Source of the DNA: Candidatus Limnocylindria bacterium
Lineage (GTDB): Bacteria; Chloroflexota; Limnocylindria; QHBO01
Length of the DNA stretch: 64,000 nt
Reading direction: 5' to 3'
Assembly: GCA_036555375.1 (NCBI GenBank)
Contig: DATBLJ010000018.1
Coordinates: forward strand, 2,617-66,616
The number at the start of each line of letters is the position of its first letter. Within the stretch, counting starts at the first letter, position 1. The notes below the pieces were generated by a model. That model was given only the letters and a program-made list of their open reading frames with translations, made no database searches and had not been told where the DNA came from. Shown one piece after another: positions 1 through 64,000 of the stretch. The translations under genes were made by a program, and so were the position numbers.

Positions 1-2635
1 CCTCCAGGCCGATCTCGCCCGGCTCGAGGGCGGCGACCTGGGCGAGGCGGCCGAGACGTGGGCGTCCGCGCTGACCGCCGGGCCCACCGCCGACCATCTG
101 CCGGCCAATGCGCACGTCGTGCTGGCCGATGCCGATCAACTCCAGGCCGCGGGCACCGACGCGGATCGGTGGGCGGCCGATCGTCGCGCGGCGCTCGTCG
201 ACGCCGGGGAGCTGCCCCCAGACTGGCCGCTCCCCTACGCGGCGCGGACGCAGGTGGCGGCGCTGGCCGACCGGGCGGACGAGCGGCTCGAGGAGGGAGA
301 CGCCCCCGACGGAGGCTACGGGCCGGCGCCGGCGCTGCCGGGAGCTGCGGAGCACCTCGGGGAGCGAATTCGCGCGCTGGCGGCCGGGGGCCGACGCGTC
401 GTCATCGCAACCGACCAGGCCAGCCGGCTGACGGAGCTGCTCGGGGACGTCCCCGGCCAGATCGGTCCGCTGGACGAGCTGGCCGGCCCTCCGGCACCCG
501 GCGAGATCGCGGTGGTCCACGGCTCGGCCGGGGCGGGCCTGGTCCACGAGCCGTCAGCCGTCGTCCTGCTGACCGACCGGGAGCTGTTCGGGGCGACCCG
601 GGTGCGCCGGCTGCTCACCAGCAAGCGCGTGGTGACCCGGGACCTGATCTCGCGCCTGGAGCCCGGGGAGCTGGTCGTCCACGTCGACCACGGCATCGCC
701 CGCTACGTGGGGATGACGCAGCGCACGTTCGGCGACCAGGTCCGCGAGTACCTCCAGCTCGATTTCGCCGGCGACGACAAGATCTTCCTGCCGGCCGACC
801 AGGTCGGCCGGATCACTCGCTACTCGGGTGGGCCGGCGCCGGGCCTCTCGAAGCTCGGCGGCCGGGAGTGGCTGAACACGAAACGCCGGGTCCGCGCGGC
901 GGTCCTCGACCTGGCCGACGACCTGCTCGAGCTGTACGCCGCTCGCGAGCAGGCGGCGGGCTTTGCGTACCCCGATGACACGGTCTGGCAGCGCGAGCTC
1001 GAGGAGTCCTTCCCGTTCACGGAGACGCCGGACCAGGAGCGGACCATCCGGGACGTGGCGGCCGACATGGCCCGCCGGCGACCGATGGACCGGCTGGTGG
1101 CCGGGGACGTCGGGTACGGCAAGACCGAGGTGGCGCTGCGGGCCGCCTTCCGCGTCGTCGAGGCCGGTCGCCAGGCGGCGGTCCTGGTCCCAACCACCGT
1201 CCTCGCCCAGCAGCACCTGCTGACCTTCCAGCGCCGCTTCGCGGCCTTCCCGGTGCAGGTCGCGATGCTCAGCCGGTTCGTCGGCAAGGCGGACCAGGCC
1301 CGGATCCTCGACGAGCTGGCGGCGGGCACGGTCGACGTCGTGATCGGCACTCATCGGCTCCTCAGCAAGGACGTCGCGTTCGCCGACCTGGGGCTGCTGG
1401 TCGTCGACGAGGAGCAGCGGTTCGGAGTGGCGCAGAAGGAGAAGATCAAGCAACTCCGCCGCGAGGTCGACGTCCTCACCCTGTCGGCGACCCCGATCCC
1501 GCGGACCCTCCACCTCAGCTTGGTCGGCATCCGCGACCTGAGCGTCATCGAGACCGCCCCGGAGGCGCGGCTGCCGATCCTGACCCGCATTGCCGAGGAT
1601 GACGACGGGCTGGTCCGGGACGCGATCACCCGCGAGATCGACCGCGGTGGGCAGGTGTTCTACGTCCACAACCGCGTCGAGACGATCGAGGGAGCTGCGG
1701 CTCGGGTCCGGCGCCTCGTCCCGAGGGCCCGGGTGGCCATCGGTCACGGCCAGATGGCCGAGGGGATGCTGGAACGGGTCATGCTCGACTTCGACGCCGG
1801 GAAATTCGACGTCCTGGTGTGCACCACGATCATCGAGTCCGGCTTGGACATCCCGAACGCGAACACGATGCTCATTGCCCGGGCCGACACGTTCGGCCTG
1901 GCCCAGCTCTACCAGCTCCGTGGCCGGGTGGGCCGCTCTGACCGCCGGGCCTACGCCTACCTGCTCCACCGACGCGGCTTCCCGCTGTCACCGGTGGCGC
2001 GCCGTCGGCTGCACGCGATCTTCTCGGCCTCGGACCTCGGGGCCGGCTACCAGATCGCCCTGTCCGACCTCGAGATCCGCGGGGCGGGCAACATCCTCGG
2101 TCCCGAGCAGTCGGGCTACATGGCGGCGGTCGGGTTCGAGCTCTACACCCAGCTCCTGGCGGAGGCGGTCGATGCCCGGCGCGGTCGCTTCCGCCCGCCG
2201 GAGCCGGCGCCGGTCCGGATCGAGCTGCCGCTGTCCGCGTACCTCCCGGACGGCTATGTCGGCGCACCGGGCGCCAAGCTCGAGGTCTACCGGCGGTTCG
2301 CCCAGGTGACGACCGATGCGGACGCCGCGGCGCTGCGCGAGCACCTCCTCGACCGGTTTGGATCGATGCCGCCGGAAGTCGAGGGCCTCTTCAGGGTCGT
2401 CGCGGTTCGGCTGGCGGCCGAGGCGGCCGGCGTGTCGGAGGTGCGGGTCGACGAAGGGCGCCTGATCCTGAAATGGCGCCGCTACGAGCGCGAGACGATG
2501 ACCCGCGCCCTGAGCCTGGCCGGGTTCCGGCCGGTGGCCGGGTCGAACCAGGTTCGGATCCCTCTGGCGCGCGGCCGCGATCCGGTCGAGACCGTGTTGA
2601 AGGCCCTCGCCGCCGTGACCCGGGAAACGCCGTGA
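1..2635 (+). CDS. mfd: transcription-repair coupling factor Mfd (C-terminal about 880 aa; 5' end outside window)
   Basis: Frame open from the window edge. Mfd motifs [37 protein letters not shown]; helicase motif [16 protein letters not shown]; C-terminal TRCF region. Stop TGA 2633-2635. High GC3. Confidence 0.9.
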
Positions 2636-3654
2636 GCCCAGCGCGGCTCGAGCTCTCTCGCGATCAGATCCTCGCCTACCGGCGCCGCGTCCAGTCGCTC
2701 GACGAGCGGATGCCGGCCGGCGAGGCGTCACTTCGCCGGGCGGCGTGGGCCGGCCTCCAGGACAGCATGCCGCGCGCCGCCCTGCTCCAGATCCACGCCC
2801 GGGTCGAAGGCGCCGACCCCTCGTCCTGGGAGGCACCGTCCCTCGTCCAGCTCTGGGGGCCGCGGTTTTCGGTGTACGTCGTCGACCGGCGGGACCTGGC
2901 CGCGTTCTCGCTCGGGCGGCTCCCCGAGGAGGGCCCGGGTCGGGCCGTGGCCACCGACCTCGCCGACCGGCTGCGGGCCGCCATCGGCGATCGGACCGTC
3001 CTCCACGACGACGCCGGAGCGGCGCTCGACGTCCATCCCAACCGGCTCCGCTACGCGGCCACGACTGGCACCCTGCTCATCCGCTGGGGCGGGGCGCGCC
3101 AGGCGACGCTGCGGATAGTGCCGCCGCCTGAGATCGAGCCGATGGCCGCGCGCCTCGACCTCGCACGCCGCTACCTCCACGTCTTCGGGGTCGCGACGCC
3201 CGCAGCCTTCGCCGAGTGGGCCGGGATCGGTCCGCGTGAGGCTGGGGCCGCCTTCGCCGCGCTCGAGCCGGAGCTGGCACCGGTCCGGACGCCGATCGGC
3301 GACGGCTGGATCCTCGCCGACGACGAAGCCGCATTCGCCATCCCAACGCAGCCGGCGGCCCCGGCCCGGCTCCTGCCCAGCGGGGACACGTACTACCTCC
3401 TCCAGGGCGCGGATCGCGAGCTCCTGGTCCCGGAGGCCGACCGCCGCGCCCGGCTGTGGACCTCGCGGGTCTGGCCCGGCGCGGTCCTGGTCGGAGGCGA
3501 GATCGCCGGGACGTGGCGCCGCGCCGGTCCGAAGGTCTCCGTCGAGACCTTCCGGCGCTTCTCGGTCGACGAGCGCGGCGCCGTCGAGTCCGAGGCCGAA
3601 CAGCTGCCGCTGCCGGACGTGGCGGGCCGGATCCGGGTGACCTGGGAGCCGTGA
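2632..3654 (+). CDS. winged-helix DNA-binding domain protein, YcaQ/AlkZ-like (DNA glycosylase/crosslink repair family), tentative
   Basis: GTG 2632 overlaps the mfd stop (GTGA). About 340 aa, similar in size and composition to the YcaQ family; family assignment is from recollection only. Confidence 0.45.
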   Translation: MSPARLELSRDQILAYRRRVQSLDERMPAGEASLRRAAWAGLQDSMPRAALLQIHARVEGADPSSWEAPSLVQLWGPRFSVYVVDRRDLAAFSLGRLPEEGPGRAVATDLADRLRAAIGDRTVLHDDAGAALDVHPNRLRYAATTGTLLIRWGGARQATLRIVPPPEIEPMAARLDLARRYLHVFGVATPAAFAEWAGIGPREAGAAFAALEPELAPVRTPIGDGWILADDEAAFAIPTQPAAPARLLPSGDTYYLLQGADRELLVPEADRRARLWTSRVWPGAVLVGGEIAGTWRRAGPKVSVETFRRFSVDERGAVESEAEQLPLPDVAGRIRVTWEP

Positions 3655-4940
3655 CCGCGGGAACAGGCCCGCGGCGCGCCTACGCGGTCTACCTCTGGCT
3701 CGAGGCGTCCGAGTACTACTGCTACATGCTGGTCTTCACGGCCGGCGCGCTCTACGGGATCCAGGTCGCCCACCTCGACGCATTCCAGCTCGTCCTCGTC
3801 GGGACCGCGCTCGAGGTCGCGGCGCTCGTCTTCGAGGTCCCGACCGGGATCGTGGCCGACACCGTCAGCCGGCGGCTGTCGATCATCCTCGGCTGCCTGT
3901 TCATCGGCGCGGGGTTCATCCTGTGGGGCACCGTTCCGCTGTTCATCCCGATCCTGCTGGCGCAGATCCTCTGGGGCTTTGGCGCGACGTTCCAGTCGGG
4001 GGCCACCGAAGCGTGGATCGCCGACGAGCTGCAGGGCCATGACGTCGGGCGGACGTACCTGCGCGGCTCACAGCTTGGGTACGCGGCAGCGGCCCTCGGC
4101 ATCGTCAGCAGCGCGCTGCTCGGCTCGCTGTTCGGGTTGGCGATACCGATGGTGGTGGGTGGCATCGGCTTCCTGGTCATCGCCGTGACGCTGGTGGCCT
4201 TCATGCCCGAGCAGCACTACACCCCGATCCCGCGCGGCGAGCGCAGCCGCGCGCGGCAGATGGGGGATACCCTCACGGCGGGCCTGCGAACCGTGCGCGC
4301 ACGGCCGGTGCTCCTGACGATCCTCCTCATCACGTTCCTCAGCGCAGCCGCCAGCGAGACCCTCGACCGGCTTTGGGAGTTCCACCTCCTCAACGACTTC
4401 ACCTTGCCGACCGACGTCGAGCTGCCGCCCATCGCCTGGTTCGGCCTGATCAGCGTCAGCTCGCTGCTTGCCAGCATCGTGGTCGCGGAGGTCGCGCGCC
4501 GCCGGTTGGACACCGACGACCACGTCGCGACGGCCAAGGCTCTCCTTGGGATGAACAGCGCGCTGCTGGTCGGGATGGTCGTCTTCGCGCTCGCCGTGAG
4601 CTTCGAGACGGCGGTTGCCGCGTACTTCGTCGCCCGCGTTATGCGTCGGGCGATGATCCCGATCAGCACCGCCTGGATCAACCAGAGCCTCACGCCCCAC
4701 GTCCGGGCCACGGTCATGTCGCTGAACGCCCAGACCGATGCCGTGGGCCAGATCACCGGCGGCCCGCTGCTCGGCGCGCTGGCGCTCACCGCCGGCGTCC
4801 CGGCGGCGATGCTCGCCGCGGCCGGGTTCATCGCCCCCTCACTCCTGCTCTACGTCCGGACCATCCGCCTGCACGGGCGGGACGTCATCGGCGACGATGA
4901 GGACGTGAATCCCGACGCCGAGGCGGAGCCTGCCCCGTGA
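3651..4940 (+). CDS. MFS transporter
   Basis: GTG 3651 overlaps the upstream stop (GTGA). About 12 predicted TM helices with an MFS-like pattern (…FEVPTGIVADTVSRR…). An alternative ATG start lies near 3726. Confidence 0.7.
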   Translation: MTAGTGPRRAYAVYLWLEASEYYCYMLVFTAGALYGIQVAHLDAFQLVLVGTALEVAALVFEVPTGIVADTVSRRLSIILGCLFIGAGFILWGTVPLFIPILLAQILWGFGATFQSGATEAWIADELQGHDVGRTYLRGSQLGYAAAALGIVSSALLGSLFGLAIPMVVGGIGFLVIAVTLVAFMPEQHYTPIPRGERSRARQMGDTLTAGLRTVRARPVLLTILLITFLSAAASETLDRLWEFHLLNDFTLPTDVELPPIAWFGLISVSSLLASIVVAEVARRRLDTDDHVATAKALLGMNSALLVGMVVFALAVSFETAVAAYFVARVMRRAMIPISTAWINQSLTPHVRATVMSLNAQTDAVGQITGGPLLGALALTAGVPAAMLAAAGFIAPSLLLYVRTIRLHGRDVIGDDEDVNPDAEAEPAP

Positions 4941-5461
4941 CCGCCATTCGCCTGCGCGACGTGACCCTCGACGATCTCGAGATCCTCGAGGGCTGGGCGG
5001 GGAGCCCGGAGGCGCGGGGCGAGTTCAACGACTTCGGGCCCTCGGAAGGTGGCACCTCGCTCCGCGAGGCGCTCGAGCAGGGCCCGCTCCGGAACGAGCG
5101 GAACGGCGAGATGCTGATCGTGCTCGAGCCCGAGGGCACGCCGATCGGCACCGTCGGGTGGCACGAGGTCCGCTACGGGCCGAACGCCGGCTCGCGGGCC
5201 TGGAACATCGGGATCGCCCTTCTCCCCGAGCATCGTGGCCAAGGGCACGGCGCCACCGCCCAGCGGGTGCTCGCCGACTACCTCTTCGAGACGACCGATG
5301 TGAACCGGGTCGAGGCCCAGACCGATGTCGAGAACCACGCGGAACAGCGAGCGCTCGAGAAGGCAGGCTTCACCCGTGAAGGCACCGCTCGGGGCTCCCA
5401 GTTCCGCGCCGGGGAGTACCACGACATCCTGACCTTCGCGCGACTGCGCACCGACACCTGA
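4937..5461 (+). CDS. GNAT family N-acetyltransferase
   Basis: 174 aa with the GNAT acetyl-CoA fold motif (…HRGQGHGATAQRVLADYLF…). Start overlaps the MFS stop. A hairpin GGACGGGCGCACCCGTCC follows at about 5490-5508. Confidence 0.75.
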   Translation: MTAIRLRDVTLDDLEILEGWAGSPEARGEFNDFGPSEGGTSLREALEQGPLRNERNGEMLIVLEPEGTPIGTVGWHEVRYGPNAGSRAWNIGIALLPEHRGQGHGATAQRVLADYLFETTDVNRVEAQTDVENHAEQRALEKAGFTREGTARGSQFRAGEYHDILTFARLRTDT

Positions 5462-5542
5462 GGCGTATACTCGAAGCGAATCTCGACCCGGGACGGGCGC
5501 ACCCGTCCGGCGCCGATCAGCATCGACTGAGGAGGCGCGATC

Positions 5543-8227
5543 GTGACGACCCAACCCCCACCTGATCCTTCGGCTGCGCGCGCGACGTTGCGCGTCGGCG
5601 ACCGCTCGTATCGGTATTTCGACCTGACCGCGTTGGGCGTCCCCGACCTGGATCGGCTGCCGTACACGGTCAAGGTCCTGATCGAGAACGCCGCCCGGCA
5701 CGCGGCATCGAAGAGTGGCCTGGTCACGCCCGACGACCTCGCGACGCTGGCCGCCTGGCGCCCGGGCACCGATCCGGGCACGACCGAGCTGCCGTTCCTC
5801 CCGGCCCGGGTCATCCTCCAGGACTTCACCGGCGTCCCGTGCGTCGTCGACCTGGCGGCGATGCGCGACGCGATCGCCGAGATGGGCGGAGACCCGGCCC
5901 GGGTCAACCCGCTCGTCCCCGCCGACCTGGTCATCGACCACTCCGTCCAGGTCGACCAGTACGGCTCGGACGCCGCGTTCCTGATCAACGTCGAGCGCGA
6001 GTACGAGCGCAACGGCGAGCGCTACGCCCTGCTCCGCTGGGCGCAGACCGCCTTCGCGAACTTCCGGGTCGTGCCGCCCGGGACCGGCATCGTCCACCAG
6101 GTCAACCTCGAATACCTCGCCGACGTCGTCTCGGCGCGTCCCGAGCCCGATGGCACGCTCACCGCGTTCCCGGACACGGTCGTGGGCACCGACTCCCACA
6201 CGACGATGGTCAACGGGCTCGGCGTGGTCGGCTGGGGCGTGGGCGGGATCGAGGCCGAGGCCGCGCTGCTCGGCCAGCCGTCCTACCTGCCGCTCCCGAT
6301 CGTCGTCGGCTTCCGGCTCGACGGGGAGCTGCGCCCGGGAACGACCGCCACCGACCTCGTCCTGACCGTGACCGAGATGCTTCGCGCCCACGGGGTCGTC
6401 GGCAAGTTCGTCGAGTTCCACGGCACCGGCCTGTCGCGGCTGGGGCTCGCCGACCGGGCGACGATCAGCAACATGAGCCCCGAGTTCGGGGCCACCGCCA
6501 CCCTGTTCCCGGTCGACGACGAGACGCTCCGCTACCTGCGGATGACCGGCCGGCCGAACGAGGTCGTTGCCCGGGTCGAGGCCTACACCAAGGCCCAGCA
6601 CCTGTTCCGGACCGATGCCTCCCCGGAGCCTCTGTTCAGCGAGTCACTCGAGCTCGACCTCGGCGAGGTCGAGTCGTCGCTGGCCGGCCCGCGCCGTCCC
6701 CAGGACCGGGTCGCGCTGCCGGGCCTGCCGGAGAACTTCCGGGCCGCCTTCCCCGACGCGCTCGACCGCTCGGCCACCGTCCAGCTGAACGGCACGGCCG
6801 ATGCGCTCCGCTCGGGGTCGGTCCTGATCGCGGCGATCACCTCGTGCACGAACACCTCGAACCCATCGGTCATGGTCGCCGCCGGCCTGCTCGCCCAACG
6901 GGCGGTCGCACGGGGGCTGACCGTCCCACACTGGGTGAAGACGTCGTTCGCGCCGGGGTCGAAGGTCGTCACCCAGTACCTCGAGGCGGCCGGCCTGATG
7001 GATCCGCTCGAGGCGCTCGGCTTCCACCTCGTCGGCTTCGGCTGCACGACCTGCATCGGCAACTCCGGGCCGCTCGCCCAGCCGATCGCGGAGGCCGTCG
7101 AGCAGACCGACCTGGTCGGCGTCGCGGTGCTGAGCGGGAACCGGAACTTCGAGGGACGGATTCATCCGCTGACCCGCGCCAGCTACCTGGCCTCGCCACC
7201 GCTGGTCGTGGCCTTCGCCCTGGCCGGGCGGATCGACATCGACCTGACGTCAGAGCCGATCGGTACCGATGGGACCGGCGCATCGGTCTACCTCGCCGAC
7301 CTGTGGCCGACCCAGGCCGAGGTCGATGCGGTCGTCGCCGAGCAGGTGCGGTCGGAGATCTTCACCCGCGAGTACGCCTCCGTCTTCGACGGGGACGACC
7401 ACTGGCGGTCGCTGCCGGTCCCCGAGGGCGGGCGCTACGCCTGGGATCCGGCCTCGACCTACGTCGCGCGGCCGCCGTTCTTCGACGGCCTGACCGCCGA
7501 GCCACCACCGCTGACCGACATCGTCGACGCGCGGGTGCTGTGCTGGATGGGCGACTCGGTCACGACCGACCACATCTCGCCGGCCGGCTCGATCCCGACC
7601 ACCAGCCCAGCCGGGCAATGGCTGATCTCGCAGGGTGTCGAGCCCCGCGACTTCAACTCGTACGGCGCGCGGCGCGGCCACCACGAGGTCCTCGTCCGCG
7701 GCACGTTCGCCAACATCCGGCTCCGCAACCGGCTCACGCCGGATGCCGAGGGCAACGTCACTGAGCACATCCCGAGCGGGGAGCGGACCTCGATCTACGA
7801 GGCCGCCCAGCGCTACCTCGCCAGCGGCACGCCGTTGATCGTCCTGGCCGGCCGCGAGTACGGCTCGGGGTCGTCGCGCGACTGGGCGGCCAAGGGGCCG
7901 CTCCTCCAGGGCGTGCGGGCGGTCATCGCCGAGTCATACGAGCGGATCCATCGCTCGAACCTGCTCGGGATGGGGATCCTGCCCTGCCAGTACCGGCCCG
8001 GGGAGTCCGCCGACACGCTGGGCCTCACCGGGCGCGAGGCGTTCACGATCCGCGGCCTGGCGGCCGGGCTCAGCCCACGCCAGGAGCTGACCGTGGAGGC
8101 CCGCGCCGAGGACGGGACGGTGACGACCTTCGGGGTGATCGCCCGCCTCGACGGGCCGGTCGACGTCGAGTACCACCGCCAGGGCGGTGTCCTGCAGACC
8201 GTGCTCCGGCGGCTCGCCGCCGGCTGA
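5543..8227 (+). CDS. acnA: aconitate hydratase AcnA
   Basis: 894 aa with aconitase signatures (VKVLIENAARH, GTDSHTTMVNGLGVVGWGVGGIEAEAALLGQP, CTNTSNP, SGNRNFEGR). SD GAGGAGG 7 nt before GTG 5543. Confidence 0.95.
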   Translation: MTTQPPPDPSAARATLRVGDRSYRYFDLTALGVPDLDRLPYTVKVLIENAARHAASKSGLVTPDDLATLAAWRPGTDPGTTELPFLPARVILQDFTGVPCVVDLAAMRDAIAEMGGDPARVNPLVPADLVIDHSVQVDQYGSDAAFLINVEREYERNGERYALLRWAQTAFANFRVVPPGTGIVHQVNLEYLADVVSARPEPDGTLTAFPDTVVGTDSHTTMVNGLGVVGWGVGGIEAEAALLGQPSYLPLPIVVGFRLDGELRPGTTATDLVLTVTEMLRAHGVVGKFVEFHGTGLSRLGLADRATISNMSPEFGATATLFPVDDETLRYLRMTGRPNEVVARVEAYTKAQHLFRTDASPEPLFSESLELDLGEVESSLAGPRRPQDRVALPGLPENFRAAFPDALDRSATVQLNGTADALRSGSVLIAAITSCTNTSNPSVMVAAGLLAQRAVARGLTVPHWVKTSFAPGSKVVTQYLEAAGLMDPLEALGFHLVGFGCTTCIGNSGPLAQPIAEAVEQTDLVGVAVLSGNRNFEGRIHPLTRASYLASPPLVVAFALAGRIDIDLTSEPIGTDGTGASVYLADLWPTQAEVDAVVAEQVRSEIFTREYASVFDGDDHWRSLPVPEGGRYAWDPASTYVARPPFFDGLTAEPPPLTDIVDARVLCWMGDSVTTDHISPAGSIPTTSPAGQWLISQGVEPRDFNSYGARRGHHEVLVRGTFANIRLRNRLTPDAEGNVTEHIPSGERTSIYEAAQRYLASGTPLIVLAGREYGSGSSRDWAAKGPLLQGVRAVIAESYERIHRSNLLGMGILPCQYRPGESADTLGLTGREAFTIRGLAAGLSPRQELTVEARAEDGTVTTFGVIARLDGPVDVEYHRQGGVLQTVLRRLAAG

Positions 8228-8258
8228 CCCCTGCAGGCGCATGGAGCGCCGCAAAACA

Positions 8259-8286
8259 CGAGACCCGGGATCGCTCCCGGGTCTCG
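8259..8286. terminator. bidirectional intrinsic terminator hairpin (12-bp stem, loop TCGC)
   Basis: CGAGACCCGGGA-TCGC-TCCCGGGTCTCG immediately after the acnA stop. On the minus strand the hairpin is followed by UGUUUUG, so it also serves the convergent minus-strand genes. Confidence 0.6.
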
Positions 8287-8356
8287 CACTTCCCGGCTCG
8301 GAGGGCCTGGTGAGGGAAGCGTCATTCGCGGCGCCGCATGGGCACCGGCGCGTCGG

Positions 8357-8554
8357 CTATGGCGCGAACTCCTGGAACCCGCCGACTCGCTCGACGACCC
8401 AGTTGCTGGCCGGCTGGTCCTGGGGGATCGGGGCCGGGGACATCAGCGCGCCGATCGCGACGGCGGCGCCGAGGATGAGGATCGTCAGCGCGCCCACCAG
8501 GGTTGCCAGGACCTGGGGACTCGTGCTGCTGGCAGGGAGGGTGGTGGTCGTCAT
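8357..8554 (-). CDS. small single-TM membrane protein (65 aa), hypothetical
   Basis: Very high GC3 in frame; one hydrophobic helix (LATLVGALTILILGAAVAIGAL); GGAG 6 nt upstream of ATG; followed on the minus strand by the 8259-8286 terminator with a U-tract. Confidence 0.5.
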   Translation of the reverse strand: MTTTTLPASSTSPQVLATLVGALTILILGAAVAIGALMSPAPIPQDQPASNWVVERVGGFQEFAP

Positions 8555-8659
8555 CGGTCTGGTCTCCGGTGGGTGACTTGAATGCCCCGGAGGATGCGGC
8601 CGGCGACGAATGGACCGATATCGGCCGCCGGACGACGGGCCTGTCCGATCGCTGACAGG

Positions 8660-10996
8660 TCAGGCGCTGAGCGCGCTCTCCCAGCTCTCGGCCATCGCCT
8701 CGGGCACCGCATCGGCCGGTAGCGGCGGCGAGAAGTGGTACCCCTGTCCCAGCCGGCAGCCGAGCTCGCGGAGGCGAACGACCTGGTCGCCTCGCTCGAT
8801 GCCCTCGGCGAGGACCTGGAGTCGAAGCGTCTGGCCGAGCTTGATGATCGAGCGCAGGAGGACCGGCACCTCACGGTCGTCTCCGAGGGACGCGGTGAAC
8901 GACCGGTCGATCTTCAGCAGGTCGACCGGCAACCGCTCGAGGTAGCTCAGCGAGGAGTAGCCGGTTCCGAAGTCGTCCATCGCCAGCTGGACGCCGATGC
9001 CGCGCAGCTTCTGGAGCGTCTCCTCGGTGTCGGCGACGTCGGCCATCAACGTGCTCTCGGTGAGCTCGAGGACGAGCCGATGCGGATCGAGCGCGGCCTC
9101 CTCGAGGGCAAGGCTGACGGTCTCGACCAGCCGCGGATCGGCCAGCTGGCGGGGCGAGACGTTGACGCTCACCACCGGCCGGTGGCCGTTCGTGCCGGGC
9201 AGCGCCTTCGTCTGGTCCCAGGCGGCCATCTGGCGACACGCTTCCGCGGCGACCCAGGCGCCGAGCGGGACGATGAGGCCGGTCTCCTCAGCCGCTGGAA
9301 TGAACTCGGCAGGTTCGATCAGGCCGCGCTCCGGGTGCCGCCACCGGACGAGCGCCTCGAGGCCCGCCAGGCGGCCGTTGCGGAGGTCGACGAACGGCTG
9401 GTAATGGAGGACGAAGTCGCCGCGACTGATCGCGTGCTCGAGCTCGGTCCGCAGCTCCTGGCGGCGGATCACGGCCAGGTGCATCCGTGGCTCGAAGAAT
9501 TCGATGCGGCCCTTGCCGCGTGCCTTGGCGGTGTACATCGCCAGGTCGGCGTGGCGGAGGAGGTCGTCGGCGGACGTCCCGGTCTGGGTGATCGCCACGC
9601 CGGCGCTGCCGCGGGCGAACACCTGCTTGCCCTGCAGGTCGAACGGGGACCGGAGGGCGGCCAGCACCCGCTCTGCGACGCGCCGGGCGGCCTCCCGGGT
9701 CGTCTCCTCGAGGAGGATCGCGAACTCGTCGCCGCCGAACCGGGCGACCGTGTCCTCGGGACGCATCACGCCGCGCAGCCGCTCGGCGACGGCGGTCAGC
9801 AGCTGGTCGCCCGCCGCATGGCCCAGCGAGTCGTTGACCGTCTTGAAGTCGTCCAGGTCGAGGAACACGACCGCCAGCGCGCGACGCGCACGCTGCCGGG
9901 CCATCGCATGGGCCAGCCGGTCGGCGAACAGCGCCCGGTTGGCGAGGCCGGTCAACGAGTCGTGGAACGCCTGGTGCTGGAGCTGGCGCTCGAGCTCCTT
10001 GCGGAGCGTGATGTCGTGGACGAGCGCCGAGAAGCTGACCGAGTCGCCGCTGCCGACCGCCCAGATGGTGAGCTCGACCGGAAACTCGCGGCCGTCGCGA
10101 TGGAGGGCGTTGATCTCGAGTCGCGTGCCAAGCACCGGCCCCTCCCCGGTCTCCAGGAAGCGGGCAATGCCCTGCCGATGCGCGTCGCGTTGGGCCAGGG
10201 GGACGATCCGGTCGGCCAGCGGCTTGCCGAGGATCTCCTCCCGGGACCAGCCGAACGTCTGCTCGGCGGCCTGGTTCCAGTCGGTGACCGTCCCCTCGCG
10301 GCTCATCCCGATGTACGCGTAGCTCGCGGTGTCGATGATCCGGCGGGTCTGCTCCTCGCTCTGGCGGAGCGCGTGCTCGGCGTCCTTCTGGCCGGTGATG
10401 TCGATGATGTAGCCCCGGAAGAAGGACGGGATGCCGTGCTCGTCGGCGATGATCACCGCCTCGTCGCGGATCCAGACCACCCGCCCGTCGCGGGACAGCA
10501 TCCGGTACTCGCTCGCGCTCACCACGCCCGGTTCGCGGCTCCAGTCCTCGTCTTCCTCCTGCTGGACTCGGGCGCGGTCGTCGGGGTGGATCTGGCGCAT
10601 CCAGAGGCCCGGATCGGCCATCCATTCCCCGGCGGAGAACCCGAGCAGGATCTCGATCCGGGGGCTCACGTAGTTCCAGGTCGCCTCCGGCCCGAAGCCC
10701 GCGATGTACAGGGCGGCCGGCAGCCGCTCGACGAGGGCGCGGAAGGTGCCCTCCTCGGTCTCCAGCCCGGCGAGGCGGGCGCCGGCGCGGTTGGCCGCGG
10801 TCACACGGGCCCACAGCATCACGCCCTGGGCGGCGGCCAGCATCACGAGGACGGCCGTGATCGCGCTCGTGAGCATGAACTGGCGTGGCTGGGTCCAGCT
10901 GGCCAGGAGCACGAGGATCGCGACGCCGACCGAGGACACCAGGATGAAGCCAGGCAGGAGGCGTTCGACCTGCCGGCGCAGCCGTCCCATCGACAT
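8660..10996 (-). CDS. membrane-anchored PAS/PAS-GGDEF-EAL signalling protein (diguanylate cyclase/phosphodiesterase)
   Basis: 778 aa. N-terminal TM helices, two PAS-like segments, GGDEF ([11 protein letters not shown]) and EAL (LEALVRW … [10 protein letters not shown]) motifs. Confidence 0.9.
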
Positions 10997-11090
10997 CCCC
11001 GCGACCGTAGTCCCACCCGTTCGCGGCGACGATGGGCCAATGGTCCGGTCTTGATTGCGAGCGTCACGCCGAGCCGACTAGACTCCGCGC

Positions 11091-11621
11091 GTGACCGTGA
11101 CCTCGGCCGACGACCTGCGGAAGCTCATCCGCGAGGTTCCCGACTTCCCGAAGCCGGGCATCCTGTTCTATGACATCACGACCCTCCTGAAGGATCCGGA
11201 CGCCTTCCGCGAGGTCATCGACCGGATGGTCGAGCAGGTCAAGGGGACCGAGATCGACGTCGTCGTCGGCATGGAGTCGCGCGGGTTCATCTTCAGCGCC
11301 CCGATCGCCTACAAGCTCGGGGCGGGGTTCGTCCCGGTCCGCAAGCTCGGGAAGCTCCCCTCGGAGACGATCGAAGTCGAGTACGCCCTCGAGTACGGGA
11401 CCGCGACGCTCGAGATCCATCGCGACGCGATCGCGTCCGGCCAGCGCGTGCTGATCGTCGACGACCTGCTGGCCACCGGCGGGACGGTGATGGGCACCAT
11501 CGAGCTCGTCCAGCGGCTCGGCGGGGTCGTGGCCGGCCTCTCGTTCATGGTCGAGCTCAGCGCCCTCCACGGGCGCGAGGAGCTGTCCCAGTTCTCGATC
11601 CACGCGTTGCTCACCTACTGA
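11091..11621 (+). CDS. apt: adenine phosphoribosyltransferase
   Basis: 176 aa; [27 protein letters not shown] motif [13 protein letters not shown]. Confidence 0.9.
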
Positions 11622-11643
11622 CCGATCGGCGGCCGGGCGACCG

Positions 11644-12501
11644 ATGACCACGGCCACCGCCACGGCCTGGCAGACGCGGGAAGTGGTCGACCGCGAGGAG
11701 GTCGCCGCGTTCCTGCGGACCGACCGGCTGTATGCCGCCTATGCGCTCGGCGACATCGACGTCTCGTCCCGCAAGCGGGCCGCCTGGGGGATGGCCTACC
11801 TGGACGGCCAGCCACGCGGCCTCGCGATGCAGCACCTCGGCCTGCCGCCCCAGCCGCTGTTCCTGATGGGCGACGTCGACGCCTGCCGGGCCGTTCTTGC
11901 CAGCCAGGTCCGGCCGCGCTACGCCTTCGTCCAGGCCCGCCACGACTTGGCGCCCGCCTTCAACGAGCTGTACAGGGTCGATCTGCCCGCGTCCCTGCTC
12001 CGGATGGTTGTCGACCGGGCGACCTTCCGGCCGATCGCCGGCGGCGCCGAGCGGCTCGGCCCGCCGGATATCGGTGACCTGAACCGCCTCTACCAGCTCG
12101 GCCTGGGCGGCGGATTCCCGGCCTCGATCCTCGAAGACGGCGTCTATTACGGCGTTCGGGTCGGCGGCCGCCTGGTGGCCGCCGCTGGCACCCACGTCAT
12201 CAACGAGGCCGAGGGCATCGCGGTCGTCGGCAACGTCCTGACCCACGTCGACCATCGCGGCCAGGGCCACGCCAAGGCGGTGACCGCCGGCGTGACCGCG
12301 GAGCTCCTGACCCGTGTGCCCGACGTCGCCCTGAACGTGTACGCCGACAATGACCCCGCCGTGGCCGCCTACGCGCGGCTCGGCTATCGTGAGTACTGCC
12401 GCCTCGGGGAGTGGGTCGCCTACCGGCGAGCCGGAGGCTGGGATTTCATTCGTCCGCTGCGCGCCGCGCTCCGCTGGAGTTGGCCGCGCGCCGACCGTTG
12501 A
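11644..12501 (+). CDS. GNAT family acetyltransferase (FR47-like C-terminal domain)
   Basis: 285 aa; C-terminal GNAT core ([32 protein letters not shown]…YARLGYREY). Confidence 0.65.
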
Positions 12502-12511
12502 TGGAGGAACC

Positions 12512-13765
12512 GTGAGCGACATTCGTGACGAGGGACTGGCCGACGACGGTGCGCGGCGCATCGAGTGGGCGGACCGCCAGATGCCGGTGCTGGCCGGCAT
12601 CCGGGATCGGCTCAGCCAGGAGAAGCCGCTCACCGGTTGGCGGGTCAGCGCCTGCCTCCACGTCACGGCCGAGACGGCGAACCTGGTCCGCACCCTGGCG
12701 GCCGCCGGGGCGGACGTCGTCCTCTGCGCCTCGAATCCGCTGTCGACCCAGGACGAGGTCGCCGCGGCGCTCGTCGTCGACCATGGGATCGAGGTCTTCG
12801 CCATGCGCGGCGAGGACCGCGACACGTACTACGGCCACATCAACGCGGCCCTCGACCACCAGCCCCAGCTGACGATGGACGACGGATCCGACCTCGTCGG
12901 GGAGCTCCACACCCATCGGTCCGACCTCCTCCCCGAGGTCCGCGGGGGGACCGAGGAGACGACGACCGGGGTCATCCGGCTGCGGGCGATGGCCGCCGAT
13001 GGCGCGCTCCGCTACCCAATCCTCGCCGTCAACGAGGCCGCCACCAAGCACCTGTTCGACAACCGCTACGGCACCGGCCAGAGCGCGATCGACGGCATCC
13101 TGCGCGCCACGAACGTGCTGCTCGCCGGCAAGACGGTCGTGGTCGGGGGCTACGGCTGGGTCGGGCGGGGGATCGCATCACGCGCCCACGGAATGGGCGC
13201 CAACGTCGTCATCGTCGAGATCGACCCGATCCGGGCACTCGAGGCGGCGATGGACGGCTTCCGGGTCATGACCTCGATGGAGGCGGCCGAGGCGGGGGAC
13301 CTGTTCATCACCGCCACCGGCTCACTCCACGTCTTCGGTCGCGATCACTTCCGGATCATGCGCGACGGGGCGATCCTGGCCAACGCGGGCCACTTCAACG
13401 ACGAGTTCGACCTGCCCGGTCTCGAGGACCTGTCCGCCGAGACGCGCGAGGTCCGCCCGTCGACGCAGGAGTACCGGCTGGCGGACGGCCGGCGGATCTA
13501 CCTGCTGGCCGAGGGACGGCTCGTCAACCTCGCCGCCGCGGAGGGCCATCCGAGCCTGGTCATGGACCTCTCGTTCGCCAACCAGGCCCTCGGCGTCGAG
13601 TGGCTGAGCCAGCACCACGACGAGCTGACGCCGGCGGTGTACGAGATCCCGCTCGAGATCGACCACGAGGTCGCCCGCCTGAAGCTGGCGACGATGGGCA
13701 TCGCGATCGATCGGCCCACCCCCGAGCAGGAGGCGTATGCCGCCTCCTGGCAGTCGGGTACGTGA
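12512..13765 (+). CDS. ahcY: adenosylhomocysteinase
   Basis: GTG 12512 preceded by GGAGGA. AhcY signatures ([17 protein letters not shown]-binding GYGWVGRG, …[15 protein letters not shown]…). The annotated ORF's first 54 codons overlap the upstream gene and are rejected. Confidence 0.9.
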
Positions 13766-13797
13766 GCGCCGAAACGGCGCTCGGCTAGGGCGTTGGC

Positions 13798-14349
13798 CTA
13801 GATATCGACGTCGAAGGACCCGCTGATGTCGAGGTCCGAATGGATGACGCCGTCGGTTCCGAAGCCACCGGCGTCGTTGCAGGTGAAGCTGCCGGCGGCG
13901 CCCGAGGCGTCGTTGTGGTCGATGTTCCAGTCGCACTCGGCGGTCGGGATGACCATGTCGTCGGTGACGTACTGGAAGACGTTCCCGTCTTCGCTCAGCA
14001 GGAGGATGACGCCGTTGGCCTCCTGGGCATCGGTGTCCTCGGTGAACACGAGGAAGGTGACGCCCGCCTGCTGGAAGTAGGCGAAGTTGCCGGCGAACGG
14101 CAGCTCGCCGCTGTCGTTGAAGCCGCCGCCGCTGATCTCGTACTGGACCGAGCCCGACCCGCCGCCGAGCCCACCATCGCCGTCCCCGCCACCATCGCCG
14201 TCCCCGCCGCCCTGGCTGGACTCGGGCGCCTCGGACTGGTCCCCGCCGCCCCCATCGGATCCGTCGGGTGAGCCGGCTGGGCTCGCGCAGGCGGCCAGTA
14301 TCAGGCCGGAGATGACAACCAGGACCCAGAGGATTGGGCGGCGGCGCAT
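13798..14349 (-). CDS. secreted lipoprotein with Gly/Asp-rich low-complexity region, hypothetical
   Basis: Signal peptide plus lipobox (MRRRPILWVLVVISGLILAAC). SD AGGAGG 6 nt before ATG. Tandem 18-nt repeat encodes GDGDGG. Confidence 0.7.
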   Translation of the reverse strand: MRRRPILWVLVVISGLILAACASPAGSPDGSDGGGGDQSEAPESSQGGGDGDGGGDGDGGLGGGSGSVQYEISGGGFNDSGELPFAGNFAYFQQAGVTFLVFTEDTDAQEANGVILLLSEDGNVFQYVTDDMVIPTAECDWNIDHNDASGAAGSFTCNDAGGFGTDGVIHSDLDISGSFDVDI

Positions 14350-14407
14350 GATGGACCTCCTATAGGAAGCGCCATCCTAGCCGGTCGGCGATGGCTCCCG
14401 TCAATTC

Positions 14408-15064
14408 GTGTGGCGCTACACTCGGCCTTTGCTCGACAGGGGGCGCTGCGTGAGCGACAGCTCGGTCCCGGTACGCTGGGGACCGCCACCTCCCGGACCG
14501 GTCACCCGCCTCGGTCGGTGGGTCCGGGGCCTGGCCGGCGCGGCGCCGCAGACCGCCGAGCGCCTCCCCGAGCTGCCCGCCGTCCTGCGCCGCGCGCCCC
14601 TTGCCGCGCCGTATCTCGAGGCGGAGCGCGCCATGGACCAGCCCCGTGCCGGGGACACGGCGATGGCCGCGGCCGAAGCGGGGATCGTCGCCGAGGCGTG
14701 GTGGGCGGCCGACCTGTGGGCGCACCGGGCGCTCTACCACTACGAGCGGGCCGAGATGGGGCTGGCGTCGACCCGGACCGCGCGGCGGATCGGTGACCTG
14801 CGCGTCGCCGGCGGCGATCCGGCCAGTGCCCGGCGCTACTATGCCGAGGCGATCAGCGAGGCCCGTGACCTCGGCGCCGAGCACGAGGAGGGCCTGGCCG
14901 CCTACGGGATGGGCCGTGCCGAACTGGAGCTGGGAAACGTGACCGCCGCGCGCAAGCTGGCCCTCATCGCGGTCGGCCTCCTGGAGCGCTGCCAGGCACC
15001 CGCCGAGGAGCTGGCGGCCGCCCGCGAGCTGCTGGGCACCGAGCGCCCGGTTGGAGCGGGCTGA
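14408..15064 (+). CDS. hypothetical helical (TPR-like) protein
   Basis: High GC3; alpha-helical Ala/Glu-rich repeats; stop overlaps the proC start. Start uncertain (GTG 14408 or GTG 14449). Confidence 0.45.
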   Translation: MWRYTRPLLDRGRCVSDSSVPVRWGPPPPGPVTRLGRWVRGLAGAAPQTAERLPELPAVLRRAPLAAPYLEAERAMDQPRAGDTAMAAAEAGIVAEAWWAADLWAHRALYHYERAEMGLASTRTARRIGDLRVAGGDPASARRYYAEAISEARDLGAEHEEGLAAYGMGRAELELGNVTAARKLALIAVGLLERCQAPAEELAAARELLGTERPVGAG

Positions 15065-15912
15065 TGGCCAGACGCTCGATGCAGGTCGGGATCGTGGGCG
15101 CCGGCGTGATGGCCGAGGCGATGATCACCGGCCTCCTTGCCGACAAGGCCGTTCGTCCGGCCGACCTCGTCGCCTCTCACCCGCGCCGCGAGCGACGCGC
15201 GGCACTCGTGGCCGAGCACGGGATCCGGGTCGTCGCCCGCAACCGGGACGCGGTCGCCGGAGCGGGCATCGTGGTCGTTGCCGTCAAGCCCCAGATGCTG
15301 CGCGGCGTGATGCGCGAGCTCGCCCCGGTCCTCGAGGACGGGCAGGTGGTCCTGTCCATCGTCGCCGGCGCCACCCTCCGGACCCTGAACGTCGGGCTCG
15401 GGCACAGCGCCGTCGTGCGGGCCATGCCGAACACCCCGGCCCAGATCCGGAAGGGGATGGCGGTCTGGGCGGCGGCCTCGTCGTGCACCGCGGCGCAGCG
15501 CGACCTCGCGCGTGCCGTCCTCCGCGCCCTCGGCGACGAGCGCCAGGTCGAGGACGAGCACTTCGTGGCCATGGCCACCGCCCTGTCAGGGACCGGTCCG
15601 ACCTACCTGTTCGCGGTCATGGAGGCGCTCGTCGACGCCGGGGTCCACCTCGGCTTCCCGCGCGACCTGGCCCACGACCTCGTCGCCGAGACGCTCGTCG
15701 GCTCGAGCGAGTACGCCGCCGCCTCCGCGCTCCACCCGGCCCAGCTCCGCAACGCGGTGACGTCCCCCGGCGGTACGAGCGCGGCGGCGATCTACGAGCT
15801 CGAGAAGGGCCGGCTGCGGACCGTGCTGTCGGACGCGGTGTGGGCGGCCTATCGCCGGACGGTCGAGCTCGGTGAGCGGCTGGAGGCCGAGACCCTGGCC
15901 GACGCCGGCTGA
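15064..15912 (+). CDS. proC: pyrroline-5-carboxylate reductase
   Basis: 282 aa; Rossmann N-terminus VGIVGAGVMAEAMITGL; ProC C-terminal dimerisation domain (…VTSPGGTSAAAIYELEKG…). Confidence 0.9.
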   Translation: MARRSMQVGIVGAGVMAEAMITGLLADKAVRPADLVASHPRRERRAALVAEHGIRVVARNRDAVAGAGIVVVAVKPQMLRGVMRELAPVLEDGQVVLSIVAGATLRTLNVGLGHSAVVRAMPNTPAQIRKGMAVWAAASSCTAAQRDLARAVLRALGDERQVEDEHFVAMATALSGTGPTYLFAVMEALVDAGVHLGFPRDLAHDLVAETLVGSSEYAAASALHPAQLRNAVTSPGGTSAAAIYELEKGRLRTVLSDAVWAAYRRTVELGERLEAETLADAG

Positions 15913-15922
15913 CGGGTCGTCG

Positions 15923-16987
15923 ATGTACGCGATCGTGATGGCCGGCGGGTCTGGCACCCGCCTCTGGCCGCTGTCGCGGCGCAAGACGCCCAAGCAGCTC
16001 CTGCCGTTGACGGGGGAGGTGAGCCTCCTCCAGCAATCCGTCGCCCGCCTCGAGCCCCTGCTCCAGCCTCACGACATCTACGTCATCACCGCCGAGTCCC
16101 ACGTCCACGCCACCCAGCGCCAGCTCCCCCAGCTCCCCGAGGGGAACATCCTCGGCGAGCCGCTGGCCCGATCCACCGCCGTCGCGGCGGCGCTCGGCGC
16201 GGTGCTGGCCCGGCGCCAGACCGATGAGGTGGCCATCGTCCTGCCCGCCGACCACTACGTTGCCGACGCCGACGCGTTCATCGCTGCCATCCGGGAGGCG
16301 GTCGTCACCGCCGAGCGGGGCTACCTCGTCGTGCTGGGGGTGACGCCCGCTCATCCGGCCACCGGGTACGGGTACGTGACCCGCGGCGAGCCGCTGTTCG
16401 CGACCGGCACCGCAGCGGTCACCGCGTTCGTCGAGAAGCCCGACGCGAAGACCGCGAAGGGCCTGGTCGCGGCCGGCGCGCTGTGGAACGCGGGCGTCTT
16501 CGTGTGGAGCGGCTACGCCTTCCGCCAGGCGCTCGAGCGCTACCAGCCCGCGCTCACCGCCGCGCTCGACGAGGTCGCCAAGATGCCGCGCACCCCGGGC
16601 TGGCAGACCGATGCCCGGGCCCTCCTGGAGCCGCTGCCCGCGATCAGCATCGACGCCGGCATCGCCGAGCCGGCCGCCGCAGAGGGCCGGATGGCCGTCG
16701 TCGCCCTCGATGCGGGCTGGTCGGACATCGGATCCTGGTCGGCGCTGCTGGAGGCCCTCAGCCGCCAGAGCGGGAAGAGCCTGGTCGCCTCCGGCGAGCA
16801 CCTCGACCGGGGGTCGAAGAACGTCCTCGTCCACGGCGGCGAGCGCCTGGTCGTGACCGTCGGCCTGAAGGACGTGATCATCGTCGACACGCCCGACGCG
16901 CTTCTCGTCTGCGCGCGCGACCGCGCCGAGGAGATCAAGCCCATCCTCGACGAGATCGGGGAGGCGACCGGCGACCGCTACCTCTAG
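15923..16987 (+). CDS. manC: mannose-1-phosphate guanylyltransferase (GDP-mannose pyrophosphorylase)
   Basis: MYAIVMAGGSGTRLWPLSR…PKQLLPL; nucleotidyltransferase fold. Start ATG 15923. Confidence 0.85.
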   Translation: MYAIVMAGGSGTRLWPLSRRKTPKQLLPLTGEVSLLQQSVARLEPLLQPHDIYVITAESHVHATQRQLPQLPEGNILGEPLARSTAVAAALGAVLARRQTDEVAIVLPADHYVADADAFIAAIREAVVTAERGYLVVLGVTPAHPATGYGYVTRGEPLFATGTAAVTAFVEKPDAKTAKGLVAAGALWNAGVFVWSGYAFRQALERYQPALTAALDEVAKMPRTPGWQTDARALLEPLPAISIDAGIAEPAAAEGRMAVVALDAGWSDIGSWSALLEALSRQSGKSLVASGEHLDRGSKNVLVHGGERLVVTVGLKDVIIVDTPDALLVCARDRAEEIKPILDEIGEATGDRYL

Positions 16988-17114
16988 GGCGCGCCTCTGG
17001 GGCAGGCTGCTGGCCTGGTACCTGCGCCTCGTCGCGCGAACGGCGCGCATCGGTCCGGTCACCCGCGAGGCGGTCGTCCTCGCCTTCTGGCACGAGTTCA
17101 ACCTCGGCCTGTAC

Positions 17115-17618
17115 GTGCTCGCCGCCGCCCGCCGGGGTGACCTGCCCCACGGGTCGTTCACGACCGACACGCCACGGGGGACGGTCATCGCCACGATCTT
17201 CGAGTCGCTTGCCCAGCGGCCGGGGCAGGTCGTGATCCTGCGCCTCCCCGCGGAGCGAGACCGAGCAGCCGCACGGGCCCTCGCCCGACGGCTCGGGGAC
17301 CTCGGCCGGGAGGGCTTCTCGCTGGTCGTCACGCCCGACGGACCATGGGGCCCGTACCGGGTGGCCAAGCCGGGCGCGCTGCTCGTCGCCCGCCAGTCGG
17401 GGCTCCCGATCCTGCCGGTCGCCGTCCGTGCCCGGCCCGCCTTCCGGCTGCCGAGGCGCTGGGACCGCCAGCTCGTCCCGTTGCCGTTCTCCCGGCTGGC
17501 CCTCGTCGCCGGCGAGCCGCTGGCCGTCGCTGACGACCGGCCGCTGCGACCCCTCGTGCCCGCCCTCCAGGATGCTCTCGACCGGGTGACCGCGGCCGCC
17601 GAGGGGCGGCTACCATAG
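17115..17618 (+). CDS. DUF374 / lysophospholipid-acyltransferase-like protein (N-terminus unresolved)
   Basis: …LVVTPDGPWGPYRVAKPGALLVARQSGLPILPV… matches DUF374. The homology (RLWGRLLAWYLRLV…AFWHEFNLG) continues upstream in frame to about 16990, but no ATG/GTG/TTG is present there; see findings. Confidence 0.6.
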   Translation: MLAAARRGDLPHGSFTTDTPRGTVIATIFESLAQRPGQVVILRLPAERDRAAARALARRLGDLGREGFSLVVTPDGPWGPYRVAKPGALLVARQSGLPILPVAVRARPAFRLPRRWDRQLVPLPFSRLALVAGEPLAVADDRPLRPLVPALQDALDRVTAAAEGRLP

Positions 17619-17626
17619 CCCTGCCC

Positions 17627-19084
17627 GTGACGACGATCCGCTTCGGGACCGATGGCTGGCGCGCGGCCATCGCCGAGGACTTCACCTTCCACAACGTCCG
17701 CCGCTGTGCCCGCGGGGTGGCCGACTACCTCGTCGAGCTTGGCGCCGCGGATCGCGGCGTGGTGGTCGCGCACGACCGGCGCTTCGCCTCGGAGCATTTC
17801 GCCCGGGCGTGCGTCGAGGTCCTGGCGGCCCATGGCATCCGAAGCCACACCCCACCGGGCGCGGTCCCGACCCAGGTCGTCTCGTTCTTCACCCGCGAGA
17901 TGGGCGCCGGGGCGGGGATCGTGATCACCGCCAGCCACAACCCGTGGACCGACAACGGGTTCAAGGTGAAGGCCGATACCGGCGGCGCGGCGGCGCCGGA
18001 CATGCTCGCCGCCATCGAGGCCACGATGGACCGCTATCCCGAGGACGAGGCGCCGCCGCGCATCGAGTACGACGACGCCGTCGGGCAGGGGCTGGTCGAG
18101 ATCTTCGACCCCTACCCGCGCTTCCGCGACCAGCTGGCCGCGATCGTCGACCTGGAGCGACTGCGCGGATCGACCGGCCGGGTCCTCGTCGAGCCGATGT
18201 GGGGATCGGGCGCCGGCTGGTTCAGCCGCCTCTTCGACGGCGCCAGCCTGACGATCCACGAGCTCCACACCGAGCGCAACCCGTTCTTCGGTGGGGTCAA
18301 TCCCGAGCCGATCCGGCCGAACATCGATGCATGGCTCGAGGAGATCCCGCGCTGGGGCGCCGACATTGGGATCGCCTTCGACGGCGACGCCGACCGGGTC
18401 GGGATGGCGACCGAGGAGGGCGTGTTCGTGAACCAGCTGCAGGTCTACGGCCTCCTGTACTGGTACCTCCTCGAGGTGCGCGGGCAGATCGGCCCGGCGG
18501 TCTACACCGTCACGACGACCTCGATGGCCGATCGGCTGGCGAGGATCTTCGGCACCACGGCGTACGAGACCGGGGTCGGCTTCAAGTTCGTCGGGCCCAA
18601 GATGGCCGAGACCCACGCGGTGATCGGCGGGGAGGAGTCGGGCGGCTTCGGGTTCGGGATGCACATCCCCGAGCGCGACGGGCTCGCCGCCGGGCTGTTC
18701 CTGCTCGACCTCTGGCTGTCGCGGGGCACCGCCGCCTCGAAGGTCCTTGCCGAGCTGCAGGCCCTGGCCGGGCCGTCGTACTACAACCGGATCGACGTCC
18801 GCTTCTCGCGCGACGAGTACGCGGCCATCAAGCGCGACACGCTCGCCCAGCTCGAGCACGAGGCACCCGAGTCGCTGGGCGGCCACCAGGTCGTCCGCCG
18901 CCAGGCGCTCGAAACCGGCGACGGCTTCAAGTTCCACCTGGACGACGAGTCGTGGCTCCTGATCCGCTTCAGCGGCACCGAGGCGCTCCTCCGGATCTAC
19001 GTCGAGGCCCGCTCCCCGGAGGACGTCGAGACGCTCCTCGCCGAGGGACGCCGGATCGCGACCGCGGCCGCCGCCCCCGCATGA
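17627..19084 (+). CDS. manB: phosphomannomutase/phosphoglucomutase (alpha-D-phosphohexomutase family)
   Basis: 485 aa; active-site loop TASHNPWTDNGFK; metal-binding loop FDGDADR; sugar-binding GGEESGG. Confidence 0.9.
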   Translation: MTTIRFGTDGWRAAIAEDFTFHNVRRCARGVADYLVELGAADRGVVVAHDRRFASEHFARACVEVLAAHGIRSHTPPGAVPTQVVSFFTREMGAGAGIVITASHNPWTDNGFKVKADTGGAAAPDMLAAIEATMDRYPEDEAPPRIEYDDAVGQGLVEIFDPYPRFRDQLAAIVDLERLRGSTGRVLVEPMWGSGAGWFSRLFDGASLTIHELHTERNPFFGGVNPEPIRPNIDAWLEEIPRWGADIGIAFDGDADRVGMATEEGVFVNQLQVYGLLYWYLLEVRGQIGPAVYTVTTTSMADRLARIFGTTAYETGVGFKFVGPKMAETHAVIGGEESGGFGFGMHIPERDGLAAGLFLLDLWLSRGTAASKVLAELQALAGPSYYNRIDVRFSRDEYAAIKRDTLAQLEHEAPESLGGHQVVRRQALETGDGFKFHLDDESWLLIRFSGTEALLRIYVEARSPEDVETLLAEGRRIATAAAAPA

Positions 19085-19097
19085 GGGCGGCGTCCCG

Positions 19098-20270
19098 GTG
19101 ACCGACGCCCGCGACTTCTTCGGCTACAAGCATCCGGACGAGGAGCCGGGTCGTCGCCCGGAGGACGAGGAGGGTCCCGACCCCGACGCCCCACCCGCGC
19201 TCGACGAAGCGATCACCCTCGATGCGCCGGCGGTCACCGCCCGGATCGACCGCGAGGGCATGCTGGGCCGGGTCCGGGAGCTGCCCCGCCAGCTGGCGGC
19301 GGCGCGCGAGGCCGCGGCCGGCCTGCAGCTCGAGCCGCGCTACCGGGACGTCGACCTCGTCATCGTCCTCGGGATGGGCGGCTCGGCCATCGGGGCGGAC
19401 CTGGTCCGCGCCGCGGCCGGCGAGCGGCTGCGGGTCCCGCTTCTCGTCCAGCGTGACTACCACCTGCCCGCCGGGCTGAGCCCGCGGACCCTGGTCGTGG
19501 CCGCCTCGCACTCGGGGGAGACGATCGAGACCGTCACCGCCGCCCGGGAGGCGCGGGCTCGCGGCCTGCCGCTCGTCGTGGTGGCCACTGGCGGCGCCCT
19601 CGGTCGCCAGGCGGAGGCGGACGGCACGCCCTGGCTGCGCTACGAGCAGGCCGGGCAGCCGCGGTCCGCTCTCGGCTGGTCGGTCGGCCTCCTCCATGAG
19701 CTGCTCATCGCGGCCGGCCTGCTGACCGATCCGGATCCGCTCGGCCCGGTGGTCGCCGTCCTCGACGACGTCCTCGATCGGCTCGGCCCGGGGGTCGACA
19801 CCGATGCGAACCCGGCGAAGCAGCTGGCCTGGTCGATCCTCGGCCGCCAGCCGGTGGTCTACGGGGCCGAGACGATGGCCCCGGTCGCCCACCGCTGGAA
19901 GACCCAGTTCAACGAGAACGCCAAGGCCTGGGCGTCCTACGAGCCGATGCCGGAGGCGAACCACAACGCGATCGAGGGCTCGCTGAACCCCCGTGAGCTG
20001 GCCGACGCCCCCTTCGTGATCGAGATCCGCGACCCGACCGAGAGCGCCGACATCGCGGCCCGCTACCGGGTCGTCGAGGAGCTGCTCGGGGAGCGAGCGA
20101 CGAACCGCGCGATCGTCTGGGCGGAGGGCCCTTCGCCGCTGGCCCGGGTGCTGTCGGCGGTCGCCTGGGGCGACCTGGTGAGCGTCTACCTGGCCATCCT
20201 CTACCAGACCGACCCGACCCCGGTTACACTGCTCGCGATGCTGAAAGAGCGGCTCGCCAGGTCGGACTGA
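19098..20270 (+). CDS. bifunctional phosphoglucose/phosphomannose isomerase (SIS domain)
   Basis: 390 aa; SIS motifs (VIVLGMGGSAIGADL, VVAASHSGETIET); PGI/PMI family C-terminal region. Gene order manC-(DUF374)-manB-pmi forms a GDP-mannose cluster. Confidence 0.8.
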   Translation: MTDARDFFGYKHPDEEPGRRPEDEEGPDPDAPPALDEAITLDAPAVTARIDREGMLGRVRELPRQLAAAREAAAGLQLEPRYRDVDLVIVLGMGGSAIGADLVRAAAGERLRVPLLVQRDYHLPAGLSPRTLVVAASHSGETIETVTAAREARARGLPLVVVATGGALGRQAEADGTPWLRYEQAGQPRSALGWSVGLLHELLIAAGLLTDPDPLGPVVAVLDDVLDRLGPGVDTDANPAKQLAWSILGRQPVVYGAETMAPVAHRWKTQFNENAKAWASYEPMPEANHNAIEGSLNPRELADAPFVIEIRDPTESADIAARYRVVEELLGERATNRAIVWAEGPSPLARVLSAVAWGDLVSVYLAILYQTDPTPVTLLAMLKERLARSD

Positions 20271-20318
20271 CGGGCGCCTGAGACAAGGCGCCGCCCCGGC
20301 GCCTGGAGGAGTTTGCCA

Positions 20319-20600
20319 GTGCACTCGGGCATGATCGGTAAGGTCGAGAAGGCGATGCGTTACGCCCACGAGCCCGATCGGGTGACGATCGACCGGCTCG
20401 AGGCGACCTTCGCCGGCGACAATGGGTCCCACCAGGTCTCTCTCGACGGCAACGCGTGGCATTGCGACTGCCACCTGTTCGAACAGGCCGGTGGCTGCAC
20501 CCACACCCTCGCCATCCAGAAGATGCTCGACCCGATGCTGTCCGACAGCGCCCGCGAGACCCCGCTCTACGGTCATGCCGAGGTCGGCGCCGGCGTGTAG
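20319..20600 (+). CDS. small SWIM-type zinc-finger protein
   Basis: GGAGGA 8 nt before GTG 20319. CxCx8CxH (WHCDCHLFEQAGGCTHTL) is typical of SWIM fingers. About 93 aa. Confidence 0.55.
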   Translation: MHSGMIGKVEKAMRYAHEPDRVTIDRLEATFAGDNGSHQVSLDGNAWHCDCHLFEQAGGCTHTLAIQKMLDPMLSDSARETPLYGHAEVGAGV

Positions 20601-20614
20601 CATCGGCCGACCAA

Positions 20615-20745
<131 letters not shown>

Positions 20746-20780
20746 GTCTCCACCCTCGTGAGAAAGGGCGTGACATCACC

Positions 20781-21755
20781 ATGGCGTCATCGCGTTTCCG
20801 GTTTCTCGTTCCCCTGATCCTGGCCTTGGCCACCGCGTGCCAGCCGTCGGCCAGCGCCAGCCCCTCCCCGAGCACCGCGTCGAGCGTTGCGCCGAGTGCC
20901 AGCGCCGCCGCCGAGGTCTCCTATCCACAGACCCTGACCGACGATGCCGGGCGCCAGGTCGAGATCCCGGCCGAGCCCGAGCGGATCGTCAGCCTCGCCC
21001 CGTCCAACACCGAGATCGTCTGCGCCCTGGACGCCTGTGACCGCCTCGTCGGGGTCACCGATTTCGACGACTACCCGGCGGAGGTGGCCGATGTCGCCCA
21101 CGTCGTCATCGGCGCGGTGGTCGACGTCGAGCTCGTCGTCGAGGCGGATCCGGATCTCATCATCGCGGCCGGCAACGAGCTGACCCCGACCGCGGTGATC
21201 GACCAGCTGGCCGAGCTCGACTACCCGGTGCTCGTCCTGTACCCCGAGTCGCTCGAGGCCGTGCTCGACAACGTCGAGCTGGTCGGGACCGCGATCAACG
21301 CGACCGATGCGGCGACCGCGGTCACCGGCGACATGACCCAGCGGATCGCCGCGGTTCGCGAGGCGGTGGCCGGCGAGCCGGCTCCGCGCACGTTCTACGA
21401 GGTCGGCCTGTTCGAAGGCGCGATCTACACCGCCGGCGAGGACTCGTTCCTGGCCGGCATGATCGACACGGCCGGCGGCGAGCCGATCACCGGCGACCCG
21501 CTGACCACGTCGATCGCCCTCGAGGACCTCGTGGCGGCCGATCCCGAGCTCATCCTGCTCGGGGACGCGGCCTACGATCCGTCGATCACCCCCGAATCGG
21601 TGGCCGTCCGGCCGGGCTGGGAGGGGATGACCGCGGTCACCACCGGCAACGTCCTGGTCATGGCCGAGGACCCGGTCATCACCCGCCCCGGCCCGCGGAT
21701 CGTCGACGGACTCGAGGCGATGGCCGCGGCCATCCACCCCGACGCCTTCGACTGA
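20781..21755 (+). CDS. ABC transporter substrate-binding lipoprotein (cobalamin/siderophore class, BtuF-like)
   Basis: Signal peptide plus lipobox (LILALATAC). Class III periplasmic binding protein pattern. Downstream of the B12 riboswitch. Confidence 0.8.
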   Translation: MASSRFRFLVPLILALATACQPSASASPSPSTASSVAPSASAAAEVSYPQTLTDDAGRQVEIPAEPERIVSLAPSNTEIVCALDACDRLVGVTDFDDYPAEVADVAHVVIGAVVDVELVVEADPDLIIAAGNELTPTAVIDQLAELDYPVLVLYPESLEAVLDNVELVGTAINATDAATAVTGDMTQRIAAVREAVAGEPAPRTFYEVGLFEGAIYTAGEDSFLAGMIDTAGGEPITGDPLTTSIALEDLVAADPELILLGDAAYDPSITPESVAVRPGWEGMTAVTTGNVLVMAEDPVITRPGPRIVDGLEAMAAAIHPDAFD

Positions 21756-21762
21756 TGGCCTG

Positions 21763-22854
21763 ATGCGCGCGTCCGTCGCAGCGCGGCCACTGGTCGGAGG
21801 TCCCGGCCTCGGCCGCGCGTCCCTTGTCATCGGCGCCGGGATCATCCTCGTCGTGGTGGCGGCGTTGACCGCGATCGCGGTCGGGAGCACCGAGGTCGGG
21901 CTCGGAGACGCGATCGGGATCCTGGCGCAACGGCTGGGGATCCCGGTCACCGAGAGCTGGGCGCCGACCGCGCCGACGATCCTGTTCGAGGTTCGTCTGC
22001 CGCGCGTCCTGGCCGGGATCGTGGTCGGCGCCGGCCTCGGCGCGGCGGGAGTCGTCTTCCAGGCCCTGCTGCGCAACCCGATGGCCGACCCCTACGTCAT
22101 CGGTGCCGCGGCCGGCGCCTCGCTGGGGGCCGTCCTGGCCATCACCGCCCCGATCATCCTGCCGGTCCTCGCGGTGGGGGCCGGCACGGCATGGCTGGGC
22201 ATCGGCCTCGTCCAGGTGGCCGCCTTCGTCGGGGGACTCGGCGCGGTGGCGATCGTCCTGGCCGTCGCGCGGCAGGGCGGCCGCTCGAGCATGGTCACCC
22301 TGCTCCTGACCGGCTACGCCGTCTCGTCGCTCCTGGCCGCGGGCACCGCCCTCCTGCTCGTCAACTCGGGCCGCGCCATGTCGGCGGTGGTCGGCTGGCT
22401 CCTCGGCTCGCTGGGCGGCGCCGGCTACCCGGAGCTCGCGATCGCCGCGCCGCTGGTGATCGGCGGGTCGGCGCTGCTCCTCGTCCAGTGGCGGACCCTG
22501 AACCTGCTGCTCCTCGGCGACGAGGCGGCGGCCGGTCTCGGGGTCGACCTCGTTCCGGCCCGGCGTGGGCTCGTCCTGCTCGCCACCATCGTCACCTCGG
22601 CGGCGGTCGCGCTGGCCGGCACGATCGGCTTCGTCGGGCTCGTCGTGCCGCACCTCGTCCGGCTGGTCCTCGGCCCCGACCATCGGCTCCTGCTGCCCGC
22701 CAGCTGCCTGGGTGGCGCCGCGCTGCTCGTCACCGCCGACCTCGTCGCCAGGGTGGCGGGCGGGGTGCCGGTCGGGGTCGTGACCGCGCTCATCGGCGCG
22801 CCGTTCTTCCTCTGGCTCCTCCATCGCGCCGCCACGGCGTCGACGGCGCCATGA
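21763..22854 (+). CDS. FecCD-family ABC permease (BtuC-like)
   Basis: 363 aa, about 9-10 TM helices; FecCD signatures (…LLLTGYAVSSLLAAG…, …VGLVVPHLVRLVLG…). Confidence 0.85.
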   Translation: MRASVAARPLVGGPGLGRASLVIGAGIILVVVAALTAIAVGSTEVGLGDAIGILAQRLGIPVTESWAPTAPTILFEVRLPRVLAGIVVGAGLGAAGVVFQALLRNPMADPYVIGAAAGASLGAVLAITAPIILPVLAVGAGTAWLGIGLVQVAAFVGGLGAVAIVLAVARQGGRSSMVTLLLTGYAVSSLLAAGTALLLVNSGRAMSAVVGWLLGSLGGAGYPELAIAAPLVIGGSALLLVQWRTLNLLLLGDEAAAGLGVDLVPARRGLVLLATIVTSAAVALAGTIGFVGLVVPHLVRLVLGPDHRLLLPASCLGGAALLVTADLVARVAGGVPVGVVTALIGAPFFLWLLHRAATASTAP

Positions 22855-23654
22855 CCTCCCAGCCATCCACCGGGCCGGTCCTCGCCCTGGAGACGGTCAC
22901 CTTCGCGTACCGCCGCCGAGGCCGGCCGGACCGCGAGGTCCTGCGCGGGATCAGCCTGGCGGTGGACCCCGGTGAGCTGGTCGTCCTGCTGGGTCCGAAC
23001 GGGAGCGGCAAGACGACGCTCCTCCGGATCGCCATGGGCCGGCTGACCCCCGACGGTGGCAGCGTTCGGGTCGACGGCCGCCCGGTCGAATCGTGGAGCC
23101 GGCGGGAGCTCGCCCAGCGAGTCGCCGTCCTGCCCCAGCTCGCGACCCTGCCCGACGGCTTCCGCGTCGAGGAGCTGGTCGAGATGGGCCGGGCGCCGCA
23201 CGCCCGCAGCCGATTCGGGGCCAGCGACGGGGACGCTCGGGCGGTCGAGCGGGCGCTCGCCGATGCCGAGGCCACCGATCTCGTGGGCCGCCGGATCGAG
23301 GAGCTGTCCGGCGGGGAGCGCCAGCGCGTCCTGGTCGCGATGGCCCTCGCCCAGGAGCCGCGCATCCTGCTCCTCGACGAGCCGACCCAGCATCTTGACC
23401 TCGCCCACCAGGTTGCCCTGTTGGCCGCCCTCGACCGGTTGCGCCGCCTGCGGGGCGTGACGGTCGTCGCCGTCCTCCACGACCCGGCGCTCACCGTGCT
23501 GGCGGAGCCCCGGGTCGTGCTCCTCGAGGAGGGACGGATCGTGGCCGACGGGCCGGCCGCACAGGTCCTCGAGCCCGCCGTGGTGGCCCGGGTCTTCGGG
23601 GTGTCCCTCCCCACCGTGCTGGCGCTGACGGGGCGCGCCGGCGGGCCTGGCTAG
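22851..23654 (+). CDS. ABC transporter ATP-binding protein (BtuD/FecE-like)
   Basis: ATG 22851 overlaps the permease stop (ATGA). Walker A GPNGSGKTT, signature LSGGERQRV, Walker B ILLLDEPT. Confidence 0.85.
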   Translation: MTSQPSTGPVLALETVTFAYRRRGRPDREVLRGISLAVDPGELVVLLGPNGSGKTTLLRIAMGRLTPDGGSVRVDGRPVESWSRRELAQRVAVLPQLATLPDGFRVEELVEMGRAPHARSRFGASDGDARAVERALADAEATDLVGRRIEELSGGERQRVLVAMALAQEPRILLLDEPTQHLDLAHQVALLAALDRLRRLRGVTVVAVLHDPALTVLAEPRVVLLEEGRIVADGPAAQVLEPAVVARVFGVSLPTVLALTGRAGGPG

Positions 23655-24808
23655 GTGCCGGTATCGCCCTTGGTCGCCTCGACGTGGGCGGCCTCGACCT
23701 CCGCGACGAACTGGGGATCGGGCGGGCTGTAGATGTCGAGCCAGTGGTTCACCAGGATGACGATCACGGCGAGGACCGGAACTCCGAAGAGAGCGCCCCA
23801 GAGCCCGGCCAGCTGGACCCCGACCAGCAGCCCGAGGAACAGGAGGATGGGGTGGAGGCCGAGTGACTCCTGGACCAGCTTCGGCTGCAGGACGTTGACG
23901 AGACCTCCCTGGACGATCACGAGGACGACCGAGGCCACGAGCGCGACCAGCCAGTTCTCGCTGGTGAGGAACGCGACGAAGATCGGCGGGATCAGCGCCA
24001 GCGGTGGGCCGATCATCGGGATGAACATCAGGAGACCGGAGATCACGGCCGCCACGAAGATGTACTCCATCCCGCCCAGTGCCCGGGCGATCAGCCCGAC
24101 CACCATGACGAGCCCGAACATGACCAGGGCGAGCACCGTCTGGGCCCGGATGAAGCCGCCGAACGAGCGGGCAACGCCCTCCTGGAAGAGGAGCGACTGG
24201 TCGCGAAGCCGGCTCGGCACGAGCCGGCTGAGCCAGACCATGATCTTGTGGCTGTCGAGGACCATGAACAGCGACAGCAGGACGACGAGGAACAGCGTGG
24301 CGATGACGCTGAACGCGCCGCTGGCAATGGCCCCGGCCGACCCGGCCAGCTGCCCGCCGAGCTCCCCGATCTGGTCGGCGAGCTGGTCGAACAGGACGGC
24401 AACGTCCGGATCGTGGACGCCGATCGCATCCTGGATCTCCTGGATCTGGGCCAGGATCTGGTCCTGGCGTGACGGCCACGTCCCGATGAAGTCGGCGAGG
24501 TCGCCGACCATGACCGCCGCCACGACGAGGAGGAACCCTCCCAGGGCGACGATCGTGATGCTGAACGCGAGGCCGACCGCGGCGCCCCGTCCGATCTTCA
24601 GGCGCTCCTGGACCCGGTGGACGAGCGGCGAGATCAGGAAGGCGAGCAACCAGGCCAGGAAGACGGCGATGATGATCGACTGGAACTGGGCAAAGAAGTC
24701 CAGCAGGATCGCCAGGGCCAGGAGCCCGAAGTAGAGCGACCCGGTGATGAGGAAGACGGCGAGCAGCCGTCGCTCCCGGACCCACGCCCCCTGGAACAGC
24801 TCGATCAC
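23651..24808 (-). CDS. AI-2E family transporter (PerM/YhhT-like)
   Basis: 385 aa; 8 TM helices with the characteristic AI-2E topology and conserved central segment. Stop overlaps the convergent ATPase gene end. Confidence 0.75.
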   Translation of the reverse strand: MIELFQGAWVRERRLLAVFLITGSLYFGLLALAILLDFFAQFQSIIIAVFLAWLLAFLISPLVHRVQERLKIGRGAAVGLAFSITIVALGGFLLVVAAVMVGDLADFIGTWPSRQDQILAQIQEIQDAIGVHDPDVAVLFDQLADQIGELGGQLAGSAGAIASGAFSVIATLFLVVLLSLFMVLDSHKIMVWLSRLVPSRLRDQSLLFQEGVARSFGGFIRAQTVLALVMFGLVMVVGLIARALGGMEYIFVAAVISGLLMFIPMIGPPLALIPPIFVAFLTSENWLVALVASVVLVIVQGGLVNVLQPKLVQESLGLHPILLFLGLLVGVQLAGLWGALFGVPVLAVIVILVNHWLDIYSPPDPQFVAEVEAAHVEATKGDTGT

Positions 24809-25809
24809 GGCGTCCTCCGACCCGGCCGACCGGTGCCCACCGCCTGGAGAACCTCCTGCCGGGTGGCCTCCAGGATCGGACGCACCTTGTCCGCTCCCGC
24901 CGAGAGTACCGCCTCGACGAGATCGGGATCAGCCGCCAGCTCGGCCCGCTTCTCGCGCATCGGGCGGAAGAACTCGATCATCCGGTCCGCCAGCAGGCCC
25001 TTCGTGTCGACGCAGCCGGTCCGCGCGGTCCGCTCGCCATCCTGGATCTCGAGGTAGTCGCCCCCGAAGAAGCGGTGGAGCTGGCAGACGTTGCAGACCT
25101 CGGGTCGGCCCGGATCGGTGCGCTTGATGCGGAGCGGGTCGGTGACCATGTTCATGATGATCCGCCGCATCTCGTCGGGCTCGGCGAAGATCGGGATCGT
25201 GTTGCCGGCAGACTTGCTCATCTTCCGGACGCCGTCGGTCCCGAAGACGACCGGGGCATCGGTAAAGACGGCGGCCGGCTCGGGGAAGATCGGTCCGTAG
25301 CGGTTGTTGAAGGCGCGCACGATCTCGCGCGACAGCTCGAGGTGGGGCGCCTGGTCCTTGCCGACGGGGACCTTGCTGGCCTTGTAAATGACGATGTCGG
25401 CGGCCTGCAGCACGGGATAGCTGAGCAGCCCATTGCTGTTGGCCTTGCCCTCGCCCAGGCCCTCCTTGTAGGTGGGGTTGCGTTCGAGCCAGCTCACCGG
25501 GACGACCGTGCTGAAGATCCAGCACAGCTCGGCCACCTCGGGAAAGTCGGACTGACGGATCAGCGCGCAGCGCTCCGGGTCGAGGCCGACCGCGAGCAGG
25601 TCGAGGGCCATGTCCCGGGTCAGGCGGCGCAGCTCGTCGCCGTCGTGGACGGTCGTCAGGGCGTGGTAGTCGACGATCGCGTAGATCGCCTCGAACTCGT
25701 CCTGCAGCGCGACGTAGTTGCGCTGGGCACCGAGGTAGTTGCCGAGATGGCTCGCGCCGCTCGGCTGGATGCCGGAGAAGACCCGTTCGCGCCCGGACGG
25801 CGTGGACAT
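24805..25809 (-). CDS. trpS: tryptophan--tRNA ligase
   Basis: Starts at MSTPSGRERVFSGIQPSG (ATG at 25809-25807). Class I HIGH-like GIQPSGASHLGN and KMSKS. The ORF-track N-extension to 26169 has no support and was rejected. Confidence 0.9.
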   Translation of the reverse strand: MSTPSGRERVFSGIQPSGASHLGNYLGAQRNYVALQDEFEAIYAIVDYHALTTVHDGDELRRLTRDMALDLLAVGLDPERCALIRQSDFPEVAELCWIFSTVVPVSWLERNPTYKEGLGEGKANSNGLLSYPVLQAADIVIYKASKVPVGKDQAPHLELSREIVRAFNNRYGPIFPEPAAVFTDAPVVFGTDGVRKMSKSAGNTIPIFAEPDEMRRIIMNMVTDPLRIKRTDPGRPEVCNVCQLHRFFGGDYLEIQDGERTARTGCVDTKGLLADRMIEFFRPMREKRAELAADPDLVEAVLSAGADKVRPILEATRQEVLQAVGTGRPGRRTP

Positions 25810-25887
25810 CCGGCCGAGTGTAGCGGAGCCGATTTGGGTGGCTGGTAGAATCGCCCACCTTCCCGACCGATCGCATCCGAGGCCGCC

Positions 25888-26718
25888 GTGTCCCCTTCGC
25901 GTCCGCTCCAGTCCGAGGGCGGTTTCCCGTGGGCGGCGGCGGCGCGCCGGGACCGCCGGGTCGGTCGCACGATCGAATTCCACCCCGAGATCGGCTCCAC
26001 CAACGATCGTGCCCGCGAGGCGCTCGCCGAGCCGGAGGGGGACGGTCTGGCGGTGGTCGCCGACCGCCAGCTGGCGGGACGCGGCCGAATGGGCCGGACC
26101 TGGCTGTCGCCGACCGGCGTGAACCTGCTGGTCAGCATCGGCCTCCGCCTGCACCTCCCAGCCGACCATGCCTGGTGGCTCTCGGCCGCCGCGATCCTCG
26201 CGCTCCGGTCCGCCGCCAGCGAGGCGGTCGGCGACGCCGAGCCGCTGAGCGTCCGATGGCCGAACGACCTCGTCACCCTCGACGGCCTGAAGGTTGCCGG
26301 CCTGCTGGTCGAGACCCAGGTCACCGGTGACGTGGTGAGCGGGGCGGTCGTCGGGATGGGCCTGAACGTGAACTGGCGCCGGGACGAGATGCCGTCCGAC
26401 ATCGCCTCGACCGCGACGTCGCTGGCCGACCTGGCCGGCGCCCCGATCGACCGCGTCGCGCTGCTCGGCGCATTGCTCGAGGCGCTCGACGCCGAGGTGC
26501 GGCTGGTCGAGGCCGGTGCCTCACCACTCAGCCGATTCCAGTCCGCGTCCTGGCTCACCGGCCGGGCGATCGAGGTCGAGACCCCGGCGGGCCGGTTGAC
26601 CGGCGTCGCCGGGCCGATCGCCGATGACGGCGGCCTGGTCCTCGCCGGCCCCGTCGTGCAGACCACGGTGAGCGTGGGCGAGGTGATCCGGGTCCACGCC
26701 GGGGCGGGTGCCGGATGA
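25888..26718 (+). CDS. birA: biotin--[acetyl-CoA-carboxylase] ligase
   Basis: 276 aa; BPL catalytic motif QLAGRGRMGRTWLSP; C-terminal SH3-like domain. No N-terminal HTH, so a group I ligase. Confidence 0.85.
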   Translation: MSPSRPLQSEGGFPWAAAARRDRRVGRTIEFHPEIGSTNDRAREALAEPEGDGLAVVADRQLAGRGRMGRTWLSPTGVNLLVSIGLRLHLPADHAWWLSAAAILALRSAASEAVGDAEPLSVRWPNDLVTLDGLKVAGLLVETQVTGDVVSGAVVGMGLNVNWRRDEMPSDIASTATSLADLAGAPIDRVALLGALLEALDAEVRLVEAGASPLSRFQSASWLTGRAIEVETPAGRLTGVAGPIADDGGLVLAGPVVQTTVSVGEVIRVHAGAGAG

Positions 26719-27317
26719 GCGAGCCGCGTCCCCGCCCGGCCGAATCCCGGCCGCGCTCCAGTCCGGCATCCGGGACCGATCCGGACCTCGCCGACGTCCG
26801 AGCCGCGCAACGCGACCGTCGGGCGTTTGATCGCCTGTACCGACGCTATCTCGACCGGGTGTACAGCTACGCCTTCTACCAGCTCGGTGACCACCACGAG
26901 GCGGAGGACGTGACCGAGCGCACCTTCCTCGCCGCGCTGGCCGGCCTGGATGGCTTCTCCGACGAAGGCGCCACCTTCCGCGCTTGGCTCTTCCGGATCG
27001 CGCACAACGCCATCGCGAACGCGCACCGGTCCCGCCAGCGACGCCGATCGGCACCGATCTCCGAGATCGAGCACCACCCGGCGCCGGGGGCCGATCCGGC
27101 GGGAGTAGTGGCGCGCGCTGACGAGGGCCGCGCGATCCGCGCCGCCCTGGCCCGGATCCCGGCCGATCGACGTCAGGCGATCGTCCTGCGCTTCGTCGAC
27201 GGCCTTTCGGCACGCGAAATCGGCGCCGTCCTCGATCGGAGTGAGGGCGCGGCCCGCGTCCTCCTCCACCGCGCGCTCCGCGATCTTGCCGAGGAGCTGG
27301 ACGAGGACCGGCTGTAA
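26715..27317 (+). CDS. ECF-type RNA polymerase sigma factor
   Basis: ATG overlaps the birA stop. Sigma-70 region 2 (…FLAALAGLDGFSDEGATFRAWLFRIAHNAIA…) and region 4 (…IVLRFVDGLSAREIGAVL…). Confidence 0.85.
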   Translation: MSEPRPRPAESRPRSSPASGTDPDLADVRAAQRDRRAFDRLYRRYLDRVYSYAFYQLGDHHEAEDVTERTFLAALAGLDGFSDEGATFRAWLFRIAHNAIANAHRSRQRRRSAPISEIEHHPAPGADPAGVVARADEGRAIRAALARIPADRRQAIVLRFVDGLSAREIGAVLDRSEGAARVLLHRALRDLAEELDEDRL

Positions 27318-27349
27318 CGAAACCGGCCGCCCGGTGTTAGCCCGGGTAG

Positions 27350-27691
27350 ATGACCCTCCATCCTGCCCCCCGCCCGACTGACGCCGAGCGCATCGACCGC
27401 GCCGTGAGCGCCCTCCTCGATGACGAGCCGGCGATCGTGCCGCCGACGCTCGCCGCCGAGCTCCGCACCGCTCGCTCGCTGCGCGACGGGCTCCACCTCG
27501 TGCCGCCGGGGACGGCCTTCGAGGCGGCGCTCGCTCGGCGCCTCGGCGCCGACGGGCTCCCGCTCGACGCCCGCCTCGGTGGATTCGTGCGACACCACAG
27601 CCGCCTGGTGGTCACCGGGGCGGTGGGATCGGTCGTGGTCAGCACGGCGGGGGTGGCCGTCGTCGCCTGGCGCCTGGTGCATCGGTCATGA
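27350..27691 (+). CDS. putative anti-sigma factor (single C-terminal TM helix)
   Basis: 113 aa directly after the ECF sigma gene. C-terminal hydrophobic helix (LVVTGAVGSVVVSTAGVAVVAW). Stop overlaps the accD start. Confidence 0.55.
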   Translation: MTLHPAPRPTDAERIDRAVSALLDDEPAIVPPTLAAELRTARSLRDGLHLVPPGTAFEAALARRLGADGLPLDARLGGFVRHHSRLVVTGAVGSVVVSTAGVAVVAWRLVHRS

Positions 27692-28625
27692 AGATCAAGT
27701 TTCCGTTCACCCGCCGATCGGCGCCGGCCGACACCTGGACGAAGTGTCCGCGCTGTGAGAACCAGCTCTTCAACCGGCAGCTCGAACGCAACGACCGGGT
27801 CTGCCCGACCTGCGAGTACCACTTCCGGCTGTCCGCACCGGAGCGGATCGCGCTCCTGCTCGACTCCGGCTCGTTCGTCGAGCGTGACGCGGGCCTGGTC
27901 AGCGGCGATCCGCTGACCTTCACCGACAGCAAGCCCTACCCCGAGCGGATCGAGTCCTCCCGCGCGAAGTCGGGCCTGGCCGACGCGGCGCTCTGGGGCA
28001 CCGGGCGGATCGAGAGCCAGCCCGTCGTGCTCGGCCTCTTCGATTTCCGGTTCATGGGCGGCTCGATGGGCAGTGTCGTCGGCGAGAAGGTGGCCCGGAC
28101 CTTCGAGGCGGCCCTGGCCGAGCGAGTCCCGGCCATCGTCGTGAGCGCGTCAGGCGGGGCGCGGATGCAGGAGGGCACGATCTCACTCCTCCAGCTGGCG
28201 AAGACGACCGCCGCGCTGGGCCGCCTGAACGAGGCGGGGATCCCGTTCATCAGCATCCTCACCGACCCGACGACCGGCGGCGTGTTGGCCAGCTTCGCGT
28301 CCCTCGGCGACGTGATCCTGGCCGAGCCCGGCGCGCTGATCGGCTTCGCCGGCGCCCGGGTCGCCAGCGGGACGGTGGGAGAGGAGCTTCCCGATGGGTT
28401 CCAGAGCGCGGAGCGGCTCTACGAGCACGGATTCATCGACGCGGTCGTGCCTCGCAGCCAGCTCCGGGCCATGGTCGCCCGCCTGGTTCGGCTCCTGCCG
28501 GTCGGCGGGCCCGCCGAGGGCGACGGCCGGCGCCTGCGCCCGATCGGCGCGCTGCAGGGCCTGGCCCAGCGCTTCGGCGGGGCTGTCAGCGAAACGGCCG
28601 GCATCGACACCGAGGCGCCGGCGCA

Positions 28626-28629
<4 letters not shown>
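27688..28629 (+). CDS. accD: acetyl-CoA carboxylase carboxyltransferase subunit beta
   Basis: N-terminal Cys4 zinc ribbon (CPRCENQ…CPTCEYH); CT-beta domain. Confidence 0.9.
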
Positions 28630-29632
<1,003 letters not shown>

Positions 29633-29636
<4 letters not shown>

Positions 29637-30103
29637 GCACCGACGAGACCGCCGAGGCCATGGCCAAGGCGGTCACCGCCCTGGTCCCGGCACTCACCGA
29701 GCGGCTGAGCCGCCACGGGCTGGCCGAGATCGAGGTCCGCCAGGGCGACCTCCGGGTCCGGGTCGTGGCACCCGGCCCGACCGGCGGCAGCGCTGCTGCC
29801 GGCGGTTCGGTCGAGGTCACCGTCACCACGTCCGACGTCGGCGTGACCCCGGTCGAGGGAACGACCGCGACCCTCGACCCGGTCCGATCACCGGCGGTCG
29901 GGCACTTCGTCTATGCCGACGGGCTCGGGCCGGGGCTGTCGGTCAGCGCCGGCACGGAGATCGGTTTCGTCGAGATGCTCGGCATCCGGCACGAGGTGCG
30001 GGCGGCCGCCGACGGCGTCGTGCGCCACCTCGTCGCGGAGAGCGGGGAGCCGGTCGAGTACGGCCAGCTCCTGGTCGAGATCGACCGGACACCAGCCGGC
30101 TGA
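29633..30103 (+). CDS. BCCP-like protein lacking the biotinyl-lysine (degenerate biotin carboxyl carrier paralog)
   Basis: Homologous to AccB over N- and C-terminal domains (…[18 protein letters not shown]…[41 protein letters not shown]). The canonical EAMKMMNEI is replaced by [10 protein letters not shown], so there is no lysine to biotinylate. Confidence 0.7.
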
Positions 30104-31467
30104 TGTTCGCCAAGATCCTGATCGCGAACCGGGGCGAGATCGCGGTGCGCATCCTGCGCACCTGCCAGGAGCTCGGGATCCCGGCGGTCGTCGCGTTCAG
30201 CGAGCCCGATCGCGACTCGCTGGCCGTCCGGTTGTCGGACGAGGCCATCTGCATCGGTCCGGCGGAAGCCCGCCGCTCGTACCTGAACCAGCCCGCGCTG
30301 ATCAGTGCCGCGCTGATCACCGGCTGCGACGCGGTCCATCCGGGCTATGGCTTCCTCTCCGAGGACGCCTCGTTCGCCGAGGCCTGCGCTGTCCACGACC
30401 TCGTGTTCATCGGCCCCCGGGCCCAGGTCATCGAGCGCTTCGCCTCGAAGTACGCGGTGCGCCGGATGCTGGCCGCCACCGGGCTGCCGACCGTGCCGGG
30501 CAGCACCGGGATCGTCGCCGACCTGGCGGACGCCCTGGCCCAGGCCGAGGCGGCCGGTTACCCGGTCCTGCTCAAGCCATCGGCCGGGGGTGGGGGACGC
30601 GGAATGCGGCTGGTGCGCTCGCCGCGCGAGATGGAGACCCAGCTGCCGCTCGCCCGGTCGGAGGCGCGCGCCGCCTTCGGGGACGACTCCCTCTACTTCG
30701 AGCGCTGGATCGAGGACAACCGTCACGTCGAGGTCCAGGTCCTCGTCGACAGCTACGGCAACGGGATCCATCTCGGGGAGCGCGACTGCTCCGTCCAGCG
30801 GCGGCACCAGAAGATCGTCGAGGAGGCGCCGTCGCCGGCGATGGACGAGCCGGCCCGCGAACGGCTCCGCGACCTCGCCATCCGCTCGGTGGTCGCCGCC
30901 GGCTACGAGAACGCCGGCACCCTCGAGTTCCTCCTCGACCGCGAGGGAAACTTCTATTTCATCGAGATCAACTGCCGCATCCAGGTCGAGCATCCGATCA
31001 CGGAGGCGCTGACGGGGATCGACCTCGTCGCCGAACAGCTCCGGATCGCGTCCGGCGAGCGGCTTACCCTGACCCAGGAGCAGGTCCAGCTGCGCGGGCA
31101 TGCGTTCGAGTTCCGGATCACGGCCGAGGATGCGCATGACAACTTCTCGCCGCAGACCGGGGTCGTATCCGAGCTCAGCTGGCCCGAGGGACCCGGCATC
31201 CGGGTCGACACCCACCTGTTCGCCGGCTACGAGATCCCGCCGTACTACGACTCGCTGCTCGCGAAGCTCATCGTCTGGGGCGAGGATCGCGGCGAGGCGC
31301 TGGCCCGCGCCCGGGCTGCCCTGGCCGACTGCCGGATCGAGGGGGTCAAGACGAACCTCCCCTTCCACCGGGCGATCGTCGACAATGCTGCCTTCGTGGA
31401 CGCCGAGGTCAGCACCAACCTGCTGGATCGCGTCGGGCCCGCCGCCTTCGTCGGCGAGCCAGCCTGA
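30103..31467 (+). CDS. accC: acetyl-CoA carboxylase biotin carboxylase subunit
   Basis: ATG 30103 overlaps the upstream stop (TGATG). [17 protein letters not shown]; ATP-grasp; …EMNTRIQVEHPITE…-like INCRIQVEHPITE. Confidence 0.95.
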   Translation: MFAKILIANRGEIAVRILRTCQELGIPAVVAFSEPDRDSLAVRLSDEAICIGPAEARRSYLNQPALISAALITGCDAVHPGYGFLSEDASFAEACAVHDLVFIGPRAQVIERFASKYAVRRMLAATGLPTVPGSTGIVADLADALAQAEAAGYPVLLKPSAGGGGRGMRLVRSPREMETQLPLARSEARAAFGDDSLYFERWIEDNRHVEVQVLVDSYGNGIHLGERDCSVQRRHQKIVEEAPSPAMDEPARERLRDLAIRSVVAAGYENAGTLEFLLDREGNFYFIEINCRIQVEHPITEALTGIDLVAEQLRIASGERLTLTQEQVQLRGHAFEFRITAEDAHDNFSPQTGVVSELSWPEGPGIRVDTHLFAGYEIPPYYDSLLAKLIVWGEDRGEALARARAALADCRIEGVKTNLPFHRAIVDNAAFVDAEVSTNLLDRVGPAAFVGEPA

Positions 31468-31482
31468 TTCTCCGGGAGACCG

Positions 31483-32001
31483 ATGAGCACCGATTCGCCC
31501 GCCGTCCCCACCGCGCCGGACCCGAGCCTGCCGCCGCTCCCGTGGGAAGCGGCCACGATCATGGAGATCCTCCCGCACCGCTACCCGTTCCTCCTCATCG
31601 ACCGGGTCGTCGAGATCGATCCGGGCCAGCGGGTCGTCGCCATGCGCAACGTGACCGCCAACGAGCCCCAGTTCCAGGGCCACTTCCCCGGCCGCCCGAT
31701 CATGCCCGGCGTCCTGCTCGTCGAATCGCTGGCCCAGGCCGGCTGCGTGGCGGTCCTCTCGACGCCCGAGAACCGCGGCAAGCTCGTCCTGTTCGGGGGC
31801 ATCGACGAGTGCAAGTTCCGCCGGATCGTCGTGCCCGGCGACACGCTGCGGCTCGAGATCACCGTCGAGAAACTGGGCCGCGTCTCGGGTCGCGCCCGGG
31901 CGGTGGCCTCGGTCGAGGGCGAGGTCGCCTGCGAGGCGTACCTGACGTTCATCATGCCCCGCGACCAGGACCTTGGCGGCAGCCGGGCCCCCGGTGGCTG
32001 A
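31483..32001 (+). CDS. fabZ: 3-hydroxyacyl-ACP dehydratase FabZ
   Basis: [14 protein letters not shown]…[21 protein letters not shown] (hotdog fold, catalytic His). Confidence 0.9.
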
Positions 32002-33292
32002 CCGGGCGCCGTCACGCTCCTCCGCCGAGCGCGGGGAGCGGCGGGTCGTCATCACCGGCCTCGGGGCCGTGACGCCGCTCGGCAACGACGTCGAGACCTA
32101 CTGGGACGGTCTCGTCACCGGGCGGAGCGGGATCGACCGTTTCGCGAGCTTCGACCCGAGCGTGGTCGCGTCCCAGGTCGGGGGTGAGATCAAGGATTTC
32201 GATGCGACCGTCTACATGGATCGCAAGGACGTGCGCCGCCACGACCGGGTCGTCCACTACGCGTGGGCGGCCAGCGCCCAGGCGTTGACCGACGCCGGGC
32301 TGCCGATCCCGTTCGTCGAGGGCGATCCCGAGGCGGATCGGATCGGCGCCATCGTGGCCACCGGGATCGGGGGGATCACCTCGACGATCCGCGACGCCCA
32401 AGCGGCCCAGGTCGAGGGCTATGACCGGGTCGGCCCGTTCAGCATCCTGAACATGATTCCCGACACCGCCGCTGGCCACGTCGCCATCGCGGCCAACCTG
32501 CGTGGGCCGAACTACGCGACGGTGAGCGCCTGCGCGTCCTCGAACCACGCCCTTGGCGAGGCGGCCGGGATCATCCGGCGCGGCGACGCGGACGTGATGC
32601 TCGCCGGCGGGACCGAGGCCGCGATCTGCGAGTTCGTGGTCGCGGCCTTCAGCGCGATGCGGGCCCTCACGACGAAGCGCAACGCCGACCCGACCCACGC
32701 CTCGCGGCCGTTCGACGCCGACCGCGACGGCTTCGCCATCGCCGACGGCGCTGGCGTGGTCGTCCTGGAGGAGCTCGAGCATGCCCGGGCCCGCGGCGCG
32801 CGGATCCGGGCCGAGCTGATCGGCTACGGCGCCTCGGACGACGCGGCCCACGTGACGCTGCCCGCTCCAGGCGGGCGCGGGGCGGTGGCCAGCATGCGGA
32901 TCGCCCTCGCCGATGCCGGCCTGGTGCCCGGCGACCTGTCGTACATCAACGCCCATGGGACCTCGACCCCGCCGAACGACTCGGCTGAGACCGCCGCCAT
33001 CAAGACCGTGTTCGGTGACGATGCCTACCGGATCCCGGTGAGCAGCACGAAGTCGATGACCGGCCACTTGATGGGGGCTGGCGGCGGCATCGAGGCCGTG
33101 GCCTGCGTCCGGGCGCTCGAGACCGGGATGATTCCGCCGACCACGAACCACGAGACGCCGGATCCGGAATGTGATCTCGACTACGTGCCGAATGTCGCCC
33201 GCCGGGCGCCGATCACGACCGCCATGAGCAACGCGTTCGGTTTCGGCGGCCACAACGCGACCCTCGTCTTTCGGCGCTGGGACGGCGCCTGA
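31994..33292 (+). CDS. fabF: beta-ketoacyl-ACP synthase II
   Basis: GTG 31994 overlaps the fabZ end. KAS signatures ([14 protein letters not shown], active-site [24 protein letters not shown]). Confidence 0.9.
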
Positions 33293-33296
33293 CGGC

Positions 33297-33734
33297 ATGG
33301 CCGATGACCCGATCCTGGCCGCGGTCGATGCGCTGACCGGACCCTTCCTCGAGAGCGGCCTCGACGAGCTCGAGGTCGAGACCGGCGGGATCACGGTGCG
33401 CCTCGCCCGTCATCGGGCAGCGCCGGCCACGACACCAGCCGCCGCGTCCGGCGCACCGGCCGCGGGCACGCCGTTCGGCGAGCCGGCGCCGGGCCATCGG
33501 TTCATCACCGCTCCGCTGACCGGGATCTGGTACACGGCCCCCTCGCCCGGAGCCAGGGCGTACCTCCAGCTCAACGGCGAGGTGGCCGCCGGCCAGGTGG
33601 TCGGCCTGATCGAGGCCATGAAGCTCTTCAACGAGATCAAGTCGGATGTCGCCGGCACAGTCAGCCGCGTCCTGGCCGACAATGGGGCCCTCGTGAAGCG
33701 CCAGCAGCCCCTGTACGAGATCCGCCTCGCATGA
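33297..33734 (+). CDS. accB: biotin carboxyl carrier protein (bona fide, with biotinyl-Lys)
   Basis: C-terminal biotinyl domain with IEAMKLFNEIKSD; Ala/Pro-rich linker. Confidence 0.9.
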   Translation: MADDPILAAVDALTGPFLESGLDELEVETGGITVRLARHRAAPATTPAAASGAPAAGTPFGEPAPGHRFITAPLTGIWYTAPSPGARAYLQLNGEVAAGQVVGLIEAMKLFNEIKSDVAGTVSRVLADNGALVKRQQPLYEIRLA

Positions 33735-34801
33735 GCCGCGCCGTGATCACCGGATGGGGGATGTACGCCCCATCGCGGGTCATGACCAACGAGGACCTGT
33801 CGAAGATCGTCGACACGTCCGACGAGTGGATCCGGACCCGGACCGGGATCCGCGAACGGCGCATTGCCGCGGACGACGAGACGACGACCACCCTCGCGAC
33901 CAATGCCGGTCGCGACGCCCTCGCGGTCGCGGGTGTCGACCCGGCGGACGTCGACCTCGTCATCGTCGCCACGGCAAGCCCGGACTACCTGATGCCGGCA
34001 ACCGGCGTCCTCGTCGCCCGCGACCTGGGAGCGACCCGGGCGGCGGGCTTCGACCTGAATGCCGCCTGCTCGGGCTTCGTCTTCGGCCTCGCCGCAGGGG
34101 CGAGCTTCGTGACGAGCGGCATGGCGCGCCAGGTGCTCGTCATCGGCGTCGACCTGCTGAGCCGGTACCTCGACTGGACCGACCGGAACACGTGCGTCCT
34201 GTTCGGTGATGGAGCGGGCGCGGTGCTCCTCTCCGCCTCGGACGGACCGGGTGGACTCCTCTCGGTCGAGCTCTACTCGGACGGCACCGGGGAGGAGGGG
34301 ATCATCATCCCCGGCGGCGGGACGGCCCACCCGGCCACCGAGGAGAGCGTCCGCGACCGCCTCCACTTCATGCAGATGGCCGGCAAGGAGGTCTATCGGT
34401 ACGCGACCCGCCAGCTGGCGGACACGACCCAGGCCGCGGTCACCAGGGCGGGCCTGCGGATGGACGACATCGACCTGTTCCTCTACCACCAGGCCAACAT
34501 CCGGATCCTGGAGACCGTCCGCGACCTGCTCCGGATCGACGGCGACAAGGTCCACGTCAACATCGACCGGTACGGGAACACCTCGGCAGCCTCCGTGCCG
34601 ATGGCCCTCGCCGAGGCGGTGGCCGCCGGCCGCGTGAACATCGGCGACCGGATCCTGATGGGCGCCTTCGGCGCCGGCTACACGGCGGGCGCCGCCGTCC
34701 TCGAGTGGACCGCCGATCCGAGCCGCGCGTTCCTCGCGCCGGGCGAGCAGACACGTGCCGGCCAGCCACAGCGCGAGCCGGTCGGCGCGGGCGTCGAGTG
34801 A
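33731..34801 (+). CDS. fabH: 3-oxoacyl-ACP synthase III
   Basis: ATG overlaps the accB stop. FabH motifs (ITGWGMYAPSRVMTNEDL, active-site Cys NAACSGFVF, …HQANIRIL…, …FGAGYTAGAA…). Confidence 0.9.
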   Translation: MSRAVITGWGMYAPSRVMTNEDLSKIVDTSDEWIRTRTGIRERRIAADDETTTTLATNAGRDALAVAGVDPADVDLVIVATASPDYLMPATGVLVARDLGATRAAGFDLNAACSGFVFGLAAGASFVTSGMARQVLVIGVDLLSRYLDWTDRNTCVLFGDGAGAVLLSASDGPGGLLSVELYSDGTGEEGIIIPGGGTAHPATEESVRDRLHFMQMAGKEVYRYATRQLADTTQAAVTRAGLRMDDIDLFLYHQANIRILETVRDLLRIDGDKVHVNIDRYGNTSAASVPMALAEAVAAGRVNIGDRILMGAFGAGYTAGAAVLEWTADPSRAFLAPGEQTRAGQPQREPVGAGVE

Positions 34802-35556
34802 TGTTCGACCTGACCGGACGGGTTGCCCTCGTCACCGGGGCCAGCCGCGGCATCGGCCGTGCGCTGGCGCTGGCCTTCGCCGGGCAGGGCGCCGACGTGG
34901 CGGTCAACTACCGCGAGAGCGCGGACGGGGCGAACGCCGTCGTCGGCGAGATCGAGGCCCTCGGCCGCCGGGCGGTGGCCGTCCAGGGCAGCACCGCCGA
35001 CGGCAAGGACGCCTGCGAGGCGATCGTGACCGCCACCCTCGCGGCGTTCGAGAAGGTCGACATCCTCGTCAACAACGCGGGGATCACCCGTGACGACCTC
35101 ATCATGCGGATGGACCCCGACGACTGGGACGCGGTGATCGCGACGAATCTGTCCGGCCCGTTCTGGATGACCAAGGCCGTGTCCCGGCCGATGATGAAGA
35201 ACCGCCACGGCCGGATCATCAACATGTCGAGCGTCGCCGGACGGATGGGCAACGTCGGCCAGGCGAACTACGTCGCCGCCAAGGCCGGGCTCATCGGCCT
35301 GACCAAGACGACGGCCCGCGAGCTGGCCAGCCGGAACATCACCTGCAACGCCATCGCGCCGGGCCTGGTCGAGACCGACATCCTCACCGGCCTGTCGGAC
35401 GCGGCCCGCGACTACATCATCGGGATCACCCCGCTCGGTGGACTGGCCACGGTCGAGGACGTGGCCGCAGCGGCCGTCTACTTCGCCAGTGACGAGGCCC
35501 GGTTCGTGACCGGGCAGGTGCTCGGCGTCGACGGCGGCATCGTGATGGGGAGCTGA
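34801..35556 (+). CDS. fabG: 3-oxoacyl-ACP reductase
   Basis: ATG overlaps the fabH stop (TGATG). SDR motifs TGASRGIG, NNAG, YxxxK (YVAAKAG). Confidence 0.9.
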   Translation: MFDLTGRVALVTGASRGIGRALALAFAGQGADVAVNYRESADGANAVVGEIEALGRRAVAVQGSTADGKDACEAIVTATLAAFEKVDILVNNAGITRDDLIMRMDPDDWDAVIATNLSGPFWMTKAVSRPMMKNRHGRIINMSSVAGRMGNVGQANYVAAKAGLIGLTKTTARELASRNITCNAIAPGLVETDILTGLSDAARDYIIGITPLGGLATVEDVAAAAVYFASDEARFVTGQVLGVDGGIVMGS

Positions 35557-35648
35557 CCGCAAGGGCCTCCACGTCGCCTGTCTCGGATCTGCAACATCGG
35601 TCGCGAAGCCGCAATGCCGGCGTGCCCACGGTGGGGCACAATCGGCCC

Positions 35649-36068
35649 ATGCTGACACTTCGCCGACTCCTCCAGCCCACCCGCCACGTGGCCGCCCACT
35701 GCGACCTGCCCTGCGGCATCTACGACCCGGAGCAGGCCCGGATCGAGGCTGAATCGTGCCTGCGGATCATCGAGAAGCACGACGCCAGCGAGGACCCGCT
35801 GTTCAAGGGTCGCTGCATCCATATCAAGGAAGAGCGCGCCGAGCTGGTGAAGCACCACCTCGACGTCCTGTGGCACGACTACTTCAAGCCCGAGCACCTC
35901 GAAGCCCACCCCGACCTGCACGACGTGTTCTGGCAGGCCACCAAGCAGGCCTCCAAGGTCAAGCAGACGCTCGACGTCCAGGCGGCCAAGGACCTGCTCG
36001 CCGCCATCGACCGGATCGACGAGATCTGGAAGGCGACCGGCGGTCCCGAGAAGACGCGCGTCCAGTAA
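35649..36068 (+). CDS. sodN: nickel-containing superoxide dismutase precursor
   Basis: Ni-hook HCDLPCGIYDP follows a 16-aa propeptide (MLTLRRLLQPTRHVAA). An alternative GTG start at 35622 would give a 25-aa propeptide. Confidence 0.9.
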   Translation: MLTLRRLLQPTRHVAAHCDLPCGIYDPEQARIEAESCLRIIEKHDASEDPLFKGRCIHIKEERAELVKHHLDVLWHDYFKPEHLEAHPDLHDVFWQATKQASKVKQTLDVQAAKDLLAAIDRIDEIWKATGGPEKTRVQ

Positions 36069-36093
36069 TCGGGCTCGCCTGACGGCCTGACCG

Positions 36094-36492
36094 ATGCGGA
36101 CCGGCGCCGGGTTCGGCCTGGGCTTCGTGCTCGGCCTTGCCGTCGCCTGGGCGCTCGGTCGGCTGCTCCGTGACCTCGACGCGGTCGTCGTCGACGGCCG
36201 CTCGATGGCGCCGGCCCTCGAGCCCGGCGACCGGCTGCTCGTGGAGTCGTGGACGTACCGGCGTCGCGCCCCACGCCCTGGGGAGATCGTGCTGGCCGGC
36301 GATCCGCGGACGCCCCGCCGCGAGCTCGTGAAGCGGGTCGCCGCCCTCCAGGACGACCGGGTCGCGCTCCGCGGCGACGCGCGGCTGAGCACCGACTCGC
36401 GGATCTTCGGACCGCTGCCCGTCTCCGCCATCCGGTGGCGGGCGATCGTTCGCTACTGGCCGATCGAACGGGCCGCCTGGCTCAGCCGCTGA
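36094..36492 (+). CDS. sodX: S26 signal-peptidase-like NiSOD maturation protease
   Basis: 132 aa. TM anchor, then S26 catalytic Ser region (VVDGRSMAPALEPGDRLL) and …ELVKRV…GD… motif. Immediately downstream of sodN. Confidence 0.8.
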   Translation: MRTGAGFGLGFVLGLAVAWALGRLLRDLDAVVVDGRSMAPALEPGDRLLVESWTYRRRAPRPGEIVLAGDPRTPRRELVKRVAALQDDRVALRGDARLSTDSRIFGPLPVSAIRWRAIVRYWPIERAAWLSR

Positions 36493-36871
36493 GGGCGACC
36501 ACCGCCTCCGCGCAGCCGGGGATGTCGCCGGGCAGCATCACGACGCCCACGCCGGCCTCGGCCCCGACCAGCCACTCGGCGCCCGGTCCCGGCCGCACGG
36601 CGATCCGTGCCGCGGCCGCCCGTTCGCGAACGAAGGTGACGACCGGGCCGAGGCCGGCATCACCGGATTCCGGCCGGATGGCGCCCGTGTCGATCACCAC
36701 CAGGTTCGGCGCTCGGAGGATGAGCGCCTGGTGGAGGCGCGCCGCGTCGTTGTAGAAGAAGACGAGCACTCCGACCAGCTGCTCGTCGAGCACCGCCGCG
36801 AGCTCGTGATCGCGGGTCAGGCAGTAGACGATCGGCTCGAGCTGGCCGCCCCGCCGCGGAGGAGTGCCCAC
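36482..36871 (-). CDS. hypothetical protein (129 aa, no recognisable domain)
   Basis: Near-uniform G/C at third codon positions on the minus frame; GTG start. The 3' end overlaps the convergent sodX end by 11 nt. Confidence 0.45.
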   Translation of the reverse strand: MGTPPRRGGQLEPIVYCLTRDHELAAVLDEQLVGVLVFFYNDAARLHQALILRAPNLVVIDTGAIRPESGDAGLGPVVTFVRERAAAARIAVRPGPGAEWLVGAEAGVGVVMLPGDIPGCAEAVVALSG

Positions 36872-37082
36872 CGGCAGAGCGTATCATCGGCCTCCGATGC
36901 ACCGACACGCACGCTGGATGCTCGTCCTGGCCGCGTTCGCGGCCTCGGTCGGGGTCGTGACCGTGGTCGACCAGGGCTCCCACTCGGTCAGCGACACGCT
37001 GTACGGGAGCCTCGTCTACCTCGTCCTGATCTGGCTCCTGGCCGGCGTCGCGCTCCTCGTCCTGATGCGGCGCGAGGCATGA
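36864..37082 (+). CDS. small two-TM membrane protein, hypothetical (start may be ATG 36897 or 36915)
   Basis: High GC3 from about 36915; two hydrophobic helices. Stop overlaps the deoC start (ATGA). Confidence 0.4.
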   Translation: MPTGRAYHRPPMHRHARWMLVLAAFAASVGVVTVVDQGSHSVSDTLYGSLVYLVLIWLLAGVALLVLMRREA

Positions 37083-38059
37083 CTACCACCCGCCCGGCCC
37101 GGACCTCAGCGAAGCCCGCCCGCCGCCGGACGGCGGCCCTGTCCGCACCCCGCCACCAGGCGCTCGGCAACCTGCTGGGCCGGGTCTGGCCGGTCGACCA
37201 GGTAGGGATCGAGGAGCGGGCGGCGATGCTCGCCAAGCGCTCGATCAAGCGCGAGTCGAAGCTGTGGGCCCTCGACCTGGCGATCCGGATGATGGACCTC
37301 ACCACGCTCGAGGGGAAGGACACGCCCGGCAAGGTCAGGGCCCTGGCCGGCAAGGCGGTCCGCCCCGACCCGACCGACCCGAGCATCCCGAGCGTGGCCG
37401 CGCTGTGCGTCTACCCGAACATGATCGCCACTGCCCGGGCGGCGCTCGCCGGGTCGACCGTGAAGGTCGCCTCGGTGGCCACCTACTTCCCGTCGGGCCA
37501 GGCCCCGCTCGTGGTCAAGCTCGAGGACGTCCGCCAGGCGGTGGCGCTCGGCGCCGACGAGATCGACATGGTCATCGACCGCGGGGCGTTCCTGGCCGGC
37601 GACTACGGGAAGGTCTACGACGAGGTCGTGGCGGTCAAGGACGCCGCCGCCCCGGCCCACCTGAAGGTCATCCTCGAGACCGGGGAGCTGGAGACCTACG
37701 ACAACGTCCGGCGCGCCTCCGTGCTGGCCATGGCCGCCGGCGCGGACTTCATCAAGACCTCGACCGGCAAGGTCCAGCCCGCGTCCACGCTCCCCGTGAC
37801 CCTGGTCATGCTCGAGGCGATCCGCGACTTCCACGCCCAGACCGGCCGCGCGGTCGGGATGAAGCCGGCCGGCGGGATCCGGACCTCGAAGGAGGCGATC
37901 GCCTACCTGACCGTCCTGTACGAGACGCTGGGCCCGGACTGGATGACGCCCGACCGATTCCGGTTCGGCGCCTCCACCCTGCTCAACGACGTGCTCATGC
38001 AGATCCGCAAGGAGCGCACCGGCCGCTACAGCGGCGGCGACTACTTCACGATCGACTGA
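37079..38059 (+). CDS. deoC: deoxyribose-phosphate aldolase (long actinobacterial form)
   Basis: ATG 37079 (MTTTRPARTS…). DeoC core (…VAALCVYPNMI…, …DEIDMVI…, Schiff-base lysine region FIKTSTGK). Confidence 0.85.
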   Translation: MTTTRPARTSAKPARRRTAALSAPRHQALGNLLGRVWPVDQVGIEERAAMLAKRSIKRESKLWALDLAIRMMDLTTLEGKDTPGKVRALAGKAVRPDPTDPSIPSVAALCVYPNMIATARAALAGSTVKVASVATYFPSGQAPLVVKLEDVRQAVALGADEIDMVIDRGAFLAGDYGKVYDEVVAVKDAAAPAHLKVILETGELETYDNVRRASVLAMAAGADFIKTSTGKVQPASTLPVTLVMLEAIRDFHAQTGRAVGMKPAGGIRTSKEAIAYLTVLYETLGPDWMTPDRFRFGASTLLNDVLMQIRKERTGRYSGGDYFTID

Positions 38060-38074
38060 CCGATCCGTCCTCGC

Positions 38075-38530
38075 TCAGTCGCCGCCCCGGCGCAGCGTCC
38101 CGGCCAGGTGGCGCACCGGCTCGGTCATGTCCCCGGCCGCCATCGCGTACTCGTAGGACAGCGCGACGCCGTCGATCCGGTACCAGCGCCGGCTGGCGGT
38201 CACCGGTTTGACGTCATCGGCTGCCGAGGTGGCCGTCGCCGCCAGCTGGACCAGGCCGTCGCGCACGGTCCCGGCCGACACCTCGTTCCTGCGGGCCTGG
38301 GCGATCGACGCCACGACCGCGTCATCACCGGTGGCCCGCCAGATCCCGGCCTCCGCGTGGAGGACCGTGCCGCGCTCCGGGTCCCACGCGCGCTGGAAGT
38401 AGGCGACGTCTCCACCCAGGTCCTCGAAGCGGATCTCCTCCTCATAGGCGAAGGCGGGCATGCCGGGGAAGGTGCCCTCCCCGTGGCCACGCCAGGTGCC
38501 CACCAGCGGCTCGAACAGTGGGTGCGCCAT
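38075..38530 (-). CDS. nitrobindin-like / FABP-family heme-binding beta-barrel protein (DUF1794)
   Basis: N-terminal LFEPLVGTWRGHGEG motif; C-terminal YRIDGVALSYEY; 151 aa. Confidence 0.65.
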   Translation of the reverse strand: MAHPLFEPLVGTWRGHGEGTFPGMPAFAYEEEIRFEDLGGDVAYFQRAWDPERGTVLHAEAGIWRATGDDAVVASIAQARRNEVSAGTVRDGLVQLAATATSAADDVKPVTASRRWYRIDGVALSYEYAMAAGDMTEPVRHLAGTLRRGGD

Positions 38531-38617
38531 GTCGGGAGCCTAGCAGCGCCGCCCGTGGTCCGGCCGTACCCTGTGGGCGTGCCTCACGGATCGGATCGGC
38601 GTCGCGTTTCAGACCAT

Positions 38618-39097
38618 GTGAGCCTGCCGCCATTCCAGACCCTGGTCGACGCCCACAGCGTGGAGCTGCATCGGTTCCTGGTTGGCTGCGTCGGGCCGGA
38701 CGCGGCCGAGGACTGCCTCCAGGAGACCTTCATTGCCGCCCTCCGCGCGTACCCCCGGCTCCGGCACGCGGACAACCTCCGCGCCTGGCTGTACACGATC
38801 GCCCACCGCAAGGCCACCGACACGGTCCGGACCTGGTCGCGCCGTCCGTCCACGGTCGGGCTCGACGGGATGAGCCCCGCGGCCGAACCGCGGACCGCCC
38901 CGCTGCCGCTCCCCGAGGACGGGCTGTGGAGCGCGGTCCGCGAGCTGCCCGCCAAGCAGCGCACGGCCGTCGTCCATCGGTACGTGCTCGACCTCGACTA
39001 CGCCCAGATCGCCGACCGGATGGGGATCAGCCCCGAGGCGGCTCGACAGAACGTGAGCGCCGGGCTGCGCCGGCTCCGGACGGAGGTGGACCGATGA
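38618..39097 (+). CDS. sigma-70 family (ECF-like) RNA polymerase sigma factor
   Basis: Region 2 (HRFLVGCVG…ETFIAALRAYPRLRHADNLRAWLYTIAHRKATD) and region 4 (LPAKQRTAVVHRYVLDLDYAQIADRMGISPEAAR). Start GTG 38618 is tentative. Confidence 0.75.
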   Translation: MSLPPFQTLVDAHSVELHRFLVGCVGPDAAEDCLQETFIAALRAYPRLRHADNLRAWLYTIAHRKATDTVRTWSRRPSTVGLDGMSPAAEPRTAPLPLPEDGLWSAVRELPAKQRTAVVHRYVLDLDYAQIADRMGISPEAARQNVSAGLRRLRTEVDR

Positions 39098-39702
39098 CCG
39101 ATCTCGAGCGGCGGCTGCAACGCCCCGCGACGCCCGACGTCGACCCGGCGGCGGTGACCGCGCGGCTCGCCGCCCGTGCCGACGCCGCAGGCCTGCTCGA
39201 TGTCGCGTGGGCCACGCTCGATACACCGCTCGGACCGATCGCCGTGTTCGTGACCCCGCGCGGCCTGGTTCGGGTCGCGTACGACCGCGAGAACTTCGGC
39301 CAGGTCGCGGAGGAGGTCGCCGAGCAGGTCTCGCCCCGGGTCCTGGTCGCCCCCCGGCGAACCGATCCGGTCCGCGCGCAGCTGGACGAGTACTTCGGGG
39401 AGCGCCGTCACCGCTTCGACCTCCAGATCGACTGGACTCTCGTCCGTGGCTTCAATCAGGATGTCCTGCGGGCCACGGCCGAGATCCCGTTCGGCGAGAC
39501 GGCCAGCTACGGCGAGATGGCCGCCGCCGCCGGCTCACCGCGTGCCGCGCGAGCCGCGGGCAATGCCCTCGCCGGCAACCCGATCCCGATCGTCGTGCCC
39601 TGTCACCGGGTCATCCACGCGGACGGGGGAATCGGCGGCTACACCGGCGGCCTGGAGCACAAGCGGTTCCTGCTGCGCCTCGAGGGCATCGCGCCCGCCT
39701 GA
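39094..39702 (+). CDS. ogt: methylated-DNA--protein-cysteine methyltransferase
   Basis: ATG overlaps the sigma-factor stop (ATGA). Active site IVVPCHRVI; HTH …TASYGEMAAAAGSPRAARAAGNALAGNP…. Confidence 0.9.
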   Translation: MTDLERRLQRPATPDVDPAAVTARLAARADAAGLLDVAWATLDTPLGPIAVFVTPRGLVRVAYDRENFGQVAEEVAEQVSPRVLVAPRRTDPVRAQLDEYFGERRHRFDLQIDWTLVRGFNQDVLRATAEIPFGETASYGEMAAAAGSPRAARAAGNALAGNPIPIVVPCHRVIHADGGIGGYTGGLEHKRFLLRLEGIAPA

Positions 39703-39708
39703 GAGCCG

Positions 39709-40677
39709 TCAGGGGACCGACACGTAGGGCGGCTGGAATGGCGCCTCATCCGCGCAGGTCGGGAAACCGTCCACCGTCCGTGGGCTCAGGTACAGGCCGA
39801 CCCACCCGCCATCGGTGGCGAGGTCGACCCGTCGGCTGACATCGGTTGGCGCCCCGACCTCGGTGAGACTCGCCTCCAGGTCTGCGGCCTGCGGCGGCTC
39901 GAGGTATCCACATCGTCCCAGGCTGAGATCGGTCGCGACGACCTCTCCGAAAGATTCGATGGGCCCGTCGAACGGCCACGTCACGCCGGCAGCCGAGGGC
40001 AGTCCCTCGGGTGCCGTTTCCGACCAGACGGTTACCCACAGCAGGTAGCCCTCGGCCTGGAAGGGAGCCGACTCCGTCTCCACCCAGCCATCCGCGGTGA
40101 CCCAGGAAGCGGGGTCCGCCAGGAGATGCGCCAGGCGATCGAGCTCCTCGCGCTCAGGTGAGGGGACGAAATAGAGGGGCTCCGCCTCGTCCAACCAGAC
40201 GCCCGACCTCACGACGATGGGCTCGGGCTGCTCTCCGATGACGAACGTCCACGTACCGGAGATCCCGATGGGCGCCTGCTCCGGCGGCACGGCGAGCACC
40301 CATGGGTAGTCGGCGCTGTCCTGCAGCAGCGGCGAGCTGAGGATCGTCGCTTCGACCTGCTCCAGGCCTGCGGCGGTCAGCGTCCGAGTGGACCACGGCT
40401 GGCCGCCCTCGACCACCCGACCGTCGGACAGGATCTCCACGCGGAGGCTGAGGGCGGGCGGGTTGTGAATCTCGCTCGTCAGCCGGACCAGCAGCGAGGC
40501 AGGCGCCTCGGTCGGCTCGGCGCTCGCCGAGGTGCTGGCGGCCGGGCTGGATGACGGCAGGTCATTGGGCGTGGCCGATGGAGCGCCCGAGCCGGACGGC
40601 TGGCAGGCCAACGCGAGAACGGCCGTTCCCGCGACCAGGAGCCCCGGCCATCGAATGCTGAGCCGCTTGCCAGGCAC
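39709..40677 (-). CDS. secreted lipoprotein, hypothetical
   Basis: Signal peptide plus lipobox (LLVAGTAVLALAC), Ser/Pro-rich linker; 322 aa; no recognised domain. Confidence 0.6.
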   Translation of the reverse strand: MPGKRLSIRWPGLLVAGTAVLALACQPSGSGAPSATPNDLPSSSPAASTSASAEPTEAPASLLVRLTSEIHNPPALSLRVEILSDGRVVEGGQPWSTRTLTAAGLEQVEATILSSPLLQDSADYPWVLAVPPEQAPIGISGTWTFVIGEQPEPIVVRSGVWLDEAEPLYFVPSPEREELDRLAHLLADPASWVTADGWVETESAPFQAEGYLLWVTVWSETAPEGLPSAAGVTWPFDGPIESFGEVVATDLSLGRCGYLEPPQAADLEASLTEVGAPTDVSRRVDLATDGGWVGLYLSPRTVDGFPTCADEAPFQPPYVSVP

Positions 40678-40818
40678 GTGCAGACCTTCCTTCCCATGCC
40701 CCCACGGTCAGGTTTGCGGATCGGTTCGGCACGCGCCAGTGCCGGACGGCTCCGAATCAGGTGCCCACTGGCCCGCGGACGGCGCCGCTCGTGACGTTCC
40801 AGTCCATAATCCGAGGCC

Positions 40819-42330
40819 ATGGCGCTGACCCGGAAGCCGGAGACGAAGCCCGCCGCCGCCTCGTGGGGCATGGCGGCGCGGAAGATCCCCTGGGAGTACG
40901 CGGCCGCCCCCGAGTCGACCGATCACGTCCGGATCGAGTCCGAGTACGGGCTGTTCATCGACAACGCGTTCCGCTCGTCGCGCCCGAAGGCCACGTTCGA
41001 CGTCATCAACCCCGCCACCGAGGAGGTCCTCGCCCGGGTGGCCCGTGCCTCGAAGGCTGACGTCAACCGGGCGGTGAGCGCCGCGCGCCGGGCCCACGAC
41101 ACGGTCTGGTCCCGCATGCCGGGCAGCGAGCGAGCGAAGTACCTCTACCGGATCGCCCGGATCATGCAGGAGCGGGCCCGCGAGTTCGCGGTGGTCGAGA
41201 CGATGAACAGCGGCAAGCCGATCAAGGAGAGCCGCGACGTCGACGTCCCGCTGGCGGCGGCCCACTTCTTCTACTACGCCGGCTGGGCCGACAAGCTCGA
41301 GTACGCGTTCCCGAACCGGCGCCCCTCGTCGCTGGGGGTCGCCGCCCAGGTCATCCCCTGGAACTTCCCGCTCCTGATGCTGGCCTGGAAGATCGCCCCG
41401 GCGCTGGCCTGCGGCAACACGGTCGTCCTCAAGCCCGCCTCCACGACCCCGCTGACCGCGTACCTGTTCGCCGACGTCGTGCGCCAGGCGGAGCTCCCGC
41501 CGGGGGTGGTGAACATCATCACCGGTCCGGGCGAGATCGGGATGGAGCTCGTCCGCCACCCGGAGGTCGACAAGGTCGCCTTCACCGGCTCGACCGCGGT
41601 TGGCAAGCTCATCGCCCGCGCCGTGGCCGGTACCCACAAGAAGGTGACCCTCGAGCTCGGCGGCAAGGCCGCGAACATCGTGTTCGACGACGCTCCGATC
41701 GACCAGGCGATCGAGGGGATCATCAACGGCATCTACTTCAACCAGGGCGAGGTGTGCTGCGCCGGCTCGCGGCTGTTCGTCCAGGAGTCGGTCTACGAGC
41801 CCCTCCTCGACAAGCTCAAGGACCGCCTGTCCACGCTCCGGGTCGGTGACCCGCTCGACAAGAACACCGATGTCGGGGCGATCAACTCGGCCGGCCAGCT
41901 GGCGAAGATCGCCGAGCTGGTCGAGGCCGGCATCGCCGAGGGGGCCGAGATCTTCCAGCCCGACTGCGAGCTGCCAACCCGCGGCTTCTTCTTCCGCCCC
42001 ACGCTGTTCACCGGCGTCTCGCAGAGCCATCGGATCGCCCAGGAGGAGATCTTCGGACCCGTCCTGTCGGTGCTGACTTTCCGCACCCCGGAGGAGGCGG
42101 TCGAGAAGGCGAACAACACCCCGTATGGCCTGTCGGCCGGGGTGTGGACCGAGAAGGGGAGCCGGATCTTCAAGATGGTCGGCGCCATGAAGGCCGGCGT
42201 CGTGTGGGCCAACACCTTCAACCGGTTCGACCCCACGTCGCCGTTCGGCGGTTACAAGGAGTCCGGCTACGGCCGCGAGGGCGGGCTCCATGGCCTGGCC
42301 GCCTACCTGCGCCTGGACGGGGCCGCCTGA
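40819..42330 (+). CDS. aldehyde dehydrogenase family protein (full length)
   Basis: 503 aa; ALDH motifs (VIPWNFPLLMLAWKIAPALACGNTVVLKPA, catalytic ELGGKA…, GQ-CCAGSRLFV). Confidence 0.9.
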   Translation: MALTRKPETKPAAASWGMAARKIPWEYAAAPESTDHVRIESEYGLFIDNAFRSSRPKATFDVINPATEEVLARVARASKADVNRAVSAARRAHDTVWSRMPGSERAKYLYRIARIMQERAREFAVVETMNSGKPIKESRDVDVPLAAAHFFYYAGWADKLEYAFPNRRPSSLGVAAQVIPWNFPLLMLAWKIAPALACGNTVVLKPASTTPLTAYLFADVVRQAELPPGVVNIITGPGEIGMELVRHPEVDKVAFTGSTAVGKLIARAVAGTHKKVTLELGGKAANIVFDDAPIDQAIEGIINGIYFNQGEVCCAGSRLFVQESVYEPLLDKLKDRLSTLRVGDPLDKNTDVGAINSAGQLAKIAELVEAGIAEGAEIFQPDCELPTRGFFFRPTLFTGVSQSHRIAQEEIFGPVLSVLTFRTPEEAVEKANNTPYGLSAGVWTEKGSRIFKMVGAMKAGVVWANTFNRFDPTSPFGGYKESGYGREGGLHGLAAYLRLDGAA

Positions 42331-42333
42331 CCG

Positions 42334-43338
42334 ATGGCCACCGCCCGCCGCAACCAGGTCCGTCGCCCGACCACCGCCAAGCGGCGAGCCAGCCGCTCAC
42401 CGCTGCTGGAGGCCCGCGCCGCCGCGCCGCTGGCGCTTCGCAACGGCACCGCCGAGGCGGGGGAGCGACTCGGGGTGCGGAAGACCTACAAACTGTTCAT
42501 CGGTGGCGAGTTCCCACGGACGGAGTCCGGCCGCTCGTACCTCGTCCACGACGCCACGGGCCGGCTGCTCGCCAACGCGTGCCGCGGGACGCGGAAGGAC
42601 ATCCGCGACGCGGTGCGCGCCGCGCGCAAGGTCCAGCCCGAATGGGCGGCGCGGTCCGCCTTCAACCGGAGCCAGATCCTGTACCGGATCGCCGAGCTCA
42701 CGGAGGGGCGTCGTGACCAGTTCGTCGCCGAGGTCCGCGCGGCCGAGGGGGTCGGTCTCCAGCGGGCGCGCCGCCTGGTGGACGCGGCCATCGACCGATG
42801 GGTGTGGTACGCCGGCTGGGCCGACAAGTTTCCGCAGATCCTCGGCAACGTGAACCCGGTCGCCGGCTCGTACTTCAACTTCTCGATTCCCGAGCCGACC
42901 GGCGTGGTCGGGATCGTGGCCGCCGAGGACTCGTCGCTGCTCGGGCTGGTGAGCCGGCTGGCGCCGGTCATCGTGTCGGGGAATGCGGCCGTCGTCCTGA
43001 CCAGCGAGTCACGTCCCCTGCCGGCCATCACCCTGGCCGAGGTCCTCGCCACGTCCGACGTCCCGGGTGGAGTCGTGAACGTCATCACCGGCCTGCGCCG
43101 GGAGCTCGTCCCGCACCTGGCGGCCCACATGGACGTCAACGCGCTCGACGGGTTCGGTCTCGAGCCGGCGTCGGTCGCGGCGGTCGAGGACGCGGCCACC
43201 GAGAACGTGAAGCGTTTCGCCCGCCCGCCGAACGGCGGGCTGACCGGCTACGACTGGCTGTCCGAACAAGCCCAGTCGCCGTACCTGATTGGTGAGTTCC
43301 TCGAGATCAAGACCGTCTGGCACCCGATCGGCGTCTGA
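42334..43338 (+). CDS. truncated aldehyde-dehydrogenase-like protein (N-terminal/NAD-binding half only; catalytic Cys/Glu region absent)
   Basis: 334 aa; aligns to ALDH residues about 1-300 (…YKLFIGGEF…, …PTGVVGIVAAEDSSLLGLV…AAVVLTSE…GGVVNVITG…). Lacks the PWNFP and catalytic-domain motifs. Confidence 0.6.
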   Translation: MATARRNQVRRPTTAKRRASRSPLLEARAAAPLALRNGTAEAGERLGVRKTYKLFIGGEFPRTESGRSYLVHDATGRLLANACRGTRKDIRDAVRAARKVQPEWAARSAFNRSQILYRIAELTEGRRDQFVAEVRAAEGVGLQRARRLVDAAIDRWVWYAGWADKFPQILGNVNPVAGSYFNFSIPEPTGVVGIVAAEDSSLLGLVSRLAPVIVSGNAAVVLTSESRPLPAITLAEVLATSDVPGGVVNVITGLRRELVPHLAAHMDVNALDGFGLEPASVAAVEDAATENVKRFARPPNGGLTGYDWLSEQAQSPYLIGEFLEIKTVWHPIGV

Positions 43339-43365
43339 CGCCGCGAGCTCGGCCGCCAGCGCCGG

Positions 43366-44721
43366 TCAGAGGTTCAGCACGAGCCGCGCGATCTCGAAGT
43401 AGATGATCAGTCCCGTCCCGTCGACGATCGTCGTGATCAGCGGTGCGGAGACGACCGCCGGGTCGACCCCGAGCCGGCGCAGGACGAGCGGCAGCCCCGC
43501 CGCGACGATGGCGGCCCAGAATGAGATGGCCACGATCGTCAGCGCGACGACGATCCCGATGTCCGACTCCACGCCGAGCAGGTAGGCCCGGACGAAGCCG
43601 GCGACCGCCATCACGCCGCCCAGCAGGAGCGCGACGCGCATCTCCTTGAACACGACCCAGGCGATGTCGCGCAGGTCGACCTCGTTCAGGGCCATCGCGC
43701 GGACGATGAGGGTGACGGTCTGGGAGCCGATGTTGCCGCCGGTCCCGATCAGGAGCGGGATGAAGAAGCTCAGGGCGACGACCTCGGTCAGCTCGCCCTG
43801 GAAGTTCTGGAGCACGGTCCCGGTGTAGCCGGCGGCGACGAACAGGAGGAGCAGCCAGAAGACCCGCTTCCGGAAGAGGAGCGGGACACTCGCCAGCCGA
43901 TACGGCAGGTTCAATGGCTGCGAACCTCCGAGGCGCTCGATGTCCTCGGTGGCCTCGGCCTGGAGGACGTCGGCGACGTCGTCCTCGGTGATGATCCCGA
44001 GCAGGTGGTCGGCGTCGTCGACGACCGGGATGGCGAGCAGGTTCCGGTCGGTCAGCAGCCGGGCCGCGGCCTCCTGGTCGGCGCTCGCGCGAATCCGGAT
44101 GGTGCTCGGTGCCATGAGCTCGACGACCGGCGTCTCCGGCGGGCTCAGCAGGAGCCGGTACGAGGAGAGCACGCCCAGCAGATGGCGCTCGGCGTCGATG
44201 ACGTACACGTAGTTCGCCGTCTCCGCCTCGTCGGCCAGCTGGCGGATCGCGGCGGTTGCCTGGGCGGCGCTGGCGTCGGCAGGCACCGCAACGAAGTCGG
44301 GCGTCATCAGGCCGCCGGCCGTCTCGGGGTCGTAGGCCGCGAGCTGGCGGATCTCCTCCGCGTCCTCGGGGCTCATCCGGATCAGGATCTCGTCGGCGGT
44401 CGAGTCGGGCAGCTCCTCGATGACGTCGGCCGCGTCGTCGGGGTCCATCTCCTCGAGCAACGCCGCCGCCTCGGGGCCGGCCAGGGTGCGCAGGATGCGC
44501 GCCGCCTCGAACGGCGACAGTTCCTCGAGGAGCATCGGAATCTCCTCGTCGGGCAGCCACTGGAGGAGGACCGCGACCTCCCGGGACTCGAGCTGGGGCA
44601 CGAGGTCCGCCCACTCGGAGGCACCGATGCGCTCGGCGAGGCCGCGCACGCCCTCCTCCTCGCGCTGGCGAATCAGGGCCTGGACCTCCTCGAGCAGCTC
44701 ACGAGTCTCGACGGAGCTCAT
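43366..44721 (-). CDS. mgtE: magnesium transporter MgtE
   Basis: N-domain, tandem CBS domains, and a 5-TM C-terminal domain with conserved …GTGGNIGSQ… and …IVDGTGLIIYF…. Start ATG at 44721 is preceded by GGAGGTGA. Confidence 0.9.
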   Translation of the reverse strand: MSSVETRELLEEVQALIRQREEEGVRGLAERIGASEWADLVPQLESREVAVLLQWLPDEEIPMLLEELSPFEAARILRTLAGPEAAALLEEMDPDDAADVIEELPDSTADEILIRMSPEDAEEIRQLAAYDPETAGGLMTPDFVAVPADASAAQATAAIRQLADEAETANYVYVIDAERHLLGVLSSYRLLLSPPETPVVELMAPSTIRIRASADQEAAARLLTDRNLLAIPVVDDADHLLGIITEDDVADVLQAEATEDIERLGGSQPLNLPYRLASVPLLFRKRVFWLLLLFVAAGYTGTVLQNFQGELTEVVALSFFIPLLIGTGGNIGSQTVTLIVRAMALNEVDLRDIAWVVFKEMRVALLLGGVMAVAGFVRAYLLGVESDIGIVVALTIVAISFWAAIVAAGLPLVLRRLGVDPAVVSAPLITTIVDGTGLIIYFEIARLVLNL

Positions 44722-44937
44722 CGGATCACCTCCTCTCGGCGCGGCGGGCATGAAAAAACCACCTCGTCGCGCGGGTCGATCTGGGAGCGCGCCGGGTGGC
44801 CGTCGGTCGCCGGAGGTCGAGGATGGCGCGCTAGGCGCTCACCTCGGCACCGGCCGGTCGCCGGCACGCGGTCTGTCGGGTACTACAACCAGCGTCCACT
44901 GGGTCGATGGGGCCTCGGGTACTGAGTCGGGCCGATT
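44722..44937 (-). ncRNA. mgtE 5' leader: putative Mg2+-responsive attenuator (M-box-like), containing an intrinsic terminator with a U6 tract immediately upstream of the RBS
   Basis: A 216-nt untranslated leader between the CGNR gene stop and the mgtE start. Hairpin CCACC-cgg-CGCGC…GCGCG-acga-GGUGG followed by UUUUUU (plus-strand A6 at 44753-44758). AGGUGAG-like 5' element. Context matches known ykoK/M-box riboswitches. Confidence 0.4.
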
Positions 44938-45591
44938 CTAGTGCGCGAGCCCGGTCGCGGGAAGGGGCTCGGGAGTACCAGCGCCGCGCCGCCGCGCCCG
45001 ATGGCGGGCCGCCTTCGCCTGGTTGCCGCAGGTCCGCATATCGCACCAGCGCTTGCGACCGGTGCGGGATCGGTCGATGAACACCTCACGGCAGCCGGGG
45101 TTGGCGCAGATCCGGAGCCGGCTCGTCGGGCCCGTGGCCACGAAGTCGGCCAGGGTGCCGGCGATCGTCGCCCGTGCCTGGTCGAGCCGGTCCCCGACCC
45201 GGGCCAGGCCGTATTCCGTCCCGTCGCTGCTCATCTCGAGCTGGTGGAAGTGGAGGCCGTCGCGGAGGACGTGGTTCAGCTCGCGGACGGTGTCGCGGCT
45301 CGGCTGGCCGCCGTCGATGATCTCGGTCGAGGTGGTCCGGATGAGGTCGCGCAGGCCGCGGAAGCGCTCCATCCGGCGCGCGGCTTCCGCCGGGTCGTCG
45401 CGAAGGGTGGCCCGCTCGGAGCTCGCCGCCCGGTCGGAGAGGAGGCCCGCCTGCCGGAGCCAGGCGACGAGCGCGTCGGCGTCGGGGAGCGTCTCGAGCG
45501 GCCGGTCATGGGTGAACGACAGGGTGTTCACGAACCGGACCCACAGCTCGTTCCCGGGCGGCTCCGGCATGGCTGTTCGTGAGGTCGTCAT
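44938..45591 (-). CDS. CGNR zinc-finger (ABATE domain) putative transcription regulator
   Basis: C-terminal RLRICANPGCREVFIDRSRTGRKRWCDMRTCGNQAKAARHR. Probable leaderless or near-leaderless start ATG 45591, 9 nt after a TATAAT. Confidence 0.8.
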   Translation of the reverse strand: MTTSRTAMPEPPGNELWVRFVNTLSFTHDRPLETLPDADALVAWLRQAGLLSDRAASSERATLRDDPAEAARRMERFRGLRDLIRTTSTEIIDGGQPSRDTVRELNHVLRDGLHFHQLEMSSDGTEYGLARVGDRLDQARATIAGTLADFVATGPTSRLRICANPGCREVFIDRSRTGRKRWCDMRTCGNQAKAARHRARRRGAGTPEPLPATGLAH

Positions 45592-45728
45592 GTTGTAACC
45601 ATTATAGGTGGCTTGACAAGTTACTGACACCCACCTAGCATGGGTAACCGATAAGATTCATTACACAAGTTACCGATGGGTTCCTGGAGTCGCCAGCCAC
45701 GCGCATCGGTCAGGAAAGGAGCAAACGG
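45592..45728. promoter_or_regulatory. AT-rich divergent promoter/operator island (about 50 % GC within a 72 % GC genome)
   Basis: Plus strand: TTGACA (45613-45618), 17-nt spacer, TAGCAT (45636-45641), then a GGAAAGGAG SD before ATG 45729. Minus strand: perfect TATAAT (45606-45601) 9 nt upstream of the CGNR ATG. Four GTAAC/GTTAC half-sites at 45595, 45620, 45644 and 45669 (24-25 bp spacing, alternating orientation). 9-mer ACAAGTTAC repeated 49 bp apart. Confidence 0.6.
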
Positions 45729-45887
45729 ATGAGCCGCGGTCTGACCTACATGGCCCTCATCGCCTCCATCCGCCAGCGCGAGCTGCTCGAGGAGGCACAG
45801 CGGGACCGCTACCAGGCCGTTCCGCGTCGCCGCCGAGGCCGCATCTTTGGGATGAGCCTGCCGCGCGCGCTGCGCCGGACGCGATAG
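45729..45887 (+). CDS. small basic protein, 52 aa, hypothetical (MSRGLTYMALIASIRQRELLEEAQRDRYQAVPRRRRGRIFGMSLPRALRRTR)
   Basis: Not in the ORF track (<60 aa). Consensus -35/-10, strong SD GGAAAGGAG 7 nt before ATG, high GC3, and its own terminator (45908-45935). Confidence 0.5.
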   Translation: MSRGLTYMALIASIRQRELLEEAQRDRYQAVPRRRRGRIFGMSLPRALRRTR

Positions 45888-45907
45888 CCAAGACCTTCCA
45901 ACCAGGC

Positions 45908-45943
45908 AGACGCCGGGCCGACGGGCCCGGCGTCTCCATTTCC
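45908..45943 (+). terminator. intrinsic terminator hairpin (perfect 12-bp stem AGACGCCGGGCC/GGCCCGGCGTCT, loop GACG) followed by a T-rich stretch
   Basis: Perfect inverted repeat 45908-45919/45924-45935, then CCATTTCC. Lies between the small ORF and polX. Confidence 0.55.
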
Positions 45944-45967
45944 GGGACCGATTCGTGGCTTCGTAGA

Positions 45968-47728
45968 ATGGCCGCCATGCCTCGCCCCCGTTCCATCCGC
46001 CGGTCCGACACCGACGGCCTGTCCAACGCCGAGCTCGCGGCCACCTTCCGCGAGATCGGGGACATGCTCGAGCTGCTCGGCGAGGTGCCGTACAAGGCGG
46101 TCGCCTACCGGCGCGCGGCGGATGCCATCGAACGCTACCCGGCCGACCTCGTGCCGCTCATCGAGGCGGGCCGGATGCCGAAGATCGCCGGCGTCGGGGC
46201 GGCGATCGGCGCGCGGCTGACCGAGCTCGCGACGACCGGCAGGCTCGAGTACCACGAGCGGCTCCGCGAGCAGGTCCCGCCGGGCCTGGTCGGCGTGCTC
46301 CGGATCGGCGGGGTCGGCCCCCGGACCGCCCGCCAGCTCCACCTCGAGCTGGGCGTGACCTCGATCGACGAGCTGCGCGAGGCCGCCGAGATGGGCCGCA
46401 TCCGCGAGGTGTCGGGGATGTCGGCACGGACCGAGCAGAACATCCTGGCCGGCATCGCACGGCTCGACCAGCAGTCCGACCAGCGCCTGCTCCTTCACGA
46501 GGCGGATCGGCTTGCGAACGAGCTCATCGCGGGCCTCCGGGATGTGACCGGGGTCGAGCGCCTGGCCGCGGCCGGATCGCTCCGGCGCCGGCGGACGACG
46601 ATCGGCGACCTCGACCTGCTGGCCGCCACCACCGACCCGGCGGCGCTGATCGGTGCCTTCCAGGAGCTCGCCGCCGTCGAGCGGGTCATCGCCTCGGGGG
46701 CCGACAAGGCGAGCGTCGTCCTCGCCGCCGACGGGAAGCGCCAGGTCGACCTCATGGTCTGCCGGCCGGAGGCGTGGGGGACCCACCTCGTCCACTTCAC
46801 CGGGAGCAAGGAGCACAACGTCGCGCTCCGCGAGCGGGCGCTCGATCGTGGCCTGTCGCTCAGCGAGAAGGGGTTCCGCGTCGTCGAGACGGGAGAGCTG
46901 CTGCTCGACGCCGACGAGGAGGCGGTCTACGCCCGCCTCGACCTGCCGTGGATTCCGCCCGAGCTCCGCGAGGGCGAGGGCGAGATGGCGGCCGCGATCG
47001 CCGGCACGCTGCCGCGGCTCGTCGAGCTGGACGACGTGCGCGGCGACACCCACACCCACTCCGACTGGACCGATGGCGTGGACACGATCGAGACGATGGC
47101 CCGCGCCGCTCGCGACCGCGGACTGGGCTACATGGTGCTCACCGACCATTCCCCGTCGCTGGGGGTCACCCGGGGACTGACCCCCGACCGGATCGCCGAG
47201 CAGAAGGTCGAGCTCGACCGGCTGAACAGTGAGCTCGCTCCGTTCCGGATCCTGCATGGGACGGAGATGGAGATCCGAGCCGACGGCGCGCTCGACTACC
47301 CCGATGAGCTGCTCGCCCGGTTCGACGTCGTCGTGGCCTCGATCCACGTCGGCCGCAGCCAGCCGACCGAGCAGCTCACCCGACGCTGCCTGGCGGCGAT
47401 CGAGAACCCGAACGTCGACATCATCGCCCACCCGACCGGGCGCATCGTGAACCGCCGCGACCCGGTGTCGTTCGACTGGCCGCAGGTGTTCGAAGCTGCG
47501 GCCCGGACCGGGACCCGGCTCGAGATCAACGGCAGCCCGCGGCTCGACCTCGACGAGCGGCTGGCCCGCGACGCGGCCCAGGCCGGGGTGCAGCTCACCC
47601 TCGCCAGCGACGCACATCGGACGGAGGAGCTCGAGTACCTGGACTACGCGGTCGGCGTCGCCCGGCGGGCGTGGCTCGAGCCGGGCCAGATCGCGAACAC
47701 GGCCGGCGTGGAGGGGTGGAGCCGATGA
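45968..47728 (+). CDS. polX: DNA polymerase X family protein with C-terminal PHP phosphoesterase domain
   Basis: 586 aa; N-terminal HhH/8-kDa domain; palm (…GSLRRRRTTIGDLDLL…); PHP domain (HTHSDWTDG…, VLTDHS, …SDAH…). Confidence 0.9.
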   Translation: MAAMPRPRSIRRSDTDGLSNAELAATFREIGDMLELLGEVPYKAVAYRRAADAIERYPADLVPLIEAGRMPKIAGVGAAIGARLTELATTGRLEYHERLREQVPPGLVGVLRIGGVGPRTARQLHLELGVTSIDELREAAEMGRIREVSGMSARTEQNILAGIARLDQQSDQRLLLHEADRLANELIAGLRDVTGVERLAAAGSLRRRRTTIGDLDLLAATTDPAALIGAFQELAAVERVIASGADKASVVLAADGKRQVDLMVCRPEAWGTHLVHFTGSKEHNVALRERALDRGLSLSEKGFRVVETGELLLDADEEAVYARLDLPWIPPELREGEGEMAAAIAGTLPRLVELDDVRGDTHTHSDWTDGVDTIETMARAARDRGLGYMVLTDHSPSLGVTRGLTPDRIAEQKVELDRLNSELAPFRILHGTEMEIRADGALDYPDELLARFDVVVASIHVGRSQPTEQLTRRCLAAIENPNVDIIAHPTGRIVNRRDPVSFDWPQVFEAAARTGTRLEINGSPRLDLDERLARDAAQAGVQLTLASDAHRTEELEYLDYAVGVARRAWLEPGQIANTAGVEGWSR

Positions 47729-48513
47729 GCGCCCTGGCCGACACCCGCCGCCGGCTGCGCGCCGGGCGGGTGCAGGGCGCCCGGGCCGTGCGGCGGGCGG
47801 GACCGATCGGTCTCCCGCTGCTCATGGCGGCCCTGGTGGCCGCCGGCTGGGTCGTCGACCTGGTGGCCCTCGCCGCGGTGCTCGCCCTGGAGCTCGCGAT
47901 CGCGGGCCTCGGCACAGCCGCCCTGCTTGGGGCGGCCCGTCCATCGGCCGGCTACGCGCGGTACGCGATCCTCGCGACCAGCGCGGTGTCGGTCACCCTC
48001 CTCGGGCGCCATCTGCCGCCCGGGATCGGCCCGCTGGCCGCCCCGCTGGCCTGGGCATTCCTGTTCTGGGTCCTGTACATCGAGCGCCATGGGCCGGACA
48101 TGCCCGGCTACCGGCTGTCGCTGGACCTGACCCTCGTCCTGAGCGTGTTCGCCGCCACCGCCGGCATGGCCGACCTGCTGCCCACCGAGCTGTGGCTCCT
48201 GTCACTCATCCTGTTCGCGGCGCTGGTTGCCGTCCCGTGCCTGCGCTCGGCGGAGGCCCGTGGCGCGGTTGGCGTGACCGCCGTCGGCCACTCCCTGCTC
48301 CACCTGCTCGTCGTGCTCCAGGTCGCGCTGGCGATGACCCTGCTCGAGCTTCCGCAGCCGGTTGGGCCGGCCCTGGTGGCGCTCACCTTCCATTCGTGGA
48401 GCGGCGCCGCCGATGCGCTCGAGTCGGGCGTTCCGACCCGCGCGGTGATCCTCGAGTACGGGTCGCTGGCCGCCATCGGCGCCATCGTCGCCCTCTTCCT
48501 CAGCGGAGCCTGA
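47725..48513 (+). CDS. polytopic membrane protein, hypothetical
   Basis: ATG overlaps the polX stop (ATGA). About 7 hydrophobic helices; 262 aa. Confidence 0.55.
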   Translation: MSALADTRRRLRAGRVQGARAVRRAGPIGLPLLMAALVAAGWVVDLVALAAVLALELAIAGLGTAALLGAARPSAGYARYAILATSAVSVTLLGRHLPPGIGPLAAPLAWAFLFWVLYIERHGPDMPGYRLSLDLTLVLSVFAATAGMADLLPTELWLLSLILFAALVAVPCLRSAEARGAVGVTAVGHSLLHLLVVLQVALAMTLLELPQPVGPALVALTFHSWSGAADALESGVPTRAVILEYGSLAAIGAIVALFLSGA

Positions 48514-48641
48514 GCCGGACGCGCAGGCTTCGTTGACAGCCCGCTCGGGCAGGTGCTACAAACTGCTGCCCTCCGACGGTTCCGCCACGCCGTGCGGCGC
48601 CGTTCGCCCACTCATCACGCCGCGGGGAGAGTCGCGCGACC

Positions 48642-49466
48642 ATGACCGCCGGGGATTCTGACGCCAACATCCGCGAGCGCCGCCAGCTTGCCGAGATCGC
48701 GGTTGCCCAGGCTGCCCGCGGGGAGTGGGAGGCGGCCGCCGAGACGAACCGCCAGCTAATCGAGCTGGGCGCCGACGTCGACGCCTACAACCGCCTCGGC
48801 AAGGCGCTGGCCGAGCTCGACCAGCTGACCGATGCGCTGGAGGCCTACCAGAAGGCCTTCGAGCTCGATCGGCTGAACCGAATCGCGGAGCGGAACATCG
48901 AGCGGCTCGAGGCGCTGATCACGTCCGACACGACCCGCGGCGAGAAGCACGCGACCCGCGCGCCGGCCGCCCTGTTCATCGAGGAGATGGGCAAGACCGG
49001 CAGCGCGCGGCTGATCAACCTGGCGCCGGCCAAACATCTCGCCCCGCTGTCGGCCGGCGACGCGATCGAGCTCAAGGCGAGCGACGGCGAGCTCGAGGCC
49101 CGCGTCCGGGGGATCAAGGTCGGGCAGGTCGAGCCGCGCGTCGCGAACCGCCTGCTCGAGCTGATGACCAACGGCAACCGCTACGAGGCCGCCCTGACCC
49201 ACGTCGACGATGAGGACCTCCGGCTCATCATCCGCGAGACCTTCGCCCATCCCTCGAACTTTGGACGCGTGTCGTTCCCGGGCGCCGCGTCGGGTCGCAG
49301 CGGTGACGTTCGGCCGTACATGAAGGGCAGTGCCCTCCGCTACGATGACGACGAAGAGTCGGAGGAGGTCGAAGAGGAGCCGGAAGAGGTCGAGGAGCTC
49401 GACACGTCTCTGCCGGAGCTCTCGACCGAGCCCGACGAAGAAGAGGAACTGCTCGACGAGACGTAG
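48642..49466 (+). CDS. TPR-repeat protein with acidic C-terminal tail, hypothetical
   Basis: SD GGGAGA. TPR-like N-terminus (…AYNRLGKALAELDQLTDALEAYQKAFELD…). C-terminal DDDEESEEVEEEPEEVEELD…DEEEELLDET. 274 aa. Confidence 0.65.
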   Translation: MTAGDSDANIRERRQLAEIAVAQAARGEWEAAAETNRQLIELGADVDAYNRLGKALAELDQLTDALEAYQKAFELDRLNRIAERNIERLEALITSDTTRGEKHATRAPAALFIEEMGKTGSARLINLAPAKHLAPLSAGDAIELKASDGELEARVRGIKVGQVEPRVANRLLELMTNGNRYEAALTHVDDEDLRLIIRETFAHPSNFGRVSFPGAASGRSGDVRPYMKGSALRYDDDEESEEVEEEPEEVEELDTSLPELSTEPDEEEELLDET

Positions 49467-49471
49467 CCACC

Positions 49472-52294
49472 ATGACCGAGGCCGAACGGAAGAGACTGGA
49501 CCACGTCGTCCTTCCGCGGCGGCTTCCCGGCCTGGCGCTGCTCGAGCGCTACTTCCCCTCTCCGGCCGATAACGTCCTCGACGCCGAGCTCGCCTCGTTC
49601 GCGAGCGCCGGTGACACGATCCTCGACCCCTGGTCGGGCACCGGCTGGACCGCGCGCCGGGCCGTGGCGCACGGGATGCGGGTGGTCGCCGCCGAGGCGA
49701 GCCCGTTCGCCCAGATGGCGGCCCAGGCCTTTCTCCTTGCACCCGAGGTCGCGGCGGTGGACGCCGCGTTCGCCCAGCTCGGCTCCTCGCGACGGGTCGA
49801 CATTCCGCTTCGGCAGCACGTCGAGGAGCTCTATGCGTCGCGCTGCCCGAACTGCAACCGGCCAGTCGTCGTCGAGGAGTTCATCTGGCCCCGGGACGGG
49901 GACGCGCCGGGCCGCAAGGTCTACCGCTGCACCGCGTGCGACATCTCGGTCGGCGGCCCCGACGAGCGGGTCGCCCCGGTCGACGAGGCCGACTACGCCA
50001 AGCTCGGCCTCGAGCCGCCGCCACCCGCCCCCGAGGCGCCCGCCATCGAGCCGGCGGCCGATGCCGACGAGGACCTGCCGCCGGCCCCGTTCGGCCTGAT
50101 TGGCGACCCCCTGCCCACCGAGGAGGCGCCGCTCGCCCCGCTGGGGGAGCCCGGCGGTCCACCGCCCCCGCCCGCGCGACCGGCCGACCCGCCGGTGGCC
50201 CTCGGCGCCGAGGAGGGCCCGCGCTTCGCGTCGACCGTCCGCCCGACCCCGATTCCGGCACCGGTCGGGACCGATGTCCGGCAGGGACTCGCCTACCAGC
50301 AGCTCCAGGAACGCTTCCCGGTCCTCGACGAGCGGCGCGACGTCGTCGACGAGGTCCTCGACCTGTACACCTCGCGGAACCTGTACGCCCTCCAGGCGAT
50401 CGCCAACAAGATCGACGCCGAGTTCCACGACCAGCCGATGGCCGCCGTCTTCCGCCTCGCGCTGGCGGGCTGCCTGCTCCCGGCCAGCCGGCTGAACGGC
50501 TACCCGGGGCGGGTCGCCTCGCTCCGGATCGCGGGCGGTCACGTCCGCCAGCCCGCGTCCCGCCACCACCGCGAGGTGAACGTCTGGCGCCTCTTCGAGG
50601 CCGCCTACCAGGACGTGCGCACCGCGCTGACGGCGCTCGGGCGGGATCGGCGGCCGGTCCGCTTTGCCGCCGACCTCGGCGAGCTCGGCGGCATGGGCGC
50701 GGCCAACCTGCTGTGGATCCGCTGCCGACCGGCGGTCGTCGGCCAGTACCTCCCGCCCGACGGGGTCGATCTCGTCATCGGCGCGCCGCCGCCGCCCGAG
50801 AGCGTCGACGAGCTCTCGTTCGAGTACCTCGCCACCGCGTGGCTGCTCGGCCGGGAGGCGGCCGAAACGCTCCGCCTCGAGCCCCTGTTCGGGGGCGCGT
50901 CCCGCGCCGACGGGGCCGAGGTGACCGCCTTCCGCCATGCGATGGCCTCGGCCGCCGGGGCCCTGAAGCCGGGCGGCTGGTTCACGGTCCTGCTCGAAGG
51001 CGACGACCCGGATCGTGTGCTGGCGGTGGCGATGGCCGCTGCCGGCGCCGAGCTCGAGCTCGTCGACGCCATTCCGCGCGAGTCGGCCCGCTCCGGGGAC
51101 GGGGTGACGCTCCACTTCCGCCGCGCGTCGGCCGAGGACCGGCTGCGGGACGCGGTGCGGGCCAAGCCGCTCCGCCTGGGCGCGACCGATGGCCACCTGA
51201 CGTATCCCGAGCTCGCGGGCGCCATCGAGCGGGCGACGGCGTCACTCCTGCGGGAGCGCGGCGAGCCGGCCGGGCTGACCCGGATCGCGTGCGCCGTCCT
51301 CCTCGAGCTCGAGCGGAGCGGCCTGCTGCGGCGGCTCGTCCAGGCCCGGCCGGCGGACGAGGACGCCGAAGTGGGGGAGGAGTCGGTCGTCACCGATCGG
51401 GTCGAGCGCGGCGGTCCGGCCCTGCTCGCCGTCCTGCTGCGCGAGGAGCTGTGGCGCGAGGACCATCCGAGCCTCATCCGGGTCGGCGACCCGCAGCGTC
51501 CCACTTGGTGGCTGCGCGAGCCGGAGCTGGCCGCCGACGGGACGATCGGTGACCGGGTCGAATGGGCGACCTTCTCGCTCCTCACGACCGCCGGCCAGCT
51601 CGACGAGACCGCGTTCCTCGATCGCGTGTTCGCGTTGTTCCCGGGCATCTCGTCCCCGGACGAGGAGCTCGTCCGGGCCTGCCTCGCCGCCTACGCCACG
51701 GTGGGGGACCGCGGCGAGCTCCGGTCCGAGGAGGACCTGGCGACCCGGATCGCGGACCACACTCGGGTCCTGGCCGCGATCGTCGAGTTCGGGCACCGGC
51801 TCGGGCTGCGGGCCTGGGTCAGCCGTCGCGAGCAGGAGCGACCGTGGCAGCAGGGGACCCTCGGCGACCTCCTGAAGGAGGACGAGCGGCGGACCTACCT
51901 CCCGCTCGTCATCCGCGCCCCGGCCGACGTGCTCGGCGCGGTCGACGGCCTGTGGTACGTGCGGAACCGGTCGAGCTACCTCTTCGAGGTCGAATGGACC
52001 GCGATGGTCGGAGAGGCGGTGCTCCGCCGAGGCAGCCAGATTCCGACTTCGGACCAGCAGGCCCGCTTCCTCGTCATCCCCGCCGAGCGCGCCGAGCTGC
52101 TCCGGCTCAAGCTGGCCCGCTCGCCGTGGCTCCGGACCGAGGTCGAGCGCCAGAACTGGCACGTCCTGAAGTGGCCACACCTGGAGGCCCTGATTGGCCG
52201 TGAAGGGGCCCGGATCGAGTGGCTGGAGCCGATGATCGGGCTCGATCCACTCGTGGAGCGCGGGGGCAAGCAGCTGACGATGTTCGGCGAGTGA
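49472..52294 (+). CDS. large multidomain protein: amino-methyltransferase-like fold with an inserted Cys4 zinc ribbon and Pro-rich linker, a degenerate catalytic motif, and an unassigned about 450-aa C-terminal region
   Basis: 940 aa, high GC3. SAM motif I ILDPWSGTGWTARRAV with the following acidic VVAAEASPF. CPNC-x18-CTAC zinc ribbon. Pro-rich spacer. DLVIGAPPPP in place of (D/N/S)PP(Y/F/W), then LKPGGWFTVLL. The C-terminal half has a VDGLW…YLFEVEW PD-(D/E)xK-like pattern with Trp in the Lys position. Confidence 0.7.
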   Translation: MTEAERKRLDHVVLPRRLPGLALLERYFPSPADNVLDAELASFASAGDTILDPWSGTGWTARRAVAHGMRVVAAEASPFAQMAAQAFLLAPEVAAVDAAFAQLGSSRRVDIPLRQHVEELYASRCPNCNRPVVVEEFIWPRDGDAPGRKVYRCTACDISVGGPDERVAPVDEADYAKLGLEPPPPAPEAPAIEPAADADEDLPPAPFGLIGDPLPTEEAPLAPLGEPGGPPPPPARPADPPVALGAEEGPRFASTVRPTPIPAPVGTDVRQGLAYQQLQERFPVLDERRDVVDEVLDLYTSRNLYALQAIANKIDAEFHDQPMAAVFRLALAGCLLPASRLNGYPGRVASLRIAGGHVRQPASRHHREVNVWRLFEAAYQDVRTALTALGRDRRPVRFAADLGELGGMGAANLLWIRCRPAVVGQYLPPDGVDLVIGAPPPPESVDELSFEYLATAWLLGREAAETLRLEPLFGGASRADGAEVTAFRHAMASAAGALKPGGWFTVLLEGDDPDRVLAVAMAAAGAELELVDAIPRESARSGDGVTLHFRRASAEDRLRDAVRAKPLRLGATDGHLTYPELAGAIERATASLLRERGEPAGLTRIACAVLLELERSGLLRRLVQARPADEDAEVGEESVVTDRVERGGPALLAVLLREELWREDHPSLIRVGDPQRPTWWLREPELAADGTIGDRVEWATFSLLTTAGQLDETAFLDRVFALFPGISSPDEELVRACLAAYATVGDRGELRSEEDLATRIADHTRVLAAIVEFGHRLGLRAWVSRREQERPWQQGTLGDLLKEDERRTYLPLVIRAPADVLGAVDGLWYVRNRSSYLFEVEWTAMVGEAVLRRGSQIPTSDQQARFLVIPAERAELLRLKLARSPWLRTEVERQNWHVLKWPHLEALIGREGARIEWLEPMIGLDPLVERGGKQLTMFGE

Positions 52295-52360
52295 TCGGCT
52301 TGACCCTCGCCCGTACACTTCGGACCGGGAGTGCCGTGGTTCCCCCCCGCGGCACTCCCG

Positions 52361-52717
52361 TTACGTTCCCCGGCTGACCCTCCGCGGCGCCGTCGTGGGC
52401 CGCCTCCGGCGCGCCGCCGGGCGGCCCATCGCGCGGCGGACGACCTGCATGACCTCCTGGACGTAGGGCTCGCCCTCGCCGGTCGCGACGGCGTGGGTCA
52501 GGCAGCCGTCGATGTGGTCCTCGAGGACGAGCATCGCGACCTGGTCGGCCGCGGCGGTCATGGCCTCGACCTGTTGGAGGATGTCCAGGCAGTAGGCCTC
52601 CCCCTCGACGAGGCGCTGGACCCCGCGGGCCTGGCCCTCGATCCGGCGGAGTCGGTTCAGGAGCTCCTTCCGGTCCTTCGTGTAGCTGTGGCGGAAGTGA
52701 TCGGCATGCGTGTCCAT
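52361..52717 (-). CDS. CsoR/RcnR-family metal-sensing transcriptional repressor
   Basis: KELLNRLRRIEGQARGVQRLVEGEAYCLDILQQV… with metal ligands (C, H…C region), plus an unusual Arg/Pro-rich C-terminal tail. Start ATG at 52717 (MDTHADH…); the ORF-track TTG at 52756 is less likely. Confidence 0.75.
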   Translation of the reverse strand: MDTHADHFRHSYTKDRKELLNRLRRIEGQARGVQRLVEGEAYCLDILQQVEAMTAAADQVAMLVLEDHIDGCLTHAVATGEGEPYVQEVMQVVRRAMGRPAARRRRPTTAPRRVSRGT

Positions 52718-52732
52718 ACTCCGGTGGAGTAT
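52716..52732. promoter_or_regulatory. perfect inverted repeat ATACTCC-ggt-GGAGTAT overlapping the csoR start codon (candidate CsoR/RcnR operator)
   Basis: 7-bp arms; TACT…AGTA resembles the RcnR/CsoR type-1 operator core. Lies in the csoR / DUF255 divergent intergenic region. Confidence 0.5.
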
Positions 52733-52775
52733 GCGGAGGCACCTTCGCAGGGTCAATCACCGATAGCATGCCGGG

Positions 52776-54821
52776 GTGAATCGGCTCGCCGGCGCGACCA
52801 GCCCGTACCTGCTCCAGCACGCGGACAACCCGGTCGACTGGTACCCGTGGGGGCCAGAGGCGCTCGAGCGGGCCAAGGCCGAGGATCGGCCGATCTTCCT
52901 GTCCATCGGCTACTCGGCGTGTCACTGGTGCCACGTCATGGCCCATGAGTCGTTCGAGGACCCGACCTTCGCCGATCAGCTGAACCGCGACTTCGTCGCG
53001 ATCAAGGTCGACCGGGAGGAGCGGCCCGACATCGACGACGTCTACATGGCCGCCGTCCAGGCAATGACCGGCTCGGGCGGCTGGCCGCTGAGCGTCTTCC
53101 TGACCCCTGACCTCGAACCGTTCTTCGGTGGCACCTACTTCCCACCCGACGACCGCCACGGGCTGCCCGCCTTCGGCCGCGTCCTCGAGGGCGTCCTGGA
53201 GGCATACCGCGAGCGCCGGGGCGAGGTGACGACCGTCGCCGGCCAGCTGGCGGCCCACCTGCGCGAGCAGATGGCGCCGGGTGACGGTGGTGCGGCGCCG
53301 GGCCCGACCGAGCTCGACGGCGCGGTCCGGCGCCTGGCCACCGGCTTCGACCCGGCGCGCGGCGGCTTCGGGCCGGCGCCGAAGTTCCCGGCGCCGATGA
53401 CCCTCGAGCTGTTGCTGCGCCGCTGGCGCGACCACCGCGACGAGGCGACGCTGCGGATGGTGACCGTGACCCTCGATCGGATGGCCGACGGCGGGATCCA
53501 TGACCAACTGGGCGGCGGATTCGCCCGCTACAGCACGGATGCCGACTGGCTGGCGCCGCACTTCGAGAAGATGCTGTACGACAACGCCCAGCTGGCGCAT
53601 GCCTACCTCGAGGCTTTTCGGGCCACCGGCCTGGACCGATACGCCCGCGTCGCGACCGCCACCCTCGACTTCCTGCTCACCGAACTCGCGACCGATGGCG
53701 GCGGCTTCGCCGCCGCGCTGGACGCCGACAGCGAGGGGGTCGAAGGCCGGTTCTACGTGTGGGATGCCGCCGAGTTCGCGCAGGTCCTGGCCGATGCCGG
53801 ACTGTCGACCGCCGAGGTGGCCACGATGGCCGCCTGGTGGGACGTCTCCCCGGCCGGCAACTGGGAGGGCCACTCGATCCTCCGGGTCCGCGGACTGGAG
53901 CCCGACGGCGAACTCGTTGCCCGCGCCCGGGCCGCGCTGCTCGCGCGGCGATCCACGCGGATCCGACCGGGACGCGACGACAAGGCGGTCGCGGCGTGGA
54001 ACGGGCTGGCCCTGCGTGCCTTCGCGCTGGGTGCCCTCGTCCTCGACGAGGAGCGGTTCGTGACCGCCACCCGGCGCCTGGTCGGCTTCGTGCGGGCATC
54101 CCTGGTCCGCGACGGGGATCGGCTGTGGCGCTCGACCCGGGACGCGATCGCCCGCGTCCCGGGCTTTGCGGAGGACTACGCGATGGTCGCCGACGGGCTG
54201 CTGGGCGCGTACGCCGCGCTGGGCGATCCGGCCGACCTCGAGCTTGCCGAGCGGCTGATGGACCGGCTGCTGGCCGACTTCTGGGACGAGGCCGGCGGGA
54301 CGCTGTTCGACACCGGGCCGGAGCACGAGCAGGCGATCGTCCGGCCGCGCTCCCTGGTGGACGGGGCGACGCCCAGCGCCAACTCGGTCGCGGCCGACGT
54401 CTGGCTCCGTCTGGCCCTGCTGAACGGTGAGCCGGAGCATGACCGCCGGGCGCGGCGGATCCTCGAAGCGGTGGGGCCGGCCGTGGATCGGCAGCCGTCG
54501 GCGTTCGGCCGGCTGCTGGCGGCCGCGGACCGCGCCCTGCGGCCCGCCGTCGACGTGGTGGTGGCCGGGGAGCCGGAGGATCCGGCGGCCGTGGCCCTGC
54601 GCCGGGCCGCCGCAGCGCCCTACGCCCCGGACCTGGTCATTGCCGGGCTGCCGGCGGGCGCGGCGGTCAAGGAGCGCCCCCTGTTCGAGGGCAAGACCGC
54701 CCGAGACGGCGTCCCGACCGCGTACGTGTGCCGCGGCTACGCCTGCGACGCGCCGACGACCGATCCCGCGACGGTGACCGAGCAGGTGACCCGGCTGGCC
54801 GCGGTCGAACCCGCTGCCTAG
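52776..54821 (+). CDS. thioredoxin-domain protein, DUF255 / YyaL (SSP411) family with N-acylglucosamine-2-epimerase-like (alpha/alpha)6 domain
   Basis: [21 protein letters not shown]…[16 protein letters not shown]…; 681 aa. Confidence 0.85.
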
Positions 54822-55231
54822 CCGGGGAGGAACGAGAGCCGCACCCGCCGATCCCCGCGGTCGCGGTTCGGGTCCAGCAGCGCGATCGACTGCCACGTCC
54901 CGAGGGCGAGCTGGCCGGCGAGGACCGGCACGCTCAGGGACGGTCCGGCGAGCAGGGGGAGCACGTGGTCGGCGCCATGGCCCGGCGACCCGTGGGCGTG
55001 GCGGTATCGGTCATCGCGCGGCAGCATTCGGTCAAGGGCGTCGACCAGGTCGGCGTCCGAGCCACTCCCCAGCTCCATGACGACCACCCCCGCCGTGGCG
55101 TGTGGCGCGAAGACGTGGAGCAGGCCGTCGCCGCCGTCGGCGACCTCCGCGACGAACCCCGCGCAGGCATCGGTCAGGTCGTGAACGCGGCGATGGCCCC
55201 CGGTCGAGATCGAAAGCTCCCGGCTATGCAC
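54818..55231 (-). CDS. YjbQ/UPF0047 family protein (secondary thiamine-phosphate synthase-like)
   Basis: 137 aa; conserved [21 protein letters not shown]…[19 protein letters not shown]…G.W. Confidence 0.8.
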
Positions 55232-55264
55232 GTTCGGAGCCTAGCAAGTACGATCCGCGGTCGA

Positions 55265-56227
55265 ATGCCCCCCCGTCCCCTGCGCATCCGGCTGCTGGTG
55301 CTGGGCGCCACCCTGACCGTTGCCGGCTGTGCGCTGTTCAGCCCGAGCCCGACGCCCTCGCCGACCCCGACGCCGACCCCCGTCCCCACCCCGCGGGCGA
55401 CCCCGGGCTTCACCCCGACCCCGATCCCCTCGCCGACCCCGACGCCGCTGAACTCCGCGCTCCTCAATCGGCGGATCACGGTCCTGTTCGCCGGCACCGA
55501 CTCGACGCCGGACCGCGTGGCGAACGGCTATGGCGCGCTCACCGACGCGATGATCGTCGCCTCGGTCAGCGCCGACCGCACCCGACTGGACATGGTTGCC
55601 CTGCCCCGCGACGTGGTCGACATCCCGTTGGGCAACGGCGTGACCTACAACCTGAAGGCCAACTCGATCTACTTCAACTACGGGATGGAGGGGCTCGAGG
55701 GAGCACTCGAGGCGACCTACGGGATCCCGATCGACTACTGGGTCGAGATCAACATGCCCGACTTCCCGGTCCTGGTCGACGCCGTCGATGGGGTGTGGAT
55801 CGACAACCCGTATGGCATCAGCGACAGCCAGATCGGGCTCAGCATCAACCCGGGCGCCCAGCGCATCGACGGCGCGACGGCGCTGCAGTACGTCCGCTCG
55901 CGGTACACGGACAGCGACTACGCCCGGGGCGATCGTCAGATGCAGGTGCTGGCCGCGCTCGCCCACCGCATCATGCTGATGGGGGAGAAGTTCGACCTCG
56001 AGACGATGCTTACCCTCCTGACGACGATGCGGACCAACGCCCCGCTCACCGACCTGCCGACCCTCCTCCAGATCGTCGGCGACGCGGCGGACGCCCAGGT
56101 GACCCGGACCGTGCTCGCTCCGCCGCGGTTCTCGCTCTACACCGGGCTGGTTGCCGGGCGCGGCTACATCCAGATCGGGAACGTTCCGGAGATGCGGGCC
56201 TACGTCCAGTCGCTGATGGGGAACTGA
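55265..56227 (+). CDS. LytR-CpsA-Psr (LCP) family cell-envelope phosphotransferase, lipoprotein form
   Basis: Signal peptide plus lipobox (LVLGATLTVAGC), Pro/Thr linker, LCP core (…ITVLFAGTDS…DAMIVASVSAD…VALPRD…). An alternative ATG at 55226 overlaps yjbQ and is disfavoured. Confidence 0.8.
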   Translation: MPPRPLRIRLLVLGATLTVAGCALFSPSPTPSPTPTPTPVPTPRATPGFTPTPIPSPTPTPLNSALLNRRITVLFAGTDSTPDRVANGYGALTDAMIVASVSADRTRLDMVALPRDVVDIPLGNGVTYNLKANSIYFNYGMEGLEGALEATYGIPIDYWVEINMPDFPVLVDAVDGVWIDNPYGISDSQIGLSINPGAQRIDGATALQYVRSRYTDSDYARGDRQMQVLAALAHRIMLMGEKFDLETMLTLLTTMRTNAPLTDLPTLLQIVGDAADAQVTRTVLAPPRFSLYTGLVAGRGYIQIGNVPEMRAYVQSLMGN

Positions 56228-56246
56228 CTCTCCGACCGGATCCGGG

Positions 56247-56615
56247 CTACTGGCGCGTCCCGCAGTTGAAGCACACGGCGTCCACCGCCCGAATGGTCGT
56301 CCCGCAGGTCGCACAGTCCTTCACGAGGTCCGCCTCGCACCGCACGCAGTAGGCGGCGCCCGCCGGGTGGACCAGCCCGTCGACCGGGCAGAACGGGGCG
56401 CCTGAGGAGAGGGGCACGGCGGCGGCCGGGTCGGGCGCGACCGCCTCGCCGGTGACGGCGTCGGCCTCGATGCCCTTCTGGGAGGCTCGCAGGTAGCCGA
56501 TGAGCAGCCAGGCGATGAACAGGCCCAGGGCCCCGATCAGGGCCAACGGCACGAGGATCGTCAGCCGTTCGGCCCAGCCGGTGGCGAGAGACTCGATCAG
56601 CGACTTCAGGTCCAT
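56247..56615 (-). CDS. membrane-anchored protein with C-terminal Cys-rich zinc-ribbon, hypothetical
   Basis: One TM helix (LTILVPLALIGALGLFIAWLLIGYL), then CPVDG…CVRCE…CATCG…CFNCG. 122 aa. Confidence 0.5.
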   Translation of the reverse strand: MDLKSLIESLATGWAERLTILVPLALIGALGLFIAWLLIGYLRASQKGIEADAVTGEAVAPDPAAAVPLSSGAPFCPVDGLVHPAGAAYCVRCEADLVKDCATCGTTIRAVDAVCFNCGTRQ

Positions 56616-56690
56616 CGGGAGCCGATTCTAGCGCGGTGCCCGGACCGTGGGCCGCTGCTACACTCCGCCAAAGTCCGTAGCCGGTGGCAC

Positions 56691-57767
56691 ATGGCGAGAC
56701 CCCGGATCGATCCTCGCACCCCGCTCAGCGAGCTCCACGTGCACCTCGGGGCGGCGGTCACACCGGCCATCATGTGGGGGATCGCCCACGCGCAGGGGAT
56801 CCGGCTCCCGACCAAGGACTACTGGGCCTTTCGCGAGCTGATCACGCTCGGCCGACGTCGGCGGCGGACCTTCGACGGCTACCTCGACCTCTTCTACTGG
56901 ACCGAGCTCATCCAGTCGAGCCCGATCGCTGTCGAGCGCAGCGTGTACGAGGTCATCGGCGGAGCGTATCGGCGCAGCAACATCACCCGCCTCGAGCTCC
57001 GGTTCAACCCGATGAAGCGCAACCGCGGCGGGGAGCAGGATCTCGACCACATCATCGCGGCCGCCGTGCGAGGCATGGATCGCGCGATCCTCGAGTACCC
57101 GCAGGTCCAGGCCGGGCTCCTGTTCTGCCTCGACCGGGCGTTCAGCCGCGACCTGAACGAGATCCTCGCCGCCAAGGCGATCAGCTGGCGGGCGCGTGGC
57201 GTGGTCGGCGTCGACATCGCCGGCCCGGTGGTCGAGGGCTTCCGCTTCGCCGACTACCGCGACGTCATGGACGAGTGCCGGCGGGCCGGGCTGGGCGTGA
57301 CCGTGCATGCCGGGGAGACGGGGGGCGCCGATGAGGTCGAAGAGGCGCTCACCGCGCTCGAGCCGGCCCGCATCGGTCATGGCATCCGGAGCGCGACCGA
57401 TCCGCGGGTCATGGCCATGCTCCGCGAGCGCGGCACCGTCCTCGAGGTCTGCCCCTCGTCGAATCTGAGCACGGGGGTGGTAGGCAGCCAGGCCGAGCTG
57501 AAGTCCCACCTCCGCAACCTCATCGAGCACCAGGTCGCCTTCTCCCTGTCGACCGACGGCCCGGAGATCCTGGGCCAGTACCTCCGCGACGAGTTCGCGC
57601 TCGTCCTCGGTCGCGGGATCCTGTCCCTCGAGGAGGTCGAGCGCGTGATCGAGACCGGGCATCGGGCCAGCTTCGTGGAGCGCGTTCCGGCCGCCGAACG
57701 CGTCCCGGCCGTCCGCCACCGGAGTCGCGATCCGCGCGCCCGGGTGGCCCTCGAGCTCGAGGTCTGA
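56691..57767 (+). CDS. adenosine/adenine deaminase family metallo-hydrolase (atypical motifs)
   Basis: LHVHLGAA (zinc His-x-His), VHAGE, SLSTDGP in place of SLNTDDP; 358 aa. Confidence 0.75.
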   Translation: MARPRIDPRTPLSELHVHLGAAVTPAIMWGIAHAQGIRLPTKDYWAFRELITLGRRRRRTFDGYLDLFYWTELIQSSPIAVERSVYEVIGGAYRRSNITRLELRFNPMKRNRGGEQDLDHIIAAAVRGMDRAILEYPQVQAGLLFCLDRAFSRDLNEILAAKAISWRARGVVGVDIAGPVVEGFRFADYRDVMDECRRAGLGVTVHAGETGGADEVEEALTALEPARIGHGIRSATDPRVMAMLRERGTVLEVCPSSNLSTGVVGSQAELKSHLRNLIEHQVAFSLSTDGPEILGQYLRDEFALVLGRGILSLEEVERVIETGHRASFVERVPAAERVPAVRHRSRDPRARVALELEV

Positions 57768-57785
57768 ACCGCTAGACTCGGCGGC

Positions 57786-58637
57786 GTGTCGTCGATCTGG
57801 CGGCCGGTCCGTGAACGGAATCCGTCCCGCAGCCTGATGGTGATCGTCGCCCACCCGGGCGACGAGGCGTTCGGGTTTGCCGGGGCCATCGCCAGCGCCG
57901 CCGCCGAGGGCGCCTACGTCGTCGTTGTGTGCGCGACGCGCGGCTATTTCGACCCCCGCGTGACGCTGAAGCCGCCCGCGCCGGGCGGGCGCAACCGCGA
58001 CCTGCTCGAGCCACTCGGCTGGCGGAACCTCGACACCGTCCGCGAGGACGAGATGCGTCGGGCCGCCGCCCTGCTCGGGGTGCGCGTGCTCCGGATGCTC
58101 GACTACGCCGAGGGGGATCTGTCCACGGTCGACTACCACAACCTCGTCGGACGCCTGGTGGAGCCGATTCGGATGCATCAGCCCGAGGTTGTCGTGACGT
58201 TCGGCCCGGACGGGGTGACCGGCGATCCCGACCACGTGACGTTGTCGCGGGCGGTGAGCGACGCGGTCGACCAGGCGGCGGAGCCCTTCGCCTATGAGGA
58301 CGACCTCGAGGAGGACCAGGTCGCCTGGAAGATCGCGAAGCTCTACCACCTCGTCGTTCGCTCGGACGAGCTGACCGTGCTGGGCGGCATGGCCCCGGTT
58401 GGCGACTACGGGTCGACGCCCGAGGCGCCGACGGTGGATCTCACGCTCGGCGACCTCGTCCCGCTCAAGCTGGCCGCCATCGAGCGCCACGTGTCGCAGA
58501 CCGGGTCCGACGGCCCGTTCGCGGGCTGGGACCCGGATCGTCGGGACGCCTGGCTCGCCGACGAGCACTACCGGCTGGCGGTCTCGAACGTCGGCGCGGC
58601 CGGCCCCGAGGCCACCCTGTTCGACGGCCTCGCCTGA
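57786..58637 (+). CDS. PIG-L/LmbE family N-acetylglucosaminyl deacetylase
   Basis: Metal-binding motif VAHPGDE; …VVTFGPDGVTGDPDH…; 283 aa. Confidence 0.8.
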   Translation: MSSIWRPVRERNPSRSLMVIVAHPGDEAFGFAGAIASAAAEGAYVVVVCATRGYFDPRVTLKPPAPGGRNRDLLEPLGWRNLDTVREDEMRRAAALLGVRVLRMLDYAEGDLSTVDYHNLVGRLVEPIRMHQPEVVVTFGPDGVTGDPDHVTLSRAVSDAVDQAAEPFAYEDDLEEDQVAWKIAKLYHLVVRSDELTVLGGMAPVGDYGSTPEAPTVDLTLGDLVPLKLAAIERHVSQTGSDGPFAGWDPDRRDAWLADEHYRLAVSNVGAAGPEATLFDGLA

Positions 58638-58704
58638 GCTCGGCTCGGCCCCGCTTCGGCGGCCCATCCGGCGCTCGGCCCGATCGTCTGATAGGCTCGC
58701 AGCG

Positions 58705-59790
58705 ATGATCCCCACGCTCACCGACGACGCGATCATGGCTGCCCTGGCCCGGGTCAAGGACCCGGAGATCGGGCGCGACCTCGTCTCCCTGAACATGGTG
58801 CGCGGGGTGGACATCACCGGTTCCGCGGTGAAGGTCACCGTCGAGCTGACGACCCCGGCGTGCCCGCTCAAGGGGAAGATCGAGGACGACATCGCGACCG
58901 AGCTGTCTGGGCTCGGCGCCGACCTCGTCTCGGTCGAGTGGGAGTCGAACGTCAAGCGCAGCTTTGGCGGACCGATGGCCGACTTGATCCCCGGCGTACG
59001 CAACACGATCGCGGTCGGGTCCGGCAAGGGCGGCGTGGGCAAGACGACGGTCGCCGTCAACCTGGCGGTCAGCCTGGCCCGCGACGGGGCCCGGGTCGGG
59101 CTGCTGGACGCGGACATCACCGGGCCCAACGTCCCGCTCATGATGGGCACCCAGGAAGGGCACGTGACCGGCAACGCCGGGCGGGTGAACCCGGTCGTCA
59201 GCCACGGCGTGAAGATGATGAGCATCCAGTATTTCCTCACCGGCGACGCCCCCGTCATCTGGCGCGGCCCGCTCATCCATTCCGCGATCCAGCAGTTCCT
59301 TCGCGACGTCGAGTGGGGTGAGCTCGACTACCTCGTCATCGACCTGCCGCCGGGGACCGGCGACGCCGCCCTCTCGCTGGCGCAGCTGATCCCGCTGTCG
59401 GGTGCGGTGATCGTGACCACGCCCCAGGAGGTCTCGCTGCTCGACGCCCGCAAGGCGATCGCGATGTTCTCGAAGGTCAACGTCCGGACCCTGGGCGTGG
59501 TCGAGAACATGAGCGGCTTCATCTGCCCCGACTGCGGCACCGAGCACGACCTGTTCGGCTCGGGCGGCGGGGCGGCGATCGCCCGTGAGCTGGGCCTCGA
59601 GGTCCTGGGCCGGATCCCGATCGAGCCCGCGGTCCGCTCGGGTGGCGACGCCGGCGTGCCGATCACCTCGGCCCAGCATCCCGAGTCGGACCAGTCGCGG
59701 GCGGCCGAGGCCCTCCGCGAGGTGTCCCGGGTGGTCGCCGGCCGGATCTCGGTCCTCGCCGCGCCAATGGCGGCCGCAGCCGCCAGCTGA
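58705..59790 (+). CDS. apbC: Mrp/ApbC/NBP35 family Fe-S cluster carrier ATPase with N-terminal DUF59 domain
   Basis: ATG 58705. Deviant Walker A GKGGVGKTT; CxxC (FICPDCG); N-terminal MIP18-like domain. Confidence 0.9.
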   Translation: MIPTLTDDAIMAALARVKDPEIGRDLVSLNMVRGVDITGSAVKVTVELTTPACPLKGKIEDDIATELSGLGADLVSVEWESNVKRSFGGPMADLIPGVRNTIAVGSGKGGVGKTTVAVNLAVSLARDGARVGLLDADITGPNVPLMMGTQEGHVTGNAGRVNPVVSHGVKMMSIQYFLTGDAPVIWRGPLIHSAIQQFLRDVEWGELDYLVIDLPPGTGDAALSLAQLIPLSGAVIVTTPQEVSLLDARKAIAMFSKVNVRTLGVVENMSGFICPDCGTEHDLFGSGGGAAIARELGLEVLGRIPIEPAVRSGGDAGVPITSAQHPESDQSRAAEALREVSRVVAGRISVLAAPMAAAAAS

Positions 59791-59808
59791 TCTCCCGGCT
59801 GACCCCAG

Positions 59809-60879
59809 CTAGGCCGCGCGCGACTCCCGTTCGTACGGCTTGCCGTCGGCGGCCGGCGGAATGCTGCGGCCCACGAACCCGGCCAGGACGACGATCGTGA
59901 TGATGTATGGCAGCGCTTCGTAGACCTCGAGCGGGATGCTCGTCAGGATGTCGCCCAGCTGGCCCTCCGGCGGAACGAACCGGATGAGGCGTTCGATGCC
60001 GACCGAGGAGGCGAACAACAGGGCCGCCCCGAAGGCGCCGATCGGCGTGTATCGGCCGAAGATCAGGGCCGCCAGGGCGATGAACCCACGTCCATTCGTC
60101 ATGCCGCCCTGGAAGGCGGAGCCGAACTCGATCGTGAGGTAGGCCCCCGCCAGTCCGGCAAAGATCCCGCCCAGGATCACGTTCCGATACCGGAGGCGGA
60201 TGACGTCGATGCCCACCGTCTCCGCGGCTTTCGGGTGCTCACCGACGGCCTTCGTCCGCAGCCCCCAGCGCGACCGATGCAGGAGGACCTGGAGCACGAT
60301 CACCGAGATCAGCATCGTCAGCGCGATCGGTCCCACCGCGAGGAACGATTCGATCAGCCACCCGACGATCGGCAGGTCGGTGATCGCCGACGGCATCGCC
60401 AGCGACTTGAACGAGCCGGCGCTGGTCGGTGCTTCCTGGCTGATGAGCAGGTTCAGGTAGCCGGTGATGCCGAACGCGAAGATGTTGATGATCGTGCCGC
60501 TGATGATCTGGTCGGCCCGGACCGTGATCGACAGCCAGGCGTGGACCGCCGAGACCAGGCACGCGGCCAGGATCGCGGCCACCAGCCCGACCAGCAGCGG
60601 GATGGTGATCCCGAACGGCAGCGAGCTCGAGCTCGCGGGAATGAACCCGTGGACCAGGGACGCGACCCACCAGGCCACGAAGGCCGAGGTCAGCATCATC
60701 CCCTCGATGCCGATGTTCACCACGCCCGAGCGCTCGTTCATGAACCCGCACAGCGCACCCAGGACGACCGGCACGGCGGCCGCAACGATGATCGGCGCGA
60801 TCACCGGGAGGTGGGTGCCGAGGTACGCGACGAACTGGATCAGCAGTCCGATGACCGGGATGTCGTAGAGGACTTCCAT
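59809..60879 (-). CDS. ABC transporter permease (BMP/nucleoside-type, YufQ-like)
   Basis: 356 aa, about 9 TM helices; permease family typical of CUT2/BMP uptake systems. Confidence 0.8.
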   Translation of the reverse strand: MEVLYDIPVIGLLIQFVAYLGTHLPVIAPIIVAAAVPVVLGALCGFMNERSGVVNIGIEGMMLTSAFVAWWVASLVHGFIPASSSSLPFGITIPLLVGLVAAILAACLVSAVHAWLSITVRADQIISGTIINIFAFGITGYLNLLISQEAPTSAGSFKSLAMPSAITDLPIVGWLIESFLAVGPIALTMLISVIVLQVLLHRSRWGLRTKAVGEHPKAAETVGIDVIRLRYRNVILGGIFAGLAGAYLTIEFGSAFQGGMTNGRGFIALAALIFGRYTPIGAFGAALLFASSVGIERLIRFVPPEGQLGDILTSIPLEVYEALPYIITIVVLAGFVGRSIPPAADGKPYERESRAA

Positions 60880-60885
60880 CGTCGG

Positions 60886-62010
60886 TTACGGCCGCTGTGC
60901 GTACGATTCGGACAGGTTCCCGATCTCGCCCAGGCCCTCGGCGGCCTGCCTGACGCGGAAGACCCGGCGGACGAGGACCTCGGCGGTCAGGAAGAACAGG
61001 ATCACCGCCTGCAGGACGCTGACCATCTGGAACGGGATGCCGGCCTGGATCTGCATCGCGCCCGACCCGGCCTGCATGGCCCCGAACAGGAGTCCCGCGA
61101 AGAGGATGCCGACCGGGTTGGCCCGCCCGAGGAGGGCGACCGCGATCGCGTCGAACCCGATCGTCGTCGAAAACGAGGCCGGCATATAGCCGACCTCGCC
61201 GAGGATCTGGGTCGCGCCGGCCAGCCCGGCGAACAACCCGCAGAGGGCCATCGTGAAGATGATCAGCCAGCGCGGGTTCATCCCCGCGTAGCGGGCGGCC
61301 TCGCTGTTCGCGCCGGTGGTCCGCACCTCGAAGCCGATCGTCGAGCGGTACAGGAACCACCAGACGATGGGCACCGCCAGGGCGGCGAGCAAAATGCCCA
61401 GATGGCCGTCGTCGCCGAGGATGATCGGCAGGCTGGCGGCGTGGATGTCATCGGTCCGCGAGTAGGTCACGTTCTCGCCGCGCAACGGGCCGCTGATGAA
61501 GTACGACACGATGAAGATCGCGACGTAATTCAGCATGATCGTGGTCACGACCTCGTGGGCCCCGCTGAACGCCTTGAGCACGCCGGGAATAGCGCCGTAC
61601 AGCAGGCCGCCGGCCATGCCGGCAATGAGCGAGGCCGGGATCGCGATCGCCGGCGACGCGTCGTCCAGGGCGAGGGCGGTGGCGGTGGCGGTCAGGGCGC
61701 CGACCAGGAACTGACCCTGAGCGCCGATGTTGAACAGACCCGCCTTGAAGCCGATCCCCACCGCGAAGCCGGCCAGGATCAGCGGGCTCGCCTCGGTCAG
61801 TGTCTCGACGATGGCGTCGAACGAGCCGAAAGCCCCCCGGAACAGCGCCACGTACGCGGTGATCGGCAGCGTCAGGTCGAATCCGTCGACCAGCGGGCTG
61901 GACAGGATCATGATCACCGCCCCGGTCACCAGGGCGAGCACGATCGCGAGGAAGGGAACCAGGACGAGCGCCCGGATCCGGGCCAGGTTCCAGCCCCGCA
62001 GGGCGGTCAC
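60886..62010 (-). CDS. ABC transporter permease (BMP/nucleoside-type, YufP-like)
   Basis: 374 aa polytopic; stop overlaps the downstream ATPase gene (4-nt overlap at 62007-62010). Confidence 0.8.
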   Translation of the reverse strand: MTALRGWNLARIRALVLVPFLAIVLALVTGAVIMILSSPLVDGFDLTLPITAYVALFRGAFGSFDAIVETLTEASPLILAGFAVGIGFKAGLFNIGAQGQFLVGALTATATALALDDASPAIAIPASLIAGMAGGLLYGAIPGVLKAFSGAHEVVTTIMLNYVAIFIVSYFISGPLRGENVTYSRTDDIHAASLPIILGDDGHLGILLAALAVPIVWWFLYRSTIGFEVRTTGANSEAARYAGMNPRWLIIFTMALCGLFAGLAGATQILGEVGYMPASFSTTIGFDAIAVALLGRANPVGILFAGLLFGAMQAGSGAMQIQAGIPFQMVSVLQAVILFFLTAEVLVRRVFRVRQAAEGLGEIGNLSESYAQRP

Positions 62011-63608
62011 GACGCGACCTCCTGCGCCTCGGCCGCGGGGGCCTTGCCGCCGGTTGCCATCAACAGACCGACCGCCTCCCGATCCGCGCCTCGGCCGTCG
62101 ACGACCGCCACGATCGCGCCGCGGTACATGACCCCGATCCGATCACTCAGCTCGAGGACCTCGTCGAGCTCGGCCGAGACGAGGAGGATCCCGACCCCGG
62201 AATCCCGGCGCGCGATCGCCTGGCGGTGGATGAACTCGATCGAGCCCACGTCCAGGCCGCGGGTCGGCTGGTCGAGGACGAGGAGCTTGAGGTCACCCTC
62301 GAACTCGCGGGCCACGACGACCTTCTGCTGGTTGCCACCCGAAAGCGTGGAGGTGGTGACCGTCGCCGACGGGGTGCGGACGTCGTACTGGGCGATCATC
62401 GCCTCCGCGTCGCGGAGGATGGCCGCGTCGTTGCGGACCAGCCCGCGGCTGTAGGGGGCGTGGTAGTAGTCGTTCAGGACCAGGTTGTCGGTGAGCGGGA
62501 AGCTCAGGACCAGGCCGAACCGATGGCGGTCGCCGGGAACGAACCCGACGCCCGCCCGGTGGAGCTGGCGGGGGCCGGCGCCGGTCACATCCTTGCCGGC
62601 CAGCTGGACCGATCCGGACGCCGGCTTGCGGAGCCCGATCAGCGCCTCGACGAGCTCGTCCTGGCCGTTGCCGGCTACGCCGGCGATCCCGAAGATCTCG
62701 CCCGCGCGCAGGCTGAAGCTCACGCCGTGGACCACCTCCTGGCCGCGGTCGTCGCGGACGTGGAGGTTCTCGACGGCGAGCACCGGATCGCTCGGGTGGC
62801 TCGTGCCGCGGTCGACGGTGAGCTGCACCTCCCGGCCGACCATGAGCTCGGCGAGATCCTCCTCGTCGGTCTTCGCGGGGACGCGCTGGCCGACGACCTT
62901 GCCCCGCCGGATGACGGTGATCCGGTCAGCGACCTCGAGCACCTCGTACAGCTTGTGGGAGATGAAGACGATCGCGTAGCCCTCGTCGCGGAGGCGGCGC
63001 AGGACGTCGAAGATCTCGCGTGTCTCCTGCGGCGTGAGCACGGCCGTGGGCTCGTCGAGGATGAGGACCTTCGCGTCGCGGTAGAGGGCCTTGAGGATCT
63101 CGACTCGTTGCTGCCAGCCGACCGACAGCTGGCCGACCTGGCGGTCGGGGTCGATCTCCCAGCCGAACCGGGCGCCGAGCTCGCGGATCCGCTCGCGGGC
63201 GCCGGCGCGGTCGAGCAGGATCGGGCCCCGCATCGGCTCCTCACCGAGCAGGATGTTCTCGGCGACGGTCAGGACCGGGACGAGCATGAAGTGCTGGTGC
63301 ACCATGCTGATCCCGCGGTCGATGGCGTCGTGGGGGCTGGTGATCGTGACCGGCTCGCCGAAGAGGCGGATCTCCCCGGCGTCGGGGACGGCGAGGCCGT
63401 ACAGGACGTTCATCAGGGTCGTCTTGCCGGCGCCGTTCTCGCCCAGCAGGGCGTGGATCTCGCCGGCCCGAACCTCGAGGTCGATCCCGTCGTTGGCGGT
63501 CACGCCGGGGTAGCGCTTCGTGATGCCGCGCATCTCGAGCGGCGGCGGGCTCGCCGGTGGCGTGCTCGTGGTGGCGCCGGTGTCGGGTGCCGTGGGCTCA
63601 GTCGTCAT
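62007..63608 (-). CDS. ABC transporter ATP-binding protein with duplicated ABC domains (CUT2/BMP-type)
   Basis: Two Walker A motifs (GENGAGKTT; GVAGNGQDE), two signature-like motifs, Walker B ILDEPT / LVLDQPT. Confidence 0.85.
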   Translation of the reverse strand: MTTEPTAPDTGATTSTPPASPPPLEMRGITKRYPGVTANDGIDLEVRAGEIHALLGENGAGKTTLMNVLYGLAVPDAGEIRLFGEPVTITSPHDAIDRGISMVHQHFMLVPVLTVAENILLGEEPMRGPILLDRAGARERIRELGARFGWEIDPDRQVGQLSVGWQQRVEILKALYRDAKVLILDEPTAVLTPQETREIFDVLRRLRDEGYAIVFISHKLYEVLEVADRITVIRRGKVVGQRVPAKTDEEDLAELMVGREVQLTVDRGTSHPSDPVLAVENLHVRDDRGQEVVHGVSFSLRAGEIFGIAGVAGNGQDELVEALIGLRKPASGSVQLAGKDVTGAGPRQLHRAGVGFVPGDRHRFGLVLSFPLTDNLVLNDYYHAPYSRGLVRNDAAILRDAEAMIAQYDVRTPSATVTTSTLSGGNQQKVVVAREFEGDLKLLVLDQPTRGLDVGSIEFIHRQAIARRDSGVGILLVSAELDEVLELSDRIGVMYRGAIVAVVDGRGADREAVGLLMATGGKAPAAEAQEVAS

Positions 63609-63683
63609 GCGACGTCAGAAACAGCGCGAGCGGGCCGATCCAGGATCGGCCCGCTCGCTGAGCGTCGTGCGACTCGAGGGTCG

Positions 63684-64000
63684 CTACTCGGTTCCCAGGT
63701 CCTCCTCGCCTGCGTAGCACAGGCCCGAAGGCTCGCACGGATCCAGGTCGCCGCTCGCCATGCCGTCGAAGGCATCGTCGATCGCGGCCTGGGTGTCATC
63801 CGAGACCAGGTCACCGAACTGGTAGTACGGCGCGAGGCCGATACCGTCGTTGTCGGCGCCGTAGAAGACGTTGCTGTCACGCGCGTCGCCGCTGGCGAAG
63901 GTCGTGATCGACTCGCTGACCGCCAGGGTCAGGTGCTTCTCGGCACTGGTCACGATGCAGACCTGGGCGGACGGGTACGAGATCCACTGGTCGACGTCCA
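63684..64000 (-). CDS. BMP-family ABC substrate-binding lipoprotein (C-terminal part; 5' end beyond window)
   Basis: Stop at 63684-63686; frame open to the window edge; operon-proximal to the BMP-type permeases and ATPase. Confidence 0.6.
   Translation of the reverse strand, partial: DVDQWISYPSAQVCIVTSAEKHLTLAVSESITTFASGDARDSNVFYGADNDGIGLAPYYQFGDLVSDDTQAAIDDAFDGMASGDLDPCEPSGLCYAGEEDLGTE

Follow-up and report, generated by a model that had tools for sequence, protein, structure and literature searches.

The window, i.e. the whole stretch of 64,000 nucleotides that was analysed, belongs to a bacterium of the Limnocylindria, a class of Chloroflexota (NCBI taxonomy) that comprises soil and freshwater bacteria. 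Its forward strand carries a string of genes in which birA, an ECF sigma factor gene, an ORF of 113 aa, accD, accA, a gene called X hereafter, accC, fabZ, fabF, accB, fabH and fabG follow each other in this order, most junctions being overlapping or at most 33 nt long. The features of this string, with the evidence on which each was assigned, are the following:

25888–26718, + strand: birA, class I biotin protein ligase devoid of HTH (TIGR00121, 126.9 bits for a cutoff of 83.1)
26715–27317, + strand: ECF-type sigma factor gene located between birA and accD (TIGR02937, 99 bits for a cutoff of 42.9)
27350–27691, + strand: ORF of 113 aa (ORF list; GC3 of 0.89, coding-type), whose stop overlaps the accD start
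27688–28629, + strand: accD, carboxyltransferase beta with a Zn ribbon (PF01039, PF17848)
28626–29636, + strand: accA, carboxyltransferase alpha, whose TGA overlaps the ATG of X (PF03255, 389.9 bits)
29619–29629, + strand: Shine-Dalgarno-like GAGGAGGGGGG run in the 3' end of accA (read from the sequence)
29633–30103, + strand: X, Lys-less and thumb-less BCCP paralogue of 156 aa (ORF, Pfam, BLASTP, profiles, AF2)
30103–31467, + strand: accC, biotin carboxylase, whose ATG overlaps the TGA of X (PF00289, PF02786, PF02785)
31483–32001, + strand: fabZ (PF07977)
31973–33292, + strand: fabF, KAS II (PF00109, PF02801)
33297–33734, + strand: true accB, 145 aa, with an IEAMKLFNEIKSD hairpin and the thumb present (PF00364, 45 bits)
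33731–34801, + strand: fabH (PF08541, PF08545)
34801–35556, + strand: fabG (PF13561, PF00106)

The birA gene heads this conserved string; its stop overlaps the start of the next gene and it is syntenic in about 60 loci. The sigma factor gene keeps the same position in related loci, and the 113-aa ORF that follows it, which has no NCBIfam match, possibly encodes an anti-sigma factor. The true start of fabF is probably near 32030. The best NCBIfam match of the true AccB is TIGR00531 (88.5 bits), and its IEAMKLFNEIKSD hairpin does not vary among 18 aligned orthologs and reaches at least 90% conservation over about 60 loci. No other biotin-related gene and no PII gene were found among the 20 further ORFs of the window that were scanned, and fabD was not found in the window. 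A scan of the 25.5–36.5 kb region, uninformative in such a high-GC genome, found neither promoter nor terminator.

The junctions on both sides of X are overlaps: the accA stop and the X start share ATGA (29633–29636), and the X stop and the accC start share TGATG (30101–30105). Furthermore, the GGAGG core of the GAGGAGGGGGG run lies 7 nt 5' of the X start codon. X is predicted from this arrangement to be translationally coupled both to accA upstream and to accC downstream. The initial annotation, which had described a paralog inserted between accA and accC with overlapping starts and stops and a genuine accB further on in the same cluster, is thus borne out on both points, the latter gene being 3.2 kb downstream and encoding an EAMKL hairpin. 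It had also stated that X occupies the usual place of accB in front of accC; this holds for the common accB-accC pair but not for the fab clusters of the Firmicutes type, in which accB comes after fabF. As the true accB of the window is also located after fabF, position alone does not tell which of the two copies is ancestral. A public protein identical to X, from a Candidatus Limnocylindria MAG, carries the name 'biotin/lipoyl-containing protein'.

X matches the Biotin_lipoyl family PF00364 with 30.2 bits for a gathering score of 22.1 (E 4e-7). A BLASTP comparison with the AccB encoded by the window (33297–33734) gives 26% identity over 145 residues (E 8e-6) and pairs Gly117 of X with the biotinyl-Lys column of IEAMKLFNEI and Leu116 with the Met column. 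Profile-profile comparison (hhalign) of the X family with the Limnocylindria AccB gives a probability of 98.8% and an E value of 7.8e-17 over 137 columns (score 103). The profile of X also matches the full-length AccB of Escherichia coli (4HR7_B), from the N-terminal segment through the C-terminus (E 1.5e-11), with VEmLG opposite VEAMK; the N-terminus of X aligns from residue 19 of E. coli AccB and from residue 17 of Limnocylindria AccB. All of this places the homology of X to AccB far beyond chance, and the similarity along the whole length that had been proposed at first reading is recovered by BLASTP, HMM and hhalign alike. The same three alignments agree on the loss of the biotinylatable Lys, with the refinement that, in the VEMLGI hairpin, the residue of the Lys column is Gly rather than Leu or Ile. 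Within X, the following parts can be delimited:

29639–29764, + strand: N-terminal AccB-like segment, helix and beta-hairpin (AF2, conservation, alignment to AccBs)
29771–29863, + strand: disordered linker rich in Ala, Gly, Thr and Val, residues 47–77 (pLDDT below 50, 39-member alignment)
29873–30085, + strand: beta-sandwich resembling the biotinyl domain, residues 81–151 (pLDDT about 96, Foldseek, PF00364)
29918–29935, + strand: DGLGPG loop, site of a 6-residue deletion relative to the AccB thumb (6-column gap in HMM and hhalign alignments)
29969–29986, + strand: hairpin tip V-E-M-L-G-I replacing [IV]-E-A-M-K-[LM], with Gly117 at the biotinyl-Lys column

X thus displays the same architecture as AccB (TIGR00531; 1BDO, 4HR7), i.e. 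a helix and a hairpin at the N-terminus, then a flexible linker and finally a beta-sandwich, it adjoins accC as AccB genes do, and it retains SPxVG and GExVEYGQ. In the AF2 model computed with the family alignment, the predicted helix covers residues 3–27 and the predicted beta-hairpin lies within residues 30–44, its strands being placed at about 34–44. Six residues of this segment (P19, L21, L30, E32, E34 and R43) reach a conservation of 90% or more in the class and rank among the best-conserved ones of the protein, while the linker varies in length and sequence, like the linker of AccB. The modelled sandwich superimposes on the biotinyl domain of E. coli (1BDO) with a TM score of 0.83 and an rmsd of 1.7 Å (Foldseek). 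Over 73 loci, conservation peaks in the N-terminal hairpin, in the SPAVG strand, and in the V..LG turn together with the C-terminal GE.VEYGQ.

X differs from AccB by a Gly instead of the biotinyl Lys, a Leu instead of the preceding Met and a thumb shorter by 6 residues, a gap seen against both the E. coli AccB and the cognate AccB. Of what characterises an AccB, X therefore displays the biotinyl fold, the N-terminal segment and the linker (at the level of sequence and model) and the association with ACC genes, and lacks the biotinylatable Lys and the thumb; it also falls below the cutoff of TIGR00531 (35.7 bits for 115.2), by itself a weak criterion, the cognate true AccB being likewise below. 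X is a full-length BCCP homologue that, by its sequence, can neither be biotinylated nor act as a carboxyl carrier. It has lost both of the features that are tied to the cofactor, i.e. the Lys and the thumb, and has retained the parts involved in protein-protein contacts. Two qualifications apply to the sandwich domain. The loss of the thumb makes it similar to the biotinyl domains of proteins other than ACC, so that docking on BC in the manner of AccB is not guaranteed, and the invariant Gly could be merely the best residue for a tight hairpin turn rather than a sign of docking.

The Lys-less form is fixed throughout the class Limnocylindria. Gly occupies the Lys column in 120 of the 120 best homologues (53–100% identity), within VEMLG[IV] or a near variant. 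A profile built from 39 members of the X family, run against 1.84 billion cluster representatives, retrieved 331 clusters at E <= 1e-10; among the best 150 of these clusters, all 143 representatives (50%-identity clusters) that cover the column carry Gly, with the pattern [VI][DE][VMCL]LG[VI]. When one genome was scanned for each GTDB species (loci L001–L076), about 70 loci of Limnocylindria/Chloroflexota with the same gene order were obtained, and every syntenic X, down to 30% identity, has an xLG hairpin; in each complete locus, a true accB with IEAMKLFNEIKSD lies between fabF and fabH. As these genome loci had been found by means of X itself, a second scan, of metagenomes, was anchored on AccC. 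A Lys-less X was found upstream in each of the 31 informative loci, i.e. those with an AccC at least 64% identical and enough upstream DNA. All the Limnocylindria sequences come from MAGs or metagenomes. A substitute lysine was considered as a modification site and discarded: the domain is entirely free of Lys in 193 of 252 X members, and in only 3 of the 252 does a Lys lie within 6 residues of the turn. An apparent X-fabD fusion of 488 aa (P0154) results from a frameshifted call and is not a real fusion.

The gene order accD-accA-X-accC is conserved across the class, and X comes after accA in all loci. A large sister clade has fabD between X and accC, so that accA is the sole universal neighbour of X. 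Compared with four close relatives, X displays dN/dS values of 0.22–0.34, for 0.10–0.13 in accC and 0.05–0.23 in accB. In pairwise comparisons, X and AccC diverge in parallel (Spearman rho 0.84), X evolving about 2.0 times as fast as AccC and the true AccB 1.65 times. Because the Lys-less form is fixed, dN/dS is low and X diverges together with AccC, X is old, vertically inherited and kept by purifying selection throughout the class.

Full-text searches of the accessible literature yielded neither a report of a Lys-less BCCP paralogue in bacteria nor an account of the ACC of Limnocylindria. To our knowledge, the plant BADC are the only cofactor-less BCCP paralogues that have been described. 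They are 25–30% identical to BCCP, do not have the AMKL motif, so that they are not biotinylated, and bind both BC and BCCP (PMC11926652, PMC12706156). They were first called inhibitors, were later found to promote assembly and have been compared with a 'glue' or a 'cap' (PMC11926652, PMC12706156, PMC11889953); a paper from 2025 terms them 'unique to the plant htACCase' (PMC11926652). Like Arabidopsis BADC1-3, X is a BCCP paralogue, 26% identical to its cognate AccB and devoid of AMK(L/M), and a true BCCP of the heteromeric ACC is present beside it. Unlike BADC, which were compared here by their published description, X is bacterial, operon-encoded and limited, as sampled, to Limnocylindria. 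X answers the description of a BADC-type paralogue and, if it is a subunit of the ACC, would be a functional analogue of BADC. Beyond the BCCP ancestry that they share, independent origins of X and BADC are more likely, because X is restricted to one class and vertically inherited.

Other components of carboxylases offer further parallels. Chloroflexus aurantiacus BC1, which belongs to another ACC of Chloroflexota, carries a hairpin in the place equivalent to the conserved predicted hairpin of X, the likeness being one of position. However, the hairpin of BC1 forms one chain with BC and the BCCP core of this protein bears biotin on Lys553, whereas X is free-standing and Lys-less. In BC1, the hairpin that precedes the BCCP core takes part in an eight-stranded barrel made of four hairpins, which holds two BC dimers together and enhances the activity of BC (PMC11077971). 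The epsilon subunit AccE of actinobacteria and MSMEG_0435-0436 are, like X, small and non-catalytic, and they bind a biotin-dependent carboxylase and alter its assembly or activity (PMC11926652, PMC13012033), but they are unrelated to X in sequence and fold and do not include any BCCP paralogue. MSMEG_0435-0436 were considered as a precedent for X and set aside as regulators of a different kind, with an unrelated sequence.

The reading that we favour, and regard as probable though well short of established, is that X is a non-catalytic 'dummy carrier' subunit of the heteromeric ACC of Limnocylindria. X would dock on AccC via its retained N-terminal hairpin and would co-oligomerise with AccB through the same hairpin. 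Its cofactor-less domain would then take BCCP sites in the BC-BCCP subcomplex, and X might in this way organise or stabilise the complex and set the number of live carriers per BC, a part that has also been proposed for BADC in plants. The constitutive coupling of X to the catalytic genes inclines us towards a structural subunit present in stoichiometric amounts. Overall, X could either activate flux, as an assembly 'glue', or damp it, by competition with holo-AccB. The proposal of the initial annotation, i.e. a subunit with a regulatory or scaffolding role, for example as a competitive partner of biotin carboxylase, is consistent with all these findings, because of the strict conservation of X, the purifying selection acting on it, its N-terminal segment, its position in the operon and its coupling. 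Nevertheless, as X always follows accA and is separated from accC by fabD in the sister clade, gene order fits a partner of the carboxyltransferase equally well.

Among the alternatives, the one closest to this proposal is that X is a dedicated negative regulator, which would compete with holo-AccB on BC or on the carboxyltransferase and throttle malonyl-CoA synthesis. X has the architecture of AccB without its cofactor, the side-chain-free tip of its hairpin is invariant, and BADC were originally described as inhibitors (PMC11926652, PMC12706156), all of which would suit such a role. However, the coupling of X to accA and accC, in a string that also includes accB, implies that X is made whenever the enzyme is made, which would be odd for a regulator unless a further signal intervenes, and we consider a dedicated negative regulator rather unlikely. 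This reading and that of a dummy carrier overlap, both needing X to bind the BC-BCCP subcomplex. X might also act on expression, by autoregulation of the operon, or on cofactor supply, as a decoy or partner of BirA that is not consumed. In E. coli, the N-terminal part of AccB is credited with an autoregulatory role, the AccB-like N-terminal segment of X is highly conserved, and birA stands at the head of the same conserved string. On the other hand, this BirA is of class I and has no DNA-binding domain, and the C-terminal domain of X is strongly conserved too, which a function borne by the N-terminus only would not need. Furthermore, a permanent decoy would waste ligase, and direct support for this action on expression or cofactor supply was not found here, so that we hold it to be improbable.

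It is more improbable still that X serves a system other than ACC, in which it might be a structural beta-sandwich module, its place in the operon being only historical. Many unrelated proteins do include cofactor-less lipoyl- or biotinyl-like domains, and X has weak NCBIfam matches to HlyD and RND adaptor models as well as Foldseek matches to CphZ. However, accA precedes X in every locus across the class, the homology to AccB is full-length and includes the N-terminal segment, and X co-diverges with AccC. As for decay, the recently degraded duplicate under relaxed selection envisaged at first reading has nothing in its favour but the missing Lys, and the same applies to a pseudogene or to a sequencing or assembly error. 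The ORF of X is intact, its GC3 (0.92) is of coding type and the same as that of the neighbouring genes, its dN/dS is well below 1, and hundreds of independent assemblies share the xLG hairpin without exception. The codon of Gly117 is GGC (29981–29983) and would require 2–3 base changes to become AAG or AAA, so that a single-base error cannot give the Lys back. The Lys-less form being fixed class-wide, with Gly in all relatives that cover the column and co-divergence with accC, recent decay is refuted, and neither of the two conditions that would have explained the missing Lys away holds, i.e. an error in the sequence or a Lys in related genomes; decay or error of any kind retains a practically negligible probability.

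The anchoring on AccC also revealed that Lys-less BCCP-like genes extend beyond Chloroflexota. Three of the AccC-anchored loci, with an AccC identity of only 55%, carry upstream of accC another such gene, called X' hereafter, whose relatives are found in Fervidibacteria (Armatimonadota), including the cultured species Fervidibacter sacchari. X' is about 148 aa long, has an AccB-like N-terminus and displays in 39 of 39 clusters the hairpin [VI]D[SAT]LG[VI]xNEVR[SA]P. As in X, Leu-Gly replaces Met-Lys. Unlike X, X' belongs to another phylum and lies in a different context, DUF1844 - X' - 117-aa ORF - accC - nusB - folD. Comparison by hhalign gives a probability of 99.1% and a score of 113 for X' with X, and a probability of 98.8% and a score of 102 for X' with the Limnocylindria AccB; the three scores, including that of 103 between X and AccB, are thus nearly equal. 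In a neighbour-joining tree with 200 bootstraps, the four groups are each recovered at 100%, whereas the deep nodes receive only 14–18%. The closest Lys-bearing matches, the AccBs P0310 and P0312, share the C-terminal motif of the Fervidibacteria proteins, and this common motif is a hint of separate origin. The change from Met-Lys to Leu-Gly may therefore have occurred more than once.

Acetyl-CoA carboxylase catalyses the committed step of fatty-acid synthesis, and the assembly of its heteromeric form and the number of carriers per catalytic site are still debated. As judged from sequence, X represents a large, conserved and mis-annotated family of non-biotinylatable BCCP paralogues, located in the ACC/FAS operon of an entire class. 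Indeed, most of the Lys-less proteins bear in databases the name 'acetyl-CoA carboxylase biotin carboxyl carrier protein', which is wrong for metabolic reconstruction because these proteins cannot carry biotin. More tentatively, and with somewhat less than even confidence, dummy carriers could be a recurrent solution to the building or tuning of heteromeric ACCs, reached independently in plants, Limnocylindria and Fervidibacteria by duplication of BCCP and acquisition of a side-chain-free turn in place of Met-Lys, and could be in these bacteria an obligatory, stoichiometric third component of the BC subcomplex. If this is true, these organisms would provide simple bacterial systems for resolving the disputed mechanism of BADC, inhibitor or assembly factor. 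The ACC of Limnocylindria would offer a set of five genes amenable to reconstitution in E. coli, and, since Fervidibacter sacchari is cultured, native proteomics and genetics are conceivable for X'. Globally, X resembles, by analogy of features, the BADC helper subunits so far described as plant-only, and a class-wide, operon-encoded and translationally coupled bacterial counterpart would show that the BADC idea is not specific to plants.

The Limnocylindria true AccB and X, the paralogue of 156 aa that lacks both the biotinyl lysine and the thumb and is encoded between accA and accC, differ at their C-terminal ends. The true AccB (window 33297-33734) and its orthologs, as aligned in A2, carry an invariant and unusual G.LVK..Q motif, whereas X retains GE.VEYGQ at the matching site. 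The latter motif is also present in the Lys-bearing AccBs collected from other phyla, these outgroup sequences having been retrieved with the GE.VEYGQ pattern itself.

The organization of the region varies among Limnocylindria. In a large sister clade, X and accC are separated by an inserted fabD, the gene for malonyl-CoA:ACP transacylase; the 64-kb window contains no fabD. A distant clade harbours, between fabZ and fabF, a gene of about 260 aa whose translation displays motifs (DIHGN...GNTD...GHTH) that would be metallophosphoesterase-like.

Gene-order variants (coordinates within each related locus)
L006:8354-9448, fabD insertion; equivalent position in L005-L039 and L082-L100
L044:10431-11207, gene of about 260 aa with putative metallophosphoesterase-like motifs, read from translation only; also in L048 and L040

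Distant-clade X proteins (P0142, P0183, P0199 and P0261) keep their N-terminal hairpin as well as the LG domain, i.e. the biotinyl-type domain in which Leu-Gly replaces the Met-Lys of the AccB hairpin. Long linkers and C-terminal tails of low-complexity Ala/Gly/Ser/Pro sequence bring them to a total length of up to about 330 aa. The 488-aa database protein P0154 begins with X and continues, after a frameshift, with fabD-like sequence; it is an artefact of assembly or gene calling, and a natural X-fabD fusion was rejected.

Lys-less BCCP-like proteins are also encountered beyond the X family. Fervidibacteria (Armatimonadota), among them Fervidibacter sacchari, encode a second such family, X', a short distance 5' of accC, in the gene order DUF1844 - X' - 117-aa ORF - accC - nusB - folD. 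Its hairpin reads [VI]D[SAT]LG[VI]xNEVR[SA]P in all clusters (39/39). Another Lys-less variant is the BCCP-like protein P0313, in which Asn occupies the biotinyl-Lys column (IQSLNVINEV).

Loci encoding X' (coordinates within each locus)
L142:3102-3566, Lys-less BCCP-like protein X'
L161:835-1281, the same; also in L151 and L157

Elsewhere in the window, fabG is immediately followed (35622-36492) by genes encoding a nickel superoxide dismutase (PF09055) and then an S26-family peptidase, which look like the usual Ni-SOD/maturation-protease pair. A 940-aa ORF at 49472-52294 displays a coding-type composition (GC3 0.93) and gave no Pfam match at E <= 1e-5.

The stretch directly 5' of accD (25888-27691) holds birA (class I), the gene for an ECF sigma factor and an ORF of 113 aa without any family match, with overlapping stops and starts. 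The position of birA and the ECF sigma factor gene 5' of accD is conserved throughout the class Limnocylindria. This arrangement hints that fatty-acid synthesis is co-expressed with biotinylation and an ECF regulon.

Follow-up and report, generated by a model that had tools for sequence, protein, structure and literature searches.

Introduction

In TetR/TetA-type modules, a regulator with ligand-sensing and DNA-binding domains is encoded divergently from its target. The intergenic region is short, and both promoters are overlapped by its two operators at -35, -10, and +1. Here we describe a similar arrangement around a gene for a CGNR/ABATE protein in a MAG from an uncultured member of the Chloroflexota (Candidatus Limnocylindria). 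We analyzed a 64-kb stretch of this genome, which we will call the window. Because the candidate operators in the window overlap both promoters, as in TetR/TetA-type modules, autoregulation is implied. However, TetR-type regulators bind DNA with a helix-turn-helix, while the protein in the window has a C-terminal treble-clef zinc finger. Also, the centers of the TetR half-sites are about 10 bp apart, instead of 25-26 bp with an AT-rich spacer of unconstrained sequence.

Other regulators share some of these features. NrdR is a repressor with a zinc ribbon and an ATP-cone, and it acts on tandem NrdR boxes that overlap promoters; its motif was initially deduced from comparisons of genomes. Each NrdR box is a palindrome of 16 bp; tandem boxes lie about 31-32 bp from each other, and higher oligomers occupy them. 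Like the CGNR protein in the window, NrdR has a zinc-ribbon or zinc-finger DNA-binding domain that is fused to a sensor domain, and repeated boxes lie over promoter elements. NrdR differs in its fold, in its domain order (the zinc ribbon is N-terminal in NrdR), and in its regulon (ribonucleotide reductases). BirA at bioO and PurR from B. subtilis at the PurBox recognize inverted half-sites that are about 16-20 bp apart, with little-conserved DNA in between. As in our proposal for the CGNR protein, the dimer spans more than two helical turns, but BirA and PurR are winged-helix proteins that are unrelated to CGNR and their half-sites have other sequences.

The closest described protein is Jann_2411 (3H0N), which has the same two Pfam domains and is the only significant fold match. 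This was the founding structure of the ABATE/CGNR family, from 2009 (PMC2954205). The protein was described as dimeric and as a putative stress-induced regulator, and its basic treble-clef finger was predicted to bind DNA. No operator or target has been reported for Jann_2411, whereas the locus in the window supplies a candidate for each. In the literature we searched, we found only the structure paper and incidental mentions of the CGNR/ABATE family, and no DNA site, target gene, or ligand. This is a large orphan family of putative regulators: when clustered at 50% identity, the members found in a single-sequence search form at least 7,950 groups. It is common in Actinobacteria, Proteobacteria, and Chloroflexota.

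Results and discussion

The CGNR/ABATE protein and the divergent intergenic region

The window contains just one CGNR gene. It is separated from a divergent small ORF by an island that the first-pass annotation, which was made from the window's sequence, had described as having about 50% GC content in a 72% GC background. We measured 50.4% for the island and 71.7% for the entire window. The features of the region are listed in Table 1.

Table 1. Features of the CGNR locus, in window coordinates. Promoters, operators, and hairpins are predictions.
Feature	Positions	Strand	Details
CGNR/ABATE regulator gene	44938..45591	-	217 aa from first ATG (45591..45589); 210 aa from second ATG (45570), gene callers' choice
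AT-rich divergent intergenic island	45592..45728	.	Between CGNR gene and small ORF; defined by composition
Candidate operator O1, GTAACC-N18-AGTTAC	45595..45624	.	Half-sites S1 45595-45599 (GTAAC) and S2 45620-45624 (GTTAC); overlaps minus-strand -10 box and start, and plus-strand -35 box
CGNR promoter, -10 box TATAAT	45601..45606	-	Predicted start near 45594-45591
Small-ORF promoter, sigma-70-type	45613..45641	+	-35 TTGACA 45613-45618, 17 nt, -10 TAGCAT 45636-45641; predicted start near 45648 (from distance to -10 box)
Candidate operator O2, GTAACC-N18-AGTTAC	45644..45673	.	Half-sites S3 45644-45648 (GTAAC) and S4 45669-45673 (GTTAC); over predicted start and early transcribed region of small-ORF promoter
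Possible 5'-UTR hairpin, clade-specific	45673..45709	+	CCGAUG/CAUCGG outer stem, CUGG/CCAG inner stem
Small ORF, presumed target	45729..45887	+	52-aa basic protein; RBS GGAAAGGAG at 45713-45721
GC-rich 12-bp hairpin, terminator-like	45909..45934	+	3' of small ORF; weak U tract
PolX leaderless promoter	45964..45979	+	-10 TAGAAT 45964-45969, 7 nt, ATG 45977

The CGNR protein has an N-terminal ABATE domain (PF07336, E = 2.3e-17, residues 15-153) and a C-terminal zf-CGNR domain (PF11706, E = 1.3e-19, residues 158-201). The finger reads C-ANPG-C...W-C-DMRT-CGNQ, with glutamine in place of the arginine of the CGNR signature, as in some other members, and its four cysteines are invariant in 33 orthologues. 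An exact-sequence look-up of the 217-aa product had no match because the gene callers start at the second ATG. The protein matches 3H0N by sequence (E = 2.8e-8, only about 24% identity) and so does its AlphaFold model (E = 2.3e-7, TM 0.53-0.61). There were no other significant structural matches in the PDB, where the family has one apo structure and no DNA complex. Within the orthogroup, zf-CGNR is conserved far above ABATE: the mean frequency of the top residue is 0.89 instead of 0.69, and 21 of 44 positions are invariant instead of 26 of 139. This pattern fits an invariant DNA target.

Two pairs of half-sites in the window and in related genomes

The first-pass annotation reported two GTAAC and two GTTAC half-sites, which would form two GTAAC-N20-GTTAC inverted pairs that overlap both promoters, and a sequence that is repeated 49 bp apart. 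All four half-sites were confirmed by position; the pairs are O1 and O2 in Table 1; and the repeated sequence is ACAAGTTAC, which begins at 45616 and at 45665. When we searched the 64 kb for GTAAC-N20-GTTAC with up to one mismatch, O1 and O2 were the only matches, as compared to 0.05 matches expected by chance, and none of 100 shuffles reached two. A relaxed pattern (TAACC-N7-20-RGTTA) found the same two sites, with 0.01 expected. GTWAC by itself is not enriched across the window (12 sites, 13.3 expected), although 4 of the 12 sites are within 79 bp of each other. Because GTWAC is palindromic except at its center, the orientation of the sites rests on one base, and this base is invariant in relatives.

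To examine relatives, we used 86 non-redundant loci from Candidatus Limnocylindria, whose CGNR proteins are 45-79% identical to the protein in the window. The first-pass annotation had stated that its reading would be refuted if relatives did not conserve the spacing of the motif, and the reading passed this test. Both units are kept in 85 of the 86 loci, and the spacing within a unit is always 25 bp, while the sequence of the spacer has diverged. The 12 half-site positions are 98.8% identical across the relatives, as compared to 34% for the AT-rich core of the spacer. The half-sites are perfect in 80/85 relatives for O1 and in 84/85 for O2. Among exact matches in 520 kb of sequence from the relatives, 163 of 165 are in the intergenic stretch beside the CGNR gene, and none are elsewhere in oriented loci. 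Judging from these alignments, the sequence of the half-sites and their internal spacing are under strong purifying selection.

The spacing between the units is another matter. The first-pass annotation had described four half-sites that were about 2.4 helical turns apart. In the window, the start-to-start distances are indeed 25, 24, and 25 bp (S1-S2, S2-S3, and S3-S4), and the distance within the pairs is conserved. But across relatives, the distance from O1 to O2 varies from 45 to 55 bp and the gap from S2 to S3 varies from 22 to 29 bp, so the even phasing is particular to the window's clade and is ruled out as a general feature. The alignment indicates that each pair is an operator unit by itself, rather than part of an evenly phased array of four.

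Could a short palindromic 5-mer have recurred by chance in an AT-rich promoter region? The motif was chosen after the sequence was seen, and the lack of enrichment of GTWAC across the window might seem to support this idea. However, besides the excess of paired sites in the window, plasmid loci with distant CGNR genes (see below) have 12 exact matches in 54 kb, with 0.045 expected (from analytic and mononucleotide controls). Conservation in nearly all of the relatives, on either side of a randomized spacer, refutes the chance explanation, which we consider vanishingly improbable. The recurrence of these sites is non-random and is far from chance.

The candidate operators overlap conserved promoters

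A promoter scan of 800 bp found 2 promoter-like sites, as compared to 0.1 in shuffles. The scan recovered the plus-strand TTGACA-17-TAGCAT promoter that the first-pass annotation had proposed for the small ORF, and the perfect TATAAT that it had placed on the minus strand, 9 nt before the ATG of the CGNR gene, is present as well. Both promoters are conserved in relatives. On the plus strand, TTGACA abuts S2 in 82/85 loci, TAnnnT lies 16-17 nt downstream in 84/85, and S3 begins 2-7 nt past the -10 box (2 nt in the window's clade). On the minus strand, the -10 box abuts S1 and is TATAAT, TATACT, or TACAAT in 72/85 loci. No -35 box that is shared by relatives turned up on this strand: the candidate GTGTCA (45630..45625) is not conserved, and the region to the right of S2 has low information.

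In 82 of 85 loci, there is an in-frame ATG for the CGNR protein 0-5 nt beyond S1. This supports the suggestion in the first-pass annotation that the CGNR transcript is leaderless. The distance from the -10 box to the start codon, which is extrapolated, is 6-10 nt in 68/85 loci (and 9 nt in the window), which is too short to accommodate a Shine-Dalgarno sequence. With the start predicted near 45594-45591, the CGNR mRNA would be leaderless or its leader would not exceed 3 nt. The -35 box of the small-ORF promoter falls within O1, as do the -10 box and start of the leaderless CGNR promoter, and O2 covers roughly +1 to +25 of the predicted small-ORF transcript. So, the candidate operators overlap conserved promoter elements of both divergent genes.

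Alternatively, the repeats might function as RNA in the 5' ends of both mRNAs, either because GUAAC pairs with GUUAC or because the CGNR protein reads them as an RNA-binding zinc ribbon. Indeed, JGI and COG name these proteins "predicted RNA-binding Zn ribbon-like," and, in most clades, O2 falls at the 5' end of the small-ORF transcript. Also, a symmetric double change (ATAAC...GTTAT) in O2 from a single locus (L074) would keep the pairing. On the other hand, O1 has the same architecture and its halves flank both predicted starts, so no transcript would carry both; and in the window's clade, the plus-strand -10 box ends just before S3, so S3 would be largely untranscribed. A stem of 5 bp that closes a 20-nt loop is weak, and the half-sites carry uncompensated changes, in five loci for O1 and three times in Pantoea piersonii (WTAAC with GTTAC). 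In a covariance scan of 44800-46400 against Rfam 15 (E ≤ 10), we obtained only noise (best E = 1.6-6.6, far below the gathering scores). The two apparent spacing classes that are described below, about 10 bp apart, suggest the geometry of B-DNA. We rejected a role of the half-sites as RNA, mainly because both predicted starts lie between the halves of O1 and because the changes are uncompensated, and we view such a role as quite unlikely.

It is even less likely that the units are tandem ECF-type promoters that read towards the small ORF, with GTAACC as the -35 box and GTTAC as the -10 box. Many ECF -35 boxes resemble xGAAC or TGTAAC, and their -10 boxes contain GT. In all of the Limnocylindria loci, both units have the same polarity, and position 6 is asymmetric throughout (GTAACC for the left arm and GTAACT for the right arm). 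However, the two boxes would be exact reverse complements, with a palindrome that reaches position 9 in both arms (GTAACYnnT), and in Proteobacteria the palindrome is perfect. There are 20-21 nt between the 5-mer boxes, as compared to 16-18 nt in known ECF promoters. A near-consensus housekeeping promoter is conserved at the same place, and there are no genes for sigma or anti-sigma factors near the island.

The motif is found beside distant CGNR genes

The best 120 homologues of the CGNR protein were all from the same orthogroup, and we took distant homologues from a plasmid collection. Further lineages with GTAAC-N20/21-GTTAC beside a CGNR gene number nine. The motif, mostly in one to three copies, adjoins CGNR genes whose products are about 30% identical in α-, β-, and γ-Proteobacteria. 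There are 2-3 copies of GTAAC-N21-GTTAC in three species of Pantoea; three copies in Sodalis; two copies each in Paraburkholderia, Caballeronia, and Rhizobium daejeonense; and one copy in Pararhizobium and at each of two loci from Ralstonia. Neorhizobium petrolearium has four sites; they precede the genes for the CGNR protein, a hydrolase, and a flavin reductase. Overall, the partner genes include an alpha/beta hydrolase, EamA, a flavin reductase, small ORFs, and a probable nitronate monooxygenase (read from its ORF, unscanned). The partner genes differ between lineages, so only the CGNR gene is common to all of these loci. In the 50 kb around the CGNR genes of Pantoea and Caballeronia, exact matches occur solely in the CGNR intergenic region. 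These observations show that the association of the motif with CGNR genes extends across phyla.

The sites do vary across the family. The element in Proteobacteria is a perfect palindrome, TGTAACC-N19-GGTTACA. Deinococcus has a like architecture with another hexamer (two copies of CTTACC-N18-GGTAAG), while in a few sequences from Streptomyces and Burkholderia we found only shorter-spaced TAACC/GAACC palindromes. The motif was missing from three sampled CGNR loci (Agrobacterium pusense, Neorhizobium SOG26, and Chondrinema). When we aligned 19 fingers by operator type, no residue tracked the half-site sequence.

Given that the repeat is unchanged in about 85 relatives and that CGNR genes in distant phyla also have it beside them, the CGNR regulator family very probably binds DNA at this site. 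The first-pass annotation had left open whether the array was for autoregulation by the CGNR protein or for another regulator, and the motif's presence beside distant CGNR genes with differing partners supports the former. In principle, another trans-acting regulator, such as a global regulator of stress or DNA damage, might bind these sites, and the CGNR gene might merely be one of its targets. The link between CGNR proteins and these sites comes from sequence comparison, and a damage regulon might be suspected because the DNA-repair polymerase PolX is kept in synteny. But PolX has its own promoter, and the motif follows CGNR genes in Chloroflexota and in three classes of Proteobacteria, where PolX is absent. 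Also, the motif is not found in the rest of the 64-kb window, in the 520 kb of flanking sequence from relatives, or in the 50-kb surroundings of the two proteobacterial genes. Furthermore, the known LexA boxes (GAAC-N4-GTTC and CTGT-N8-ACAG) and the RDRM from Deinococcus are unlike GTAAC-N20-GTTAC. We consider regulation by some other protein to be unlikely.

We lean slightly towards a broader hypothesis: that GTAACC-N18/19-GGTTAC is the ancestral, family-wide operator of ABATE/CGNR proteins. The fingers of the dimer would lie on half-sites about 2.4 turns apart, and the AT-rich spacer between them would be bendable. In Streptomyces and Burkholderia, there might be another subclass whose half-sites are one turn closer (TAACC/GAACC-N8-9-GGTTA/GGTTC), and CTTACC in Deinococcus might be a specificity variant. 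If the operator is family-wide, then genome-wide prediction of regulons from sequence could be possible for the CGNR/ABATE family.

A proposed mechanism for regulation

We propose that the island is a divergent promoter-operator region, that O1 and O2 are bound by the adjacent CGNR/ABATE protein, and that this protein represses both its own gene and the small ORF. We believe this explanation is likely to be correct. The CGNR protein would most likely bind as a dimer, with one treble-clef finger per half-site; the centers of the half-sites are 25 bp or about 2.4 helical turns apart, and the sequence of the AT-rich spacer between them varies freely. When bound to O1, the protein would mask the small ORF's -35 box as well as the regulator's own -10 box and start. 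Binding to O2 would block the first 25 nt or so of the small-ORF transcript. Release would presumably follow from some signal that is sensed by the ABATE domain.

If the CGNR protein does bind, then repression seems rather more plausible than activation, because the plus-strand promoter is near consensus. The center of O1 is near -38 of the small-ORF promoter, which would also be compatible with activation. Two aspects of the sites do not fit easily with a simple dimer. A separation of 25-26 bp between half-sites would be unusually wide, and a dimer like that of Jann_2411 would need to span about 85 Å. Also, the asymmetry between the left and right arms at position 6 is not explained by a symmetric dimer.

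The island and the comparison across phyla together give a 30-bp candidate operator for the CGNR/ABATE family, a clear set of candidate targets (the regulator itself and its divergent neighbor), and a prediction that can be tested directly. Half-sites spaced this widely would be unusual among bacterial regulators with zinc fingers. In this genome, the proposal suggests a small, conserved, stress-type module beside PolX that comprises a putative repressor and a 52-aa basic protein.

The small ORF and PolX

The order of the CGNR gene, one or more divergent small ORFs, and then PolX is kept in about 85 loci. The small ORF is conserved: it forms 23 clusters with 79-100% identity, and synonymous changes are visible. 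It had no match in Pfam or NCBIfam, and an extra hydrophobic peptide from the sister clades had no match in NCBIfam either. The predicted structure has one N-terminal helix and a disordered, Arg-rich tail, which is too simple for a structure search to be informative.

The signal for an RNA hairpin in the 5'-UTR of the small ORF is weak. RNAalifold reported 8 pairs, and one sequence accounts for both of the 2 compensatory changes; the z-score from a single sequence is +0.30, which is not significant. The hairpin downstream of the small ORF is strong (-35.2 kcal/mol, z = -3.05), although a strict terminator scan did not call it. PolX appears to have its own leaderless promoter: the -10 box is TAGAAT in 82 of 83 loci and TACAAT in the remaining one, and among the loci we read it lies 7-9 nt before the conserved MPRPR start. 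The regulated transcript is probably that of the small ORF, which would end in the strong hairpin, and PolX has its own conserved promoter.

A conserved pair of inverted repeats between the CGNR gene and the small ORF

The intergenic island separates a minus-strand gene for an ABATE/CGNR zinc-finger regulator (the CGNR gene) from a plus-strand ORF of 52 codons (the small ORF). It has a GC content of 50.4%, versus 71.7% for the window. A consensus scan of 45300-46100 found two promoter-like sites, versus 0.1 in shuffled sequences: there is one for each gene, and the TATAAT of the CGNR promoter lies 9 nt before the ATG (45591..45589, minus strand). The composition and the scan confirm the AT-rich island and the two divergent promoters described by the first-pass annotation. 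Its four half-sites, and the two copies of ACAAGTTAC that are 49 bp apart, are also where it placed them. The half-sites form two inverted pairs, GTAAC-N20-GTTAC, which we call units O1 (half-sites S1 and S2) and O2 (S3 and S4). These are the only copies of this motif in the 64 kb, even if one mismatch is allowed. Because just 0.05 copies are expected, and 0 of 100 shuffles had two, chance is excluded as an explanation.

Features of the region, in window coordinates
Feature	Position	Strand	Details
Intergenic island	45592-45728		between minus-strand gene 44938-45591 and plus-strand ORF 45729-45887
O1	45595-45624		S1, GTAAC, 45595-45599; S2, GTTAC, 45620-45624
O2	45644-45673		S3, GTAAC, 45644-45648; S4, GTTAC, 45669-45673
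CGNR promoter	45630-45601	-	GTGTCA-18-TATAAT; consensus scan
Small-ORF promoter	45613-45641	+	TTGACA-17-TAGCAT; consensus scan
GC hairpin after small ORF	45909-45934		12 bp, tetraloop; -35.2 kcal/mol, z = -3.05
PolX -10 box	45964-45969		TAGAAT; 7 nt, then ATG at 45977 (MPRPR...)

We collected related loci from Limnocylindria: four near-identical metagenome contigs, six metagenome loci found via the small ORF, and 80 genome loci found via the CGNR protein. Essentially all of these have the same gene order (the CGNR gene, divergent from the small ORF or ORFs, and then PolX), down to 45% identity of the CGNR protein. Two units with at most one mismatch are present in 85 of 86 non-redundant loci. 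Within a unit, the half-sites are 25 bp apart (start to start) without exception, whereas the offset between O1 and O2 varies: it is 53 in 36 loci, 54 in 18, 49 in 16 (including the window), 52 in 7, and 45-55 in the others. This implies that the functional unit is the pair. Thus, the regular spacing that was noted originally holds within each pair, but a uniform spacing of ~2.4 helical turns across the four sites is particular to the window's clade.

Among the 85 loci with both units, the half-sites are perfect in 80 for O1 and in 84 for O2. The symmetry of the arms spans nine positions (GTAACYnnT in both arms), with a consistent asymmetry at position 6 (C in the left arm, T in the right arm). 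When the 18 closest distinct sequences are aligned, the four half-sites are all invariant blocks and the remainder is variable. Across loci, identity is 98.8% at the 12 half-site positions of O2, versus 34% in the central 15 nt of its spacer, which are AT-rich (40% GC). The relatives' loci (520,106 bases) contain 165 exact matches, of which 163 are in the intergenic stretch adjacent to the CGNR gene; there are none elsewhere in the oriented loci.

The motif is found beside distant CGNR genes

Using tblastn against a collection of plasmids and chromids, we found 283 records with CGNR homologues (~30% identity), and we inspected 20 distinct loci, representing 18 species or strains.

Distant loci whose CGNR gene or operon has the motif in its promoter region, either exact or with one mismatch
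Organism	Sites	Location
Pantoea anthophila, deleyi, vagans	2-3 tandem GTAAC-N21-GTTAC	
Pantoea piersonii	3 copies of WTAAC-N21-GTTAC	
Sodalis praecaptivus	3	
Ralstonia, two loci	1 each	
Paraburkholderia largidicola	2	
Caballeronia insecticola	2	
Rhizobium daejeonense	2	upstream of hydrolase-CGNR operon
Neorhizobium petrolearium	4	upstream of CGNR gene, hydrolase and flavin reductase
Pararhizobium qamdonense	1	

The distant loci contain 12 exact matches in 54 kb, versus 0.045 expected. Around the CGNR genes of Pantoea and Caballeronia, 50-kb stretches have exact matches only in the CGNR intergenic region. The partner genes at the distant loci vary: they include an alpha/beta hydrolase, EamA, a flavin reductase, and a 362-aa ORF that, judging by eye, we take to resemble nitronate monooxygenase. 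These motif-bearing loci lack PolX and the small ORF. The sole common element is the CGNR gene.

We consider the motif's presence beside distant CGNR genes to be the decisive evidence as to which protein binds it. It supports the original proposal of an operator array for the adjacent CGNR protein, and on these sequence comparisons, O1 and O2 are very probably CGNR operators. That the sites instead belong to another regulator, which the first-pass annotation had allowed for, is improbable: the motif tracks CGNR genes across phyla, and there are no extra sites in the window, in the oriented loci of the relatives, or in the two 50-kb stretches.

Some other CGNR loci have variant motifs. Deinococcus sp. 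QL22 shares this architecture but has a different hexamer (two copies of CTTACC-N18-GGTAAG), and a Sphingomonas locus has ATAACC-N18-GGTTAG. Three Streptomyces and two Burkholderia loci have TAACC/GAACC-N8-9-GGTTA/GGTTC, with a spacing ~10 bp, or one helical turn, below that of the long class; because there are few sequences, this short-spaced class is tentative. The CGNR loci of Agrobacterium pusense, Neorhizobium SOG26, and Chondrinema have no recognizable motif.

As in O1 of the window, TTGACA adjoins a half-site (TTGACARGTTAC, on either strand) within proteobacterial operators (loci L091, L094, L103, L108, L109, and L110). The combination may be a conserved element made up of a -35 box plus a half-site; alternatively, the half-site itself may be extended.

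The CGNR protein and its family

The CGNR protein is clearly a member of the ABATE/CGNR family, as judged by its domains (ABATE, PF07336, 2.3e-17; CGNR zinc finger, PF11706, 1.3e-19), its cysteines, and its fold. By sequence and predicted fold, its only relative among solved structures is Jann_2411 (3H0N). Within the Limnocylindria orthogroup, conservation is much higher in the zinc finger than in the ABATE domain (0.89 versus 0.69), as expected if the DNA target is fixed. The family is large: a full HMMER pass found 7,950 cluster representatives at 50% identity (E ≤ 1e-3). Our literature search for a binding site, target, or ligand of ABATE/CGNR proteins found only the 2009 paper on the structure of Jann_2411, which predicted a dimer and DNA binding and gives none of the three (PMC2954205). 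GTAAC-N20/21-GTTAC seems to be the first operator candidate for this large orphan family. Its half-site spacing of 25-26 bp is unusual, and it could be tested with one oligonucleotide.

Proposed mode of regulation

In 82 of the 85 loci, the plus-strand -35 box, TTGACA, immediately adjoins S2 (TTGACAAGTTAC). A TAnnnT hexamer follows it at 17 nt in 76 loci and at 16 nt in 8. The gap between this -10 hexamer and S3 is 2 nt in the window's clade, and 6-7 nt in most other loci, so O2 would cover about -5/+1 to +25/+30 of the transcript of the small ORF. (All transcription starts are estimated from the distance to the -10 box.) On the minus strand, TATAAT, TATACT, or TACAAT adjoins S1 in 72 of 85 loci; the -35 box from the scan, GTGTCA, is not conserved across relatives. 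An in-frame ATG lies 0-5 nt past S1 in 82 of 85 loci, which leaves no space for a ribosome-binding site. We infer that the CGNR mRNA is leaderless, as originally suggested. Public gene calls start the CGNR gene at the second ATG (45570; 210 aa). Because the in-frame ATG beside S1 is so widely conserved, and because several relatives lack the second ATG, we favor the first ATG (45591; 217 aa) as the true start.

We propose that a CGNR dimer would touch both half-sites of each unit across the AT-rich spacer. Occupancy of O1 would hide the -35 box of the small-ORF promoter and, at the CGNR promoter, both the -10 box and the start, and occupancy of O2 would block promoter escape. The CGNR protein would then repress itself and the small ORF until some signal acts on the ABATE domain. 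If the protein does bind, the operator positions and the near-consensus plus-strand promoter make repression rather likelier than activation.

Two other readings concern the element itself. It could work as RNA: COG/JGI label the family "RNA-binding Zn ribbon-like," and O2 of one relative (L074) has a symmetric double change, ATAAC...GTTAT, that is compatible with base pairing. But O1 straddles both predicted starts, S3 is largely untranscribed in the window's clade, half-site changes are otherwise uncompensated, and there is no match in Rfam, so we think this is very unlikely. (In P. piersonii, all three units combine WTAAC left halves with unaltered GTTAC right halves, which does not fit base pairing.) Tandem ECF-type promoters are more improbable still, as the boxes are exactly palindromic and the two 5-mers are separated by 20-21 nt.

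Repression by the CGNR protein would be an ordinary kind of system, with a local repressor and operators in a divergent promoter. As a divergent repressor-operator module, it is functionally like TetR/TetA. NrdR, which is a zinc-ribbon repressor, is nearer in DNA-binding chemistry, and the wide-spaced operators bioO and PurBox are nearer in half-site geometry.

The small ORF and flanking elements

The small ORF is a real gene, as its homologs form 23 protein clusters (79-100% identity) and show synonymous changes of codons. Throughout the class, this conserved ORF is the CGNR gene's divergent partner. The 52-aa product does not belong to a known family in Pfam or NCBIfam; its model has a single long helix at the N terminus (residues 3-30, pLDDT ~90) and then a disordered arginine-rich tail.

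The gene downstream encodes a DNA polymerase of the PolX/PHP type, and MgtE lies upstream of the regulator. No M-box or other riboswitch was found in the 186 bp upstream of mgtE, up to the end of the CGNR gene (44752-44937, scanned from 44800). After the GC hairpin downstream of the small ORF comes a weak T tract (TCTCCATTTCC); the T runs of relatives are clearer. A strict terminator scan did not call this hairpin, but the small-ORF transcript probably ends there. The TAGAAT of PolX is present in 82 of 83 related loci (the remaining one has TACAAT), 7-9 nt before the ATG in the loci that we inspected, and PolX seems to have a leaderless promoter of its own. The mechanically predicted start of PolX, at 45968, falls within the -10 hexamer and is probably incorrect. 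With a probable terminator and a separate conserved -10 box, the link to PolX would be synteny, not a shared regulated transcript.

In sister clades (L021, L043, L054, and most of the loci whose CGNR protein is less than 60% identical), an extra ORF of ~35-45 codons lies directly downstream of O2, before the basic small ORF. Its product is a hydrophobic peptide in which a ...FDLAALRWGADSR... motif is conserved. The extra ORF has no match in NCBIfam and is absent from the window's clade.

The small-ORF mRNA has a candidate 5'-UTR hairpin at 45673-45709 (CCGAUG/CAUCGG and CUGG/CCAG), which the 18 closest relatives share. Two of its pairs are compensatory, both of them in a single sequence (L014), and its energy z-score is not significant. 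A second CCGAU, right after S3 (45648-45652), could be an alternative partner for the same 3' arm.

Follow-up and report, generated by a model that had tools for sequence, protein, structure and literature searches.

A Limnocylindria protein with a conserved SAM pocket, a decayed methyl-transfer motif, a nuclease-like domain and a clamp-binding-type tail

What is the role of a protein whose N-terminal half resembles a DNA methyltransferase and whose C-terminal half resembles a restriction nuclease, when its methyl-transfer motif has decayed and its gene is kept among housekeeping genes? This question is raised by a 940-residue open reading frame in a 64,000-nucleotide stretch of DNA from Candidatus Limnocylindria bacterium, the whole of which is called the window below. 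The reading frame is real: it opens with ATG, and its GC3 of 0.93 is like that of the real genes of this window with 72% GC. The features discussed here are collected in Table 1. Conservation was counted over 75 species-level Limnocylindria orthologues, and the structure was modelled with AlphaFold from a 101-sequence alignment (pLDDT 87.5, against 52 for an earlier model made from 28 close orthologues).

Table 1. Position and basis of the features of the gene and its neighbourhood (coordinates of the window; res, residues of the 940-residue protein).
Feature	Coordinates	Strand	Basis
polX (45968-47728), with a membrane-protein gene overlapping it (47725-48513); both syntenic with the gene pair	45968..48513	+	Pfam PolX and PHP matches
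Upstream partner gene: TPR, middle domain and conserved acidic tail (EEVEELDTSLPE..)	48642..49466	+	Pfam TPR matches
Whole gene, from a family of methylase / winged-helix / nuclease-like fusions; very probably methylase-dead	49472..52294	+	ORF, codon bias, homologues, AlphaFold
SAM-binding motifs I (DPWSGTG, res 52-58) and II (acidic E75)	49619..49705	+	Conservation, methylase alignments
Cys4 zinc ribbon (C125, C128, C153, C156), inserted after motif II	49832..49981	+	Conservation; model strands
Disordered Pro-rich linker (res ~181-270), Limnocylindria-specific	50012..50281	+	pLDDT, alignment
Strand with E368-x-N370-x-W372 (motif III region by our own assignment)	50567..50587	+	Conservation
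Decayed motif IV: VDLVIGAPPPPE replacing xDxVFTDPPYG (res 432-443)	50765..50800	+	Translation, alignments
Two helix-rich winged-helix-like modules (res ~578-745)	51203..51706	+	Model secondary-structure order, conservation
PD-(D/E)xK-like domain; candidate site E772, E787, D825, E839, E841	51719..52246	+	NmeDI_C on orthologues, model, conservation
Beta-clamp-binding-type peptide KQLTMFGE on a flexible tail	52268..52291	+	Motif count, low-pLDDT tail

A vertically inherited member of an uncharacterised family

The protein had been described in an earlier note, made from the sequence of the window, as chimeric, with an orphan C-terminal domain and no place in a known family. The first two points of this description had to be given up, as the protein has 505 close homologues and belongs to a large family of 1595 clusters (at 50% identity) spread across Chloroflexota, the whole architecture recurring in more than 1500 protein clusters, and the C-terminal domain already has a Pfam name, NmeDI_C. 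The last part stands: no characterised family takes in the whole protein. Its family is uncharacterised, with "hypothetical" as the sole annotation, and a literature search for a description of it found none. When the protein itself was scanned against Pfam, NCBIfam and PADLOC, nothing but sub-threshold matches to motif I came up; PADLOC returned no system match, only the generic MTase_II and mad2 models on this motif (res 36-104, E ≥ 9e-6). When the alignment of diverse relatives was used as a profile against a set of 5.8 billion proteins, only Limnocylindria were matched, and the best 80 loci of a contig-level profile scan were likewise all Limnocylindria.

The family also has uncharacterised relatives of about 820 residues in which the methylase is intact, the named ones being DPANN archaea. 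These intact relatives match N6_N4_Mtase at 1e-20, also carry NmeDI_C, and share with the window protein, at an identity of 21-24%, the full-length domain order including the zinc ribbon and the ExNxW, RGEP, DRVE and D..ExE motifs. Unlike the window protein, they have kept DPFxGSG and DPPY, have neither the Pro-rich linker nor the TPR partner, and are found in varying genomic contexts. A tie between them and a Hel308-like helicase was considered and dropped, since the helicase gene was present at two loci and absent at two others.

The tight linkage to a TPR/acidic-tail gene pointed out earlier, whose TAG stop lies 5 nt ahead of the ATG, turned out to be general when co-occurrence was followed across genomes: the distance from TPR stop to downstream start is 1-9 nt in 72 of 73 species, the acidic tail is conserved, and a TPR orthologue also adjoins a relative that is only 37% identical. 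The two genes are translationally coupled. Small genes also stand beside the relatives in other clades; they are homologous neither to each other nor to the TPR partner, and no universal partner gene for the family exists. A scan of the + strand near the gene pair for promoters and terminators found none; by eye, a candidate promoter-like pattern, TTGACA...TACAAACT, was seen at ~48533-48565.

As had been stated, polX lies upstream. The synteny of the pair with polX extends over about 70 species and to one distant clade and is absent from two other clades. Inside the class unrelated flanking genes share this synteny, so that only its recurrence in the distant clade makes it strong evidence. Across species, identity to the window protein tracks that of PolX (r=0.92; 70.1 versus 70.4%), and the neighbours of the gene are housekeeping genes, without a defence island. 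We conclude that the gene is vertically inherited among housekeeping genes, and the suggestion of a defence-like fusion, taken as a mobile system, does not agree with a synteny that is fixed among such genes and a divergence in step with PolX.

A methyltransferase fold with a kept SAM pocket and a decayed motif IV

The N-terminal half has an N6/N4-type class I methyltransferase fold. The family profile matched the beta-class DNA methylases 2zie (1.4e-9), M.RsrI (1.2e-8), an N4C methylase (2e-6) and M.MboIIA (4e-5); 16 of 32 relatives match Pfam N6_N4_Mtase, on which the window protein itself reaches 11.2 bits, below the Pfam cut-off of 26.7, and the best viral match is a Pandoravirus N4C DNA methylase. 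The amino-methyltransferase architecture proposed in the earlier note, with motif I (res 52-58) ahead of motif IV (res 437-442), was recovered; this order is permuted with respect to N6_N4_Mtase, where IV precedes I. With the beta-class enzymes (N6_N4_Mtase: M.RsrI, TTHA0409, M.MboIIA, CcrM) the window protein has in common the class I fold, a pre-motif-I helix, a DPFxGSG-like motif I and the acidic residue of motif II, and two more strands can be aligned as well, the one that precedes motif IV and the later LxPGG strand. It differs from them in having motif I first, in the insertion of a zinc ribbon and some 300 residues, and in the disappearance of the catalytic (D/N/S)PP(Y/F/W).

The residues expected to line the SAM pocket are well kept. 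Motif I reads ILDPWSGTGW (res 50-59), aligns with motif I of M.RsrI, TTHA0409 and N4C methylases, and the strand after it closes with E75, in accordance with the intact motif and trailing acidic residue noticed previously; D52, P53, W54, G56 and G58 are unchanged in 75/75 orthologues, and position 75 is always D or E. E368-x-N370-x-W372 is equally unchanged in the 75 orthologues and near-invariant throughout the family, archaeal relatives included. Motifs I and II and the ExNxW strand are under strong purifying selection. The LKPGGWF motif that had been placed after motif IV was found at residues 498-504.

Between motifs I and IV lie, as previously described, a zinc ribbon and a Pro-rich linker. 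The four cysteines of the ribbon (CPNC...CTAC) are invariant in 32 diverse relatives and present as CCCC in nearly all of the 101 sequences, and the region forms beta strands at 122-169 in the AlphaFold model. The linker is predicted to be disordered (pLDDT <50 for 199-259) and has no counterpart in other clades; it carries two short motifs, LGExGxPP in 75/75 and [DE]LPPAPxGL in 62/75 orthologues.

It had been proposed that GAPPPP replaces the catalytic (D/N/S)PP(Y/F/W), with the reservation that this segment might not be equivalent to motif IV. Equivalence follows from two alignments: the family profile, which reads "lvltqPPpp" at this site, is paired there with LVVTSPPYW in TTHA0409 and with the corresponding stretch of M.RsrI, and the same columns hold FTDPPYG in the intact relatives, so that GAPPPP falls on their DPPY. 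NPPY is retained by none of the orthologues; the loop is variable, contains an aromatic residue in 0/75 orthologues and never shows a D/N/S-P-P-aromatic arrangement. Orthologues of 70% identity have GSIAHP, GSVTDA, GMPSVA or TAIGPP instead, positions 438-445 belong to the structured sites that vary most in the 75 orthologues (76th-91st percentile), and of 79 family representatives only 2 have motif IV intact. Motif IV, the methyl-transfer loop, has decayed and is drifting freely. Judged from this degeneration, methyl transfer has very probably been lost, which agrees with the earlier suspicion that it was lost or altered.

The C-terminal half and its tail

Downstream of the methyltransferase fold, the two winged-helix-like modules contain conserved RGEP, WWL, DRVE and FPGxxxP motifs, and R596, E598, P599, R695, E697 and P729 are kept from archaeal relatives to the window protein; a winged-helix Pfam match was obtained in one relative and was weak. 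The following domain, in which a PD-(D/E)xK-reminiscent segment had been noticed, looks PD-(D/E)xK-like insofar as the high-confidence model shows a fitting alpha-beta-beta-beta-alpha-beta order (helix 756-776, strands 780-783, 826-830 and 834-840, helix 847-856, strand 863-869) and PF27126 (NmeDI_C) is recorded on 94%-identical orthologues and on relatives. This Pfam domain is shared with the type II restriction endonuclease R.NmeDI, a 351-aa stand-alone nuclease with separate methylases (PMC2095814). Searched by itself as a profile, the C-terminal domain matched no solved structure and no Pfam family in the set searched, and solved nucleases appeared neither in the C-terminal sequence search nor among the whole-chain fold matches listed, where methylase matches concealed those of the C-terminal domain.

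The candidate active site is carried by the segment AVDGLWYVRNRSSYLFEVEW (res 823-842), whose register is D825...E839-x-E841, the two glutamates being alternate residues that end strand 834-840, followed by W842. The tryptophan formerly read where lysine is expected was the result of a register error, since W842 is not at the lysine position and comes after E839-x-E841; in the conserved D825...E839-V-E841 it is glutamate that stands in place of the canonical lysine. D825 is found in 75/75 orthologues, D or E in 75/75 at position 839 and in 74/75 at position 841, and D825, E839 and E841 are invariant in a 29-sequence alignment of archaea and Chloroflexota. This acidic triad is under strong purifying selection. 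We take its arrangement to be BamHI-like (D..ExE), a variant that can be active, as in BamHI.

A C-terminal peptide of beta-clamp-binding type, absent from the earlier note, is in our view the most informative feature of the gene. The window protein ends in QLTMF on a tail of low pLDDT, and Q[LIVM]x[LIVM][FLWY] occurs in the last 16 residues of 75/75 orthologues and of 48/65 other Chloroflexota-type relatives, with a chance expectation of ~0.001 per tail. By match to the published consensus QL(S/D)LF, QLTMF is a motif of the bacterial beta-clamp-binding type, such tails being characteristic of factors for replication and repair (PMC9690074), although it is read here from the sequence and short C-terminal motifs may mislead as clamp ligands. 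A PIP box (PCNA) instead of QLxLF ends 49 of 118 intact relatives, and the clamp handle appears to be swapped between archaeal and bacterial forms. The same switch has been functionally proven for EndoMS/NucS, whose peptide, needed for activity, is a PIP box in the archaeal enzymes and a motif of the beta-clamp type, [EK]-[LY]-[TR]-L-F, in the bacterial ones (PMC6159515). EndoMS/NucS also resembles the proposed logic of the window protein in joining a base-flipping sensor, a restriction-enzyme-like nuclease and a C-terminal clamp peptide, but NucS has only ~230 residues and lacks a methylase fold, a zinc ribbon and a SAM pocket, and the likeness would be one of mode of action and not of kinship.

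Readings of the fusion

Although the methyl-transfer motif is gone, the protein still carries SAM pocket, nuclease-like site and clamp tail, and from this we conclude that DNA at the replication fork is its probable target. We give about even chances to the more specific reading that the protein descends from a fusion of DNA amino-methyltransferase and nuclease in a single chain and has been domesticated, being methylase-dead, SAM-binding and clamp-tethered, with a putative DNA endonuclease or sensor role; the degenerate restriction-modification fusion or SAM-binding protein imagined in the earlier note fits this reading. Methylation would have been lost, SAM or SAH would be bound as a cofactor or signal, and the DnaN sliding clamp would load the protein onto DNA. 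The dead methylase domain could then serve as a base-flipping DNA sensor and the C-terminal site could nick or cut DNA in replication-coupled repair or quality control, with a cutting logic like that of NucS/EndoMS or MutH; a part as regulator or adaptor could fall to the TPR/acidic-tail protein. Type IIG/IIL enzymes (MmeI, BpuSI) likewise hold a methylase and a PD-(D/E)xK nuclease in one chain, and in MmeI, a single-chain restriction enzyme, SAM is required for cleavage (PMC2582602, PMC3185434). These enzymes are mobile; their nuclease stands at the N-terminus and a recognition domain at the C-terminus, and their methylase is active and of the gamma class (NPPY), whereas the window protein has its nuclease-like domain at the C-terminus, a dead methylase without gamma-class NPPY and the position of a fixed core gene; it shows neither an active host-protecting methylase nor a patchy mobile distribution (synteny in ~70 species).

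If the domesticated-fusion reading is true, a restriction-modification-type fusion was captured by its host and rewired into chromosome maintenance, shedding its methyl-transfer chemistry and retaining the SAM pocket, the nuclease-like site and the clamp handle. A family abundant in soil and freshwater Limnocylindria would gain a testable function, and the protein may partly explain genome maintenance in Chloroflexota/Limnocylindria lineages. It is unlikely, if conceivable, that the protein and its TPR/acidic-tail partner make up an entire new Chloroflexota pathway of replication-coupled repair or quality control, in which the dead amino-methyltransferase domain, turned into a SAM-gated sensor that flips bases and detects lesions or mismatches, would be recruited by the clamp and drive a restriction-type nuclease, parallel to MutH/MutL and NucS and of independent origin, with PolX filling the gap.

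A still active methyltransferase with a non-canonical catalytic loop would agree with the intact SAM-binding motifs and with the two prolines left at the motif IV position of the window protein, but an active site would stay fixed, and this loop varies between 70%-identical orthologues without ever presenting D/N/S-P-P-aromatic; we regard such activity as highly improbable. As little credit can be given to an action on RNA, as a relic of a tRNA/rRNA amino-methylase turned RNA-binding or processing factor: the best profile matches are all DNA methylases, Pfam scans found no THUMP or other RNA-binding domain, and the restriction-nuclease-type C-terminus together with the clamp/PCNA-binding tails suggests DNA. 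For the THUMP-type m2G tRNA methylases (Trm11/TrmN/Trm14) in particular, both the THUMP domain and a DPPY-type motif are absent. An active two-gene defence formed by the TPR protein and the nuclease, for example Type IV-like or SAM-dependent restriction with the dead methylase reading foreign marks, is suggested by the restriction-modification-like ancestry, by the layout of the pair as a nuclease with a small acidic partner and by the variable contexts of intact relatives, one between carA and carB and one beside an AAA_15/AAA_21 ATPase. It is made very unlikely by the fixed housekeeping position in every species examined, the co-divergence with PolX, the lack of a defence island or of a PADLOC system match, and a tail of the kind borne by replication and repair factors (PMC9690074).

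The remaining alternative is a double pseudoenzyme, a non-catalytic clamp-associated DNA-binding protein or scaffold that would organise or regulate other factors (the TPR protein, PolX) on DNA, its acidic residues and SAM motifs being structural or ligand-sensing. About 40% of the family representatives (31/79) are without SAM motifs and acidic triad yet full length, and many of these still carry the C-terminal clamp motif QLxLF; since such members persist, the core role of the family may not need catalysis. Moreover, family-wide conservation is dispersed: it concerns residues of the zinc ribbon and of the winged-helix-like modules as well as structural positions. In the 75 orthologues, however, triad and SAM motifs stay invariant while motif IV drifts, and across the 79 representatives their retention is correlated, GxG, the motif II acidic residue and an acidic tetrad being kept together in 25 sequences and lost together in 31. 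These observations point to a retained chemical function in the window protein, and we consider the double pseudoenzyme rather unlikely here. The family forms a natural series of fully active, methylase-dead and fully degenerate members that should be useful for the study of pseudoenzyme evolution.

Descent from a DNA amino-methylase fusion

The gene under study encodes 940 amino acids with a third-position GC of 0.93, typical of real genes in the 72% GC window, and all the sequence features named in the earlier note were found again in its product. Direct scans of the window protein gave nothing beyond sub-threshold or generic matches on motif I (Pfam N6_N4_Mtase, E 0.34; PADLOC MTase_II, 9e-6; M.RsrI in a PDB sequence search, 6e-4). 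The protein is not the orphan it had been taken for: its close homologues number 505, full-length identity does not fall below 67% among the best 120 of them, and an exhaustive profile search collected 1595 clusters (50% identity) at E ≤ 1e-3, including 942 at E ≤ 1e-10. Many clusters are full-length (750-985 aa, 25-40% identity); the named ones among the distant representatives looked up are all Chloroflexota. Many members are tagged in Pfam as PF27126, NmeDI_C, the C-terminal domain of R.NmeDI, a type II restriction endonuclease (PMC2095814). The family profile matched beta-class DNA amino-methylases (TTHA0409, 1.4e-9; M.RsrI, 1.2e-8; N4C methylase, 2e-6; M.MboIIA, 4e-5; CcrM and PvuII more weakly). 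In secondary pieces of these alignments the family's 'LrPdGrlvll' falls on LvPGGrLviv and its 'lvltqPPpp' on LVVTSPPYW; because of the latter, GAPPPP is the structural equivalent of motif IV, as the earlier note had assumed.

Two family sequences, P0215 and P0226, are members of another large group, made up of ~820-aa proteins that carry DPFxGSG, FTDPPYG and EFEVENT, score 1e-20 for N6_N4_Mtase and also contain NmeDI_C; its named members come from DPANN archaea. These intact relatives align with the window protein over its full length, and the residues invariant between them and it include C125, C153, R302, E368, N370, R596, R695, E697, H763, D825, W828, E839, E841, R873 and W896. We conclude that the window protein descends from a DNA amino-methylase/NmeDI_C fusion. 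The genomic context of the intact relatives varies by locus. At L096 the two genes of carbamoyl-phosphate synthase, carA (small subunit) and carB (large subunit), flank an 824-aa relative of the DPPY type together with a 200-aa unknown gene, an arrangement that looks like a mobile gene pair inserted into an operon; at L089, P0226 adjoins a 154-aa gene and an AAA_15/AAA_21 ATPase gene, of a kind common in defence systems. No description of this architecture was found in the literature or curated families: the parts are of known kinds, and their combination, domestication and exchange of clamp handle are new.

Features of the window, of the 940-aa protein and of related loci outside the window
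Feature	Position	Basis or content
Mfd/TRCF gene	119-2635 (+)	window start
Cobalamin riboswitch	20612-20753 (+)	Rfam RF00174, 56 bits
Periplasmic-binding-protein gene	20781-21755	Pfam Peripla_BP_2
Aldehyde dehydrogenase gene and 334-aa ORF	40819-43338 (+)	
polX	45968-47728 (+)	
Membrane-protein gene	47725-48513 (+)	multi-pass, ~260 aa
Promoter-like pattern	48533-48565 (+)	TTGACA + spacer + TACAAACT, by eye
TPR gene	48642-49466 (+)	acidic tail at 49340-49466
940-aa gene	49472-52294 (+)	
Motif I		sequence: ILDPWSGTGW, then E75
Methylase N-half	strands 49-52, 70-74	AlphaFold
Zinc ribbon	res 122-169	AlphaFold; sequence: CPNC...CTAC
Pro-rich linker	after zinc ribbon	sequence
Disordered linker	res 199-259	AlphaFold, pLDDT <50
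Helical insert	between linker and next strand	AlphaFold
Strand with E368-x-N370-x-W372	after helical insert	AlphaFold
Motif IV strand	432-437	AlphaFold; remaining methylase strands follow to ~551
Expected motif IV position		sequence: VDLVIGAPPPPE
LKPGGWF motif		sequence
Two helix-helix-helix-hairpin modules	~578-745	AlphaFold
Alpha-beta-beta-beta-alpha-beta domain	res 756-900	AlphaFold
Segment of C-terminal nuclease-like region		sequence: AVDGLWYVRNRSSYLFEVEW
L096, intact relative and 200-aa gene	6872-14395	
L089, P0226 and neighbours	5921-10427	
L090, DinB_2-family gene	6981-7877 (-)	

Site conservation and predicted fold

We translated and aligned 75 orthologues, one genome per species. Residues D52, P53, W54, G56 and G58 of motif I are invariant, as are E368, N370, W372 and D825; position 75 is D or E throughout, and D/E occupies position 839 in 75/75 and position 841 in 74/75. 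By variability, motif IV positions 438-445 rank in the 76th-91st percentile of all structured positions, the loop reading GSIAHP, GSVTDA, GMPSVA or TAIGPP in different orthologues. Orthologues with an intact catalytic motif IV, which the earlier note had proposed to look for, were sought and none was found among those aligned (D/N/S-P-P-aromatic in 0 of 75). The methyl-transfer loop of the window protein has decayed, and its SAM-pocket motifs, acidic triad and clamp-binding-type tail are conserved. Among 79 family sequences covering both the motif I and triad regions, the glycine loop, motif II acidic residue and acidic tetrad are all kept in 25 and all lost in 31, and motif IV is intact only in P0215 and P0226.

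The AlphaFold model (input alignment of 101 diverse sequences) reached a pLDDT of 87.5 and a pTM of 0.85. Its two hairpin modules are read as winged-helix-like. In the C-terminal domain D825 is placed just ahead of the second strand, with E839 and E841 in alternate positions where the third strand ends; the predicted geometry is that of a PD-(D/E)xK site with Glu at the Lys position, a variant known from BamHI. The 'Trp where Lys is expected' noticed earlier was a register error, since W842 comes after the motif. Whole-chain fold searches listed class I methylases only (Trm11, TrmM, TTHA0409 and CcrM with Foldseek), with no solved nuclease among the matches listed; the best viral match was a Pandoravirus N4C DNA methylase. 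A search with the C-terminal domain alone found nothing of similar sequence in the PDB or the local Pfam library.

Clamp-binding-type tail and proposed role

The protein ends in ...GGKQLTMFGE, on a low-confidence tail. The loose beta-clamp-type pattern Q[LIVM]x[LIVM][FLWY] occurs within the last 16 residues of all 75 Limnocylindria orthologues (in the strict form QLx[LM]F in 66/75). Of the remaining Chloroflexota-type relatives, 48 of 65 share this loose pattern (QLPLF, QIPLF or QLSLF), and 49 of 118 intact relatives terminate in a canonical PIP box, for example QNSLNLYL; from background density, about 0.001-0.005 such patterns per tail are expected by chance. The bacterial beta-clamp consensus, also C-terminal, is QL(S/D)LF and the PCNA motif Qxx[I/L]xxFF (PMC9690074). 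In EndoMS/NucS the archaeal proteins have a PIP motif and the actinobacterial ones [EK]-[LY]-[TR]-L-F, and both beta-clamp binding and mutation avoidance depend on the last five residues (PMC6159515); the present family shows the same switch between PIP and beta-clamp motifs. This tail is the strongest functional clue, and from such sequence patterns we infer that the family works on DNA, touching the sliding clamp.

For the window protein we infer the following functional steps: DnaN would recruit it, it would bind SAM or SAH without methyl transfer, the dead methylase domain would serve as a base-flipping DNA sensor, the C-terminal site would nick or cut DNA in replication-coupled repair, and the TPR protein would act as regulator. 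SAM is a cleavage cofactor of MmeI (PMC2582602). The proposed way of working is similar to that of NucS and MutH, with no kinship implied. The rival reading is a fully non-catalytic, clamp-bound scaffold, in favour of which clades without any catalytic motif exist. A still-active methylase and an RNA-directed role both fit poorly; so does an active defence pair, and no defence island was found in the window surroundings.

Vertical inheritance and the TPR partner

By its named homologues the window belongs to the class Limnocylindria of the Chloroflexota. The setting is core chromosome, with genes for Mfd, aconitase, aldehyde dehydrogenase, MgtE, PolX, CsoR, a DsbH-like thioredoxin protein, adenosine deaminase and an Mrp/ParA Fe-S protein. 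The succession of polX, membrane-protein gene, TPR gene and 940-aa gene recurs at nearly every Limnocylindria locus reaching far enough upstream. The position of polX upstream and the tight linkage of the TPR gene, whose stop lies 5 nt ahead of the start codon, are as first described, and the linkage extends across genomes (adjacent, with a gap of 1-9 nt, in 72/73 species). Identity to the window for the 940-aa gene correlates with that for PolX (r=0.92; means 70.1 and 70.4%) and for the TPR gene (r=0.94). In another Chloroflexota clade, a 37%-identical relative is likewise preceded by PolX and by an orthologue of the TPR/acidic-tail gene (50% identity), the remaining flanking genes differing from those of the window; in two more distant clades the PolX/TPR neighbours are absent. 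The 940-aa gene is a vertically inherited core gene, tightly coupled to the TPR/acidic-tail gene.

Across 73 species the TPR protein keeps its acidic tail, EEVEELDT[ST]LPE[FYL]S.EP...EEL.EE, as a specific sequence, beyond mere composition. The linker of the 940-aa protein contains LGExGxPP in all 75 orthologues and [DE]LPPAPxGL in 62 of them.

Several minor observations were made. The EEVEEL stretch resembles the EEVD peptides that TPR clamps bind and could mediate self-binding or partner binding. In the clade of the 37%-identical relative (L090), the TPR gene and the homologue are separated by an inserted DinB_2-family gene of opposite orientation. The membrane-protein gene and the polX stop codon overlap (ATGA); synteny of the two genes holds in ~70 species, but the membrane-protein gene evolves fast (mean 49% identity), and its product has no Pfam family match. 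The promoter-like pattern falls within the 128-nt spacer ahead of the TPR gene and was not reported by a consensus promoter scan; if real, it would give the TPR and 940-aa genes their own promoter. Only 4 nt after the end of the full-length aldehyde dehydrogenase gene (503 aa) comes the 334-aa ORF, whose match to the Aldedh profile is confined to its first half (positions 11-232 of 461) and which may be a truncated duplicate or pseudogene. The Mfd ORF (838 aa) may be 5'-truncated through start-codon choice. The cobalamin riboswitch lies directly upstream of the Peripla_BP_2 gene, together looking like a B12-regulated uptake operon.
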